NCBI GenBank assembly: GCA_964016885.1
Contig: OZ024741.1
Span: forward strand, 52,762,001-52,826,000
Direction of reading: 5' to 3'
DNA length: 64,000 nucleotides
DNA from: Eledone cirrhosa
Taxonomy: Eukaryota
Part shown: piece after piece, positions 1-64,000 of the stretch
How positions within the stretch are numbered: position 1 is the stretch's first letter
How the letters are laid out: every line of letters begins with the position of its first letter
The notes under the pieces: generated by a model
The model's database searches: none
Seen by the model: only the letters and a program-made list of their open reading frames with translations
Told to the model about the DNA's origin: nothing
Program-made: the position numbers and the translations under genes

Positions 1-437
1 GGTCGGGCACCTTTCTCTCTGGCCAACAACTGGTCCGTTTCTTCCGATATCATTTCGGAAGAAGGATCAGGATGGAGAGAGAGGTGCTGCACCCCAGCCG
101 TTTCTATGAAAGATGGGTGAAAGTGGCGAGAATGGCCCGTGTGAATGGGCCTTCACTCTACATCAGACTATAGGTGAGGAAGATAAAAGACCAAGGGAGC
201 ACCCCTTCTCTGTGCTCCTGAGGAGAAGGGTTGCACACTTTTTTCGGGGGTGTGTGCGACCCCCCAAGGCGCCTCCTCTCTATTGAGGATTTTGTTAAAA
301 ATTTTATTTTTTGTTATATCTTATTTTATTTTTATATTTTGTTATTGCCTTCTCCTTATTGAGGACGCCTTTTTGTGTAAACTCCCCCCTTTGTACTTGT
401 CCCACTTTTGATGCCCTAGTGGCAAATAAAAGAAATA
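1..437 (+). mobile_element. 3' end (ORF2 C-terminus and 3' UTR) of an upstream Tx1/L1-clade LINE copy
   Basis: Closely similar to 5936-6328 (same ORF2 tail and UTR ending ...AATAAA(A)GAAATA), followed by (TATC)n. Confidence 0.85.
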
Positions 438-532
<95 letters not shown>

Positions 533-557
533 ATATCTATCTATCTATCTATCTATA
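438..557 (+). repeat. (TATC)n/(GATA)n microsatellite between two LINE copies
   Basis: Directly visible, about 30 units. Confidence 0.95.
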
Positions 558-789
558 TCACCTAGCTGTCGTCTGTTCGATAGCGTAGACGTAATTCACT
601 TCGCGCAGAAGTTTTGTTCCAATTTATTGCGGAAATATTGTAAGTTTAATTTTAATTTTGATACTATTGTGTAGCTTGAACCCCGTCTGAACTGTCAGGC
701 GGTGGGTCAACTCATTTTCGCCCCTCCCAGGGGTGAAAAACCTGTTTAAAAAAAATTTTGTTGCATAAAATTTCAATCGTCTGGGAGAA

Positions 790-2684
790 ATGTTAAATGA
801 AGCTAACGAAAATAGTGGTGGGGGGACAGCGGTAAGAGTTGTAAGCTCGCACGCTTTAGTCGCCCCTTCCTTCCCAACTAACGTCATAGAGAAGGAAAGA
901 AAAAATAAAATAAAAACAGACGAATGTGCGGAGAAAAATGTTGACGAAAACACAAATCTGGACATTGATTCCAACAACAACAAAAATTTGGAAGAATTGC
1001 ATGACAATATTAATACCACAAACAAAGAAACAACAAACACAAAAATAACATTTGAAAACAATAACATCATAACAGAAAGCAAAACAGACGACAAAGTCAA
1101 CACCAATAATATCTCATTTGCACAAACAACAAAAAAATCTTTAACATACATACCTGAAAATATTTCAGATGTGGCACAAAGAATAAAAAACGCCAAACAA
1201 TTCATAACTCAAGGGGAAAATGGAGCCTTGTCGGTAAAAATGTCCCAAGAACTCACCAAAGATATTGTAAGTCGGACGGTCGTTTTCCGCACCATCAACA
1301 ACATCTCAAAAAAGCCGCAACAACCAACACAAGTAGAAATTAAAGCGGTACTTAGAGAAGTATTTAATGAAGCCACTTTCATAAGAAGAGACAGGCTGTA
1401 TGCAAGCCTGGCCATTATTATGAAGAACGAATCGGCGGCGAAAAAATATGCTTTGTCGCCGATTCATTCGACACATTTTACCTTTTATCCATCTTATATG
1501 GGTAAAAGAACTCAGCGCATATGGCTGGATGCGATGATGCCAGATATGGACTACTGCTGGCTCATAGCTGGCTTCATTGATCCAGCGAATGACAACGTAA
1601 TTTCCATTGGGAAAACCACAGGCAATGCGTTCAGTGGAACAGGTATAGAACTTGTAGTGCAAATGAAGCCTGAACGCATTGCCCAAATACCCGACAGAAT
1701 CCTATTAGAGGGCCACGGGTATATAAACATTAGCGTGGAGGGGAGAAGGCCGTCCTGTCATATCTGTGCAGGCAGAAGGCACCTGAAGGCGGCTTGTCCA
1801 CAACTCAACAAGAAGAAAACCCTGCTACCAACACCAGCTCCACCACCACCACAACAGATAAACAAACAACAAAACTCAGTCCCACCCAACCCGTCCCTCA
1901 GTAAAACTACACCACCACCACAGAACATTACCCCAAAACAAAACACAGTCCCACCCAACCCCTCACTCAATAAAACAACACAACCACCGCAGCCACAACA
2001 CACAACACAGTCTAACATAGTGACATCCATCTCCCCCACAAAGAAAACTAACACGGAAACACTACCAGCAAACATACCTCTTCCCTCCAACACTGAATAT
2101 AACCCAACGAATTCGGAGGAAGAAACGGAGTCCTTCAGACAGATTAAAAGGAAAAAAAGAAAACATGTGCAAAACACACAAGGCCAAACAGCCCCTACCC
2201 AAATGTCAACACAATCCAACAAAACACAGAACACCCCTCCAGCAACAAACAAAACCAAACCTGCCACTCCCCTCTTCGAAACACTCACACCATCCGAAAA
2301 GAGACATTACACTATACTTACACAAACAGAAACAATAATAAATTAAATGAACTCATAAACAATAACCCTTCGGTACAAACCGAAGGGGTAAACTTTGTTT
2401 TTTCAGAAAACAACCCACAATTAAAATTAATAAAGGTCTCAATGAACCTCTACCAAAAACTAAAAAAGGATTTTAAGGAGGACGTAGGACCGCCCTCTGT
2501 TAAACCCATAAACCGCGTCCTCCTAAAAAGCTTCCCCTCCCCCCTTCCCCTCCCCAACACAACTCCAATCACCCCAACCCCACCAAACACTGACGACCCC
2601 ACACCACCACAAGACACCCCTTCACCCAACACCACCGACCCCATGGAAGTCGTGCGACCCGAACCCCGGGAAGCAGAAAGGTAG
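790..2684 (+). pseudogene. LINE ORF1 (gag-like nucleic-acid-binding protein), frameshifted near 2340
   Basis: ORF 790-2346 has CHICAGRRHLKAAC (CX2CX4HX4C) and a Pro/Thr/Gln-rich tail; reading appears to continue in another frame to the stop at 2684, just before ORF2. Confidence 0.75.
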
Positions 2685-2717
2685 GTCTCTACACTCTCCT
2701 TTGGCTTTGCCGCCCAC

Positions 2718-5700
2718 ATGGATGTGTTAAGAGTAGGATGTTTGAATGCACGTGGCCTGGGCTCAACTTGGAAACAAGCAAAGCTTCTAAATGACCTCAG
2801 GTCACGTGGTATAAATGTAATGGTTATCTGTGAGACTCGGATCAGCGTCGTGCGGCAGCTGGCCCCTACCTTCGATGACTTTGGGGTGCACGCATCTCTC
2901 TGTCAACCTGGAGGTGGGGGTGGGGTGGTCGTACTGCTGGAAAAACACCTGGGTCTCGCCGTACAGGTTGTTCACTCGGACCCGGAAGGTCCTTTGTTGG
3001 TGCTAGACGTTGGCAGTAGTGGAGGTGCGGCTTTGAGACTGGTAGTCGTCTACTCTCCTTTCAGAGCTGAACGACCCGACTTCTTCCAGCATCTGGAGAC
3101 TTTTCTGGGAACGTCGCGTTCCCTGCTTCTAGCGGGGGACTGGAATGACATCCTAGATGCACGTTGGGATTATGCAGGAGCATGTCCTAATAGAGGGGCG
3201 TGTAACAGCTTCAAGGGGTTACTTGACCGTTTTAACTTGGTCGATAGATATCGACTAGATTTTCCAACTGTGCCAACCTGGACTTGGACGAACCACAGTG
3301 GTCAATCTAGATCGTACTTAGATAGATTCTCAGTTAGAAGTAAGGATAGGGACATATTAAGCTGTCCAGAAATGCTCACGGTTGGCTATACAGATCACAA
3401 ATTAGTGACCTGCGTAGTCAACCTCGAGAGAACACATAGACAGGGTCCCGGTTACGGGAAACTTAATTTGTCTTTACCGGCAAAAGAGGCTTACAGAGAC
3501 CGGATTAGCAGATTAGTTAAGGAGAGGTTGACGGGTGCAATCGTCAACAACCGATGGTGGGCATCTCTCAAAAGAGATTAGAACAGAATCAATAAGTTAT
3601 AGCAAGATGTTAGCTGCCGATAGTAATAGGAACGAGAAAGAATTAACAGGTAAATTAGAAGAGGCAATCAAGAGCGAAGATGTGGCCAGAGTGCTGGCAT
3701 CGAGGACGGCCTTGAGCCAGTTTTTCGATGCAAAGCACGATGGCTGCGTCATTTGAAGTAAAAGACGTGCTCTAGGTAATGAGGGGTCAAAGCCGTTGGC
3801 TGGGCCCGCGTGACAGAAGATATGAGTGGAAATCGATCCACCATCCGGTCTTTGCAAGACGAGGATGGACGGGTGATCCGGGAGCCTAAGCAGATGAGCG
3901 AGGCCTTTCAAAGGCACTTTGCCCGATTGTTCGGGGAGGCGAGGGTCCGGGCGGGGACGTGGATTTCGGTCCATACCTCGACGGCCTGCCGCGTCTCTCA
4001 AGCGAAGAGGCAGAGTCCTGCGAGGGACCAATCTCGGCTGATGAGATCGGGGATGCGCTGAGCCAATGCAGCAGACGCAAATCTCCAGGTCTCGATGGTA
4101 TACCTTACGAACTTTATTTAGCAATGCCGGTCTTCTTCTCCGAACTCCTCGAAGCAGTCTACTGCAATTGGCAGCAGAACGGGATAATTCCTTGTTCTGT
4201 AGCCAAGGGCGTAGTCTCGCTGGTGAGGAAGGACGAGAACAAGGGGGATAGTATAAATAATTTTCGGCCCATAACCCTGCTAAACACAGAGTTAAAGATT
4301 TTGGCCAAGGTGTTAGCAAAGAGGTTGGCGCTTGTCGTGGGTGGCCTGGTGGGAGATGCGCAGACATGTGTTATCCCATCCAGGTCCATTCACGACAACC
4401 TCCACCTCATGCGATACATCATAGAGAGGGTTGGCAACAAACCCGGCTTCGGTGGGGCCCTGATCAACTTGGATCAGTCTAAGGCGTTCGATGGGTCGCT
4501 CCTGTTTTCAGAGGCTGGATCACTGCCTTACATAGCAACCACATCTGTTCTAGGATCAAGGTGAACGGCTACCTTTCGAAGTCATTCGAAATCACGCGAT
4601 CCATTCGAAAGGGGTGCCCTCTCTCCTTCCTTCTGTACGTATTGACTTTCGAGCCTTTACTGAGGAAGTTGGAGTTGTTGCAGGGTATCCCCCTGGAACC
4701 AGGATTGAGCAAAGCGGTGTCGGCCTACGCCGATGACGTAACAGTAATGGTATCGACCGACTCGGAGATCGAGGCGATCGGTACCTTACTGGAGGAATAC
4801 GAAAGGTTGTCAGGAGCGAAACTGAACCGGGAAAAATCCATCGGGCTGCAACTTGGAACGTGGAGAGGCAGACCGATGCCTCCCGACGGTGTCGTCGGAC
4901 ACTGGACGGAGGGCCCGGTGAAGTTGCTTGGGGTCTGGTTTGGACCGGACCTCCAGGTGGAAAAGAACTGGGGCGAGGTTACGAACAAGGTGTTTGAACT
5001 GAGACAGAAATGGGCCAAGTGTAAGCTGTCCCTGAAAGGTCGGGCGGAGGTGGCGAACATTTACATAGCGTCCGTCACCTACTACCACCTGACTGTCGTG
5101 CCTTGCCCTAAGGAAACAATCACCACCATGGAACGCATTCTCTTTCAATTTCTTTGGAAGATGCGCCCTCCTATGGTGAGAAGATCCATCTGCTGCCAAC
5201 AACCTTCCAAAGGAGGGCTGGGGATGCCGTAGTTGATGATGCGTAGGCACGCATTAAGGCTACGGCACCTACAGGTATTCCTCACTGGTCAACCTGTGTG
5301 GGCTCCGTTCGTGAGACGAGCCTTTCCGAGACTCGTCTCGCTCACCGAGCTGCAGTCCTGGGTCAAGCAAAGATCCGGAAAACTGGGCGACTGGCACACT
5401 GAGTGTGCCCAGGCGCTCAGGGCTCTCTGGCAAGCGGACCCGGCCATCGGTGGAGAATCCACCTCATCATTCTATAGAGGGCTGGTGGCTAGCAGGGGCG
5501 ATGACACCCTTGGAGAGTCGCTGGACATGGAAGAGGACGAACTGGCCAGCCTGTTCGGTAGGACTTTCGGCCAGGGACCAATGGACAACTTCCAGAAGTC
5601 ACTGGCCTGGCAGTGCTACCGTGGGGCTCTACCCGTTCGAGAGAGGCTCTACAGACACGGGCGCCCGGGCAGGGATCCCTCGAAAAAGATTTGCCCTAGA

Positions 5701-6108
5701 TGCGTGCGTCACGAAGAAACCGTTGCGCACGCATTGGTGCACTGTCCGGGCGTGGCTGATCTGTGGGGCTAGGCCGAACGACTGCTGTTGCGGGTGGCGC
5801 CGATTCGATTGACCGCCGAGTCCGTGGTAACAATCAAGCCGCCTCCCCTCTTCACAAAGGAAGCAAAGGCGGTTTTTCTGTGCGTAATAGCCATGTTGAA
5901 AGAGGTTGTTTGGTGGACACGATTGAAAGATCTGAGGTCAGGCAACTTCCTCTCTGGCCATAGTCTGGTCTACTTCTTCCGATATCACTTCGGAAGAAGG
6001 ATAAGAATGGAGAGAGAGGTGCTTGGCCACAGGCAGTTTTATGAAAGGTGGGTGATAATAGCGAGAATGGCTCGTGTAAATGGGCCTTCTCTGTATACCA
6101 TCCTGTAG
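2718..6108 (+). pseudogene. LINE ORF2 (APE endonuclease, reverse transcriptase, zinc motif), disrupted
   Basis: Motifs CLNARGL, ICET, GDWN, SYLDRF, TDHK (APE); KSPGLDG, NFRPITLLN, LDQSKAFD, KGCPLS, YADD (RT); CPRC..ETVAHALVHC. Split over ORFs 2718-3581, 3959-4564, 4561-5232, 5233-5772, 5788-6108 by stops and frameshifts, with a probable deletion near 4492. Confidence 0.92.
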
Positions 6109-6357
6109 GTAAAGAAGTGAAGGAGAGGGGCGCACCTTCTGCATGTGCTCCCCGGGCAAAGGACTGCACACTTTTTCGGGGGGGGGGGGTGCAACCCCCA
6201 TCACGTCCCCTCCCTTTTGAGTTTGTTTATGATTATTTTCATTTTATACCCTTTTTACTCGGTTTTATGTAAACTCCCCCTTTGTATTTGTCCCTTCTTT
6301 TTATACCGTTATGGTAAATAAAGAAATATATCTATCTATCTATCTATCTATCTATCC

Positions 6358-6441
6358 ATTTTACACGTTTTTATTGTATGTAAACTTCCCCCTTTGTATT
6401 TGTCCCCTTCTTTTGTGCCCCTGTGGCTAATAAAGAAATAT
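6358..6441 (+). mobile_element. Short extra copy of the LINE 3' terminus
   Basis: TATGTAAACTTCCCCCTTTGTATTTGTCCCC...AATAAAGAAATA repeats 6267-6328, with TATC repeats on both sides. Confidence 0.75.
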
Positions 6442-6464
6442 ATCTATCTATCTATCCATCTATT

Positions 6465-6537
<73 letters not shown>

Positions 6538-6621
6538 ATCTCTCTCTCTCTCTCTATATATATATATAGAGAGAGAGATAGATATATGTGTGTGTATGTG
6601 TGTGTGTATGTGTGTGTGTGC

Positions 6622-6652
<31 letters not shown>

Positions 6653-6860
6653 CACATCTTTGTATTTTATTTATCAACATATACAAATGTGTGAAAAAGG
6701 AAAACTTCATTTTAATATCCCAATATCCAAACGATACGAATTCGCACCAACAGATTCCACCCACACTCACAGACACACACACACACACATACAAACAAAC
6801 ATACGCACACACACACATACACACACATGTATATATATATATATATATACGTACACACAC

Positions 6861-6916
<56 letters not shown>

Positions 6917-7890
6917 GTAACCCCACCACTCTTACAGGCCCTAACGGGTCTTTCCGTATCCGCCATTCCTTCACCTTCACATCCACCCATGTTGTCTATG
7001 CCCTCCGGTGTTCCCTTTGCGGGTCTTTATATATCGGACAAACGGGACGCCGTATGGCGGACCGTTTTGCCGAACATTTGAGGGAATACGACTCGGTTTG
7101 GTTACTCCTGTCGACCGCCATTTCTGTTCTCCTGGTCATTCTTCCCTACATGTTTCAGTCCTGGGTGTCCTTTTATAGATCACAGGTCAGGCGCACCACG
7201 ACTGAACAAAGTCTGTTTCACCACCTTGGGTCCTATTCCCCTCTTGGACTCAATTCACCTCCCCAATTTCTCTAATATCCCATCCATTATCACATCCCTA
7301 GATTCCTATCGCTTTCTCTTGATCATTAGCAGCTTCTCTTACAACTAATACATGCCGACTATATATGCTTACTCCACTTTTCCCTTCACTGCTCTGTATA
7401 CACACATACACACACTTATATTAACATACTTTTGCTCATAGCTTCGTACTGACATGCACTCACACATACACTCTTTTACTCACATATACACACACATTTC
7501 TTCTTGGCTTCGTACGGACGTATAATAACACGCGCACACACACACACTCTCTCACACACACATACACACACACGCACGCACACACACACACATACTTACG
7601 CACGTGCTCAAGTATAGCTCTTTTTACAAAACGTTTTTTTTTCCATTTCAGTTTGTCACGCTCCATCATCCACTTTTCTAAAAAATAAAGCATACACAAA
7701 ACGCCAGCACCGACAGTTTCGCAAGAGATGTCAACATGAATGGACCTGTTATTTTTATCTAAAGACATTTTTTCTAATTCCATCCCGCCCGTCCCCTCAA
7801 ACTATCTTATTTCTCATTCTTTCTTCTGACGAAGGAATAGCGTCCGAAACGTTAAGACCGACTTCCTGCTATATCAAGCGTTAACCTAAT
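6917..7890 (+). mobile_element. 5'-truncated Penelope-like element (Neptune-type GIY-YIG end and pLTR)
   Basis: Translation HVVYALRCSLCGSLYIGQTGRRMADRFAEH...PLGLN (GIY-YIG); starts in (TA)n; HHR at the end of the 3' region. Confidence 0.85.
7822..7857 (+). ncRNA. Minimal type I hammerhead ribozyme
   Basis: TCTT-CTGACGA-A-GGA(atagcg)TCC-GAAAC-GTT-AAGA; stem I TCTT/AAGA. Confidence 0.75.
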
Positions 7891-8040
7891 ATATACCTCC
7901 CATATTCTGTACCCATTGTGTTGTTATTTCTGTTTACCTTATACATACATACATATATACACACACACACATATATATTTATAAATATATGAATCAAAAT
8001 GGCGAGCTGTGTTGTTGCAATTAAGTATAATGAAAAATTG

Positions 8041-8076
<36 letters not shown>

Positions 8077-8496
8077 CAGGATATATATTTGTGTAGCATG
8101 AATTTGAATGATGAGATTGTTTGATTTATGTATATTAACACACTAACAAGAACACACGCACGCACACACACACAAACGTATATGCACAATGAAACCTACC
8201 GATAAACATACACATTCACATATATATGACTTTATACGAAATAAATTACCTTACGAACAAGAAGATAGCTGCAGAAAATCTGCACACATATATACGAACA
8301 CACACACCTACATACATACACATACACACACACCCACACACATAGACACACACACACACTCAGACACACACACAAATATATATGTATATATGATACATAC
8401 GTATATATGTATGTATGTATGTATCTCTTTCTATTTCTCTCTCTCTATCCCTTCCATATACTGTACCGATTGCATTGTTATTTCTGTTTACCTTTT

Positions 8497-8544
<48 letters not shown>

Positions 8545-8629
8545 ACACATACACACACACACACACACATTTATATATATATATATAAATCTGTGTGTGT
8601 GTGTATATATATATATATATAAGAAAAAT

Positions 8630-8822
8630 AATTGTTTCTACTTTAGGCACAAGGCCAGCAATTACCCAGTGCATTACTGGTACTTTATTTTATCGACCCC
8701 GACCCCGTAAGGATGAAAGGCAAAGTCAACCTCGGCGGGATTTGAACTCAGATCGTAAAGGGACGTAACTATGCTGGAAAGCATGCCTTCCGACCCTCTA
8801 CCGATACTGCCAATCCACCGCC
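8630..8822 (-). mobile_element. tRNA-derived SINE, family A
   Basis: Minus strand has a B-box GTTCAAATCC and body GTTGACTTTGCCTTTCATCCTT..GGGGTCGATAAAATAAAGTACCAG (resembles the Nin-type SINE core); other copies at 30045, 32297, 34770, 62974. Confidence 0.8.
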
Positions 8823-9039
8823 CATATATGAGAAAAATAATGTACGTTTATATATAAAGCAGCTGATTTAAGAAGCATTTAGAACATTTGTAATCGGAAA
8901 TGTATGCGCGCCAAAGCAATTGACCACAATAATAATCAATCATTCTAAAAATAGCTGAGAAAACTTTTACGCCAAATCTATGACCTCCATTATGCCAAAC
9001 CCATAACATCCAAGTAACTGATCCACCGAACTCAGCTGT

Positions 9040-9870
9040 TTCGGATCGCATGAAAATCAATATACTGATTTAATAAGAGTAATGAGAAACGTGTCCCGCA
9101 TGTGCAATCCTAAAGAATTAGAGAGACACACACAACAATTCATTCACCGCTTGCAGTTCTCTGGCTACAATTAGAGAGACAAGATCAGAGTATATAGAGG
9201 AGTCAGGACTAAGTGAGCAAAGATTGTAGAAAATGATGCAAATGGGACTTGCCCCATGTATAGGAGAACATTTTGGAATATAATAGAATAGATTAAGGAA
9301 AAGGCAAATTAAATCAACTCATGCTATGATAGCAATAAATGCCAGAGTGTAATGTTCATCAAGATAACCCTTAGAGGCGAACTAGCTTACAGATTTAGAC
9401 GGGCTCTATACTAGATCAAATTAAATATTAAGACAGTTGAAAGACCAGGTATTCCCATAAAAACACTACTTAGTAAAACGCACCGATTTCAAAGAAATCC
9501 CTGCACTGATAGGAAATGTATAATCTGCAAACTAAGCCAGCAAACTAACTGCAAAACTAGAAACGTAGTATATAGCATAAGGTGTACTATGGAACAGTGT
9601 AGGAATAAGAACAGAACATACATAGGTGAAACAACCCGTAGCATAGGAGAAAGGATAAGTAAACACTAGCGAGAACTCCAAGATGGGAAAAACCCATCAG
9701 TACTCCATCAACATACCAAAATAGAACATAGGAACACACTGGAGAACATAAAAATAAAAATTACATCCACACACAGAAAAGATGCAAATCACTGAGGCGA
9801 CAAACATAACGGAACTCCAACCAACATTAAACAGAAAACATGAGTGAAATAGCACCATCACAACTAGTAA
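9040..9870 (+). pseudogene. Penelope-like RT thumb and GIY-YIG endonuclease fragment
   Basis: Manual translation with stops: RLQFSGY...KTVERPG...CIICK...NCKTRNVVYSIRC..C...TYIGETTRSIGERI..H. Confidence 0.75.
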
Positions 9871-10273
9871 TTAAGGACAAAATGAAGACATACAGACACA
9901 CACAAAAACCAAACTAATAAAGCAAATCAGGTACACACAGATGGAACAAAGAAACAGCCAGTGACAAGTAAATATACACATAAATAAATAAAAAAAAACA
10001 CACACACACACCCGGATATAACGTATGCGCATATATATATATAAATGAAAATTTCGCTCTACATAGCTGAATACAATAAATGTAATCTGAGCTTTTCGAA
10101 TATTAATAATAACATTCGATTCGTATGCAATTATGCAGTTCTGTTCGCATGCCAACACAAGAGCAAGAATGAAGGGTTCATTCTACTGACATGGCTATAA
10201 AATTGAGGCTTGTTTGCATAATTGCAAAAGAATCGAATGTTATTATTAATATTCGAAAAACTCAGATTACATT

Positions 10274-11030
<757 letters not shown>

Positions 11031-11161
11031 TATGGCTAATACTAACTATAACCTCGTCAATATATATTTTCTCCCAGTTAACAGACAGCCAGAAACGTAA
11101 TTAAATTTCCACTTTACCTCCGTGTTTCTTTAAAATTCAGTTTTATATATATATCGGCAGA

Positions 11162-11210
11162 GGTTGAAAAAGTTGGTTCTCCAGCTCCAGGCCAACGAAA
11201 CGTATGTTCC
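11162..11210 (+). ncRNA. Variant hammerhead-like motif (TTGAAAAA core)
   Basis: GG-TTGAAAAA-GTTGG..CCAAC-GAAAC-GTAT-GTT-CC; same stem II arms as 27496. Confidence 0.4.
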
Positions 11211-11437
11211 AGATATTGGCTGCGTTGTAGTAACCGGCCTTAATAATTATATATATATATATATAATTGAATATAAAAGAAAAACGAACACACATATGTA
11301 GATATATGTGTTCAAATCGCAAGGGACCAGATTCGCTAAGGTGAAAAGAATACTAACTATAGACAATAGGGTTTGCCTGTCTCAATTTAAGAAAAAATCA
11401 AGAAAATAAATACAAATTGGAATTGTGGTAACTACCA

Positions 11438-11515
11438 ATCACCCAGACAACTTGGTGCTGTTTCGCAATATTAATTGTGAATAGAATTACCAATTCTTGC
11501 TCATCAGTGGATGAT
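11438..11515 (-). ncRNA. Canonical type I hammerhead ribozyme
   Basis: ATCATCCA-CTGATGA-GCAA..TTGC-GAAA-CAGC(accaa)GTTG-TC-TGGGTGAT; 8-bp stem I and GUC site. Confidence 0.85.
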
Positions 11516-11615
11516 GAATTAGTATCTTAGACACTTCTAACTATATTAAGTCACTAAATAGTGTGCTATATATAATAACGCACATGGTATCTTAGCGTGT
11601 CTCAATATATACCTT

Positions 11616-11726
<111 letters not shown>

Positions 11727-12178
11727 TATATTTATATATATATATATATATATATATGTGCGTGCGTGTGTGTGTGTGTGTACACATATATATATACATA
11801 TACATATATGTAAATATGTGTGTATAAAACCAACTTTACATCACCACGCAACAGTATTTATTGCTTGGAAAGTGGTTCCAAAATGGCGGCTTTCGCAGTG
11901 GCAAAACTGACCGACATACGTATTAAGCCAAGCATATTTAAAGCTGGTTCAATGTTTGACGTATGAGATACTTTTAATCGAAATAACCTAAATGATGTAC
12001 AGTATGATATGTGTGTCTCTGTGTCTGAGGCCGTGTGATTCGCATATGCTCATATGTGTAGAAATAGATGGATTGAGAGAGGGAGAGAGAGAGGGGAGAC
12101 AGAGAGAGCGAAAGGGAGAGGGATAGAGAGATAGAGAGAGATAATGAGAATGGAATAGTGTATATGTAGAGACTGATA

Positions 12179-12324
<146 letters not shown>

Positions 12325-12356
12325 TCAGTCTCTACATATACACTATTCCATTATCA

Positions 12357-12473
<117 letters not shown>

Positions 12474-12512
12474 TATAAAAATACATATATATATATATAT
12501 ATATATATGTAT

Positions 12513-12554
<42 letters not shown>

Positions 12555-12618
12555 TGTTATACGATTTCAGATAAAGAATCTTGCTAAACAAATTCAGAAA
12601 CGAAATATATATATATAC

Positions 12619-12726
<108 letters not shown>

Positions 12727-12743
12727 AGAGAGAGAAAGAGGGG

Positions 12744-12841
<98 letters not shown>

Positions 12842-13223
12842 GCGACGGAGCTAGAGAGGGGCACAAGAGAAAGAGAATATAGCGGGAAGTAAGATGGGTG
12901 GAGAGTGAGATGTGGAAGTAGATATTTACATACTTTAACCAGAATCATTCAACATTGAACACTCTCCTGATTAGTTGACCGTTAAGGTGAGATCTTCGAA
13001 TGTGTATTCGCAGCATTTTCCGAGATGGACACACAGTAACACACACACACACACTTACACACACCCACACATATATATACACACTTACGCACACACAAAC
13101 ATACATGACTACATATATATACATATATGTATATATATATATATATATAGTCACGAAGTTTTATGTGTAAGTATAAATGTGTGAATGTGAGTATCTATTT
13201 ATGTGTATACATAAGATACACTT

Positions 13224-13269
<46 letters not shown>

Positions 13270-13547
13270 ATGTGTGTGTATGTATATATACATTTCATTA
13301 AGGTTAAATAGTGAGAGTTGTTATTCTGGGCTAGTGCATGTGTGTGTATGTGTGTGCGTGTGTATCAAGACACATATTTCGATACTCCTATATTCATCCA
13401 TGGATAAACATCCATAAATATTATGTGCACACACACGCACACACACTCATATATATGTAAGTATATATATATACATACATGCATATATATATATAGATAG
13501 ATATATAGATATAATATATATGCATATATATAAGTGTGTGCATAAGG

Positions 13548-13591
<44 letters not shown>

Positions 13592-13889
13592 CCCTATGCA
13601 TACACTTATACAGACACATACACAAAAAAATATCTGCGTCCATTAACATGATTGGAATGTAAAAGATGGATGTACATACTTTATAAAGTAGATGTATAGC
13701 ATTGAGTGGCATAAATACCATCTGGACTTTTCATTGGTCAATTTGATTAGATGTTGAAAATTTGATGACTGTAGTCACGCATACCTCTTTCCTATCTAGC
13801 GTTCTTATTGGTGGATTCACTTCAAAATATTGTTCGTTCTACGGTGTCGAAGTTGACTACAAGTTCAATGTTGGGTGCTGGATGTTTAG

Positions 13890-14310
13890 CTATGTCCAGA
13901 GGTGACAGATGAGGTCAATCCAGGTCTGGAAATTACGCTCACACGTGGGGCACATGTGGGTAAGTACTGCAGCGGAAGTGGCTCGTGTCTTGCACGCGGA
14001 GAATTTCCTGTGCGCCTCTGTTTTCTGTTGCACATGTTCCCTCTAAGGTTTTGCTTCACCAGTTTGGGAGAGCCAAGGCAACTGATTCCCAGCTACTGGG
14101 ATTTCAAAATATATAACTTATAATTGATGAAAGAGTAGCAGGCATATGTCTATGTATGTAAGGGTTGTCTGTTAGAACGTTGGATATTTGTTCCAGGATC
14201 TCGATATCTAAGTTCAAATCCAGCCTAGGTGCACTATGCGTTTCATCTATTTGTAGTCGATAGAAGCTCTTTCTTCTTTCATTTGTCACACTCTAGTTGT
14301 TCCTCTGTAT
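13890..14310 (-). mobile_element. Decayed RTE-type LINE 3' fragment
   Basis: Minus-strand frame ends HMCPTCERNFQTWIDLICHLWT*, like the terminal C2H2-type motif of RTE ORFs. Confidence 0.5.
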
Positions 14311-14410
14311 TAAAGGCTAGAGAGCGAGAGATAGAGATAGTCGCAAAAGCATAGTATATACTATTAACTATTACTCGATTGCGAGGGATTTATGTGTATA
14401 TATGTATATA

Positions 14411-15640
14411 CACAGCGTTGTGCATAATCTAGAGTCCACCTGCATTTTAGCTGTCATATTATTAGTAACCTAAGCATACACACACAAGCGCGCAAATATC
14501 ATCACACTTGATTTTCCTTTTAAATCATTGTACATATGTCGACCAATCACATTATTTGATGTATTTTCATATATGCAGCACGCCGAGTCAGTATTTTAAT
14601 AGATATTTGAGTATTAACATGACAACCATTTCAAGCGGAAAACATGCACATATCATTCTTCTTCACGAGGAAGGCTATTCTCAGCGCCAAATGTCTGTAC
14701 GATTGGTAGTATCAAAGACTTGTGTTCAAAAACACTAGCCCGTAATACAACAATAGGCACTCTTAACCCAAACAAGCGGTATGGAAGGTCACGTAAGATA
14801 AGTGTTCAAACGGATCACATGATACGCCAACTTGCAGTGTCAAATCCAACTGCTTCCAGCCCATATATCCAAGTTCGACTTCCCCACGACACAAATATAA
14901 CACCATCTGGCAATGCTGTGTTAAGGATTTTAGCCTTCAGGCTTTTAAGCCAGCTGTCAAGCCTCAACTTTCAAATAAAAGCATCAAGGACCATCTGTTA
15001 TTCTGGAACACTTATCGTCGCTGGACTGCTGATCAACGGTGTGATGTAATGTTTAGTGATGAAACATTAATTATACAATTTGCTCATTATAATCACCATA
15101 TAAGAAGACCACCTGGACAGCGTTATAGTTCTCGTTATGTCAAACCAACAGTTAAACATCCACAATCATTAATGGTCTGGGGATCAATAAGCATAATGGG
15201 ACGAGCTGCATTGACAATAATTCCAGCAGTAAAGACTGAAAATACAAACATGTATTTGGAAATCATACGAGAAAAGGTCTCATTATGGATGGGGAGGCGT
15301 GTTAAGATATATCAACAAGATGGTGCTCCGTGCCATAATCAATTTTTTCGAGAATCTGATATTGAAGTGCTGCCACATTGGCCAGGCTCAGGTCCTGATT
15401 GAAAACTGTTGAAAGACAAAGTTACCAAGCTTTATCCCAGATCAATTACTGACTTACAACAAACAATTCTTAGTGTATTGACATAACACATTACTCCTGA
15501 ATATTGTGCTATCTTGGCGGACTCAATGCCTCGCAGAATTGCTGCAGTAATTGCTACTAAAGGCCATCAAATTACTGATTTGGAATGGACAATTTGTAGC
15601 ATCATGCTTTATTTTGTATGTTTGTAATATATACTATTTT
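14411..15640 (+). mobile_element. Tc1/mariner DNA transposon relic (transposase pseudogene about 14619-15578)
   Basis: HTH region EEGYSQRQMS, GRSRKIS, then FSDE, TVKHPQSLMVWG, QQDGAPCH, WPGSGPD, SMPRRIAAVI; TA then a TIR-like start; right TIR not found. Confidence 0.88.
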
Positions 15641-15997
15641 CATCTAATAATTCTATCTTGTTCAATATTAATCTAACATAATAAAATTATTAAGTTGGTC
15701 TCTGAATTAAGAGAAATAAGTGACACAGAAAATTCGGAAAGGATCTATGCAGTTTCAGTTTCCGCTCATCAACTGTCTTCTGAGATCGTTATAGATTCGT
15801 ATTTCAAAAGACAGGACTGAACTTCCCAGGAAGATAGCTATTCGGGATGGAAACAAAACAAGACAAAATCACTATTTATCTAAATGGGCCAGGAGAATTC
15901 CTACAATCAAATGCAGTAAACATCTATATATCTCTGTCTATCTATATAGAAAGAGGAATCATAAAGATAAATTTACAGCTATACTCACGCACATATG

Positions 15998-16029
<32 letters not shown>

Positions 16030-16040
16030 TGTATGTATGT

Positions 16041-16445
16041 ATGTATGTATGTATGTATGTAGGCAGAATTCTAGGAGTAGGAAAACTCTGATATAACACC
16101 TGCAAACCTGATGGTATCCAATGATGTTGACTTGTTCTTCTTTTTGGTAAATATCATCTTGGTTATGAGAGTGGGACTGGCTTTGTGCAGTGCCTTTGCT
16201 CACTATAAAAGCTTCACGGCACAGGCATTGCTTTATATCTGGAGATCTCTCTGCACTTGTCGTCACATGGTACCATGGGCCCAGCACTATGTGTCAATAA
16301 TTATCACAAGTGTAGTGTTTGTACCAGAGTTTTCAAGTCGCTGGCTGGACTAAAAAGTCACACTCGTTCAGCGCATCGGTAGGGGTTCTCCTACATGGAT
16401 ATAAAGTAGTGGCCATACTCGAAAACGAGTTGGCAGCCACCATGT
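16041..16445 (+). mobile_element. Non-coding retroposon in (ATGT)n, 5'-truncated copy
   Basis: Near-identical to 25603-25985 and partly to 60038-60315 (-); preceded by (ATGT)n and ends CCACCATGTATGTA. Confidence 0.7.
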
Positions 16446-16524
16446 ATGTAGGTAGGCGGAAGAATTCATAAGAGTCGGCGGCCACCCAAAAATGTGTAAA
16501 TATATATATATATATATATATGAA

Positions 16525-16839
<315 letters not shown>

Positions 16840-16840
16840 T

Positions 16841-16987
16841 GAAGGCGTGTGGCTGTGCGGTTAGAGAATTGGATTCGCAATCGTAAGGTTGTGAGTTCGA
16901 TTCATGGACCAGGCGATGCGTTATGTCCTTGAGCAAGACACTTTATTTCACGTTGCTCCTTCTACAAGGAGTTGCGACCGATAGATA
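16841..16987 (+). mobile_element. tRNA-derived SINE family B, 3'-truncated, inverted relative to its neighbour
   Basis: Almost exact reverse complement of 16596-16742. Confidence 0.8.
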
Positions 16988-16989
16988 AT

Positions 16990-17564
16990 TTTTTTACCCT
17001 GCTGTTACCCGTCTATTTCGTTCTTACTGCTTCTTCTTTCTCTGTATCTTTACCCTCTCTAGCAGTCACTCTCTCTGTTAGCCTCTTCCTCACCCTTCAC
17101 TCACTCATTCTCCGTTACTACCTCTCCTCCTCCTCCTTTTTCCCGTTTGACCTGTGCGTAATTCTTTTCTTTCGCACGCTTGGCCAGGCCGGTCGGCATT
17201 TTTTCTCTCTCTCGTCTACGATTTCACAGAACTTATGTTTACCGAATTCACAGACTAGACCCCTTCTTCCTCCCGTTAGACCTGTGCGAAATTCCTTCCT
17301 TGCTCTCATTTCAACCAGGTTTGATGGTCTTTATTCTCTCTCGTTCACGATTTCACAGAATTTAAATTCATAGAAATTTGGGACTTGACTCCTTCTTCCT
17401 AACTTTTCGTTGCTTCACCATTTTTGTTTGTTTGCAGTCGTGTCCCCTTTATTTATGTGTCCCAACGACTTTTTTTAGCCGTTGCTCGCCCCAACCGGAG
17501 GTATATGGTCTTTAAAGCGATGAAATACCAATGATGGTTGGAAGATCACTGATGAAGGACTAAC

Positions 17565-17570
<6 letters not shown>
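16990..17570 (+). repeat. pLTR-like repeat family with a non-canonical CTGANGA motif
   Basis: Related to 41559-42233, 52060-52180 and 53882-54540. Confidence 0.6.
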
Positions 17571-17620
<50 letters not shown>

Positions 17621-17887
17621 TGGATGATGTAGAAACAGGTTTATCAAGGGCCGTAGCAAAGATAGAGGCAGAAGGAGGTAGGTCAAACTAGCCACAGCTA
17701 TTGCTAGCAGCAGTCAGAACGACCAAATTTGTTCTCAACATTAGTGGAGGTAGTAGTAATAGGATATACGTTCCTTCACGCACAAGGCGCCAAGGTACGC
17801 ATATATCCACTCTCATCCCAGGAACAGTTTTGATAGCGCTAGTCTGTGATTTAAATTCAGGAATTTTATATTCTTTGAATGAAAAGA

Positions 17888-17971
17888 ACCTTCTGACGAG
17901 AATCTTTCTTTGCAACGAAGGCCGTATGGTCTCCGTTTTATTTTTGGGATTCGAAACCGATCGGTAAAGGT
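17888..17971 (+). ncRNA. Canonical type I hammerhead ribozyme
   Basis: ACCTT-CTGACGA-GAATCTT..GGGATTC-GAAA-CCGATCGG-TA-AAGGT; palindromic stem III. Confidence 0.88.
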
Positions 17972-18368
17972 AACTATAGTAGGTAGTCAATTTTTTAAAA
18001 TCTATTTTGAAACTTTTTCATTATTTGCTAAACCTTGTTTATATTTGTTCTGGCTCGTTAATTTATTAACCCGCCATTGAACCACACTGGCATCTGGTTG
18101 GACAATACATGCGTACCTTGGCGCCTTGTGCGTGAAGGAACGTATATCCTATTACTACTACCTCCACTAATGTTGAGAACAAATTTGGTCGTTCTGACTG
18201 CTGCTAGCAATAGCTGTGGCTAGTTTGACCTACCTCCTTCTGCCTCTATCTTTGCTACGGCCCTTGATAAACCTGTTTCTACATCATCCACTCTCATCCC
18301 AGGAACAGTTTTGATAGCGCTAGTCTGTGATTTAAATTCAGGAATTTTATATTCTTTGAATGAAAAGA

Positions 18369-18452
18369 AACTTCTGACGAGAATCTTTCTTTGCAACGAA
18401 GGCCGTATGGTCTCCGTTTTATTTTTGGGATTCGAAACCGATCGGTAAAGGT
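18369..18452 (+). ncRNA. Canonical type I hammerhead ribozyme, second tandem copy
   Basis: Copy of 17888-17971, 481 bp downstream, with one stem I change. Confidence 0.85.
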
Positions 18453-18630
18453 AACTATAGTAGGTAAAGTCAATTTTTTAAAATTTATTTTGAAACTTTT
18501 TCATTATTTGCTAAACCTTGTTTATATTTGTTCTGGCTCGTTAATTTATTAACCCGCCATTGAACCACACTGGCATTTGGTTGGACAATACATGCGTACC
18601 TTGGCGTCTTGTGCGTGAAGGAACGTATAT

Positions 18631-18683
<53 letters not shown>

Positions 18684-18687
<4 letters not shown>

Positions 18688-19269
18688 AAGGGTATGGATA
18701 TTTCAACAGGCACTAGGTACCTATAGAAATATGCAAGGTGTTTATAATAGTTGTGATTCGATGGTACTAATTTGAGATACCAGAACAATATAAAAAGAGC
18801 TGAGCAAGCAATTATCAAACAATTCTCTAAATAAATTAAAAAAACGATTTAAATAATCACCTGTTCTATTGCTGTTAGCGACGGTCTCACCAATCCAAAC
18901 ATTAGAAATCCAGAGAATTTCCAATGGAAAGAATTAGATCGTCAGACAGCTTATTTCCATACTATAAGGTTGCTAATCTCACAGTAAGTCAACATTTCGC
19001 TTCCTGCCTAACGCATGCGGCCAGGCCGTTGAAATGACACACACGCAAAATCAGGTCGCAAGTAAGAGCTGTTTATTATAAACTTGTTGATACTGCCACT
19101 AAAACCAACAGCACTATACAACGTTTTGTTCTCTACATAAGGAGAACAATTATAAAAGGGTATGGATATTTCAACAGGCACTAGGTACCTATAGAAATAT
19201 ACAAGGTGTTTATAATAGTTGTGGTTCGATGGTACTCATTTGAGATACCAGAACAATATAAAAAGAGCG
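18684..19269 (-). repeat. 468-bp tandem pLTR-like unit (1.25 copies) with a degenerate HHR at 18871-18950
   Basis: 18684-18800 repeats at 19152-19268; minus strand GCTGT-CTGACGA-TCTAATTC..GGATTGGT-GAGA-CCGTCGC-TA-ACAGC. Confidence 0.65.
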
Positions 19270-20145
19270 GACATTGCTGAGTTTTTGAGTATCAGGTATT
19301 TAGAGGTCATGGGTTTAGCATAGTTTGAGTGGAGAATTTGGGCTCTCTCGTCTATAGTGTTAATCCAGAGTTCCGAGTCTAATACAGGTAGTCTATTGTT
19401 AGGGTGTTTGGAAGGGTAGTCGATAGTTACAGTTATACTCTGGTGTATGGAAATAGCTATCTGCTGGATGCTTTCCATTGTGCTACGTTCTAAATCAAAC
19501 TTGTTAGTGCTCTCTTGTGGGGATGTCCTTATTACTATATTGATGTCGTCTACGTAACGAGAGTACATGATGAGATCTATGGAGCTCTCATCAAGGAGAT
19601 TTTTGAGTCTCCTTTCCCACCATACCATAAAAAGGTTGGCAACATCACCAGCTATGCTGACACCAATGGCTGCTCCCTCATTTTGAGTGTAGATCTTCTC
19701 GTTGAACTTGAATATGTGGCCCTTTAGGGTAGTTTTGATACTAACCCCTATTGCATGTGCGACCATTTTTCTTACCTGATCATTGTTTTGGGGGGTCCGT
19801 ATAGGTTTAGTCCACCCAATCCACCTTCCCATGGGAGTCTTTTTTGCCATTGAGGTTATGGTGGGGGTCTACCTCTTATGGGTCTACTGGGGCATAAACG
19901 TCTAAGGTCATGGCTGTCTAAGGTCATGACAGTGTCGTAGGTAAGTCTAAGTAGGAGGCCCAGTTCGTCTGTGTCGACGTCGCAGAACGCCACCTCACTC
20001 TCAATGATCATCTCTCTCCACACATTTTTCCACAGCAAAATCAATGTTAATGGATGGGTACAGTGAAACCATATCCATACTGCCTATTATGCAGTTGGAT
20101 AGGTTCCTGTTTTTGTTGCACTCACTGATTATGCTGAGGAGGTCC
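19270..20145 (-). pseudogene. Penelope-like reverse transcriptase fragment
   Basis: GSMDMVSLYPSI, QNEGAAIG, YSRYVDD, TIDYPSKHPNNRLPVLD, YAKPM; frameshifted. Confidence 0.85.
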
Positions 20146-20352
20146 TCTGGACTGTCACATACATCAGACAACAACACAACGGTAACATAGACAACATAGA
20201 AGTTAGAATAATATCTAAACATAGAAATGACCCAGCAGATAGGCAAACCAGAGTGGCCAGCGAAATAGAACTTAGACGGCCAAGGCTAAACAGAAAAAAA
20301 TTAATGGAATAACAACAACACCCAAACAAACAACACTGACCTCAGAGATGTA

Positions 20353-20383
<31 letters not shown>

Positions 20384-20981
20384 ATACATACACAAGCACA
20401 ACAACAACAAACACATATAAACACACACTAGTAAACTAAGATAGAATACATTAACCAATACACAGTCAACCAAACAAGAACACACATCAAACAAAACACT
20501 ATACACACACGCAAACGCATGCGCAGAGAAGACAAAAAAACAACAAATAAATAAATAAATAAACAGACTAAATAAAGATGGCGTAGGCATACAATGCAAC
20601 GGGAGGAAGCATAATAGCACCACTGACGATGTTGCAGATGTGCAACGAAATAACTTTGATAGACTATATATAGTCATATATAGTCATTTTAGCCATTATC
20701 AGGCAAAAATTCCTTTAGTCAAAAATACGGTGAAAGCTATTATATATATATATACATATATAAATGTTCGGTGAATCCATACGTATATATATATATGTGT
20801 GCATATATGTATATATATATACATACTACTGTACGTCTGTATACATATATGTATGTACGTGTACATACTTATATTTAAGTAACAGCCTCACTAAGAGTGG
20901 GAAATGAAATTTCGTTTCATTTTTTCCGTTTATATATATATATACATATGTATATATATACATATGTATATATGTATATAC

Positions 20982-21069
<88 letters not shown>

Positions 21070-21176
21070 TATTTTCCGTTGTGTTGTAATATAAATATTA
21101 CACACAGTAGATTATCAGCTCGCGTAGAGTTTGCTCGACGGTTTCAGTTGTAGTTCCAAAAGTAATCCGGAGAAAA

Positions 21177-23178
<2,002 letters not shown>

Positions 23179-23375
23179 TGAGAAAACCCACACACCCTCC
23201 ATCTCAACTCTACTTTTGAAAAGAACTGCGAAACCGGTAAAGGAATCAAATAAATATATATATATATATTTTAAAAATAAGATTCCAGTTGCATTTTCGA
23301 TTTCACCTTTTTTTCTTTATACTTTCACTCGTGTAGGACACCTCGGTTATTTTTCATTTTGTAAAAAAATCTCAC

Positions 23376-23406
<31 letters not shown>

Positions 23407-23478
23407 CGTATATATATATATTAGAAAGTGAGATTTTTTTACAAAATGAAAAATAACATAATAATATACATATACACA

Positions 23479-23544
<66 letters not shown>

Positions 23545-23548
<4 letters not shown>

Positions 23549-23640
23549 AACGAATAGGACCCCGACGGCTGAGCTCAAGCCGTCGGGGTCCTACTCGTTC
23601 CTATTACCCACTCTACTACCCTAAGTATTAAGTACCCTAA
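23545..23640. repeat. Short palindromic pLTR-end fragment
   Basis: TAGGACCCCGACGGCT..AGCCGTCGGGGTCCTA; family also at 39790, 41308-41490, 51505-51590, 56040-56197. Confidence 0.65.
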
Positions 23641-24023
23641 GTAAATAATCGAGAATCAGAATCTCGGCCCACGAAATAACGATAAACAATTTTCGACATG
23701 TGTGGCAGAGGGCTCAATAAACCAGAGCTATAACTATCGTTAAAATACCAATCATTCGCACAGCCGAAAAAAATGACCAGGAAAATTCGGATCACTCAAA
23801 TAATAAATTAATAAATTAATAAATTAAATGAATGTAAAAACTCACCCGGACCCGCTAGAAGGATGTTAAATTCTAGCTTTTTGGGTTTCTGCAGTTCCTT
23901 AATCAATTACTGTCGGCCCACATAAAAAAATATATCTGACTTCTAGTAAAGAGACGAACGAGGAAACTGCTTTCTCAGCGGATATAAATATTAATAAAGT
24001 AGATGTTCTTTTGATCAATTACC

Positions 24024-24074
24024 TTTTATTATACATATTTCGGATGTACAACAGTACGTCCTCATCAGACAAAA
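24024..24074 (-). ncRNA. Type I hammerhead ribozyme
   Basis: TTTTGT-CTGATGA-GGACGTAC(tgtt)GTACATCC-GAAA-TATGTA-TA-ATAAAA. Confidence 0.82.
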
Positions 24075-24128
24075 TATAATGATACATGACATAGCCTGAG
24101 ATGTTAAATGGTTAAGATTTAATCAAGG

Positions 24129-24271
<143 letters not shown>

Positions 24272-24405
24272 TTATATATATATATATATAAAATATTAAA
24301 AAAATAATGAATAAAACAATGAAACAGTTCTTTATATTAAACAAAAAAAGTTCATTATTTAACGATCGTTTCTAGGACATATATGTGTTAGAATTGGCAT
24401 GCATA

Positions 24406-24627
<222 letters not shown>

Positions 24628-24658
24628 CATATATATATGTATATGTATATATATATAC

Positions 24659-24706
<48 letters not shown>

Positions 24707-24777
24707 ATATGTATATGTATATGTATATATATACATATATACATATATATATATGTATGTATATATATATATATATG

Positions 24778-24992
24778 GGCGTGTGGCTGAGTGGTTAGAG
24801 AATTGGATTTTCAATCGTGAGGTTGTGAGTTTGATTCCAGACCCGGGCGATGCGTAATGTACTTGAGCAAGACACTTTATTTCACGTTGCTCCTTTTACC
24901 TGGAGTTGCTACCGATAGATAGTATTAGCAATTGGGAAGACCAATGGAAACATTGTTTCCTCGGTCCGATTTGACAAAAGTCGATCGTTTCT
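24778..24992 (+). mobile_element. tRNA-derived SINE, family B
   Basis: Homologous over its length to 16525-16742; in (TA)n. Confidence 0.8.
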
Positions 24993-25090
24993 ATATATAT
25001 ATATATATTTGAACCGATCGTTCCTATATATATATTTGAACCGTTAAGATCTCCTTCCTGCATATTTCAATATTTATAAAGCAAGCTTTG

Positions 25091-25155
25091 TATTTTATCT
25101 GATGAGAGCGTACCAAAGTTTTGGTACCCTTGAAATATATATATATAATAGAATA
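25091..25155 (+). ncRNA. Type I hammerhead ribozyme
   Basis: TATTTTAT-CTGATGA-GAGcGTACCAA(agtt)TTGGTACcCTT-GAAA-(TA)n-TA-ATAGAATA. Confidence 0.82.
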
Positions 25156-25277
25156 AATATGATTTTATAAATATAGTTTCCATTTATTAATATCATTGCA
25201 CGATAGAATTAATTGATAATTATTAATAATGTTATATCGTGCAATAGCCATACTCGATAACGAGGGGGCAGCCATCA

Positions 25278-25313
<36 letters not shown>

Positions 25314-25435
25314 TGTATGTATGTATGTATGTATGTATGTATGTATGTGCGTATGTATGTATGTATGTATGTATGTATGTATGTATGTATCTATACATGT
25401 ATGTATGTATGTATGTATGTATGTATGTATATATC

Positions 25436-25990
25436 GGGTCGTTGGCGACTAAACTGGCAACCCCACCAAGGTTTCTTGGTGAGGAGGGTGACTTTGGACA
25501 TCCTGCAGGACTAAAAACAAAACCTGTCAAAGGGCAAAGGAGCTCTTAAGAGTCAATGGCCATCCAAAATCACCGGGAGAGATGACCCCTTAGCCTTTGT
25601 CAAGGCAGAATTCTAGGAGAAGGAAAACTCTGATATAACACCTGCAACCCTGATGGTATCCAATGATGTTGACTTGTTCTTCTTTTTGGTAAATATCATC
25701 TTGGTTAAGAGAGTGGGACTGGCTTTGTGCAGTGCCTTTGCTCACTATAAAAGCTTCACGGCACAGGCATTGCTTTATATCTGGAGATCTCTCTGCACTT
25801 GTCGTCACATGGTACCATGGGCCCAGCACTATGTGTCAGTAATTGTCACAAGTGTAGTGTTTGTACCAGAGTTTTCAAGTCGCTGGCTGGACTAAAAAGT
25901 CACACTCGTTCAGCGCATCGGTAGGGGTTCTCCTACATGGATATAAAGTAGTGGCCGTACTCGAAAACGAGTTGGCAGCCACCATGTATC
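25436..25990 (+). mobile_element. Non-coding retroposon in (ATGT)n, longest copy (possibly RTE-derived)
   Basis: (ATGT)n on both sides; 3' tip of another copy at 25246-25277; 5' part resembles RTE 5' UTRs (recalled, unverified). Confidence 0.65.
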
Positions 25991-26079
25991 TATACATGTA
26001 TGTATGTATGTATGTATGTATGTATGTATGTACATAACAAAATATAATATATATGTATATATATATATATATATATAAT

Positions 26080-26571
26080 ACAATATGTTGAAAAGGTAAC
26101 ACACTAGAGAGAGATAGTGTGCCATCAATAAAACAGGAAAACCACCAGTGTATGGAATCTATAATCAATGGAAGGCAGGGTAGACACACAATAATTAAAA
26201 ATATGAATTAAAATGTATATACGCACCTCTATAACTATATAACAGACGCGTACAAATCCAAAGAGATCTGTTTCGCCAGGAAGTTGTCGACTGAAATGGT
26301 TCATCAGCGCGTGCAAGACTATACATTCCAGACAACTTAGAGGTGCATATATACATTTTAATTTATATTTTTAATTCTTGTGTGACTCCACTGCCTTCCA
26401 TAGATTATAGATTCCATACACTGGTGGTTTACCTGTTTTATTGATGGCACACTATCTCTCTCTAGTGTGTTACCTTTTCAACATATTGTATTTTAAAGAG
26501 CTCAGGATTCCTTTTCCTTTGAGCACATTATTGACAGGGAATAACGACAGTCTATGGCTCCGTTAATTTAT

Positions 26572-26575
<4 letters not shown>
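26080..26575. mobile_element. Fold-back pLTR-like element with an HHR in the loop
   Basis: About 26080-26231 is inverted at 26338-26489; related fold-back at 39568-39772. Confidence 0.7.
26246..26312 (-). ncRNA. Canonical type I hammerhead ribozyme
   Basis: ACGCG-CTGATGA-ACCA..TGGC-GAAA-CAGATC(tctttg)GATTTG-TA-CGCGT. Confidence 0.88.
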
Positions 26576-26633
<58 letters not shown>

Positions 26634-26963
26634 TGCTGTTTTGTAGTTGAGTCCACAAAGGCAAAAACAAAATGACTACACAGTGAGAAAATAAACAAGC
26701 TGTGGCGGTGAGCTTTATGATGGTTTCCGACAGACATCATTTCTAGCTGCTGTATGCAATAAGTACATCTTTCACAGTGGTTACTGATGTCATGATGCAT
26801 GGATCTCATATCAAATATAAAAAATATTAATTTATTGCTTCAGAAAAGCATAAATATTTATAGAATGAGTAATGGAGCAATGGAATTTAGCATTTTATTC
26901 TACGGCTTAATAGAAGTCAATAATTTGATATATAACTGAGTGATATATATCATTTTGTTCTAG

Positions 26964-27580
26964 ATGAATGGATGTCTAAAATACCTCGCAAGCCTCGCGT
27001 GGAACCCTGAAGAAAGCGATACGGACTTCTTCATAAAATGGAAGATACAGAAAAAATCCATACCCTACATTAAGGGATTGAAAACTTGTTATTTATGTAC
27101 CACAGAAAAGTGGAACATACATACACAACAGTTTTCGAAAGGAACTCCTTGAATACTCGCTCGGATATCTTCAATTGTTGCCCAAAAGAAACTTTTTTTC
27201 TGATGGAATGGTTTACACCGAACTAAACATTGATTTAACTTTGTTACGTGCCTACTCTCTACACATAAGTTAGCTCATCTTTATCTGTTTGGAGTTTTCT
27301 CCCTAACGTCTTACGGGGTTCACCCCCAGATTAGCCCCCTTTTATTTTCATATCCATATATTTTGACGTTCTCTACCTTACCTCTTACAGAGTTTACTAA
27401 TATCCCCATAACCACTTGACATTAATTCCCCCACCTAGCTTTAGAACTCTCCTATATTAAAAATAATCTTCCCCGAAGTAATTCTATTATGAAATGGCAA
27501 ACTGAATGAGTTGGTTTAAGGCCAACGAAACACGAAGAATATTTGTCTAAAAAAATCGTTGTGTAATTGATTTTATGTAT
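26964..27580 (+). mobile_element. Penelope-like endonuclease C-terminal fragment and pLTR
   Basis: LASLAW...IKWKI...CYLCTTEK...LNTRSDIFNCC; HHR-like motif at 27496-27547 (CTGAATGA-GTTGG..CCAAC-GAAAC). Confidence 0.7.
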
Positions 27581-27596
27581 GTGTGTATGTATGTAT

Positions 27597-27677
<81 letters not shown>

Positions 27678-27954
27678 TATGATTGTGTGTGCGCGTGCGT
27701 ATGCATGTACGCATGTATATATTCGTTTAATCGAACAGTATCATTGGTACACCCGCCAATACATCATTTTCAACCCACACAATCACACATATACACATAC
27801 GTGTATAACAAGTAAACAAGTGGAAAACAACTGTTGAAGTCGCCTAATAACTTGATAAATATCTGTGGAATAAATCTAACACACTATTATATGAATATAT
27901 ATATATATATATATATACATTTACCAATGTATATAGATATAGATATATACATAC

Positions 27955-28027
<73 letters not shown>

Positions 28028-28120
28028 TTTACCATTGTATATATATACACATGTACGATTGTAACACTTATATACGCATACACTTAAACCACTGTTAAAC
28101 CTACGTTTTTAAATTTTATA

Positions 28121-28176
<56 letters not shown>

Positions 28177-28246
28177 TATATATATGTGTGTGTGTATATA
28201 CATAGATACACACACACACATAACAGCGTAACATGCATATACATAC

Positions 28247-28349
<103 letters not shown>

Positions 28350-28395
28350 CATATATATATATACACATGAATATATATACGTGCATGCACTCACA

Positions 28396-28514
<119 letters not shown>

Positions 28515-28939
28515 ATATCTACACATATTTATGCATGATCATTTTAAAATAATAATTAAAGATCTAAACAATAATTTCTAATTAGTTTTAATGTTCTAAG
28601 AAGTGAAAACTAGATTCCATTAATTAAGCGCCAGGCGAAAACAGGAAAAGAAGCGTAAAGCAACTACTCAATTGCTCTCCATTGTTCACGCATGCGTTAT
28701 TGCAATGTCACCGTGACCGCACTTCCTGTCTCCAGGGACGGAAACGCAAAAATTTCTGGTTGTATATGAAATATGGAAATTAACTGACATTCCATCCCAC
28801 CACATCCCCACAACCCACTCGTTTTCTATCACTGAATATCACGTGGTTCCAGTCTGCCAGACAAGACACGTTACCATCTTTTCTTTCATTGGCAATCGTG
28901 GTGTAATATATATATACATATATACATACGCACATACAC

Positions 28940-28985
<46 letters not shown>

Positions 28986-28994
28986 GTGTATCTA

Positions 28995-29046
<52 letters not shown>

Positions 29047-29229
29047 TATGTATATATATATATATATATATGTATGTATATTTATATACATATATATATA
29101 CATGTATATATTTATACACACAGACACAGACACACACACACATATATATACATACACACACACATACACACACACACACACATATTTATATATAGCGAGA
29201 GAAAGAGATGGGAGAAGTGGAGAGATCTG

Positions 29230-29285
29230 TTTCTTTATTAGCCATAGGGGCACAAAAGAAGGGGACAAATACAAAGGGGGAAGTG
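29230..29285 (-). mobile_element. Isolated Tx1 LINE 3' tip
   Basis: Reverse complement of 6384-6438, next to GATAGATAG. Confidence 0.65.
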
Positions 29286-29630
29286 GAGAGATAGATAGAC
29301 TGAAGTGTATGGGTGCACAAGGAAGGGAAGAACAGTAGGGTACAACTGAAAGATGGGCAACAGTATAGAAATACGGCAGGGAGTAATATACAGACAGATG
29401 GTAAAGTGAACGAGTGAGAGATAGGTAGAAAGAGATATATATAGAAAGAGAGAGAGAGAGAGATAGAGAGAGGGGGCTTTGTGGTGTTGGCAGCAGTTTG
29501 GCATAGAACTTGTATTGAGTTCCGTTCTACAAAATTCTGATTTCAAATTCTCCCTGTGGCCATTCATGTCTTTAGGGTTGAAAAAGGAAATATAGCAAAA
29601 AATCATACAGACCTTGTTTAAATGTCATCT

Positions 29631-29690
<60 letters not shown>

Positions 29691-29722
29691 TTATATATAT
29701 GTATATATATATATATATATAT

Positions 29723-29832
<110 letters not shown>

Positions 29833-30044
29833 AAAGAGGTGGTGAGGGGGAGTGAGCGACGGAAAGGATAGATAAAAAGACTTGAGACAGAACAGAAATG
29901 AGAATCTGTGGGAGGAACATATTACCGTGGGTAATAAAATTAATTTGGTTTATTTTTATAACCTTAAGTCTATTATAGTATAATCCTATAATATTATGCT
30001 ATATTTGACTCATCATCAATAAAAGAGGAGAGACGTGTGATGGA

Positions 30045-30260
30045 GTGGCGGTATTACAAGATCGTGACAGATAAAATGGTATGCGGTATTTAGTTACGAC
30101 TTTCTAAGTTTTGAGTTCATATTCTGCAGTGGTCAACTTTTCATTTAATCTTTCTGGGGTCTTTAAATTAAAATATTATTTAAGTACCTGGGTCGATATT
30201 ATCACCCCCCCCCGACCTTCCACCATATTGTTGGCTTTGTACCAATGTTAGAAAGAATTG
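30045..30260 (+). mobile_element. Old, degenerate SINE family A copy
   Basis: TGAGTTCATATTC..GGTCAACTTTTCATTTAATC..AAGTACC..TTTGTACCAATGTTAGAAA. Confidence 0.55.
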
Positions 30261-31133
30261 TTGTTTGGCCTCCATCGTTTCCGATGATGAATGCTCCATT
30301 GATTCAATAAAGGGAACTGCCTGCTCGTGAAATTAACGTTGTTGAGCTATCCACAGAAGTCACCCGTAACAGAGTTCTCAAGGAGATACAACGTGACACA
30401 ATATGTGACAATACTGGCTCTTTAAATTACAGATACAACTAATTTTTACTAACTGGGTCAACATGAAATCATTTTTTTGCCTAAGGACACAAGCTGCCCA
30501 GCCCGGGAATTGACTTAATAAATCCATTAGAAATTACAAAAACAACACCGACTAGATGATTCGTGATCTTTGTGATTTTTGTGATAACTAACAAATAAGT
30601 CGTCCTCTAGGTTGTCACTCCAGTTCCATAGCTCTGGTGTATGAAAGTCGCGATAACCATGCCTGCTGGCAGACACACATACACTCTCATATATCTTCGT
30701 TATATATAATTCTACATCATCGTAACGATTATACTATCCCAACTTGAACAGGCACATACACTCGGATGCGCACATAGACGTACATATACATGTATACACT
30801 CACTAAGCTACTTATCTACACACACAACTACTCCCTAAATATATACAAATTTATATGGAAGCGCGTATGTGTATCTGTATCTATAAAGTATGAACAATAT
30901 ATTCTAAAACATTTCTATGAAGAAAATTTACAATTGGATGAATAATGCATATACTTGCATGGATAGACCACACCCCTGATTAAACAGCCAGTCAACCGCG
31001 AAGTCATTCGGCAAACAGTCTGGAACTAACTGTTGAAATAGGAAGAGCTCAGCCGTTGAGTTCCGACTCTTTATAATATAGCTATATTATACTACCCCAA
31101 GTATTGAGTACTGTGTTGAGTAATGATTCTATC

Positions 31134-31195
<62 letters not shown>

Positions 31196-31264
31196 ATATA
31201 TGTACTGAATATATATATATATATATATATACATATATATATGTATATATATATACACGCACAG

Positions 31265-31336
<72 letters not shown>

Positions 31337-31689
31337 ATGCGTATATACTAGTTGGTCTCGTGCCGTCAAAAATGACGGCTAATTGTAACATCTATACATA
31401 ATATAAAAAGGAATGTTTGTTTGTTTGTTGGTTGGTTCCTTCGCGCTCATTCACACAAGTTATACAAACTTACAAGCAAACATCTGTGACAGATATTAAA
31501 ACGCTGGACTTCCAGAGTTTCTCACCCCTGCTTGCTCAGTCATCACATAGATGTGTGTGTATGTAATAATTATTTGTTTACGTGTGGCTGTTTATATATA
31601 TGTATGTGTAGATTCGTGTGCGTTTGTAATTCTTTTGTCTATGTATCTTTTAAAATAAACATACAGAAATACATATACACTCACACACA

Positions 31690-31726
31690 TCTATATATAT
31701 AAAAGCGAGGATGTGTGTGTGTGTGT

Positions 31727-31825
<99 letters not shown>

Positions 31826-32189
31826 CGTGTCTGTAGACAACTTTGCACAGCTAAGGCTTTTACAATTTCCAACCGAATTTGACCAAATTTTCTGTGCACG
31901 TTGCACCTGTCGCTCAGATGGTCACGTCACAAAAATAATTTTTCAAATCGACCCACGTAAAAAATCGATAGCAAAATTATTTTTTCTAAAGTGTCCTGTT
32001 CAGTGTTTTCCTTCATTATCAGCATAGTTTTATGTGTACAAAGATTGCAATAAATATTCGTTTGCATTATTATTGAAGACTTCTGCTTATTTTGACAGGT
32101 TGGGGACAAATAATTTTCTTCTTTTACTTCCTAGCTGTATATTCTTAGCATAATTTCAAACTCCGGGCAACGCCGGGTAAATCTGCTAG
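31690..32189 (+). mobile_element. Non-autonomous Helitron-like element
   Basis: A|TCTATATATATAAAA start, internal (TG)n, 3' hairpin CCGGGCAACGCCGGG then CTAG|T; similar 5' parts at about 31392 and 55180. Confidence 0.75.
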
Positions 32190-32296
32190 TATTATATATA
32201 TGATACTAGCAGATAGTATATAGTGTGTTACTAGTATATAGTGTGATACTATATAGTGTGTTATGGACAAATACATATTGACTTTTATTATATTAC

Positions 32297-32485
32297 TCGG
32301 TGGATTGACAGTTTCGCTAGAGGGTCAGACGCCATGCTTTGCAGCATAGTTACGTCCCTTTACGGACTGAGTTCAAATCCCGCCTAGGTTAACTTTTCCT
32401 TTCATCTTTACGGGGTCAATAAAATAAAGTACCAGTAATGCACTGGGGTAATAACTGGCCTTGTGCCAAAAGTAGAAACGATTAT
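32297..32485 (+). mobile_element. tRNA-derived SINE, family A
   Basis: Homologous to 8630-8822. Confidence 0.8.
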
Positions 32486-32867
32486 ATTACTGATAGTGTG
32501 CTATCGATTTCTGAGTGAAATAATTTTAGTTTCTTAGCTGAGTACAACTGATTATAAAGTCATTCGCATGAAGTATTTATGTTTGATGAAAATAATTTTG
32601 CTACAGCCGCTAACAATTATAACAGTCTCTACATAGTACTAACACGTGAGTGTACTGAGAACGTTGGTATTTTAGTTTGGAAATAGCAATCGATCAATAC
32701 TACACGCACACACACATATATATATGCATATATATCCGAGCTGAGGATACGCATAATGTGAAACATTTGTTCTCGTTATGAACTCTTTGTGGAACTTCTT
32801 ATAATACACACACACACACACACACACACACCCACACACACACACACACCCACACACACCCACACAC

Positions 32868-32983
<116 letters not shown>

Positions 32984-33099
32984 GTATATATATATGTATA
33001 TATATATATATGTATATATATATGTATATATATATATATATATATGCATATATATATGTATATATATATATATGTATATATATATGTATATATATATGT

Positions 33100-33147
<48 letters not shown>

Positions 33148-33178
33148 ATATATATATATATGTATATATATATGTATA

Positions 33179-33218
<40 letters not shown>

Positions 33219-33269
33219 CGTTTATTTAATTATTTGTATACACACACACACAGATAATATATATATTTG

Positions 33270-33306
<37 letters not shown>

Positions 33307-33335
33307 ATCAAAAGATGGTTAAAAGAGTTCCATGT

Positions 33336-33404
33336 ATTTTATTATGCGCATTTCAAAAACAAATATCATCATGCGATGACATTTGCGTTTTCGTCAGATA
33401 AAAT
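33336..33404 (-). ncRNA. Canonical type I hammerhead ribozyme in a Penelope pLTR
   Basis: ATTTTAT-CTGACGA-AAACGCAAATGTCATC(gcat)GATGATATTTGTTTTT-GAAA-TGCGCA-TA-ATAAAAT. Confidence 0.88.
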
Positions 33405-34383
33405 AAGGAGACATGATATGAAGGTTAAAAAACACTTGTGAATAGTGCAGTTTTAAATCAACATATGAAAAGTAGTTTTAGATTGATGTGTGATATTGGG
33501 AAAATAATTGAGGGGGAGGGGTTGGAAAGGATGAAAAAGAGGAGGAGATGAGAGTAAAGAATGGAGGGGGGGGGGAGTATAATAAGGAAGGACGAGATAG
33601 GAGGGGAGATGGGTGATAGAGAGAGAGAGAGAGATAGCTTTTATAACTGTGAAAAATATATTGTTTTACATAGAGAGGTTAAAAAACCGTTGGAAGATAA
33701 TATATACATTAAAAGAATTTGAAAATTAACGAAGAGAAAAATTTTAGAATAATGTTAAATTAAGGTTTGTATATTGAAGGGTTTAATAATATGTGCGATG
33801 AAAAGAAATTGTTAATATGTATTATGAATAATATTTAAGGGTTTAATAATATGTGCGATGGAAAGAAATTGTTGATATGTATTATTAAAAAAATATAAAA
33901 ATATAACAATAGTAATGTAATTAAGGATATATTGTGAAAAGAAGTAGAAGAGTGGATGAATAAGTGTAATATGTATAAGTTAGATGAGCATGAAAGGGAG
34001 AAAAAATAATGAATTGAGGATGAATAATCTAACGTCAAAAAATGTTTATGTTTACGAAGGATTTTTCAAGGTGATATTATGAAGTATTTAAAAGGGTAAG
34101 GATATATTGTGGTGATTAATAATGAGAATTGAGAAGAATCTAGGAAGAAAAGGTACAGATTAGAGGTTAGAAATTAAAAGAAAAAGAAAAAAAGAAAAAA
34201 GGAAAAAAGAAAGAAAGGGAAGCGATAAATAGGAGTGATATAGAATGAGTAACTAGTATTATATAATGTATAATAAATAACATTGAAATAAGGTAGAAAG
34301 ATGGGTATATTTTTAAAGAAATATATATGTATATATATATGTGCCTTTGAGAAAAGGATTTTAAAATGGTAAAGTATTAGATA

Positions 34384-36742
34384 TTAGCTGTATACTTTAT
34401 GGAATGTTCTGTGGAATTTATGCAAGCAGAGAGAAAACAAGTCAGTGCGTCTATTTATTATAGAATCTAAATTAGATTTAATGGTAAATTTCTCACATAA
34501 ACAGAGATTACATGTCTTGGATAGAGAACCATTCAAGTATGGAGAAGCAGAACAAACCTTCCTCCAAGAGATGTTATAGTTAATATTTTTGTCTTTCAAG
34601 GACCATATGAGTTCTGAGAGTGCCGGGTTGGTTCTTTTAAGTTGGTATTTAAAAGACGAATGATGATTATAAAGACGAGCTTTAAAGGAGGTGGAAGTGG
34701 AGCCAAAATATGTAAAGGAATTGGTGTCAGTTATAACTTTATATTCGTAGATTAAGTCTTTTTCAAGATAATTGTTTCTACGTTAGGCACAAGGCCAGCA
34801 ATTACCCAGTGCATTACTGGTACTTTATTTTATCGACCCCGTAAGGATGAAAGGCAAAGTCAACCTCGGCGGGATTTGAACTCAGATCGTAAAGGGACGT
34901 AACTATGCTGGAAAGCATGGCGTCCGACCCTCTACCAATACTGCCAATCCACCGTTGTTGAGAGGACATTTATTTTTAACAGGGCAATTACAATTGCGAT
35001 TAGAGAAATTAACAGAGTTAACAAGTGACCTAGTGTTATCTATAGAAGGAATTGGATTGGAGAAGTTATTCACGATAGGAATAATAGTTTCTTGATTTAG
35101 AATGGGATTAAGAACATTTAACGAAGTTGCGTTTGACGTTGTATTTGGGTTTGCAGAAATTAGCCTAGAGTTAACAATGACGTCGGGAGTACTATTACTA
35201 TTATTATGATATTCAGTGTTGGAAGGAAGAGATTTAGTATTTAGTATTTTATTGTTGTGTTTAGAGATAATGTTAGAGATGTTGGAGGAGGTCGAATATG
35301 AACATTTTATAGTGTATTTGTTAAATATTTTACTATAGATATGTAAGGGAGGGAAGCACTTATTTAAGGCACTAAGGAATAATTTAGGAATATTATTATT
35401 AATAGAGATGGAGAAAGGAGCATTATACCAGATTATGTTTTTGTATCTAGGTCTTTTATTAAAGTTATTGGAATGATCATGATTAATTATTCTACTGTAA
35501 GATCTTCTAGAATTTGTTTCTTTACTATATTTGATTTTATCAGGATAACCGGTTTTAGAAAGCGCGTTATTATAGTAATTGGCGTTAGCATCAAAGATGT
35601 TTTTATTAGAAGATAGGTTGGATATTCTTTTTCCGATATTACTAACTATAGCATTTTTAATATTAGTGGGGTGGTTAGATTTAAAATTAACATAATTTAG
35701 GTTCTCATTGTTTTTATGGTAAGGGTAATATAGGCCAGTGTCAAGATTAAGAGATACATCCAAGAAATTAGCTAGTTTGATGCTGTTATCAAATTCAATT
35801 TTTAAGTTATGTTGGTTAAAGAGATTACGTGTATTGTTCTTAATAATATTAAGGTTAATTATGTTGCAATTTAAGATAGTAAAGAGTCCATCGTCACGAT
35901 AAATTCCACCGCGAAGTTGAGGAATTATCCGATTAAAAGATGTCAAAATAAAGATACCAATTAAATCTGTCAATTGGGATGAATCGGATGCTCCCATTGT
36001 GATGTCAAAGTTGTTAGAGGTATCAGCTCTGGTCCAATATTCATTGTTGAACTCTAGGATGGTTTTACGTGCGGTGAGAATGATGTGAAGTTCATCTGTG
36101 GTGATGTCCGAATATTTGTAAGCGAAAGATAGAGCATTGTTGAGAAGTGAGGGCGAAATAGAAGAATAGTAGCTGGCAATATCAAATTGAATAATTTTTT
36201 GTTTGTTTTTCTTACTCAATTTGTTGAACCAGCCAATCACTTCAGAAGTACCAAACCATAAATTTAGGTTCAAAGAAGAGCAATTAGAACGAACCTGTGG
36301 GATAATTCTATCCAAGATGGCTTTGCTAACAACCCCAGATCTGATTTAGAGGGGGCGATTAGTCTAACAGGTAGTTCAGTACGAAAGTTGTTTTTGTGAT
36401 CCTTGAGATTTATCCTCGGAGTTCTTGGGGGGAATGGTTCGGTCTTTTTCCGATGCCAAGTTTTGACATAATCTCAGAAGCTTCAAAGTTTATGGATTCT
36501 AAATTATCATGGTTGGTTTTGCGATATTTTTTCCTAAGTTCCTTTAGGATAAGGTTGTTATAGTTATCCTTAGAAATACCATATAAATTATTTGTTTTGT
36601 CAGAGTGGATTAAAACACTTTTTGAGGAATTTAGGTTTGAAATCGTGTTCTTGAGATTTACAAGGTGCTCTTGTCCTCTGTAAGGGTTTCTCTTGAATTT
36701 AAGATTTTTTATAGTGTTAGTTAACTCCTCCTCGAATTGCAC
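34384..36742 (-). pseudogene. Penelope-like RT and GIY-YIG ORF, disrupted
   Basis: ORFs 36410-36742, 34903-36315 and 34384-34599 join once frameshifts and the SINE are removed. Confidence 0.88.
34770..34953 (-). mobile_element. tRNA-derived SINE family A inserted in the Penelope ORF
   Basis: Near-identical to 8630-8822; splits CPLNN from YLEKDLIY; short AACAA duplication. Confidence 0.85.
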
Positions 36743-36862
36743 TAGATTTTTGTTGGAAGGAGAATTTCTTCTAGAATTAAATAAATGATCAAGAAAGTTA
36801 TGTTCCTTGGTATAGAAGTTCCCTTTTAGGCGCTTTATTGTACTACAATAAAACTCACCTCC

Positions 36863-36908
<46 letters not shown>

Positions 36909-36942
36909 GGCGCTTTATTGTACTACAATAAAACTCACCTCC

Positions 36943-36999
<57 letters not shown>

Positions 37000-37639
37000 G
37001 TTATCATATACATAAAATTAAAATTAAATTAAAGATATATATATGTTGCAACTGTTCACTTTTAAACTCTATGAAGAATTAATAAATTAAAATCAGAAAA
37101 TCAAAAAATCAAAAAACCAAAAAATCATTCGTTGTACTGCCTCTCTGTTTTGTTCCTGTTCAAATTTTCCATTATATATATATATATATATGTATACAAT
37201 ATTCTTTAATTTTTTCAAATAACCAAAGTCTCACTCACGTATCAAATATAAAAAAAACGCACACAATGGGGGTGGGGGTTTTGGTGGAATATGACCACTG
37301 ACCAGCAAGCCCACAACGGACGAAATTGGTCTGATAATGAAATTAACCTCTTAATAAACACATGGTTTTCTCTGTCCTAAACAATAAACATTAACGCATC
37401 GTGTCTGAATGAAATTGCTGAAAATACAGCTCAAACATTTACCACGAGGTCTGCTAAGCAGATACACAACAAACTAAAACATGTAGAAGTCTCAAACGAA
37501 TTCAAAACCATTTTGAAAAACCTCGACATATTTACTCCAATGGACAAACACAACAACAGCAACAACAACAACAACAACAACCAGAAAACCAGGAGCCACC
37601 ACCACCGCCACCACTACTGAATTCAAGCATAATAGCTGA

Positions 37640-38002
37640 GTTACTGAATGACAATGACGTATTATCTTCGTTTTTTCCGTCCATTGCGAGAGAACGTCTC
37701 TATGAACCACCTAATAGAATATTAGTCTACGACTTCTTTTATACCATAAACGTGGTTTTGTCTTTGCGTGTAATCGTTTTTCACCGCTCCAAATAATGAC
37801 GTATTATATTCGTTTTTTCCCCGTTCTTTGCCACGGAACGTTTACAAGAACCAAAGTATCGTCTTCCTGTCTTCCTCCGGCTGCAACGTATTTTGAAATA
37901 TTTACTTCTGCGTTCACAGATTGACTTTGTTAGTTTCAGAAGATCCCGTTAAGGGTGAAAGCAGCGATTCTTTGCTTAAACTGTAATCTGTTATTTTAAT
38001 AA

Positions 38003-38003
<1 letters not shown>
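37640..38003 (+). repeat. pLTR-like repeat family with a CAGAAGA-core HHR variant
   Basis: Copies at 38415-38570 (-), 39085-39515, 55515-55635; 3' tips at 42343 and 42465; most end in (TA)n. Confidence 0.7.
37932..37982 (+). ncRNA. Hammerhead-like motif with U4-to-A core (CAGAAGA)
   Basis: AGTTT-CAGAAGA-TCCC(gttaa)GGGT-GAAA-GCAG(cgattct)TTGC-TT-AAACT; also 38438-38488 (-), 39441-39491, 55564-55614. Confidence 0.6.
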
Positions 38004-38046
<43 letters not shown>

Positions 38047-39510
38047 ATACTTGGGGAGGGTCATATTTGTGTAATAATATTGCCAGAATTAATAACAGAA
38101 CACACTCACTGTTTGGTTGGTTTTCGCTTCTGTGTCTTTTATATCGGTTAATTTAATTTATTCGCTCCTCAATGTTACCATTGACTGAACAACGGTAAAA
38201 AATACAGATACAATATAGACACAAACACATATATATATATAGTCTAACAAAGTTCTTTCGTTAGGAGAAATTCTATGATTGGAATGTGGTTTTAGGAAGT
38301 GTGTGTGTATATATATATATATATGTAGTAATAATAATAAATTTGAAGACTAAAATCCAAAGAGGGCTCGATAAGGATAAATATATATCAAATATATAAG
38401 AACCGTAGAGCAAATATTTATTAAAATAACAGATTAAAGTTTAAGCAAAGAATCGCTTCTTTCACCCTTAATGGGATCTTCTGAAACTAGCGAAGTCAAT
38501 CTGTGAACGCAGAAGTCAATATTCAAAAAACGTTGCAACCGGAGGAAGACAGGAAGACGATACTTTGGTTGGTGGAAATGTGTATACGTGAGTTTTGTGT
38601 CTGTGTGAGTATGTGGGTTCGTACGTATGTAGGGTGTGTGTATATGTGTACTTTGTGTTTTGGTTAACGTTGTATCCGAATATATGTGTATTTACATGTA
38701 GGTATGTGTGTGCGCTTGTTATATACGTATTTATTTATTTATATACGTTTATTTAATTATATGTATACACGCACACACACATACACACACACACACACAC
38801 ACATATATATATGTATATATATATATTATATATATTTTTATGTGTATTTGGTGTATACATTCGTATGCGTGCGGGTACAGGCGTTGCGTCGGTTCTGTAT
38901 GTGCGTGCGGGTTTTATTTGTTTTTTTGTGTGTGTACGTGCGTATATTTGTATACTTATGGCGAGTGTTTTCGCGTATGCTTGTGTATGTACGTATATGG
39001 ATGCGTGTATGTATTTATTTAATTTCAATTACCTCTGTATTTTATTTACTTTACTCTTAACTCTGAATCATTCGGTTTCCTAGTTAGAATTTTAGTCTAC
39101 GACTTCCGTTATACCATTTACGTGGTTTTGTCTTTGCGTGCAATTGTTCTTCCCGCTCCACATATGACGTATTATCTTCGTTTTTTCCGTCCATTGCCAG
39201 AGAACGTCTCTATGAGCCACCTAAGAGAATATTAGTCTACGACTTCTTTTATACCATAAACGTGGTTTTGTCTTTGCGTGTAATTGTTTTTCACCGCTCC
39301 AAATAATGACGTATTATATTCGTTTATTCCCGTTCTTTGCCAGGGAACGTTTCCACGAACCAAAGTATCGTCTTCCTGTCTTCCTCCGGTTGCAAGGTTT
39401 TTTGAAACATTTACTTCTGCGTTCATAGATTGACTTTGTTAGTTTCAGAAGATCCCGTTAAGGGTGAAAGCAGCGATTCTTTGCTTAAACTTTAATCTGT
39501 TATTTTAATA

Positions 39511-39571
<61 letters not shown>

Positions 39572-40262
39572 ATGTTGAAAAGGTAACACACCAGAGAGAG
39601 ATATACACTGGTGGTTTTTTCCCCTGTTTTATTGATAGCGCACTGTATATCTCTCTCTGGTGTGTTACCTTTTGAACATATTGTATTTTAAAGAGCTCAG
39701 GATTTCTTCTCCTTTGAGCACATTATTTACAGGGAATAGCGAGGGCCTATGCCTCCGTTAATTTATCGTGATATATATATATATATCTATATAGGAACGA
39801 GTAGGACCCCCACGGCTGAACTCAAGCCGTTTCGACGGCTAATTCTGGCCCATTCTGTATATATATATATATTATTGTTCCATTTTTATAAATATATCGA
39901 GATTGATACTTTCCTTTAATTATTACACTCCCTTACCTCTTTTACTTCCGCATATAAGTGTACGTGTGTGTAGGTGTGTTTATGCGCGTGCCTTCATATT
40001 CTTATGATGTATCTATTCTGTCTGTATATTACAGATACACAGATACATTTGCCCTAAATTATATATTTACGCACACTTTTTCACTATACGTATACATATG
40101 TGCATAAACATATATGCACATCTGTGAGCGTATATACATACATATGCACACACCTAACTATATTTCTTGAAAGATTTTTATATATTTCATATTCTAATTC
40201 ATTTGTCTATTTTATTTTTGCTTTTCTTGATGAGACTTTCCAAGTATTTACCCATGTTTTAT

Positions 40263-40340
40263 ATTGCCTCGTCTGACGAACGAATGAAGACGTTTCTTTC
40301 GTATTCGCCTCACTCGGGAAACCTCTGGTAATGAGGTAAT
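40263..40340 (+). ncRNA. Canonical type I hammerhead ribozyme
   Basis: ATTGCCTCGT-CTGACGA-ACGA..TCGG-GAAA-CC(tct)GG-TA-ATGAGGTAAT; 10-bp stem I. Confidence 0.85.
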
Positions 40341-40440
40341 TATATTGTATTGATTTTTATACATTAAATTTTGCTCTGGTACTTACATAGAGCACTCTTC
40401 ACTTCTATGACCTTTTCTGTTTTCAACGGAAATTTCAATA

Positions 40441-40500
<60 letters not shown>

Positions 40501-40978
40501 GAGTGCGGGTGTATATATTACAATACACACATGTGTGTGTATGTATGTTTTTTTCAGTCTGTCTGTCACAGTCCTTTTAACAATACACATACGTGTGTGT
40601 GTGTGTGTGGGGGGGGGTTGTTGTCGTGTCGGTGTTTGCGTGTGTTTTCTTCAGCCCGTCTGTCACAGATCCCTTTGTGGTGGGAAATAGAAAAAAAAAT
40701 TCTTCAAATTTCAGAAAATTTTCAAAAATTAAAAACTAAAACCCAAGAATTTAAAGATTAAACATTTTTTTTTTTAAATTCTTGACAATACACACACAGG
40801 ATGTTTGTCAAAAAACATCTTTGTTCTGTGAAGAAACACAACTACTGCTATCTTCTCTTGGCACAACATTTTGAGCAATAAGTATGGAAGAAAACTTACT
40901 CCAAACATTTGATTTTAATTTTAAATCCGTAGTTTTTAACTCCTATTTATTCTTTTTAATTTTTATTTCAATACTCAA

Positions 40979-41025
40979 CATTTGATAAGATGGATAATAC
41001 ATCGAAACCGGTAATTCTTCATATA
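40979..41025 (+). ncRNA. Hammerhead motif with U3-A8 core
   Basis: TTGATAA-GATG(gataata)CATC-GAAA-CCGG-TA; weak stem I. Confidence 0.5.
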
Positions 41026-41274
41026 CGTTATCTACATTATAAAACTTTTTTTAAAAAAGAATTGACCCTCTCATTTGTTCAATAATGTTATCTTTTCAAT
41101 AATGTCAGTTTGACGAATAAAAAAAAACCCCCAGAAAAACACACCCTTAAATATTTTTTCGGGCTATTTCCAAGATCACCTTTTCTCTATATATACATAC
41201 ATATATATATACATACATGTGTGTATATATATATATATATATACACACACATACACACACATATACATACATAT

Positions 41275-41309
<35 letters not shown>

Positions 41310-41498
41310 GGAACCAGTAAGACCCCGACAGCTGAGCTCAAGCCGTTTCGACGGCTAATTCAGTCCAGAATTAGCCGTCGAAACGGCTTGAGCTCAGCTG
41401 TCGGGGTCTTACTGGTTCCTATTACCCACTCTACTACCTCAAGTATTGAGTACTTTGGTGCGTTATGGTCCACCTGGTTCCTTACCACATTTCCTTCG

Positions 41499-42335
<837 letters not shown>

Positions 42336-42399
42336 CAAATATAAGGGTGAAAGCAGCGATTCTATGCTTGAACTTTAATCTGATATTTTAATAAATATA

Positions 42400-42457
<58 letters not shown>

Positions 42458-42521
42458 CAAATATAAGGGTGAAAGCAGCGATTCTATGCTTGAACTTTAA
42501 TCTGATATTTTAATAAATATA

Positions 42522-42603
<82 letters not shown>

Positions 42604-42926
42604 CATATATATATACATATACAAACATATACATATATATATATACAAACACACATACATACATATACATACACATACATACACACACGTACACAAACAT
42701 GTAACATACACACACACACACACATATATATATATACACACAGAGGGGCACAATTCAAGTACGTTATACAAGTGGAAAAAGCAGATAGGTAAGAGCAGGT
42801 GTGTGTATTTATATGTGTATATATGTGTATATATATTTGTATACGTATATATATATATATATGTATGCGTATATATATATGTATATGTGTTTAGATGTAT
42901 ATATATGTGTATATGTATATATATAC

Positions 42927-44980
42927 TTCGTGCGACGCACGAAGCTACAGGCACATTTCGGCCGAACGCCACCGGCTCCGGACGCCCCAGACCCGTTTCT
43001 CGCCCTGGGCCTACGACCATCTTCTTGGACGCCGGCCCCAGGGCAATTTAGCACCCTGGACGCGTTCGTCGATGCCAGCCGTAGCGCCTTAAATCGTTTC
43101 GACTTCCGCCACCGTTCCAAACGTAATAATATCTCACGGGGCGAACTCCTCGCTCTCCGCTCCCTCCGTAGCCGAGATGACATCGTCATCAAACCGGCGG
43201 ACAAGGGAGGCGCCGTGGTGGTGTGGCGCTCGGACCTCTACACGGCCGAAGCCCTCAGGCAGCTCCGTAACCCCCTCTTCTACCGCCCTCTACCCTCCGA
43301 TCCCACACCCCTCTACCAACAACAAGTTTCCTCCACCATCCAACACCTTGTCTCCTCCTCCCTCCTCCCCCCACCTCATCGTCCGCACCCCCGCACCCCC
43401 ACCATCTACTTCCTCCCCAAACTCCACGAACCCGACAACACCGGCCGCCCCATCGTCTCCGCTTGCAACTGCCCCACTGAACTCATCTCCGCCTTTCTCG
43501 ACTCCATCCTCGCCCCCCTTGTCACCACCCTCCCCGCCCACATCTCCGACACCAACAACGCCCTGCGCCTTTTCGACTCCTTCACCTACCCACCCGGCCC
43601 ACAACCCTTCCTCTTCACCCTACACATCAAGTCCCTCTATACCGTCATCCCCCACGCCGACGGCCTACGCGCCCTCAAACACTACCTCGACCTTCGCCCC
43701 TCCCCCATTCCCTCCACCCCCACCCACCTTCGCCTAGCCGAGTTGGTCCTCACCCTCAATTGTTTCTCCTTCTCGGGTGAGTTTTACCAACAGGTCACGG
43801 GGGTAGCCATGGGTACAAGAATGGGCCCGAACTATGTCAACCTTTTTGTTGGCCGTGTTGAGGCCCAAATCTTTGCCCAGTACACCGGCCCCACGCCCGA
43901 ACTGTACGGTCGTTACATCGACGACTGTATCGGAGCCACGACCCTCACCCGAGAACAGCTCGACTCCTTTCTCTCCTTCTTCTGCTCCTTCCACCCCTCC
44001 CTCCACTTCACCACCTCTATCTCCACCACCCACGTCCACTTCTTAGACATCTCCGTCGCCTTCGACCCCTCCCACCACTCCCTCGTCACCTCCGCCTTCT
44101 TCAAACCCACCGACTCCCACTCTTACCTCGACTTCACCTCTTCCCACCCCACACACACTAAACACTCTATTCCCTATTCCCAACTCCTCAGGATACGCCG
44201 CCTCTGTAGCCGAGATGCTGACTTCGAGTCCCAGGCCCTTTCCCTAGTCAGCCATTTCCTCCGCAGAGGTTACCCCCCCTCTCGTCCACACCGCTCTCAC
44301 CCGCGCCCGTGCTGTCCACCGCTCCACCACCCTCTCCCCACGCCACCGCACACCCATCCACCGTCTCCCCTTCCCCATAACCTACCACCCCTCCACCTTA
44401 CCACTCCACCGCACCATCCGCCGCCTCTTCCGACGCCTCCAGTCCGACCCCTCCACCTCCCACATCTTCCCAACCCCACCACTCCCCTCCTTCAAACGCG
44501 CACGAAATCTCTGCACCCTCCTCGTCCACAGCTCCCTACCCCCCAACCCACGCTCTCCCCCCCGGTTACTTTCCCTGTTCTAGGCCTCGCTGCAACACCT
44601 GTCCCCACATCACCAACACCACCACCTTCCAGGGTCCCAACGGCCACTCTCTCTCTGTCCGGCATGCCTTCCGCTGCACCTCCTCCAACCTAGTCTACGG
44701 ACTTCGCTGCACGGAGTGCAGCGCGACTTACGTCGGACAGACGGGACGTCGCCTGGCGGACCGATTCACTGAGCACCTCCGGGATATTCATCTCAGTGGT
44801 AGTTCCCCCATCGCCCGCCACTTTGGTGCCCCTGGACATTCCGCACGCCATCTCACAGTCTGTGGCCTACTCCAATGCCACGGAACACCCGGCAATCTCC
44901 TCAGAGTTGAACAAAGAACCATCTTCATCTTACAGACCCACACTCCCCCCGGCCTGAACTCCCCACCATTATTCCTTTAG
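42927..44980 (+). pseudogene. Neptune-type RT and GIY-YIG ORF with a few frameshifts
   Basis: IKPADKGGAVV, YFLPKLH, GRPIVS, KSLYT, GVAMGTRMGP, RYIDD, FLDI, KPTDSHSYL, SIPYSQ; shifted frame gives CSRPRCNTC..NLVYGLRCTECSATYVGQTGRRLADRFTEH..PGLN, stop at 44980. Confidence 0.92.
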
Positions 44981-46377
44981 CCTTCGACCCCCCCCCCACA
45001 TATCCCCCACTAACACCACTAATACCCCCCTCATTTTCACCGCCCACCCCACAACTAACAATACTAACACCTCCACTCCACCCCTCATCCGACCACCCTT
45101 CCCCAACTAACATACTAACATCCCTCCCTTCTTCTCCTCCTCCTCCTTATCACACGCACACACCCACTGGCACATATATACACGCGCTCACACTAAACAC
45201 ACACCCTACTACCACCACTAACCCTCACTCCCACACATCCATCCCACCATCCCGCAACTAACATCACTAACACCCCCTGACCTCAAGCACACGAACACAC
45301 GCACCCACTTACACCACCCACCCTACACGCAACTAACATCACTAACACCCCACAACCCCATGCACACGTACACACACACCCTCTTACACCACCAACTCTA
45401 CACACCCTATCACCACTAACCCCCACTCACACCCGCATTCAACCCTTTCTCCACCTCCCGTATACTAACACCCACTAACACCCCTTCATCAAACTACACA
45501 CACACCAGTACATCACACTCCCTCCATCGACCGCCACACCCTTCTCTCCCCGCTCCACCCACACCCTTTCTCAAACACTCACTCATCCCACTAACACCTC
45601 TACTAATACCCCCCCCCTCCTCACTCCAACTTTCACACCTACCCATCCTCGCCCCTTTACCATTCCACCCTACTGCTGCTATGCCCTCTGACCACCTCCC
45701 AGCACACACAGACACACAGCACTCCTACTGCCTTGACCACTTCCTGTTGCGCGCGCACCCCACATCTCCCCTCTTTCGACCATCTCTTCACGGATTACTC
45801 GTATGTGGACCTTGACCGCGGAATCAACTACCATCCTAGGATTTTACCAACCTTTCCACAACATCTTCTTACGGAATCACCTTTTTGACTCACCCACACA
45901 CACTCCCAAAACAATTTTTTTTCCCACACGCCACCTATACCACAACACGCTTAAACCCCACATACACGTGCGTTCCACCACATATTTACACATTCAGCCT
46001 CCGGATTCCTCTCCCCCCACCTCACTATCCACACACGCACACACAATCCGACCTACACCCCACCCCACACACACCTCTTCCTGAACATGCAACCCCGTTC
46101 TTCCCCAAACCCTTGCTTTCACATACACACACACACGTACACCTACACACACACACCACCTTCAGCCCTCCCCGCTCGGACAACCCGTCTCCCTCTCCCC
46201 ACTCCACCCGCCACCACCCCTACACGCCCCACACCCGTCCACCACCTGTTTCACCCCATTTTGATCATGCTTTTATTTTTAATTTCATTCGCACCGTTTC
46301 CTCCCACCCCCTTTTCGCTATATGTCTCTCCACCACTCCCCTACACACCCTTTGAACTCTCTTCCCACACACTTTAC

Positions 46378-46409
46378 ACCTGAAGAAGGGCTTATGCCCG
46401 AAACGTCGT
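46378..46409 (+). ncRNA. Minimal type I hammerhead ribozyme
   Basis: AC-CTGAAGA-A-GGG(cttatg)CCC-GAAAC-GTC-GT, the typical PLE-associated minimal form. Confidence 0.8.
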
Positions 46410-46496
46410 TCCCCACCACCACCCCACTCTCAAGAGCGTGAAATTAATAAACATTCGTTGTACTGCCTCTCTGTTTTGTTCCTGTTCAAAGTCTCC

Positions 46497-46529
<33 letters not shown>

Positions 46530-46535
<6 letters not shown>

Positions 46536-47920
46536 AAGATGAATATAAAATGAAAGTGCTTTTTTTTAAAAAAGGAATTTATTAGGTATTGACATATGTT
46601 TCTGTAACAGACGGAATACCTATGTATCGCTGCTTGCGTAATCATATAATGTTAGCATGTATTCGATAGCAAATGTATAATCAGTTGTCACTTCTTCAGA
46701 GATATTGGATAAATTGGAAAAAAATCATAAAAATTGAAGTATTTATATTAGTTGTAATAAAGGAAGAAGATAAGGGATAGTATATGACAGATGGCAATTC
46801 AATTTACTGGTAAACAAGTATATAAAGGGTTTCTAATGAGAATACAATGAGTATATGTTTATTTTATCTAAATCAGAATTTTTGGGAGTGCCTATTTTAA
46901 TCTATACTTGACCAATTGAACAATGGACAGGGCTGGTCGTTTGGTGTAGTAGTATTAATTATAAAGTGTCAATTAAGGAAGAGGGAGATTTTTCACTGCT
47001 ACTGAATAACAACAATGCTGGTAGCCTGCTGGTATATGCATTGGGAATTGAATTAAGAAATCTCATTTTATCTATAGCAGTTTATATTAAATGGTAAAGA
47101 ATAGAAGAGTTGATAGAATTAAGACTAATAGAGAATGTTAATATGTATTTTGACAATCAAACGGAGATGGAGACAGGCGTTCAATCCTGGTAGTGTTTGT
47201 AATATGAAAATGTAGATTTTAAGCGATGGTTACAGTATAACGATCGCTCTATTCTGTTATTTAATAAAATATTTTTCGATTTCATAATACAAAATAATTA
47301 TATATTACACAATTTACAAAATTCCTGTCCGTGGGAATATGGAGGGGCAGCTGCTATTATATACCATTTTTAGGTTACGCAGCTGCCAAGCCTTGTCTGC
47401 GAGTGTTGTTACATAACGCTGGTTTTCATGTTTTATCGAGTAACGATGTCTATAAAGGCGAGATTTGAAGGATGTGGCTGTAGACCCCAGATAGTACCAC
47501 TTCTGGCTATCCGATTCGATAGCACATTTGTATATGATGTTGCGTTCAAGACACTGATTGTTCAACGGACACATTCCTGGTTGGACACAGTTACAGTTAT
47601 AATTTTGCGTTGTTGTATTGGCATGGATGTGTTGATGAGGTTGCTTAGGTAAGGCGGGATGTTGTTTGTTGTTTCGTGATGTTATAGCTGATGTTTTACG
47701 TGTATTGTTATGTGTTGGAAGGCGTTTATACAACCGTTTTGCGTTAAGCTTTTTTATGTTGTTCAATATTAGGGGCGGTTGAATATGAAAGTCGAATATT
47801 CAAGCACTTTTATTTTATATTCATCTTTTCTACAGTTTCTCCGGAATATAATTTATACTCGTTGAGCAAACCTACACGTACGCTGTTCATCTCTAACGTA
47901 AAGATATATTATCACTACAT
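46530..47920 (-). mobile_element. Penelope-like fragment (GIY-YIG N-part) with pLTR and inverted end
   Basis: ORF 47314-47766: CNC..CPLNNQCLERNIIYKC..YYLGSTATSFKSR; 46531-46561 inverted at about 47802-47832; HHR-like fold with long stem II at about 46586-46705 (CTGAAGA-AGTGACA..TGTTACA-GAAA-CATATG-TC). Confidence 0.75.
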
Positions 47921-47973
47921 TATTGATATATGTATATGTGTTTAGATGTATATATACGTGTATGTGTATATAT

Positions 47974-48056
<83 letters not shown>

Positions 48057-48287
48057 TTAGAAACCCACAGATACATGCGGACACACACATATACATGAAT
48101 GCATCCGCACCCAACCGTGAGTTAAGGGTGCCAACGTCACCGATGTTGCTCAATGAATGACTGGGACAGACCAATCCGGTTGAACTAGACTGAACTAGTA
48201 TCAGAGTTAAAAATACATTATGAAGAGAGAAGAAACATTTAGATATAATTAGTAATAAAATGTATCATACCTAAACTGCTCCTAGAT

Positions 48288-48377
48288 TCCTCGACTACGT
48301 AGTTTCGTGGCATAAACAAAAACAATACATCATAAAGATATAGAGTCCTTGCGAGGTCTGCCGACTTATCAAGAGGA
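48288..48377 (-). ncRNA. Type I hammerhead with U3-A8 core (inverted copy)
   Basis: Reverse complement of 48518-48607. Confidence 0.8.
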
Positions 48378-48517
48378 TACCTCATTTTACTAGTCTCAAG
48401 AACGCGTCTACACGACGTGAGAAAGAATCCCAAAAGGCGTGACTATCTCCCCCTCCGCCTTTTGGGATTCTTTCTCGCGTCGTGTAGATGCGTTCTTAAG
48501 ACTAGTAAAATGAGGTA

Positions 48518-48607
48518 TCCTCTTGATAAGTCGGCAGACCTCGCAAGGACTCTATATCTTTATGATGTATTGTTTTTGTTTATGCCACGAAACTACGTAG
48601 TCGAGGA
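48518..48607 (+). ncRNA. Type I hammerhead with U3-A8 core
   Basis: TCCTC-TTGATAA-GTcGGCA..TGCCAC-GAAA-CTACGTAG-TC-GAGGA; predicted cleavage after C48602. Confidence 0.82.
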
Positions 48608-49110
48608 ATCTAGGAGCAGTTTAGGTATGATACATTTTATTACTAATTATATCTAAATGTTTCTTCTCTCTTCATAATGTATTTTTAACTCTGATACTGG
48701 TTCAGTCTAGTTCAACCGGATTGGTCTGTCCCAGTCATTCATTGAGCAACATCGGTGAAGTTGGCACCCTTAACTCACGGTTGGGTGCGGATGCATTCAT
48801 GTATATGTGTGTGTCCGCATGTATCTGTGTGTTTCTAAATATATTGTTAATAACTCCCTCTGGTCGAGCAACCTTTGAAGTGTGGGGACTGCTGAAAAGC
48901 TTCCATTACTCATACTTCTTGTCTCCTTCACCACCTCTTCTACGGCTTCGATATAAATACCCCCTCCGCCTCCGTGGTATTTTCTTCGGGGTTATAAGAG
49001 GCTTAGCTCTGTTTCTCGACCGTTATATCGCGTGACTATCTCCCCCTCCGCCTTTTGGGATTCTTTCTCACGTCGTGTAGACGCGTTCTTGAGACTAGTA
49101 AAATGAGGTA

Positions 49111-49200
49111 TCCTCTTGATAAGTCGGCAGACCTCGCAAGGACTCTATATCTTTATGATGTATTGTTTTTGTTTATGCCACGAAACTACGTAGTCGAGGA
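49111..49200 (+). ncRNA. Type I hammerhead with U3-A8 core (second tandem copy)
   Basis: Same motif 593 bp downstream. Confidence 0.82.
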
Positions 49201-49331
49201 ATCTAGGAGCAGTTTAGGTATGATACATTTTATTACTAATTATATCTAAATTTTTCTTCTCTCTTCATAATGTATATATATATATATGTATATGTGTTTA
49301 GAAGTATATATATGTGTATATGTATATATAT

Positions 49332-49366
<35 letters not shown>

Positions 49367-49842
49367 GTATATATATATAGTAAGGTGCATTATTGGTTGT
49401 GTCATACGGTTCAATAAATTTTTGTTACCAATATTAAGTTCTCCACGCTTTTGTATATCTCCAATTCCATTTATGGAGATGATGTAAAACGGAGTATTTG
49501 TATCAAAATAAAGATCCGAAGGCATGGTATAAATATGTGTATATATATTTTTTCTTTGACCTCGCGTCGGTGTGTGTGAGTGTGTCTGTACCCACTCACA
49601 TTAACTGTGACCGACTGTAATTCTACAGATTTGATGTCTAGTGTCTTTTACAGCTATCGGGAGATAGAGACATGATAGTTTTATGACCCTAATTGAAGAC
49701 GGTAGCAGTCGCCGTGTTTTGACTGCTTGATCTTCATATGAGGGACTAAACTATGAGTGAACATCGTTAATTTTCTCCCTCGTATCAAGGATTTGAAGAC
49801 AATTCATTTTCATCTGACGAGATCAGTGATAATCGATCATGG

Positions 49843-49899
<57 letters not shown>

Positions 49900-49904
<5 letters not shown>

Positions 49905-50645
49905 GCGAGAATCGCATTTTGACTGGTAGAAAAAGCGAAACGAGACGCAAAATCGTAGAAATGCTGGCAAGCGCTCCAATAGTTAAGAAATCTAGAGCTA
50001 AACAATATGTTTAAACACCATAGAAACTGAAAAACCACCTAAGCCAAAAAACAAATCAAGCTGAACAGGTCAAACAAAATAAATGATAAAAAACAGACCT
50101 GGACCCAAATGGAATTGATGGTAAAATCCAAATGCAGGGTTTCTATGACACCTAAATCAATAATACTGTCTGCTTAAAACTATAAGCTTTTAGCATAAAG
50201 ATTTAACAAGGAATATCACGTTATCAACAGGTATTTTGCTCTGTAACTAACTTTGTGAATGAAACAGAACTTTGTAAAAGCATATGTAACTCACAAGGGG
50301 AAATTCCCCAGATTTTGGCAAATGAAATCAGTATGTGTATATCATACACAAATCGAATAAGCACTCAACCAGGTAGTTTTTAAAATAAACTTATGCAATT
50401 AATAATTGTAAGACTCGCGAGATTAATACAAATATAAATTCAGCGAGAATCGCATTTTGGCTGGTAGAAAAAGCGAAACGAAACGCAAAATCGTAGAAAT
50501 TCTGGCAAGCGCTCCAATAGTTAAGAAAACTAGAGCTAAACAATATGTTAAAACGCCATACAAACTGAAAAAGTCGTCAAGAAGGCATTAACCACCTAAG
50601 CCAAACAATAAATCAAGCTAAACAGGTCAAACAAAATAAATATAA
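49900..50645. repeat. 538-bp tandem unit (1.4 copies) in (TA)n
   Basis: 49901-50085 repeats with divergence at 50439-50640. Confidence 0.75.
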
Positions 50646-50669
50646 ATACATATATATATATATATATAT

Positions 50670-51006
50670 AAATCAGGAAAGAAGATTGACATGGTTTGCT
50701 ATACAAAAAAGGTTTTTAATCTAATTGCTGACAATAGTTTCTCTGAACTAGTAGGTCTAGAGATCGCTATTCGCTTGTTTTCACGTCACTCGATCGCCAA
50801 TACAAAATTATAACCAGTCAGTTCTTCGGAGCTTTCTCGCATGCTCCGAAGACCTGACTGGTTATAATTTTGTATTGGCGATCGAGTAACTTGAAAACAA
50901 GCGAATAGCGATCTCTAGACCTACCAGTTCAGAGAAACTATTGTCAGCAATGAGATTAAAAAGCTTTTTTGTATAGCAAGCCATGTCAATCTTCTTTCCT
51001 GATTTA
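50670..51006. repeat. Fold-back palindrome, about 160-bp arms
   Basis: 50670-50832 is the imperfect reverse complement of 50843-51006; starts at (TA)n. Confidence 0.85.
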
Positions 51007-51347
51007 TTATTATTCCAAGTGTTTACTACATAGGAATTACAGCATACTCGCAACATCACTATGAAAACGCCTTGTTGTGTCAAACCAAGCCAAGCGTTGA
51101 TATCATCCACTACCCGGAATACCATAACTGGACTACACCTAAGTGGACTGCATATAACTATTATTTGTTACCCCGTATATATATATATATATATATATGC
51201 AAAAGTTTTATTTTATTTATTCTTTCTTTCTAACTCTGCTTAACACTAAATATTTATAAACATTTCACTACCAAACCAACTTTTTAAATGGAAGTTGATC
51301 AATATTTATGGTACGTCAAATTTATTTATAAAACTGCTTATATATTG

Positions 51348-51413
51348 TATTTTATCTGAAGAAGGCGTGCCATATTTTTAATATGGTATCCCTGAAATAT
51401 GTATAATGAAATA
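51348..51413 (+). ncRNA. Type I hammerhead ribozyme
   Basis: TATTTTAT-CTGAAGA-AGGcGTGCCATATT(ttt)AATATGGTATcCCT-GAAA-TATGTA-TA-ATGAAATA. Confidence 0.85.
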
Positions 51414-51453
51414 AATATGGTTTTATAAATATATTTTCCATTTGTTTAATATC

Positions 51454-51499
<46 letters not shown>

Positions 51500-52403
51500 C
51501 GGCGGAGGTGTGGTAAAGAACCAGATGGATCATAGCGCACCAGAGTACTCAATACTTAGGGTAGTAGAGTGGGTAAGAGTGGGTAATAGGAAAAAGTTAA
51601 ACTTTTTCCTATATATATATGTATTATATATATGTGTGTGTATATGTATATATATATTATATATATATGTATATGTATATATATATTATATATATATGTA
51701 TATGTATATATATATGTGTTTATATATAGGCACAAGAGTGTGTGTTTTTGCGAATGTTTGGGAGTGGGGGCTTTATACATGTCTGTGTGTGTGGACGTGC
51801 TTGTAGACACCTGACCAAATACATTGTTAGCTTAAGTGAACCTCCCATCCAAATCAACACCCTCTCCTACCACCAGAAAATATATAAATACCACCATATT
51901 ATTTGGACAGCTGCTTTCTGATGATTTCTACCGAATGGAACAGTTCTAGTCTTGTAGAAGCCTTTCTATATTAAATATTTATATTCTGCTATGTATTGAG
52001 TACCTTACTTACTGTGGTTACTCCCGATTGAACCCCGGATAAACTTATATCTATCGATATACTGATTTTTAATGCGATGAAATACCCATGATCGTTTGGT
52101 AAATCAATCACTGATGAGGGACTCATTTTATAACATGTTATCCATGTGCAACCAGCAGTATTCTTCTCACCCATATTTTCACATATATATATATATATAT
52201 ATATAGTATGATTTTTGCATACCACCTACAGAAGCACCATAGCTACCATTATACACACGTATATATATATATATATGGACGGATGGATGGATGGATGTAT
52301 TTATGTATGTACGGAGGTAAAAAGTAAACAGAAATAGTAACGCAAACGACACAGTACATTGAAGAAATAGACAGCTTTACCGCTTGATATAGCAGGAAGA
52401 GGG

Positions 52404-52440
52404 TCTTAAGGTTTCAGACACTAGTACTTCATCAGATGAT
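52404..52440 (-). ncRNA. Degenerate minimal hammerhead, same family as 7822
   Basis: CTGATGA-AG..CT-GAAA-CC-TT-AAGA, followed by the shared CTTCCTGCTATATCAAGCG tail. Confidence 0.55.
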
Positions 52441-52836
52441 AGAGTTAGAAATAGATGATAAAATAGAAAGATAAAGAGTGAGAAGAAAAAGGAACGGGGT
52501 AAAATGAGATTTGTTGGTCAAGAGGTATCTTATGCGTTAGAGAAGTTTAGGAAGGGAGGTAATCAATGTATATATGGGGGTGATATGTGTGTCTTCATGG
52601 GGGCATGTGTGCTCGGGCGTGTAAGGGCTTTTTGTATGTTTGAAGGATGTGCGTGACAGGCTGGCGGCTGTGAGAGTGTGGATGTGTGAGTGAGCGTGCG
52701 CGTGTGAACTGATCAACGTAGGGGTATGTACAAGTATGTATAACAATTTCTACATATATTGGGTCGTCAAGTATGAAATTTGTAGAAGTTTATAGAAAAA
52801 AAACAACGTTCTACAAATTTCATTCTTGACGACCCA

Positions 52837-52875
<39 letters not shown>

Positions 52876-53113
52876 CACACACACGCACACACACACACAC
52901 ACTCACACACATACACACACACACACATAGTAGCAGTGAAGAAGGGCTGTGTAGGAAGGAGGCGGTAGCGAATATGATCGTTGTGTAATATATTTGCATT
53001 TGAGCTCAGAAGAAAATTCTCCATTCTTCTTTGAGCTAATACTATTATTATTATTACAGCGAACTGCGGAATACTCTTAATTCCGATCTTTGTATATATA
53101 TATGTATACATAC

Positions 53114-53189
<76 letters not shown>

Positions 53190-53383
53190 TTAGGTTTGAA
53201 GGTTCACCACTGGATAGAGTTGGTCATTCCGTATGGTCAATCTTGATGTAATAATATGGAGAGTACTCAACGTAAAGCAGCTCAACCGTCTTCGTTTGTG
53301 TAGTTGGTGGTGCGAGTACGGAGTTAATTATTATAATAAAATAACAGGAGGCTGGACTCGTGTAAATCCTTGAAAGGTTTATT

Positions 53384-53441
53384 ATACTATGATCATTTCA
53401 ATGACCGGGTCCCGTATGAATCCGGCGATATCATCAGGTAT
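53384..53441 (-). ncRNA. Type I hammerhead ribozyme
   Basis: ATAC-CTGATGA-..CCGG..CCGG..-GAAA-TGATCA-TA-GTAT. Confidence 0.7.
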
Positions 53442-53576
53442 TCGAAATATAATAAATGAATGTAAAAGATAAAATCCATGGGGCTGAAAATCATAGACCC
53501 GAGGACGACCGACCATCTAGCATCTTCCACTTTAGCCGGTTGCCCTCAAGTGTTGGCTATTCGGTCTACTTAGGGC

Positions 53577-53603
53577 TATCTGATGAGGGGGCGAAAGCTT
53601 ATA
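53577..53603 (+). ncRNA. Ultra-minimal hammerhead motif
   Basis: TAT-CTGATGA-G(gggg)C-GAAA-GC-TT-ATA; 1-bp stem II and palindromic AAGCTT stem III. Confidence 0.6.
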
Positions 53604-53844
53604 ATGTTCTACTAACCTGCCGGTCAAAGAGACAAAAAAAAAAAAGACAGAAAGAAAGAAGAAAAGTCAGCGTTAATGTCATGCTACAATCAGACTAGGA
53701 ATTGCCGCGAAAAATGTTATTCTAAAGAACGTATATCTTAACAGAAGTATATATTATAACAGAGGTATATATAGTGGGTGTCTGCATGGTATAAAGTGTG
53801 AACAGAAAATTGGAACGTTAAATTTTTGTTTAGATTTATAGGAT

Positions 53845-53877
<33 letters not shown>

Positions 53878-53881
53878 TATA

Positions 53882-54542
53882 TGAAAAAGTGAGTCCTTCA
53901 TCAGTGACCCTCCAACCGTCCTAGGCATTTCATCGCTTTAAGGGCCATATACCTCAGGTTGGTGCGAACAACGGCTAAAAAAAGTCGTTGGGACACGTAA
54001 ATAAAGAGAACGTTAGGGTGAACAAACAAAATGGTTTAAGCAACAGAAAGTGAGAAGAAAGAGACAAGTCCCAGATTTCTATGAATATAAACTCGATAAA
54101 ATCGTGAACTAGAGAATAAAGACCATCAGACCTGTCTCTCTCTCTCTCGTCTGTGTCTTCACAGAACTTATGTTTACCGAATTCGCAGACCAGACCCCTT
54201 CTTCTTCCCCCCGTTAGACCTGTGCGAAATTCCTTCCTTGCTCACATTTCAACCAGGTCTGATGGTCTTTATTCTCTAGTTCACGATTTTATCGAGTTTA
54301 TATTCATAGAAATCTGGGACTTGTCTCTTTCTTCTCACTTTCTGTTGCTTAAACCATTTTGTTTGTTCACCCTAACGTTCTCTTTATTTACGTGTCCCAA
54401 CGACTTTTTTTAGCCGTTGTTCGCACCAACCTGAGGTATATGGCCCTTAAAGCGATGAAATGCCTAGGAGGGTTGGAAGGTCACTGATGAAGGACTCACT
54501 TTTTCATATGTAACCCATTTGCAACGCCGCAGCTCCATTATT

Positions 54543-54545
<3 letters not shown>
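53882..54545. repeat. Fold-back copy of the 16990/41559 repeat family
   Basis: 53882-54134 is the reverse complement of about 54254-54507; in (TA)n. Confidence 0.8.
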
Positions 54546-54605
<60 letters not shown>

Positions 54606-55071
54606 GAAGAGAGAGAGAGGTGTCAAAAAATTGAACGGAAGAATCGGAGACGGAAGTGATAAAGGTGAGAGCAAAATGAAAAGACTGGTCGAAAGAAAGA
54701 AAGGAGTCGAGCCGTCGATATAACGACCGTATAGCTCATGACTAGTTCCATTGTATCAGAGAAGATCTGGGCCTTATACCTTAGCTCTCCATTGTAGGAA
54801 TGTAACTTATGGAATGAGTTATGTAATGTCTTAACAGAATATATAACCAATGTGAATGGCAGGTGTAGAAACTAAAGTTAGTCCAGAGACTTATGATACG
54901 CAAATATGTTTACCATATTTCTACTGCTTCCATTACTAATTAACGCATGTGTGCATTCTAAGCTTTATAAGTATTGCGCTTTCTTAGGTTCAGGACATGT
55001 ACCTCATTGAGGGATTAGTGGTCTGACTGGCAGTAGTCAGATATTCTTTCCGATGGGGTCCTGACTCTTTT

Positions 55072-55194
<123 letters not shown>

Positions 55195-55638
55195 GAGAAT
55201 GTCTGTTTGACTCCCTAAAACTTGAGAACCACCCAACCGACTTTTTTCAAACTTTACACATGTAATACTTATGGTCCTGTGAGTGTTTTGAGCAAAGTGA
55301 ATTTCAAATTTTCAATGCCCTAGGGACCGCATTAGGTGATTTAGCGATCTATCTCTATCATTCTTAGTCTTTCTTTTTAGATAGATACATAGATATAACG
55401 TTGCGCCCTTATAATATCTGTCTGTATGTCTGTATGTCTGCATTACGACATTATGACGCTATATGTGTGTGTGTGTATATGCACATATAGTGTGTGTATA
55501 TATATATATAGTGTGTAACGTTTTTCGAAATATTTACTTCTACGTTCACAGATTGATTTTTTTAGTTTCAGAAGATTCCCTTAAGGGTGAAAGCAGCGAT
55601 TCTTCGCTTGAACTTTAATCTGTTATTTTAATTTAAAA

Positions 55639-55695
<57 letters not shown>

Positions 55696-56193
55696 TATAT
55701 TCATGTACAGATATTTTTGCATAACAAAATATAAACAAACGTATCTATTTCACGAGGCTCGACAGCAGCAAAAACAACAACAAAAAAGAGAGGGGACGCA
55801 ATTACATGCTTTTGAAAAATCTTAATGGAAAATTATTTGCCTATTCACCCAAGGCGACTTCTGCTTCGTAGAATCGAGACGTATTTGAGGACCGCGCGAT
55901 TTCAGAGTCAGGTTTGATCACCACATCGATCGTGCCTCGAGCTGGTCGCCCGAGAAACAATTGTAATATCTCCAATGAATTCCTTTCGTCGCAACACTGA
56001 TTCTCTTTTTTCTGCGATATATATATATATATATATAGCAAAGGAATTGTGGTAAGGAACCACATGGACCATAACGCACGAGAGTACTCAATACTTAGTG
56101 TAGTAGAGTGAGAAATAGGAAAAAGTATGACCCTGACGGCAGAGCTCAAGCCGTCGAAACGGCTTGAGCTCTGCCGTCGGGGTCATACTTTTT

Positions 56194-56253
<60 letters not shown>

Positions 56254-56746
56254 CAAATATATTTGATATTTGTATAATTCTATAATACTGAACATATTGT
56301 GCAAGTCCTTCAAAACGAGAAGATTAACAATTTAGACTATGTAAGGACTATAGTAACTGTTCCATACATTAGACCATAAATGAATGCAATTCATGGAATT
56401 CCATTTGAATATTTGCACCACTGTAGCAAAGTCTTCCATACACCCCAAAATATTATTTATATCTTTAGTTCATTGCGATAATCAATTCTAACTTCAACGT
56501 TAATCTGTATGAAGGAACGTTACTCTGTACACACACACACACACATATATATATATGTATATATTATACATGTATATATATATATTATACATGCAAATAT
56601 ACATATATACATACATTATATATATATATATATTTTTCTATACATATATGCATATATATATATACATATATATATGTATGTTTATATATGTATATGTGCA
56701 TACACGCACATATATATATATACACGCATGCATACACACACACACA

Positions 56747-56816
<70 letters not shown>

Positions 56817-57902
56817 CACACATATATATAGATACATGCATTTTGCATGATGTTTTCTCTTCAGATTTTCATTCGATTCGATATTTAAGCACCACACTGG
56901 TATCATGTTATGAATTAAACATGAAGAACAGAAAATAAACAAATAGATGTATTTCTTTTAATATTTTAGTTTTGAGTTATTTTTCCTTCTTTCGGGTAGT
57001 AAATTTAAACATGTTTTAATGGTCTGTGAACAATCTGCCATTAGTTCTGCTTTATAATTAAATTGCCTAAGGGATTAAATATGGACGTTTCATAGCATGA
57101 TGTAAAATATTGCAGATGTTGTGGTTTTTATCGTTGTTACTATTCAAGCGTTTTGTTGTTTTTGTTGTTCCTGCTGTACTTGCTGCAGCTGCTGCTGTTG
57201 CTGCTGGTATCATTGTTATTGTTGGTGTTATTGAATAATATTTTCATGGGCTGTTTTCAATGTCATTAGACAAGTAATTAATTCTCAAATATGTATGTGT
57301 GTTCTAACCAATGAAGAATCCTTTATAAGTTCACATGATCTGCTAGAAACTGTAGCGACATCTTTAAATCAGACTATCCTTCTTTAAAAGAAGGATACTG
57401 CGGTAGATATGAACGACTTTCTCCCCTCCCTCAAAATTGATGGCTTTGTGTCTAAATAAGAGACCATAATTTTCGTTATATAACCACTACAGGTAAGTTT
57501 TTGTCTTGACTAAAACTTAATCATAGACAGTTGATATCTTGTCTAATTAATAAGATGACTCATGGATGAGGGTTGGCCTCTTTACATTACTAATTATCCA
57601 TTTAATTTTGGTATTTGTTCTGTTTTCTCAAGATTCGAAACAGCGCCGTCTAGGACTATATTAACTATATATTGATTTGCAATGTCATGTAAGCAGTATT
57701 TTTAATGTCTGTTTGGTTCTAAGCTATCTATTTGTAAGATATCAAAAACCTTGTAACCATAAGATTATCAGTTATGAGTGTGCTAGGCTTTGGTATTTTC
57801 GCGCGAACTTTGCATTGAGTGGCAATGGTGCAGCGTGTCGATATTTTGTATATTGATATAAATTCATTTACACACACACACACACACATACGCACACACA
57901 CA

Positions 57903-57974
<72 letters not shown>

Positions 57975-58799
57975 GAAGGTTATTTGATATACAGGATATC
58001 TTAATGAAAAATTATCAAAATTATCAGTCAGATAATAGAATAACTTTTACACAGTTAGGTATGGGTTAGGCAACAGACGTATTCCCTTATCTTATTACAT
58101 TACTTCATACTTTAAAAGAAGCCATTTGATGTAACCAAATTTCTTCGGTATTGTCTGTTTTATATATTAGATATATTAAAATGGCCAATACTATCTTATC
58201 GGTGGAAACTACGGTAATGGTTGGATTAACGTTGAAACAGGCTTATTTTAGTTTGCTTTATTAGGAATCTACCTATATATAACTTTGTAAAAGTTATATA
58301 TATATAAAAAATACACATTGAGAAAAAAATCACAATAGTCCCTCATAATCAAATAAGCTCAATGAAAATAATTTTCGATCCCTATAACACAGTAACACAG
58401 TAGACGAACACAGATATATAGTTATATGCGTTCAAACAAGTGACAGCAACCGCCAGGGTGAACAAAATATTGACTAAAATAGGATGGTTCACAGAACTCA
58501 ATTAAAAGGATAAATCGAGATATACCAACCTACTATGACAACTATCAAGTATGCAGACAGCCTACGGGTAGAACTGTTTCGCAAATCAGTGAAGAGAATT
58601 ACTGGTTCGATGCTTTTCAATAGATACTCGCGACCAGTGATCTCCTCACTACTAAATTTCTTAGAAGAGTAATTAACGCACATGAGTTCAGAGTGAAATC
58701 ACATACCATTTTAGTCAGTATTTTCTTCACTCTGGCGGTATTTGTCCCTTGTAGTTTGAACGCATATAGTTATATATGTGTTCGTCTCTCTTTACTGTG

Positions 58800-58879
<80 letters not shown>

Positions 58880-58888
58880 TATTACAAG

Positions 58889-59002
58889 AGTGACATAAAC
58901 AGGTACTCAAGTTTCGTTGGCCCCAGTTCATTTTTTTTTCATGATAGGCTGACTGAATTGGGGCCTAGAACCCAACGAAACGTGCGTACCTGTTTATGTC
59001 AC
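58889..59002. repeat. Fold-back containing a variant HHR (58944-58993, +)
   Basis: GTGACATAAACAGGTAC...GTACCTGTTTATGTCAC arms; ATAGG-CTGACTGA-ATTGGG..CCCAAC-GAAAC-GTGC-GTA-CCTGT. Confidence 0.65.
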
Positions 59003-59082
59003 TGTTGTAGCTATCTATACTAAACTCGTCCTATGGTCTGAGTGCTCTTACTCTTGGATATTTCCACTTAACTTTTACTTCA

Positions 59083-59148
<66 letters not shown>

Positions 59149-59365
59149 TAAAGTTTAAGCAAAGAATATATATATATTGGCAAGAAGTAAACGAAAGCAA
59201 CAGTATATACACTAAGTTCAATGAATAACACTTGATATACTAGGAAACGAGTGGGTACGTTTCCGACTCTAGTCTTTCAATGAGAGATAAAATATGAAAT
59301 AGAAAGAATGAGAAGAACGAATTAAAAAACAATATTTTTTGAAAAAATACGCGCGTTCATGTGTT

Positions 59366-59429
<64 letters not shown>

Positions 59430-59441
59430 CAATATATATAT

Positions 59442-59537
<96 letters not shown>

Positions 59538-59969
59538 ATATATATATTGTATGTCTACGCCATTTTTTATTCAGTCTGTCTATATATTTAGACTAAATAT
59601 ATAGAGAGACTGAATAAAAAATGGCGTAGACATACAACACAACAGGAGGAAAAAATATAACACCACTGACGATGTTGCAGATGTGCAACGAAAGATTTAT
59701 GTAAATTATGTAAACTATATATATGTGTTTGTGTCTATATTGTATCTGTATTATTTTTGACCGTCGGTCAGTCAATGGTAACATTGAGGACCGAGTAAGT
59801 TAGATCGCAGATATAAAAGACAGCGAGAAGCGAAAACCAACCAAACAGTGAGTGTGTTCTGTTATTAATTCTGGCAATATTACACAAATATGACCCTCCC
59901 CAAGTATAACAATATTTGTTTCGGCACACAATTTCATATAAAAAACCTCTCTAAACTAATTCATCGCCG

Positions 59970-60035
<66 letters not shown>

Positions 60036-60340
60036 TTCTGCCAACTCGTTTTCAAGTACGGCAACTACTTTATATCCAACATGTAGGAGAACCCCTACCG
60101 ATGCGCTGAACAGGTGTGACTTTTTAGTCCAGCCAACGACTTGAAAACTCTGGTACAAACACTACACTTGTGACAATTATTGACACATAGTGCTGGGCCC
60201 ATCGAACCATGTGATGACAAGTGCAGAGAGATCTCCAGATATAAAGCAATGCCTGTACCGTGAAGCTTTTATAGTGAGCAAAGGCACTGCACAAATCCAG
60301 TCTCTCTTAACCATGTATATGTATATACATATATGTATAT

Positions 60341-60406
<66 letters not shown>

Positions 60407-60803
60407 TCTGAATTTGTTTAGCAAGATTCTTTATCTGAAATCGTGTGTTGAAATATGTATATGAACATATATATATATTCATATACATGGTTAAGAGAGT
60501 GGGACTGGCTTTGTGCAGTGCCTTTGCTCACTATAAAAGTTTCATATATATATATATATATATATATATTTAGAAACACACAGATACATGCGGACACACA
60601 CATATATACATGAATGCATCCGCACCCAACTGCGAGTTAAGGGTGCCAACTTCACCGATGTTGCTCAATGAATGACTGGGACAGACCAATTCAGTTTGAA
60701 CCAGACTGAACCAGTATCAGAGTTAAAAATACATTATGAAGAGAGAAGAAACATTTAGATATAATTAGTAATAAAATGTATCATACCTAAACTGTTCCTA
60801 AAT

Positions 60804-60891
60804 TCCTCGACTACGTAGTTTCGTGGCATAAACAAAAACAATACATCAAAGATATAGAGTCCTTGCGAGGTCTGCCGACTTATCAAGAGGA
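60804..60891 (-). ncRNA. Type I hammerhead with U3-A8 core
   Basis: Same fold as 48518-48607 with a 2-nt shorter loop II. Confidence 0.82.
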
Positions 60892-61394
60892 TACCTCATT
60901 TTACTAGTCTCGAGAACGCGTCTACACGACGTGAGAAAGAATCCCAAAAGGCGGAGGGGGAGACAGTCACGCGATATAACGGTCGAGAAACAGAGCTAAG
61001 CCTCTTATAACCACGAAGAAAATACCACAGAGGCGGAGGGGGTATTCATATCGAGGCCGTAGAAGAGGTAGTGAAGAAGGCGAGAAGTATGAGTAATGGA
61101 AGCTTTCCAGTTGTCCCCACACTTCAAAGATTGCTCGACCAGAGGGAGTTATTAATATATTTAGAAACACACAGATACATGCGGACACACACATATATAC
61201 ATGAATGCATCCGCACCCAACTGCGAGTTAAGGGTGCCAACTTCACCGATGTTGCTCAATGAATGACTGGGACAGACCAATTCAGTTTGAACCAGACTGA
61301 ACCAGTATCAGAGTTAAAAATACATTATGAAGAGAGAAGAAACATTTAGATATAATTAGTAATAAAATGTATCATACCTAAACTGTTCCTAAAT

Positions 61395-61482
61395 TCCTCG
61401 ACTACGTAGTTTCGTGGCATAAACAAAAACAATACATCAAAGATATAGAGTCCTTGCGAGGTCTGCCGACTTATCAAGAGGA
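61395..61482 (-). ncRNA. Type I hammerhead with U3-A8 core (second tandem copy)
   Basis: Same motif 591 bp from the first. Confidence 0.82.
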
Positions 61483-62392
61483 TACCTCATTTTACTAGTC
61501 TCGAGAACGCGTCTACACGACGTGAGAAAGAATCCCAAAAGGCGGAGGGGGAGACAGTCACGCGATATAACGGTCGAGAAACAGAGCTAAGCCTCTTATA
61601 ACCACGAAGAAAATACCACAGAGGCGGAGGGGGTATTCATATCGAGGCCGTAGAAGAGGTAGTGAAGAAGGCGAGAAGTATGAGTAATGGAAGCTTTCCA
61701 GTTGTCCCCACACTTCAAAGATTGCTCGACCAGAGGGAGTTATTAATATATTTAGAAACACACAGATACATGCGGACACACACATATATACATGAATGCA
61801 TCCGCACCCAACTGGTCTTTATGTGTACATATATTAACATTGTCTTTCATCTTTCTGTGCATTCATAACAATATTAAAAAGTTTAACTTTCTTTTCGCTC
61901 GTTCACCTTTTTTTTCTCGAAAGAAGTCGTTTGCGACAAAAACTTTAATTGTCCAAATCACACCCCATGACACAACAGTGCGCCTGTGTTCTACCAAGAA
62001 TTGAGGACCCATAGAAGATAGTAGTTAATATGTTTGATGCAGGATGCCTGAATGGTTTAGAATCTTGCTTCATGATTATGAAGTCCCGGGATCGATCCTA
62101 CTCTATGTCATCGCAGGAGTGTCATTTACCATTGAAATTGCTTAGATAGAAACTGTTTGGAAACCTGTCGGATGGACTGCATCGGTAATTCGAAGGCTAC
62201 CTATTTTGATTACATGTACAACTCATTTCTTTCTCAGCTATGTGTACTGGTGCAACGTGAAATAAATTGTCTTGCTCAAGGACGTAACTTCCCGGAGGAA
62301 ATCAAAATAACGATAACAAGAATGAAACAGGTCTAGTCAGTTTTATACAAGTCATTTCGATATGAAACAAATTTCTACCTTCTCTAGTAATG

Positions 62393-62490
<98 letters not shown>

Positions 62491-62973
62491 TATATATATG
62501 AGTGTGTGTGTCTGTGAGTGCATACTTTACTGACTCTTTCCACCTACTCGTTTATTTGCTCTCTAAATTCTTACCTCACTCCATTCCTTCCATTAAATGA
62601 AGAATTGTTTTATTGATTCTTTTATTCGTGCATTTCTATGTAAAACCTTCTAAAATCTCCCAGTATAGTGTTGTGAGTGCTTATATGTATGCAGTATTCA
62701 TACACATAATACCTACACATTATCTCTGGTTATCAACCCATATAATCCACTTTACCCATTTTTAAACCCTTATATTTTACTTGATCTTATTTGATCCTAT
62801 TTACTAATTTATTTAACTCATTTGCTCATTTACTTCTAACCCACTTTTTATTGTTAATTATTCACTTAAAAATACTCCTTCAACCTATAAGCACCGTCTA
62901 TAAATAGCCTTACCCCAAAACCCCCACATCCTTCTACCCCTTATTCCTACCAGCATTATGTCCCTTTCCTTAT

Positions 62974-63046
62974 GCGGTCGATAAAATAAAGTACCAGTAA
63001 TACACTGGGATAATTGCTGGCCTTGTGCCAAAAGTAGAAACAATTA
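62974..63046 (+). mobile_element. SINE family A 3' fragment
   Basis: GGTCGATAAAATAAAGTACCAGTAATACACTGGG..GCCTTGTGCCAAAAGTAGAAACAAT. Confidence 0.7.
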
Positions 63047-64000
63047 TGTCCCTTCTCCTCCTAATCCACTCTTACCCACTAACGACTCATACCCTCACCC
63101 ACGCTACTTCTTTTCCTGACCCCTTGCCTGTCCAAATACATTTACCATTGTCTGGCTACCCTCTTTCTCCGCCAGACCAGTTTACTACCATGAACAATTC
63201 AACCAAAGCACTATGAAGTCCAGTGATCTATATTTTCACACTCTAAAAATATAACTACACCATTGACAAGGCTTGCTGAACACACAAGTCGAAAGCGCTT
63301 GGAACCGCGGTTGGGATTTTACATATCTCTCTCTATATATGTTTGTAACCACACAGCCATGCGCCTTCACGAGCTTGTAAAGAGTGTTAATTAAGTACCC
63401 TTGATGGTTTTCTATTGAATGGTTTTAGTGTCCGCTTTCGTATGTATTCTACATTTGCGGAGTTATTCCATTTTCCGTTAACAAACACAAGAACAACAAC
63501 AAGAACGACGGTGACCCATGTGTATTATCATCTGAATGGTGATATACTATGAGACATAAAAGATAAGTACTGTTATCATAATGGTAATTATAAAATATTA
63601 AGGTGAAAATTATATTATATTAATTACGAAACTTAAGAGATAAGAAATGCTAATTCGGTAATATGAATAATTTTTAATATCATATTAAATATAATATTAA
63701 AAATATTGAACGCATTAACATTGAGGTCGATAGGGAAAGTGTGGAAAAAATTGTTGGTACTAAATTTTGAAATGCATGTGTGACTAGTTTAGCGAAGAGA
63801 TATAATCAATATATATATTAATAATAAATATTCAATATTATACAGAAACTACGCAATATGAGAGCTACAGCTTGATAAAGTTTGTTTCCGCCATACTAGA
63901 AATGAGTGTGGGTCAATGGTTGTTTAACGGATCATAAGAGTCAAGAATTATGGATGATATCTAGTATAGGCGTTTATATTAGGGTTGGCTTTGATTATCT

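Follow-up and report, generated by a model that had tools for sequence, protein, structure and literature searches.

A 481-nt tandem hammerhead repeat of Eledone cirrhosa is probably a Penelope-mobilised non-LTR retrozyme

We analyzed a 64,000-nt stretch of the Eledone cirrhosa genome (contig OZ024741.1, positions 52,762,001 to 52,826,000; hereafter the window) that contains a tandem repeat with a 481-nt unit. The element is probably a non-autonomous hammerhead repeat mobilised by a Penelope-like element (PLE), that is, a non-LTR retrozyme, copied from a multimeric RNA that was circular or linear. Its ORF-less tandem units, type I hammerhead, low GC content and many copies in sequencing contigs support the retrozyme-type assignment made in an initial annotation of this DNA. 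The features of the element and of its right-hand neighbors are listed in Table 1.

Table 1. The 481-nt element and adjacent features, in positions of the window.
Feature	Position	Strand	Remarks
(TA)n target microsatellite, left	17567–17615	.	TRF, 24.5 copies
5′ inverted arm	17614–17806	-	copies unit positions 301–481 and 1–12; AT shared with the microsatellite
Unit 1	17805–18285	+	481 nt, non-coding, 39% GC
Type I hammerhead 1 (HHR1)	17888–17971	+	stem I of 5 bp, intact core, palindromic stem III
Unit 2, partial	18286–18635	+	350 nt; 3′ end within a TA-rich stretch of the unit
Type I hammerhead 2 (HHR2)	18369–18452	+	intact core; an A-G mismatch weakens stem I
(TA)n target microsatellite, right	18633–18686	.	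TRF; shared with the 3′ end of the neighboring element
468-nt sister repeat, 1.26 units	18683–19271	-	589 nt; homologue of the 481-nt unit, separated from it by the shared (TA)n
Penelope-like RT fragment, putatively Neptune-type	19272–20165	-	abuts the 468-nt repeat without (TA)n
Endonuclease end, AC-rich 3′ UTR and minimal hammerhead-like core of the same PLE clade	20154–20738	+	ends in (TA)n; tblastn match weak (E 0.052)

The layout originally described for this locus, (TA)n followed by an inverted segment, 1.7 tandem units and (TA)n, is borne out by the coordinates, with a tandem part of 831 nt corresponding to 1.73 units of 481 nt. Unit 2 differs from unit 1 by four substitutions and one 2-nt indel over 350 nt (98% identity). 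The arm is the reverse complement of 18105–18297 with one difference in 193 nt, or none in 189 nt once its last bases are assigned to the junction; the difference between arm divergence (0/189) and unit divergence (5/350) is not significant (p 0.17). The arm extends across the head-to-tail junction and has its outer end 12 nt beyond the start of the forward part. At the other extremity, the element has its 3′ end within TA-rich sequence, 188 nt downstream from the cut predicted for the hammerhead. Both flanks consist of (TA)n or AT-rich target sequence, and because any target site duplication is unreadable within (TA)n, none is called for this element.

The two hammerhead cores begin at 17893 and 18374, with the stem III sequence CCGATCGG and a GUA triplet. 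Cleavage is predicted after 17966 in HHR1 and after 18447 in HHR2, which gives exactly the 481-nt spacing proposed initially. A strict hammerhead descriptor (stem I of at least 5 pairs, stem II of at least 7 pairs and a palindromic stem III) returned one match in the window compared to none in 20 shuffled windows. The further claim that each unit carries a canonical hammerhead stands only in part: both cores are intact and have the palindromic stem III, but the stem I of HHR2 is broken, with three contiguous pairs left instead of five, and HHR2 is predicted not to fold. Helix II also departs from the canonical form. The stem II region of HHR1 comprises 53 nt with seven basal pairs, which is unusually long compared to the 4-bp helix II described for canonical metazoan type I hammerheads (PMC4209133).

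Upon local folding of HHR1, stems I and II reached predicted probabilities of 0.5–0.74 and stem III 0.02, and the hammerhead helices of HHR2 were near 0. Within a fold of the whole unit, the HHR1 helices had probabilities of only 0.01–0.18. The stem III palindrome is predicted to be far more stable as a duplex (−18.6 kcal/mol) than as a hairpin (−1.9 kcal/mol), a modeled preference that fits the dimeric hammerheads described in PMC4209133. Folded as a linear or circularised molecule, the monomer is 56–58% paired (z −1.9 linear and −2.5 circular, relative to shuffles), compared to z values of −0.3 to −0.6 for the opposite strand. The predicted failure of HHR2 to fold as a hammerhead, the low HHR1 probabilities within the whole unit and the modest advantage of the monomer over its shuffles all weigh against our preferred explanation. 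With one of its hammerheads weakened, the present copy may be ill suited as a source of new elements.

Searches against Rfam gave no hammerhead at the gathering score in the window and none at E ≤ 10 in 17400–19300; 28 weak Rfam matches to other models at E ≤ 10 were dismissed as AT-repeat artefacts. Neither metagenome nor viral contigs contained a match to a 22-nt hammerhead motif. The element was also said to have no coding capacity, and we saw no sign of any: the longest stop-to-stop frames of the circularised monomer are 74 codons (+) and 92 codons (−), and tblastn with 12 PLE proteins gave no match inside the element at E ≤ 1. A 109-codon stop-to-stop frame runs over the arm junction (17688–18017, −). 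A tRNA gene search returned 0 genes.

Metazoan non-LTR retrozymes have been described as tandem repeats with type I hammerheads (Cervera and de la Pena 2020, PMC7229834). Li, Clavereau and Pollet (2026, bioRxiv 10.64898/2026.07.22.740005; hereafter Li et al.) report retrozymes of 51–972 bp, related to PLE pLTRs, in 23 of 35 animal genomes (our sum of the counts in the paper). The 481-nt units resemble these elements in being tandem and non-coding with one type I hammerhead each, in their GC content of 39% (below 45–50%), in the short palindromic helix III and in their co-occurrence with PLEs. Their length lies within the range of Li et al. and slightly above the 150–450 bp given in PMC7229834. 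The long helix II, the 5′ inversion and the (TA)n flanks, on the other hand, distinguish the element from retrozymes as they are described in the available portions of these sources. Li et al. apply a rule of two consecutive complete hammerheads; here, two cores are present, one with a mismatched stem I, and with 1.73 units the element therefore misses the two-intact-unit rule if HHR2 is inactive. In the same study, cleavage was found in only one of nine predicted retrozyme dimers. A plant LTR retrozyme, which carries a type III hammerhead in its LTRs, was ruled out by the type I topology and the tandem units.

The organization of the locus is also that of a PLE insertion; PLEs characteristically target (TA)n and leave partial tandems that carry an inverted copy at the 5′ end (PMC8557442). 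The element shares with EN+ Neptune-type PLEs the partial tandem, the 5′ inverted copy, the (TA)n target and a 3′ end internal to the unit (PMC8557442, PMC3846280, PMC11167929 and PMC4209133), as well as a hammerhead with a long helix II and a short helix I. Unlike EN+ PLEs, it has no RT or GIY-YIG ORF between its repeats. It also differs from the head-to-head palindromes of Penelope, in that the outer end of its arm lies at the start of the forward part and not at the usual 3′ end. The non-autonomous PLE derivatives of Chlamys (such as MRC1, PMC8557442) provide another parallel, being likewise ORF-less, head-to-tail, multicopy and, as we propose for the 481-nt unit, PLE-made. Unlike this unit, however, those derivatives generally resemble the 3′ end of their autonomous partner, mostly lack canonical hammerheads and occur in green algae.

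The 468-nt repeat across the right (TA)n tract is a relative of the 481-nt unit. Aligned to a doubled 481-nt unit, it matches over its whole length with a score of 133 (100 shuffles: mean 32, maximum 42), and 303 of 526 alignment columns are identical. Its hammerhead (core at 18945) is decayed, with GAGA in place of GAAA and a broken palindrome; its stem I retains all five pairs, three of which are changed on both sides relative to the 481-nt unit. The 3′ end lies at a site homologous to that of the 481-nt element, 193 nt after the cut site. The repeated ends of the 468-nt copy differ at 3 of 115 positions and enclose no ORF. In a tile scan of the window (426 tiles, 95th percentile of scores 43), the highest score outside the element and this neighbor was 53, and no other relative emerged.

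To look beyond this locus, we used contigs assembled from sequencing runs. Thirteen runs from five studies were listed, none of them an RNA run; nine share some words with the unit, and the contigs of four (X1, X4, X5 and X6) were aligned to one unit. This yielded 732 aligned contigs from X1, 29 from X5, four from X4 and one from X6, which, being assembled contigs, give a depth that is not a copy number. Judged from these sequences, the 481-nt unit is a many-copy family with many variants in X1. Of the 85 loose ends of the alignments, we considered 16: four enter TA repeats (at 18044, 18108, 18138 and 18141), and by eye the remaining 12 resemble unit sequence that has diverged. Two ends, at 18044 and near 18147, coincide with sites that rank among the three in the unit that best match TA.

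The head-to-tail joint is present in two of the four aligned runs (X4 and X5), in neither case letter-identical to the locus. In X4, which bears another organism label, a 513-nt contig runs from 17997 to 18277 and on from 17805 to 18026, closing on itself and ending 30 nt past its own start, for a closed cycle of ~483 nt. This contig is possibly a mosaic, with two differences in 17805–18026 (the hammerhead half) compared to 19 in 17997–18277. The X5 joint sits in a diverged subfamily (25 differences in 190 nt). Position 17844 is C in both units of the locus and T in X5, in X4 and in 16193/16262 of the X1 depth; the two copies therefore have a single monomer as their ancestor. Such sharing would result from rolling-circle copying, from a homogenised source array or from a difference between species.

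These joints bear on the idea that the locus arose from a single PLE terminal fragment by local duplication and inversion at the DNA level, or from an assembly artefact. The 98% identity of the units, the identity of arm and partner over 189 nt and microsatellite flanks that are hard to assemble would all suit such an origin. However, the same head-to-tail joint recurs in diverged copies of two other runs and in the 468-nt sister, and units 1 and 2 differ at five events and are thus not an assembly duplication. The independent joints largely refute this origin, and we regard it as very improbable.

Beyond the 468-nt repeat, the RT fragment (read from 20165 to 19272) matches residues 301–598 of the PLE protein P0001 and is broken in the thumb, stopping ~200 residues short of the P0001 end and ahead of the whole endonuclease. 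Its nearest protein is from Octopus vulgaris (70% identity). The following piece at 20154–20738 aligns with a 3′ end of the same clade at 9650–10060 (z 5.8). By eye, a CX4CxxC linker is present in five of six proteins (P0001, P0002, P0006, P0009 and P0010; P0005 ends earlier) and in the PLE copy at 8973–9844 of the window, and Pfam GIY-YIG gave a weak match in two of 12 PLE proteins. Based on the linker and the C-terminal GIY-YIG of the clade, the neighboring RT may be Neptune-type, with Nematis as the alternative.

We weighed whether the 481-nt element is instead the 5′-truncated 3′ end of an autonomous PLE with a short tandem array of pLTR-like units. Consistent with this, the homologous 468-nt repeat immediately follows a PLE RT that has the same orientation, the combination of a long helix II and a short helix I resembles PLE-borne hammerheads (PMC4209133), and retrozymes often match pLTRs; in Xenopus, 24 of 57 families matched transposable elements, nearly all of them PLEs (bioRxiv 10.64898/2026.07.22.740005). 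Against it, the RT is broken mid-thumb at the joint, which is therefore not an intact ORF–pLTR border. The Neptune-type 3′ ends of the window (9780–10290 and 20290–20770) align with neither the 481-nt nor the 468-nt unit (z ≤ 1.0), and the unit is thus not the terminal repeat of this PLE. None of 12 related metagenome PLE loci scored above background against the unit or had a canonical hammerhead by the strict scan. The share of contigs that continue into sequence unlike the unit is 0 in X1, 0.04 in X5 and 0.27 in X4 (four contigs). We found no support for the unit being the pLTR of a full-length PLE in the window, the 12 metagenome loci or the short run contigs, and we consider this explanation unlikely.

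How the 468-nt repeat came to adjoin PLE sequence (18683–20738) can be read in two ways. The RT may have switched templates, leaving the repeat RNA for the mRNA of the helper. The repeat may also have inserted later at the (TA)n edge of the PLE with loss of target sequence, an option that stays serious because (TA)n clustering is common in the window.

Other PLE sequences were seen in this survey. In two metagenome contigs, L001 and L002, long ORFs from the same clade precede short 3′ UTRs that contain minimal hammerhead-like hairpins, and both contigs end in (TA)n. In the window, 8973–10030 (+) is a decayed 3′ part of a PLE of this clade, with thumb, CX4CxxC linker, GIY-YIG and AC-rich 3′ UTR, ending near a TA run. 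A long PLE ORF in two frames at 42789–44980 (+) contains RT, CX4CxxC linker and GIY-YIG; it is ~20% identical to the clade of the neighboring RT and represents a second candidate helper type. Sequences at 34384–36922 (−) and 47314–47799 (−), which had no Pfam match at E ≤ 0.01, are PLE fragments, presumably Naiad-like by their motifs.

For the preferred explanation, a Penelope-mobilised retrozyme, we infer the following cycle. A tandem source would be transcribed, and paired hammerheads, folding as dimers, would cut the RNA into 481-nt monomers that are perhaps circularised. A Penelope-like RT/GIY-YIG protein, for which the Neptune-type family is the best candidate, would nick the (TA)n tract. 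Reverse transcription would be primed internally, at the TA-rich site ~190 nt downstream of the hammerhead, and would proceed across the unit junction to give 1.73 units. The second target end would then prime synthesis of another 190 nt from the adjoining upstream region of this multimeric template, generating the inverted arm. Read as one template, the arm and the forward part together require at least 2.1 units, and we hold a circle and an uncut linear multimer to be about equally probable as its source. The anole PLE likewise initiates internally and cuts both strands at AT-rich sites (PMC11167929). Because the initiation site of that element is not homologous to the DNA it cuts, the TA matches at the 3′ ends perhaps do not reflect base-paired priming.

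In the twin-priming model, the outer end of the inverted piece adjoins the start of the forward piece. The geometry of the 481-nt arm is as this model would predict, with a chance of ~5% that this single insertion would show it otherwise. As in L1 5′ inversions attributed to twin priming (PMC10760644), an inverted 5′ piece is joined to a forward piece by microhomology. Unlike L1, the element belongs to another retroelement class, has (TA)n and not poly(A) ends and would derive from a multimeric template. We note that the L1 model is itself described as awaiting validation (PMC10760644).

Within this cycle, the hammerhead might be a passenger, with an uncut linear read-through transcript of the tandem source serving as template and no monomer circle being made. 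This is a variant of the same non-autonomous element, so that its likelihood overlaps that of our best explanation; we regard it as a real possibility, if a somewhat less than even one. Hammerhead cleavage is dispensable for insertion of the anole PLE in vitro, where PAc hammerhead mutants insert normally and no reads end at the cut site (PMC11167929). Both HHR2 and the hammerhead of the 468-nt sister are impaired, and a copy of more than two units crosses the hammerhead site, as an uncut multimer would allow. By contrast, the compensatory stem I changes between the 481- and 468-nt families and the lower divergence of the hammerhead half in X4 (2 compared to 19 differences, in a possible mosaic) suggest that the fold is under selection. 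The private C at 17844 in both units fits repeated copying of one monomer, and circles have been demonstrated for retrozymes of coral, mussel and axolotl (PMC7229834).

A second tandem family, with units of 591/593 nt, occupies 48050–49275 and 60564–61814 of the window. It has a hammerhead-like motif with a palindromic stem III, but its core reads UUGAUAA instead of CUGANGA, with C3 and G8 both changed. The 593-nt element includes a fold-back palindrome (48050–48845) whose arm ends at the site where the copy at 60564 has its 3′ end, as has been described for Penelope (PMC3846280). The two units at 60564–61814 are identical over 660 nt, which indicates a very young copy. We take this family to be the other candidate meant when the 481-nt element was first called unrelated but identical in architecture. 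We rejected homology between the two (alignment z ≤ 2.0), so the first description is correct for this pair and fails for the adjacent 468-nt repeat. The shared architecture extends to the coarse layout only: the outer end of the 593-nt arm is the preferred 3′ end, whereas that of the 481-nt arm lies 12 nt into the forward part, and the cores differ.

The left neighbor of the element (17000–17566, +) contains internal repeats of ~130 nt, ends at the shared (TA)n in a hammerhead core that is truncated, and is 80% similar to 54139–54589; its homology to the 481-nt unit was not supported (z ≤ 3.0). Further hammerhead-like motifs with intact cores occur at 25099 (+), 51356 (+), 33397 (−), 24068 (−) and 11507 (−), four of the five with a TA-rich short stem III beside microsatellites. 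These motifs are probably the 3′ ends of other PLE families. More generally, the window is rich in microsatellites (140 TRF rows) and holds several retrotransposon fragments. A near full-length LINE in several frames lies at 769–6108 (+), with an ORF1-like frame, an APE endonuclease and an RT (from the ORF list, by eye), and a Tc1/mariner-like transposase remnant at 14618–15402 (+) was likewise recognized by eye. An inverted pair of ~150-nt repeats, which we take to be SINE-like in appearance, flanks (CA)n(TA)n at 16591–16992, with a related copy near 24700–25000.

That such elements form a general system and not a one-off, as first suggested for this locus, is true but not new: the non-LTR retrozyme class and its link to Penelope are already published (PMC7229834; bioRxiv 10.64898/2026.07.22.740005). 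On its own, the 481-nt family adds a probable cephalopod example to a known class. We found no octopus or other cephalopod retrozyme and no retrozyme-PLE chimaera in a literature search over the listings of a mainly open-access collection. The available text of PMC7229834 goes no further than naming PLEs "a strong candidate" for the mobilisation of animal retrozymes, and that of Li et al. relies on co-occurrence and pLTR homology and leaves the mechanism open.

What could matter here is the evidence from junctions: a young many-copy family with PLE-type ends and a sister unit fused to a PLE RT. At its fullest, the locus would record the retrozyme cycle, so far only a hypothesis, in which twin priming accompanied more than two rounds of copying of one monomer circle, and in which the RT copying the sister retrozyme jumped to the mRNA of a Neptune-type helper even though the unit does not come from the terminal repeat of that helper. 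We consider this full account doubtful. If true, it would identify the helper and demonstrate that a PLE is genuinely parasitised in trans by foreign ribozyme RNA. Both the helper question and the question of a circular or linear template become testable by counting junctions in one genome.

Follow-up and report, generated by a model that had tools for sequence, protein, structure and literature searches.

How does a short, non-coding repeat that carries a hammerhead motif come to lie as an inverted copy followed by a tandem between tracts of (TA)n? We addressed this question at an insertion near 48 kb of the window, the whole 64-kb stretch of DNA analysed here, whose unit recurs in a sister insertion near 60.5 kb. 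The explanation that accounts best for both, and which we regard as very probable, is that the 591–593-nt unit is a non-autonomous Penelope-like mini-element, that is, a non-LTR retrozyme mobilised by Penelope-like elements (PLEs).

Anatomy of the 48-kb insertion

The window resembles animal DNA in being rich in (TA)n and holding many retroelement remnants. The 48-kb insertion consists of an inverted arm and a main tandem arm set between (TA)n tracts, as laid out below; unit positions (+n) are counted from the predicted hammerhead cut, with +1 at 48603.

47926..48049, left flank: degenerate TA/TG microsatellite, then pure (TA)n; insertion target
48050..48439, minus strand, inverted 5′-truncated arm: 390 nt, 0.66 unit, unit +447 to +243
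48437..48455, head-to-head inversion junction: 3-nt microhomology (48437–39) and 16-nt spacer
48437..49275, plus strand, main arm: 839 nt, or 1.41 head-to-tail units with a period of 593 nt
48603..49195, plus strand, one cut-to-cut monomer: 593 nt, non-coding
49276..49379, right flank: (TA)n and degenerate microsatellite

The initial annotation had noted an inverted partial copy ahead of the tandem and a location inside (TA)n, and we recovered both, the former as 390 nt at 48050–48439 with a 16-nt spacer and the latter as tracts on both sides of the insertion. The extent it gave, 48050..49272, starts correctly and stops short of the last unit-matching base, 49275, the three final letters (49273–75, TAT) being common to unit and flank. 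The hammerhead sense of the inverted arm (48050–48439) is the minus strand, and the arm pairs with 48456–48845 with mismatches at 6/390 positions. Its 3′ end faces outward into (TA)n at a recurrent end site, E2; the main arm is 5′-truncated at +428 and has its 3′ end at a second recurrent site, E1 (+80), and the 3′ ends of both arms point outward. Where units of the main arm overlap (246 nt), 4 positions differ. Within the insertion 7 differences are found, none of them shared by two arms or copies (3, 3 and 1), and the differences from the 60.5-kb variant are common to all of its pieces, from which we infer that the three pieces probably derive from one template variant and aged later.

The first tandem copy alone carries three substitutions (48477, 48489 and 48498) that fall within 22 nt near the hairpin apex, and the letters at these positions are nearly missing from the family in public sequencing run X1.

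No unambiguous target-site duplication was found at the flanks of the 48-kb insertion; in PLEs such duplications are optional. The start of the left flank resembles 49283–49340 over a word of about 60 nt with 5 mismatches, and a third copy lies at 42881. A degenerate TA/TG word of about 50 nt thus occurs three times, at 47927–47990 and 49283–49340, in direct orientation on both sides of the insertion, and at 42873–42925, just ahead of a Neptune-type remnant. This repeated word could be a long target duplication or else an independent micro-repeat.

A sister insertion of the same unit

60564..61814, minus strand, sister insertion: 2.12 units of 591 nt, with two hammerheads

The periods of the two insertions are 593 nt (48 kb) and 591 nt (60.5 kb), and their monomers are 95.1% identical, with 24 substitutions and 4 indels, in agreement with the earlier description of a 593-bp variant with scattered differences from the 60.5-kb copy. 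Units of the 60.5-kb array show 0 mismatches in 660 nt, and the family is young, to judge from this one array without internal mismatch. The unit has a GC content of 0.42 and no LTR pair. The 60.5-kb copy enters (TA)n with its 3′ end at site E2 and joins non-TA sequence with its 5′ end; it therefore has (TA)n at the 3′ end only, it is without an inverted arm, and terminal inverted repeats were not found in it. The sole perfect (AT)3 hexamer of the unit lies next to a 3-nt indel at the +242 end, and hexamer and indel together may mark the junction at which a PLE end first turned tandem.

Hammerhead motifs and predicted RNA fold

A motif descriptor located five type I hammerheads, with cores at 48523 (plus), 49116 (plus), 48372 (minus), 60886 (minus) and 61477 (minus), and each insertion holds two consecutive complete motifs. 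Those of the 48-kb insertion are as follows.

48284..48382, minus strand, hammerhead of the inverted arm: core 48372–48366, predicted cut after 48293
48513..48611, plus strand, hammerhead copy 1: stem I 48513–22/48603–11, core 48523–29, predicted cut after 48602
49106..49204, plus strand, hammerhead copy 2: core 49116–22, predicted cut after 49195

Each motif is built of stem I, a U3–A8 core replacing C3–G8, a bulged stem II lengthened by a hairpin of about 45 nt, GAAA (48589–92 in copy 1), a palindromic stem III (a perfect 10-nt palindrome, 48592–48601, in copy 1) and GUC. With a descriptor composed after the motif had been seen, 1/5000 mononucleotide shuffles of the unit gave any match and in 0/5000 was stem III palindromic as well, so that chance does not account for the hammerhead match.

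The motif had been described as unchanged in all five copies. This holds for the core, stem II, stem III and proximal stem I, and fails at the tip of the stem-II extension, where the 60.5-kb hammerheads lack 2 nt, and in distal stem I, where they have G-U in place of G-C. The invariance is weak on its own, because the five copies derive from only two insertions. Among 40 substitutions listed from public contigs, 0 fall on core nucleotides, and 3 of the 4 listed inside the motif keep pairing, the fourth breaking a terminal pair. Between the 48-kb and 60.5-kb variants, pairs are kept at 10/13 paired sites, against about 60% expected, a difference that is not significant.

Folding predictions distinguish the two strands. 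The circular MFE of the hammerhead-strand monomer gave z scores of −5.4 and −5.7, and that of the antisense monomer −0.2 and −1.1 (25 shuffles each). The stem III palindrome does not fold alone and forms a duplex with a second copy at a predicted −12.9 kcal/mol; on this model the 10-nt palindromic stem should need a second copy to fold. Double self-cleavage, as predicted, would release the cut-to-cut monomer 48603..49195. The isolated hammerhead domain shows the motif in its centroid fold and does no better than shuffles (z −0.85), and Rfam gave 0 matches over the whole window at the gathering threshold and, for the unit at E up to 10, no more than 4 matches to hairpins, put down to chance and none of them a hammerhead. 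Both the z score and the want of a matching Rfam model count against the mini-element reading; Rfam misses the U3–A8 hammerhead variant of this unit.

Searches of metagenome and viral contigs for the hammerhead pattern, and of metagenome and prokaryotic genome contigs for a 23-mer of the unit, each returned 0, and no tRNA genes were found. The marks of plant LTR retrozymes (a type III hammerhead in LTRs, a 4-bp duplication) are absent: the topology is type I and the units are in tandem.

The unit in public sequencing runs

Words of the unit occur in 20 runs, under 17 organism labels from 16 studies, X5–X20 accounting for 16 further labels. No RNA run is listed among the 20, a point that tells neither way, and 0 reads came from a raw Hi-C run of another organism label (X22), a null that carries no weight. 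Three of these 20 runs (X1, X4 and X5) were mapped on one unit plus 30 nt. From run X1 (organism A) 1638 contigs map, with a summed depth of 1–6 × 10^5, against 9–18 for the individual long pieces listed; the family is very abundant in its host, depth here not being a copy number. The head-to-tail joint (49029>48437) is present in 3/3 runs with coverage, X1, X4 and X5, and in X4 its depth is as great as that of the main contig. In X5 (organism B) the whole unit forms one unbranched, self-closing contig of 621 nt (591+30) at a depth of 7.8, and this contig has 20/20 of its listed substitutions in common with the 60.5-kb copy. No strand-change joint occurs among the 21 pieces listed of 1696, a list whose 2% filter lies above the level of a single-locus junction. 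Short matches of other contigs to 48796–48832 were rejected as low-complexity TG sequence.

The appearance of the unit under foreign organism labels is likelier to reflect close relatives, diet or cross-contamination. We consider it very doubtful that the true template of a Penelope RT is here a ribozyme circular RNA that also passes from host to host.

Copies end at two recurrent 3′ sites

The 5′ ends in the window vary (+428, +447 and about +176), and the 3′ ends fall at +80, +243 and +242, the main arms spanning +428 to +80 at 48 kb and about +176 to +242 at 60.5 kb. The inverted arm ends outwardly at 48050, within 1 nt of the unit position of the 60.5-kb end, 60564, a coincidence expected about 0.5% of the time by chance if ends were uniform. 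Among the 14 loose-end rows listed of 102 from the public contigs, exits into (AT)n make up 3 rows, at two sites, with 16 contigs: 11 contigs of X1 leave at E1 (48682, which is 49275 minus 593), and 4 contigs of X1 and 1 of X4 leave at E2 (48844). Both 3′ ends of the 48-kb insertion thus recur in other copies, with a spacing of 162 nt between the two sites. Since the unit has 10 TA-like clusters and the listed (AT)n exits use two sites only, the dominant 3′ ends appear to be fixed among these 14 rows, although minor or scattered 3′ ends could lie among the other 88 of the 102.

The initial annotation had described copies that start and end at different points of the unit, as in a circular permutation, and had drawn from this a circular template. 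Different start and end points are indeed found in the main arms; as a permutation the description is not borne out, the 3′ ends recurring at two sites, as fixed internal initiation predicts. When ends of the public contigs were mapped on the monomer, the check that had been suggested for scatter, the listed 3′ ends lay at +80 and +242 instead. Fixed termini attached to an autonomous element had been named as evidence against that reading, and of these we see the termini and no attachment. With fixed 3′ ends the original argument for a circle falls; the circle itself is not refuted, as neither fixed nor permuted ends can decide between a circular and a multimeric template.

How the inversion formed

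In unit coordinates the two 5′ ends of the 48-kb arms are 19 nt apart, a proximity expected by chance in about 7% of cases. The inversion is most simply read as fold-back self-priming of the cDNA. Priming of both target strands is a possible alternative, because the site where the inverted arm stops is used as a primary 3′ end as well. In rotifer PLEs, palindromic junctions have been read as self-priming, and in PLEs the inverted 5′ pLTR is described as overlapping the direct one (PMC3846280).

The layout is not confined to one locus. Five other (TA)n-bounded head-to-head hairpins in the window have spacers of 1–32 nt, and an inverted arm is present in 11/58 of the window's segments of at least 150 nt between (TA)n tracts. 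A second hammerhead family shows it too.

17616..18635, plus strand, second hammerhead family: 191-nt inverted arm and 1.7 units of 481 nt, in (TA)n

Its hammerhead has a C3–G8 core, a palindromic stem III and a long stem-II extension, and its circular fold scores z −2.7. By blastn it has no similarity to the first family, and Rfam at E up to 10 gave it 0 matches. Two hammerhead families of unrelated sequence, both in this 64-kb stretch, thus share the Penelope-type layout of inverted arm and tandem in (TA)n. In the second, the 3′ end of the inverted arm abuts the 5′ end of the main arm with an overlap of about 10 nt (about 4% by chance), a geometry that looks like twin priming and would arise most easily on a linear RNA of more than 2 units. 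Twin-priming geometry is reportedly known from work on L1 by Ostertag and Kazazian.

Further head-to-head insertions in (TA)n, of several short families, lie at 50671–51004, 41310–41419, 56118–56195, 59547–59637, 23548–23600, 53883–54505, 26078–26491 and 38415–39514. Some short families have both a short and a longer 3′ end, the family at 41368–41499 ending at 55 and about 130. A 480-nt inverted pair (21177–21656 and 22569–23045, 99% identical) has a weak hammerhead-descriptor match in each arm, and a single, putative match lies at 11507 (minus).

Coding content and neighbouring Penelope-like remnants

The unit is non-coding and has neither an RT nor a GIY-YIG ORF. Its longest frame (134 aa, stop to stop, 48631–49035) was rejected as a gene, since Pfam gave it no match and the 60.5-kb variant does not keep it open. 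PLE remnants do occur in the window, in the following places.

47314..47799, minus strand, Hydra-type PLE, GIY-YIG fragment: CxCx5C linker; inserted separately from the unit
34384–36922, minus strand, Hydra-type PLE remnant: broken; DKT, CxCx5C, CxxC..E
42789–44980, plus strand, Neptune-type PLE remnant: RT and GIY-YIG; DKG, Cx4CxxC
6919–7272, plus strand, EN fragment related to the Neptune-type remnant
19236–19868, minus strand, PLE-like RT fragment

By tblastn, the 7 PLE ORF remnants of the window gave no significant match to the units; no sequence shared between unit and PLE remnants was found within the 64-kb window, and a relaxed scan found no hammerheads beside these remnants. The nearest fragment, at 47314–47799, was considered as the unit's own ORF and rejected, as (TA)n lies between them and they share no sequence. 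Since the period closes on itself and no coding link was found, the unit is, on the sequence evidence, a self-contained mini-element. By type, Hydra- and Neptune-type PLEs are candidates for its mobiliser, and (TA)n insertion and hammerheads have been reported for Hydra elements (PMC8557442).

The Hydra-type remnant at 34384–36922 is interrupted near 34765–34954 by a short repeat that also occurs at 8622–8820, 32298–32491 and 62967–63047. A broken LINE lies at 769–5812 (plus), with AP endonuclease and RT by Pfam, and 14618–15402 (plus) looks by eye like a Tc1-like transposase remnant, without a Pfam match.

Probable mobilisation in trans and the nature of the template

Mobilisation in trans by a Penelope-like RT/GIY-YIG, as first proposed for this locus, agrees with our results: the layout is that described for PLEs, the unit is without a PLE ORF, and PLE remnants of a type that targets (TA)n lie in the window. 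The case for it is that partial tandems, an inverted 5′-truncated copy, a palindrome-like junction and a (TA)n target all match PLEs, whose insertions are described as typically holding a partial tandem and an inverted 5′-truncated copy with a near-palindromic junction (PMC8557442); in vitro, an anole PLE initiates internally at two fixed sites and extends both target strands (PMC11167929). Against it stand the want, within the window, of a PLE partner, of sequence shared with PLE remnants and of hammerheads beside them, and a distance between 3′ sites (162 nt) that exceeds the 30–40-nt PLE "tail".

The insertions could have arisen as follows. RNA would be transcribed through tandem copies, and a PLE RT/GIY-YIG supplied in trans, with Hydra- or Neptune-type elements as candidates, would nick (TA)n. 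Reverse transcription would begin inside the RNA, at either of two AU-rich sites (+80 or +242), pass one or two hammerhead sites and halt at a variable point, leaving a 5′ truncation. In the 48-kb copy, the 3′ end of the cDNA most likely folded back on the 3-nt microhomology with a 16-nt loop and copied 390 nt of itself, and the remaining (TA)n end would then have been linked to the folded-back arm at the one hexamer of the unit that is a perfect (AT)3; alternatively, both target strands may have been primed at this step.

All three arms read through a hammerhead cut site, as they could not have done on a linear monomer running from cut to cut. Among templates that remain, a linear multimer, transcribed from a genomic tandem array and left uncleaved, with the hammerhead slow, protein-assisted or used elsewhere, has in our judgment close to an even chance. 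The twin-priming geometry of the second family would be natural on a linear RNA of at least 2.1 units, although this is one example and from a different family; moreover, repeated 5′ truncation would shorten arrays unless length were regenerated. A homogeneous source array and a circle are indistinguishable in the present data.

We give a rather less than even chance to a monomeric circular RNA, formed by double hammerhead cleavage and ligation and copied in rolling-circle fashion by a PLE RT. The read-through of cut sites by every arm suits it, as do the mismatch rates within insertions (0/660 and 4/246, versus about 5% between insertions), the structure predicted for the sense-strand monomer as a circle and the reported circularity of related retrozymes in coral, mussel and axolotl (PMC7229834); a circle would also supply the length-restoring step presumably needed against 5′ truncation. 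It is weakened by the want of scatter among the listed 3′ ends, by an in vitro PLE reaction described as taking unprocessed RNA with no need of hammerhead cleavage (PMC11167929) and by a preprint's account of 8/9 Xenopus retrozyme dimers left uncleaved in vitro (bioRxiv 2026.07.22.740005), and the closed 621-nt contig of X5 (591+30) would be produced equally by tandem DNA. Template jumping seems unlikely. As the family is young and abundant, a full genome would allow a test between circle and linear multimer.

Other readings of the insertions

That the copies are 5′-truncated pseudo-LTR ends of an autonomous PLE is, in our view, quite improbable. PLE pLTRs are reported to bear type I hammerheads, including U3–A8 ones, often as opposite-strand pairs 100–700 bp apart (PMC4209133), and E1 at +80 comes near the spacing in the anole Poseidon element (cut ORF +26, initiation +111–118; PMC11167929), and the unit may descend from such a PLE end. 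As an account of the present copies, however, this reading is opposed by the 591–593-nt period in both insertions, by a main contig path that closes on itself in X1, X4 and X5, by listed loose ends none of which leads upstream into a recurrent long sequence, and by the fact that no conserved ORF begins in the unit.

An origin of the inversion as a fold-back artefact of amplification, library preparation or assembly is highly improbable. Short-spacer fold-backs are a typical amplification chimera, and no strand-change joint appears among the listed contig pieces; a single-locus junction, however, lies under the 2% listing filter, the arms differ at 6/390 positions with 3 private to each, the inverted arm meets (TA)n at an end that recurs in the family, and the same layout occurs in other families of the window, also with diverged arms. 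Hardly credible, finally, is a DNA-level element (a non-autonomous Helitron/Helentron-like or foldback element) or a recombination-spread satellite with the hammerhead as passenger: Helitron/Helentron-like and foldback elements do occur as tandem and inverted copies in AT-rich targets, but the polarity of fixed 3′ and variable 5′ ends, the strand-specific RNA structure with a conserved ribozyme core and the 60.5-kb copy without terminal inverted repeats all speak against it.

Comparison with known systems

Animal tandem repeats with type I hammerheads are known as non-LTR retrozymes, with PLEs proposed as their mobilisers (PMC7229834), and a recent preprint argues that retrozymes are non-autonomous PLE derivatives of 51–972 bp (bioRxiv 10.64898/2026.07.22.740005; Li, Clavereau and Pollet 2026). 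Like the metazoan non-LTR retrozymes described there, the unit is a non-coding tandem with one type I hammerhead per unit and a GC content below 50% (PMC7229834), a structured monomer, two consecutive hammerheads and co-occurring PLEs. At 591–593 nt it exceeds the 170–400 nt given by Cervera and de la Pena (2020, PMC7229834) and lies within the 51–972 bp of the preprint. Unlike those retrozymes, it has a U3–A8 core and a stem-II extension of about 45 nt, and it is known here from sequence alone.

Like EN+ PLEs, the unit shows 5′ truncation, partial tandems, an inverted copy and two 3′ ends (Craig et al. 2021, PMC8557442), and AT-rich or (TA)n targets (Arkhipova et al. 2013, PMC3846280; Frangieh et al. 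2024, PMC11167929). Unlike them, it is without an RT/GIY-YIG ORF, and its 3′ ends are 162 nt apart, as against 30–40 nt in the PLEs described. Both of its ends are microhomologous to (TA)n, whereas anole Poseidon is reported to initiate where homology to the target is absent (PMC11167929).

Its ribozyme resembles PLE hammerheads as described by Cervera and de la Pena (2014, PMC4209133) in being type I, in its bulged stem II and in a short palindromic stem III that implies a dimer; the U3–A8 covariant is known there from the Cercyon PLEs of Schistosoma. It differs from those hammerheads in a long loop 2 hairpin, a 10-nt palindrome and a place in a self-contained tandem rather than at the flank of an ORF. 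The Chlamys elements, such as MRC1, are likewise described as non-autonomous PLE derivatives with multicopy head-to-tail arrangement (PMC8557442); they differ from the unit in being algal, in belonging to a clade without canonical hammerheads and in having 3′ sequence in common with an autonomous family.

The circular-template model was put forward already in 2014 (PMC4209133), and the retrozyme papers argue for PLE mobilisation from shared hammerheads, co-occurrence and pLTR phylogeny (PMC7229834; bioRxiv 10.64898/2026.07.22.740005). Inverted arms, microsatellite targets and fixed 3′ ends do not figure for retrozymes in the main texts of PMC7229834 or the preprint, and the open-access literature gave no prior description of the 591–593-nt family or of inverted arms in retrozymes. 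The unit is a further case of a known kind of animal genomic parasite, the non-LTR retrozyme. What appears to be new, from the letters at these loci, is evidence for PLE mobilisation in the insertion scars themselves, together with two fixed 3′ ends 162 nt apart: scars of Penelope type, with an inverted 5′ arm, two fixed 3′ ends and a (TA)n target, make a direct, if modest, addition to the existing arguments.

What the first reader, a model, noticed from the sequence alone, without database searches (positions are those of the whole stretch)
60565..61814. Large (591-nt) retrozyme candidate with a U3-A8 variant hammerhead
Seen: a non-coding 591-bp unit repeated head-to-tail 2.1 times, each unit with one type I HHR fold (5-bp stem I TCCTC/GAGGA, stem II GTcGGCA/TGCCAC, palindromic stem III CTACGTAG, GUC site). 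The core reads UUGAUAA rather than CUGAUGA. Established: C3 and G8 form a tertiary pair in the active HHR, so a double change to U3-A8 is compensatory; metazoan non-LTR retrozymes are tandem HHR repeats that give monomeric linear and circular RNAs, and the known ones are usually shorter than this. Inference: this is a young, unusually long retrozyme family that a CUGANGA pattern search would miss, possibly cleaving as a dimer through its palindromic stem III.
Basis: partly seen in the sequence, partly recalled or inferred. Interest (0 to 1): 0.88.

Follow-up and report, generated by a model that had tools for sequence, protein, structure and literature searches.

The report
Penelope-carried hammerhead retrozyme, two start sites
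This is one of thousands of recent copies of a small non-coding jumping element of a known kind, carrying a predicted self-cutting RNA motif; its back-to-back insertions almost always pair two different fixed ends, which suggests that a borrowed Penelope-type enzyme copies one RNA, likely a circle, into both strands of TA repeats.

Summary
Observation confirmed: 60564-61814 is 2.12 identical 591-bp units, each with a type I hammerhead (U3-A8 core) on the minus strand. It is one copy of a family with 5,731 exact hammerhead matches in the genome and older subfamilies down to 67% identity, with compensatory changes in stems I, II and III. Neither selling point is new: U3-A8 hammerheads are published for Schistosoma Penelope-like elements (PLEs), and animal retrozyme units of 51-972 bp are reported. 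The informative part is the insertion footprint. Copies sit in (TA)n and end at two fixed sites, 80 and 245 nt after the predicted cut, each just 3' of a conserved hairpin. Inverted insertions pair one end of each kind (22 of 23 in a position-ordered sample), as two intact PLE families of this genome also do. Arms read through the cut site and units within an insertion are near-identical, which favours a circular template. No coding PLE sharing this sequence was found; the partner is unidentified. Cleavage and RNA are untested. The scan already reported this family, with the same reading, from other windows of this genome.

The parts
60564..61814 (-). The insertion: 2.12 head-to-tail 591-bp units, single arm, 5'-truncated at 61814, 3' end at start site B (60564)
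60809..61399 (-). Predicted monomer between the two cut sites (591 nt); folds as a circle at -172 kcal/mol, z -6.0 to -6.8, with the hammerhead stem I not formed
60804..60898 (-). Type I hammerhead, downstream copy: U3-A8 core 60886-60880, long stem II with apical hairpin, palindromic stem III, predicted cut between 60809 and 60808
61395..61489 (-). Type I hammerhead, upstream copy; predicted cut between 61400 and 61399
60865..60898 (-). Candidate pseudoknot: 6 nt just 5' of stem I (60898-60893) complementary to the internal loop of stem II (60871-60866); conserved to 67% identity but almost invariant, so not proven by covariation
60737..60808 (-). Hairpin A (nt 1-72 after the cut); takes up the 3' strand of stem I; contains a 5'-splice-site-like motif at 60788-60781 (motif recalled, splicing untested)
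60729..60729 (-). Start site A (80 nt after the cut; also 61320): fixed 3' end of 44 of 84 arms elsewhere, not used as an end in this copy
60574..60638 (-). Hairpin B (about nt 171-235 after the cut)
60564..60564 (-). Start site B (245 nt after the cut, 165 nt beyond A): fixed 3' end of 36 of 84 arms, and the end of this copy
60544..60563 (.). (TA)n target joined to the 3' end of the insertion
60950..61052 (-). Two conserved GC-box-like motifs (60950-60960, 61032-61042) and a TATA-like motif (61043-61052) upstream of the hammerhead; promoter role inferred from recalled consensus only
48049..49275 (.). Second, older copy (95-96%) in the window: head-to-head arms 48049-48439 (-, ends at B) and 48437-49275 (+, ends at A), both ends in (TA)n

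Best explanation
The array is one insertion of an abundant non-coding retroelement (a non-LTR retrozyme) that is likely reverse transcribed in trans by a Penelope-like protein from a predicted 591-nt RNA circle into (TA)n repeats. Shown: the tandem unit, the conserved hammerhead fold, thousands of dispersed copies, (TA)n targets, two fixed 3' ends 165 nt apart, one of each in inverted insertions, read-through of the cut site, and near-identity of the units in one insertion. Inferred: read-through transcripts self-cleave after GUC (as monomer or through the palindromic dimer helix) and are ligated to a circle in which the 3' strand of stem I re-pairs into hairpin A and the ribozyme is off; a PLE protein, probably a dimer, nicks both strands of a TA repeat; one strand primes at site A and the other at site B, each in an AU-rich stretch 8-10 nt 3' of a long hairpin; both cDNAs run round the circle for a variable number of laps and are joined head to head by microhomology, or only one survives and gives a single arm as in this window.
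For: Copy number. 80 of 84 arm ends at A or B and 74 of 84 followed by TA-rich DNA. A+B pairing in 22 of 23 inverted insertions of the position-ordered sample, 13 of 13 best-hit loci (one locus shared with the first sample), 14 of 21, 14 of 20 and 11 of 12 in three older subfamilies; no A+A, two B+B, the rest with one off-site end. The same rule in a 1217-aa PLE of this genome (13 of 13 inverted pairs with both ends in view) and in examples of a 758-aa Hydra-type PLE. Two internal starts downstream of the hammerhead are shown in vitro for the anole PLE (PMC11167929). 40 of 42 A arms and 31 of 34 B arms cross the cut site, 0 of 76 5' ends lie at it. Units differ by 1.0 site within and 7.2 between insertions; in L064 six units on both arms share 4 variants seen at no other sampled locus. 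In 10 of 22 pairs neither arm is contained in the other, and 16 of 22 junctions overlap by 1-5 nt. Strand-specific fold kept in subfamilies. Hammerhead covariation.
Against: No RNA or cleavage data. The hammerhead is not the predicted minimum-energy fold. In the anole PLE the hammerhead was not needed for insertion and uncut RNA was the main substrate; only 1 of 9 Xenopus retrozyme dimers cleaved in vitro. L086 has one variant in the last lap of both arms and not in four other laps, which fits a multimeric template better; in L090 the two arms come from different subfamilies. 'Private' variants are private only among about 70 sampled loci of a few thousand. No autonomous element with shared sequence was found among three PLE families examined. 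Covariation counts rest on few independent events, and the hairpin structure was derived from the same alignment (3 pairs with two-sided changes, reached by 488 of 500 shuffles).
Confidence: 0.62

Rival explanations
1. Same PLE passenger and same two start sites, but the template is an uncut linear read-through transcript of a tandem donor; the hammerhead cuts slowly or serves another step, and no circle is needed.
For: Uncut RNA is the dominant substrate of the anole PLE in vitro; one in-register variant in both arms of L086; the hammerhead fold is predicted to be weak; read-through of the cut site is expected here too.
Against: Subfamily and locus-specific variants are shared by all units of an insertion, up to six units on two arms, which needs a single-unit bottleneck; the hammerhead is conserved with compensatory changes over 33% divergence; the monomer folds strongly as a circle.
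Confidence: 0.27
2. The units are pLTR fragments shed by a coding PLE that shares this sequence, not an independent non-coding element.
For: The footprint is that of PLE ends; most PLE copies are 5'-truncated; the genome search scores only the best candidates, so a rare master could be missed.
Against: The units join head to tail with no ORF between them in all five subfamilies; PLE fragments in flanks belong to several unrelated families and are separate insertions; four pattern searches for relatives of the hammerhead gave only retrozyme copies or other families.
Confidence: 0.06
3. Single insertions were expanded afterwards by DNA-level tandem duplication, and inverted copies arose by fold-back of one cDNA or self-priming on an antisense template (as proposed in PMC3846280).
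For: A few junctions are near-symmetric (L061, L067, L084); units in the window are identical; passage on self-priming.
Against: In 10 of 22 pairs neither arm can be a copy of the other; ends are fixed and paired A+B; the antisense strand has no unusual fold (z -1.4); arrays contain no duplicated flank.
Confidence: 0.05

Closest known systems
Metazoan non-LTR retrozymes (Cervera and de la Pena 2020, PMC7229834; part 2 of 6, discussion and passages read; Li, Clavereau and Pollet 2026, bioRxiv 10.64898/2026.07.22.740005; parts 1-3 of 5 read, supplements not seen)
   Same: Non-coding tandem units under 50% GC with one type I hammerhead each, dispersed in thousands of copies, strongly self-paired predicted circle, PLEs in the same genome; size inside the reported 51-972 bp.
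   Different: U3-A8 core and a 57-63-nt stem II with a candidate pseudoknot; the hammerhead is predicted to be blocked in the circle, whereas most animal retrozyme circles are predicted to leave it free; fixed paired ends in (TA)n are not described in the parts read; no sequence match to a resident PLE pLTR was found, unlike 24 of 57 Xenopus families that matched known elements.
EN+ Penelope-like elements with inverted pLTR and one-sided tail (Craig et al. 2021, PMC8557442, passages and section 11; Arkhipova et al. 2013, PMC3846280, passages; Frangieh et al. 2024, PMC11167929, parts 1-3 of 4)
   Same: 5'-truncated tandem and head-to-head copies, (TA)n targets, two internal start sites downstream of a hammerhead (first site 80 nt after the cut here, 85-92 nt in the anole element), tail on one end only.
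   Different: No ORF; tail 165 nt against 30-40 nt in those papers (43-58, about 70-80 and about 85-90 nt in three coding PLEs of this genome); strict one-of-each pairing, whereas no strand difference was seen in vitro; 3' ends show AT microhomology with the target.
U3-A8 hammerhead of Schistosoma mansoni Cercyon PLEs (Cervera and de la Pena 2014, PMC4209133; parts 1-2 of 4 read)
   Same: Same compensated core change; palindromic helix III; missed by a canonical descriptor.
   Different: There a minimal, heterogeneous, mostly single motif; here a full helix III, long structured helix II and a homogeneous tandem family.

Membership tests
Non-LTR retrozyme | Tandem units each with a type I hammerhead | tested here: met
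Non-LTR retrozyme | Non-coding, no LTR/PBS/PPT layout, GC below 50% | tested here: met
   GC 0.42, longest open stretch 86 codons; head-to-tail units without internal region
Non-LTR retrozyme | Dispersed multi-copy family with retrotransposition footprint | tested here: met
Non-LTR retrozyme | Strongly self-paired monomer circle (prediction) | tested here: met
   z -6.0 to -6.8 sense, -1.4 antisense; -3.7 and -5.2 in older subfamilies
Non-LTR retrozyme | Self-cleavage to a monomer | not testable with these tools
   needs in vitro assay; predicted fold is marginal without the pseudoknot
Non-LTR retrozyme | Linear and circular monomer RNA in cells | tested here: inconclusive
   no RNA holder listed; contigs laid cannot tell circle from tandem DNA
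Autonomous EN+ Penelope-like element | RT plus GIY-YIG ORF between pLTRs | tested here: not met
PLE-type insertion | Tandem/inverted 5'-truncated copies, tail on one end, microsatellite target | tested here: met
   same pattern in coding PLEs of the genome
PLE-derived retrozyme (Li et al. 2026) | Sequence homology to the pLTR of a resident PLE | tested here: inconclusive
   none with three coding families; other PLE families of the genome were not examined
Type I hammerhead ribozyme | Three helices around the conserved core, 3-8 pair, G10.1-C11.1, A15.1-U16.1, NUH site | tested here: met
   98% of cells paired, 6 pairs with two-sided changes in 31 distinct sequences; core is U3-A8; no Rfam match

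The most novel reading that the evidence does not exclude
The retrozyme RNA is a dedicated two-handed docking platform: a ribozyme-made 591-nt circle presents two hairpin-plus-AU-tail modules, 165 nt apart, that load the two subunits of a Penelope-like RT dimer so that each strand of a nicked TA repeat primes at its own site and both copy the same circle by rolling. It would be direct genomic evidence for circle-templated retrotransposition of an animal retrozyme and would explain the Penelope 'tail' as obligatory one-site-per-strand priming whose spacing is set by RNA structure, not by a fixed 30-40 nt.
Probability: 0.4. Interest if true: 0.72.

Novelty: new member of a known kind. Interest (0 to 1): 0.47.

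Why it matters
How animal retrozymes are copied into genomes, and why Penelope-like insertions carry a tail on one end, are open questions: PLE mobilisation and circular templates are proposed in the papers read, not shown. This family gives exact, conserved start sites, the RNA hairpins next to them, a defined target and intact candidate enzymes in the same genome, so the proposal can be tested with an existing in vitro assay. It also shows that canonical-core searches miss whole high-copy families.

Tried and rejected
Rfam scans found no hammerhead. TRF missed the array because its longest period is 500. Canonical-core version with the same stem III: 0 matches. Apparent links of old copies to Hydra-type ORFs (L194, L198) are separate insertions; L202 joins a Hydra-type 3' UTR to a truncated copy and may be a chimera or an insertion, one case only. 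Pfam did not recognise the two full PLE ORFs and PDB gave nothing; the Hydra label rests on motifs compared with section 11 of PMC8557442, and the clade of the 1217-aa element was not tested. No RNA holder listed. A 621-nt contig in run X2 is the monomer plus 30 nt, but the same run holds the coding PLE at similar depth, so it is no sign of an RNA circle. A cluster of 5' ends (9 of 76 in an 18-nt window) was noticed after the fact, overlaps TA microhomologies and was not taken as a transcription start. Target-site duplications cannot be read in (TA)n. Paper searches; none returned this family or paired fixed ends in a retrozyme, but subscription journals, Repbase/Dfam and the preprint's supplements were not seen. 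PMC7151607 (one passage) did not bear on U3-A8 activity.

Full report
Observation. The unit is 42% GC and has no open stretch above 86 codons. Its 3' end abuts a (TA)n run and its 5' end is truncated. A second, 95-96% identical copy with head-to-head arms lies at 48049-49275. Rfam does not recognise the motif, and thermodynamic folding alone does not favour it.

Family. The genome (G000, 3.0 Gb) holds 5,731 exact matches to a 22-mer of the hammerhead, control 0. I fetched all 55 loci behind the first 100 matches, which lie in the first 64 Mb of contig C1, plus five long arrays. Arm identity to the window unit has a median of 97%. Older subfamilies were found at 81-83% and 76%, and two more distant ones, one with a 593-nt unit at 67%. 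All keep U3-A8; no canonical-core version with the same stem III was found. In an alignment of 32 motifs chosen to span the subfamilies, 98% of cells pair and six pairs change on both sides, in stems I, II and III and in the apical hairpin of stem II. These are few independent events, but they fall where a hammerhead predicts. The centre of the stem III palindrome changes to a different palindrome, including positions that cannot pair within one strand, which fits a dimer helix (one event). Six bases 5' of stem I are complementary to the internal loop of stem II in all subfamilies, a candidate pseudoknot; they are nearly invariant, so this is not proven.

What is not new. A U3-A8 core is reported from Cercyon PLEs of S. 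mansoni with about 1,300 hits (PMC4209133). This genome has further U3-A8 families (116 pattern hits against 3 controls), among them a separate 319-bp tandem family. Animal retrozyme consensus lengths of 51-972 bp are reported, with a mean of 650 bp in ray-finned fishes (bioRxiv 10.64898/2026.07.22.740005). That a U3-A8 hammerhead keeps activity is recalled, not from a call; the text read states partial rescue for C3G/G8C.

Insertion footprint. Of 84 arms in the position-ordered sample, 44 end 80 nt after the cut (site A), 36 end about 245 nt after it (site B) and 4 elsewhere; 74 are followed by TA-rich DNA; 5' ends are scattered. Inverted insertions join two arms head to head and pair A with B in 22 of 23 cases; the figures are 13 of 13 for best-hit loci and 14 of 21, 14 of 20 and 11 of 12 for older subfamilies, with two B+B, no A+A and the rest having one off-site end. 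The 165-nt spacing is kept down to 67% identity. In 10 of 22 pairs neither arm is contained in the other, so one is not a fold-back copy of the other, and 16 of 22 junctions overlap by 1-5 nt. At site A about a quarter of ends replace a template G near the end by the target's A, which fits annealing of the nicked TA strand to the RNA. This is the PLE footprint of an inverted pLTR and a one-sided tail (PMC8557442; PMC3846280), explained in vitro by two internal start sites downstream of the hammerhead (PMC11167929). Two young coding PLEs of this genome behave alike in (TA)n: a 1217-aa element (ends 43-58 nt apart; 13 of 13 inverted pairs with both ends in view) and a 758-aa element with the motifs of the Hydra clade (ends about 70-80 nt apart). 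Neither, nor a third Hydra-type family, shares DNA sequence with the unit. The partner is therefore unknown.

RNA anatomy. The cut-to-cut monomer folds as a circle at -172 kcal/mol against -134 to -137 for shuffles (z -6.8 and -6.0), while the antisense strand does not (z -1.4); older subfamilies give z -3.7 and -5.2. Sites A and B each lie in an AU-rich stretch 8-10 nt 3' of a long hairpin in the three subfamilies folded. Across 45 copies these hairpins keep 98% pairing with many one-sided changes, though only three pairs change on both sides and the structure came from the same alignment. In the circle the 3' strand of stem I pairs within hairpin A, which would switch the ribozyme off.

Template. 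A cleaved linear monomer is excluded as the usual template: 40 of 42 A arms and 31 of 34 B arms cross the cut, 19 and 10 cross it twice, none of 76 5' ends lies at it, and 125 of 132 cut junctions are unchanged. Units differ by 1.0 site within and 7.2 sites between insertions; in L064 six units on both arms share four variants not seen elsewhere in the sample, and 8 of 39 arm pairs share such a variant. This favours repeated copying of one monomer, that is a circle. Against it stand L086, with one variant in the last lap of both arms only, and L090, whose arms come from two subfamilies, and the in vitro finding that uncut RNA suffices for the anole PLE. No RNA run was available, and the contigs laid cannot decide.

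Verdict. A new, large and partly young member of the animal non-LTR retrozymes that works like a non-autonomous PLE passenger. I put about 0.9 on PLE-type mobilisation with two internal starts, and 0.62 on the full model with a circular template. The eight paper searches did not return this family or the paired-end rule in a retrozyme, but the one-sided tail of PLEs is known. The scan's own notes describe the same family and reading from other windows of this genome; I had recorded my reading before seeing them, and they are not independent evidence.

Noticed in passing
window 17616-18634: Another non-coding hammerhead element: canonical core, 53-nt stem II, 10-nt palindromic stem III, two copies 484 bp apart plus an inverted arm, between (TA)n runs; relatives in L093 and L122.
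   Followed up: no
L158, L154-L183: A separate 319-bp U3-A8 tandem family with short stem II, (TA)n targets and two ends about 28-38 nt apart, mostly paired one of each; at least four further U3-A8 motif types appear in the same search.
   Followed up: partly
window 59600-59970 and 19236-19868; L265:1233-4883: End piece and RT fragment of a very young PLE with an intact 1217-aa frame, an asparagine-rich insert and strict paired ends; not recognised by Pfam as a whole.
   Followed up: partly
L237:2148-4421; window 34384-36922 and 47314-47799: Several Hydra-type PLE families; one with many intact 758-aa frames and a canonical hammerhead, another with 713-aa frames and no hammerhead spotted in the 3' region read.
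   Followed up: partly
window 60781-60788 and the following 50 nt (minus strand): Motifs resembling a 5' splice site, branch point and pyrimidine tract start 22 nt after the cut; older subfamilies have an AG just past site A that the young one lacks. A retained small intron is possible.
   Followed up: no
L202:1050-1760: A truncated old copy is joined in the same orientation to the interrupted 3' UTR of a Hydra-type PLE; template switch or insertion with deletion, one case.
   Followed up: partly
L090:2398-4272: Inverted insertion with A and B ends whose two arms come from different subfamilies (99% and 96%), suggesting that two RNA molecules can serve one insertion.
   Followed up: partly
window 769-5772 and 42789-45120: A broken endonuclease/RT non-LTR retrotransposon and a broken C-rich PLE-like RT plus GIY-YIG element.
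   Followed up: no
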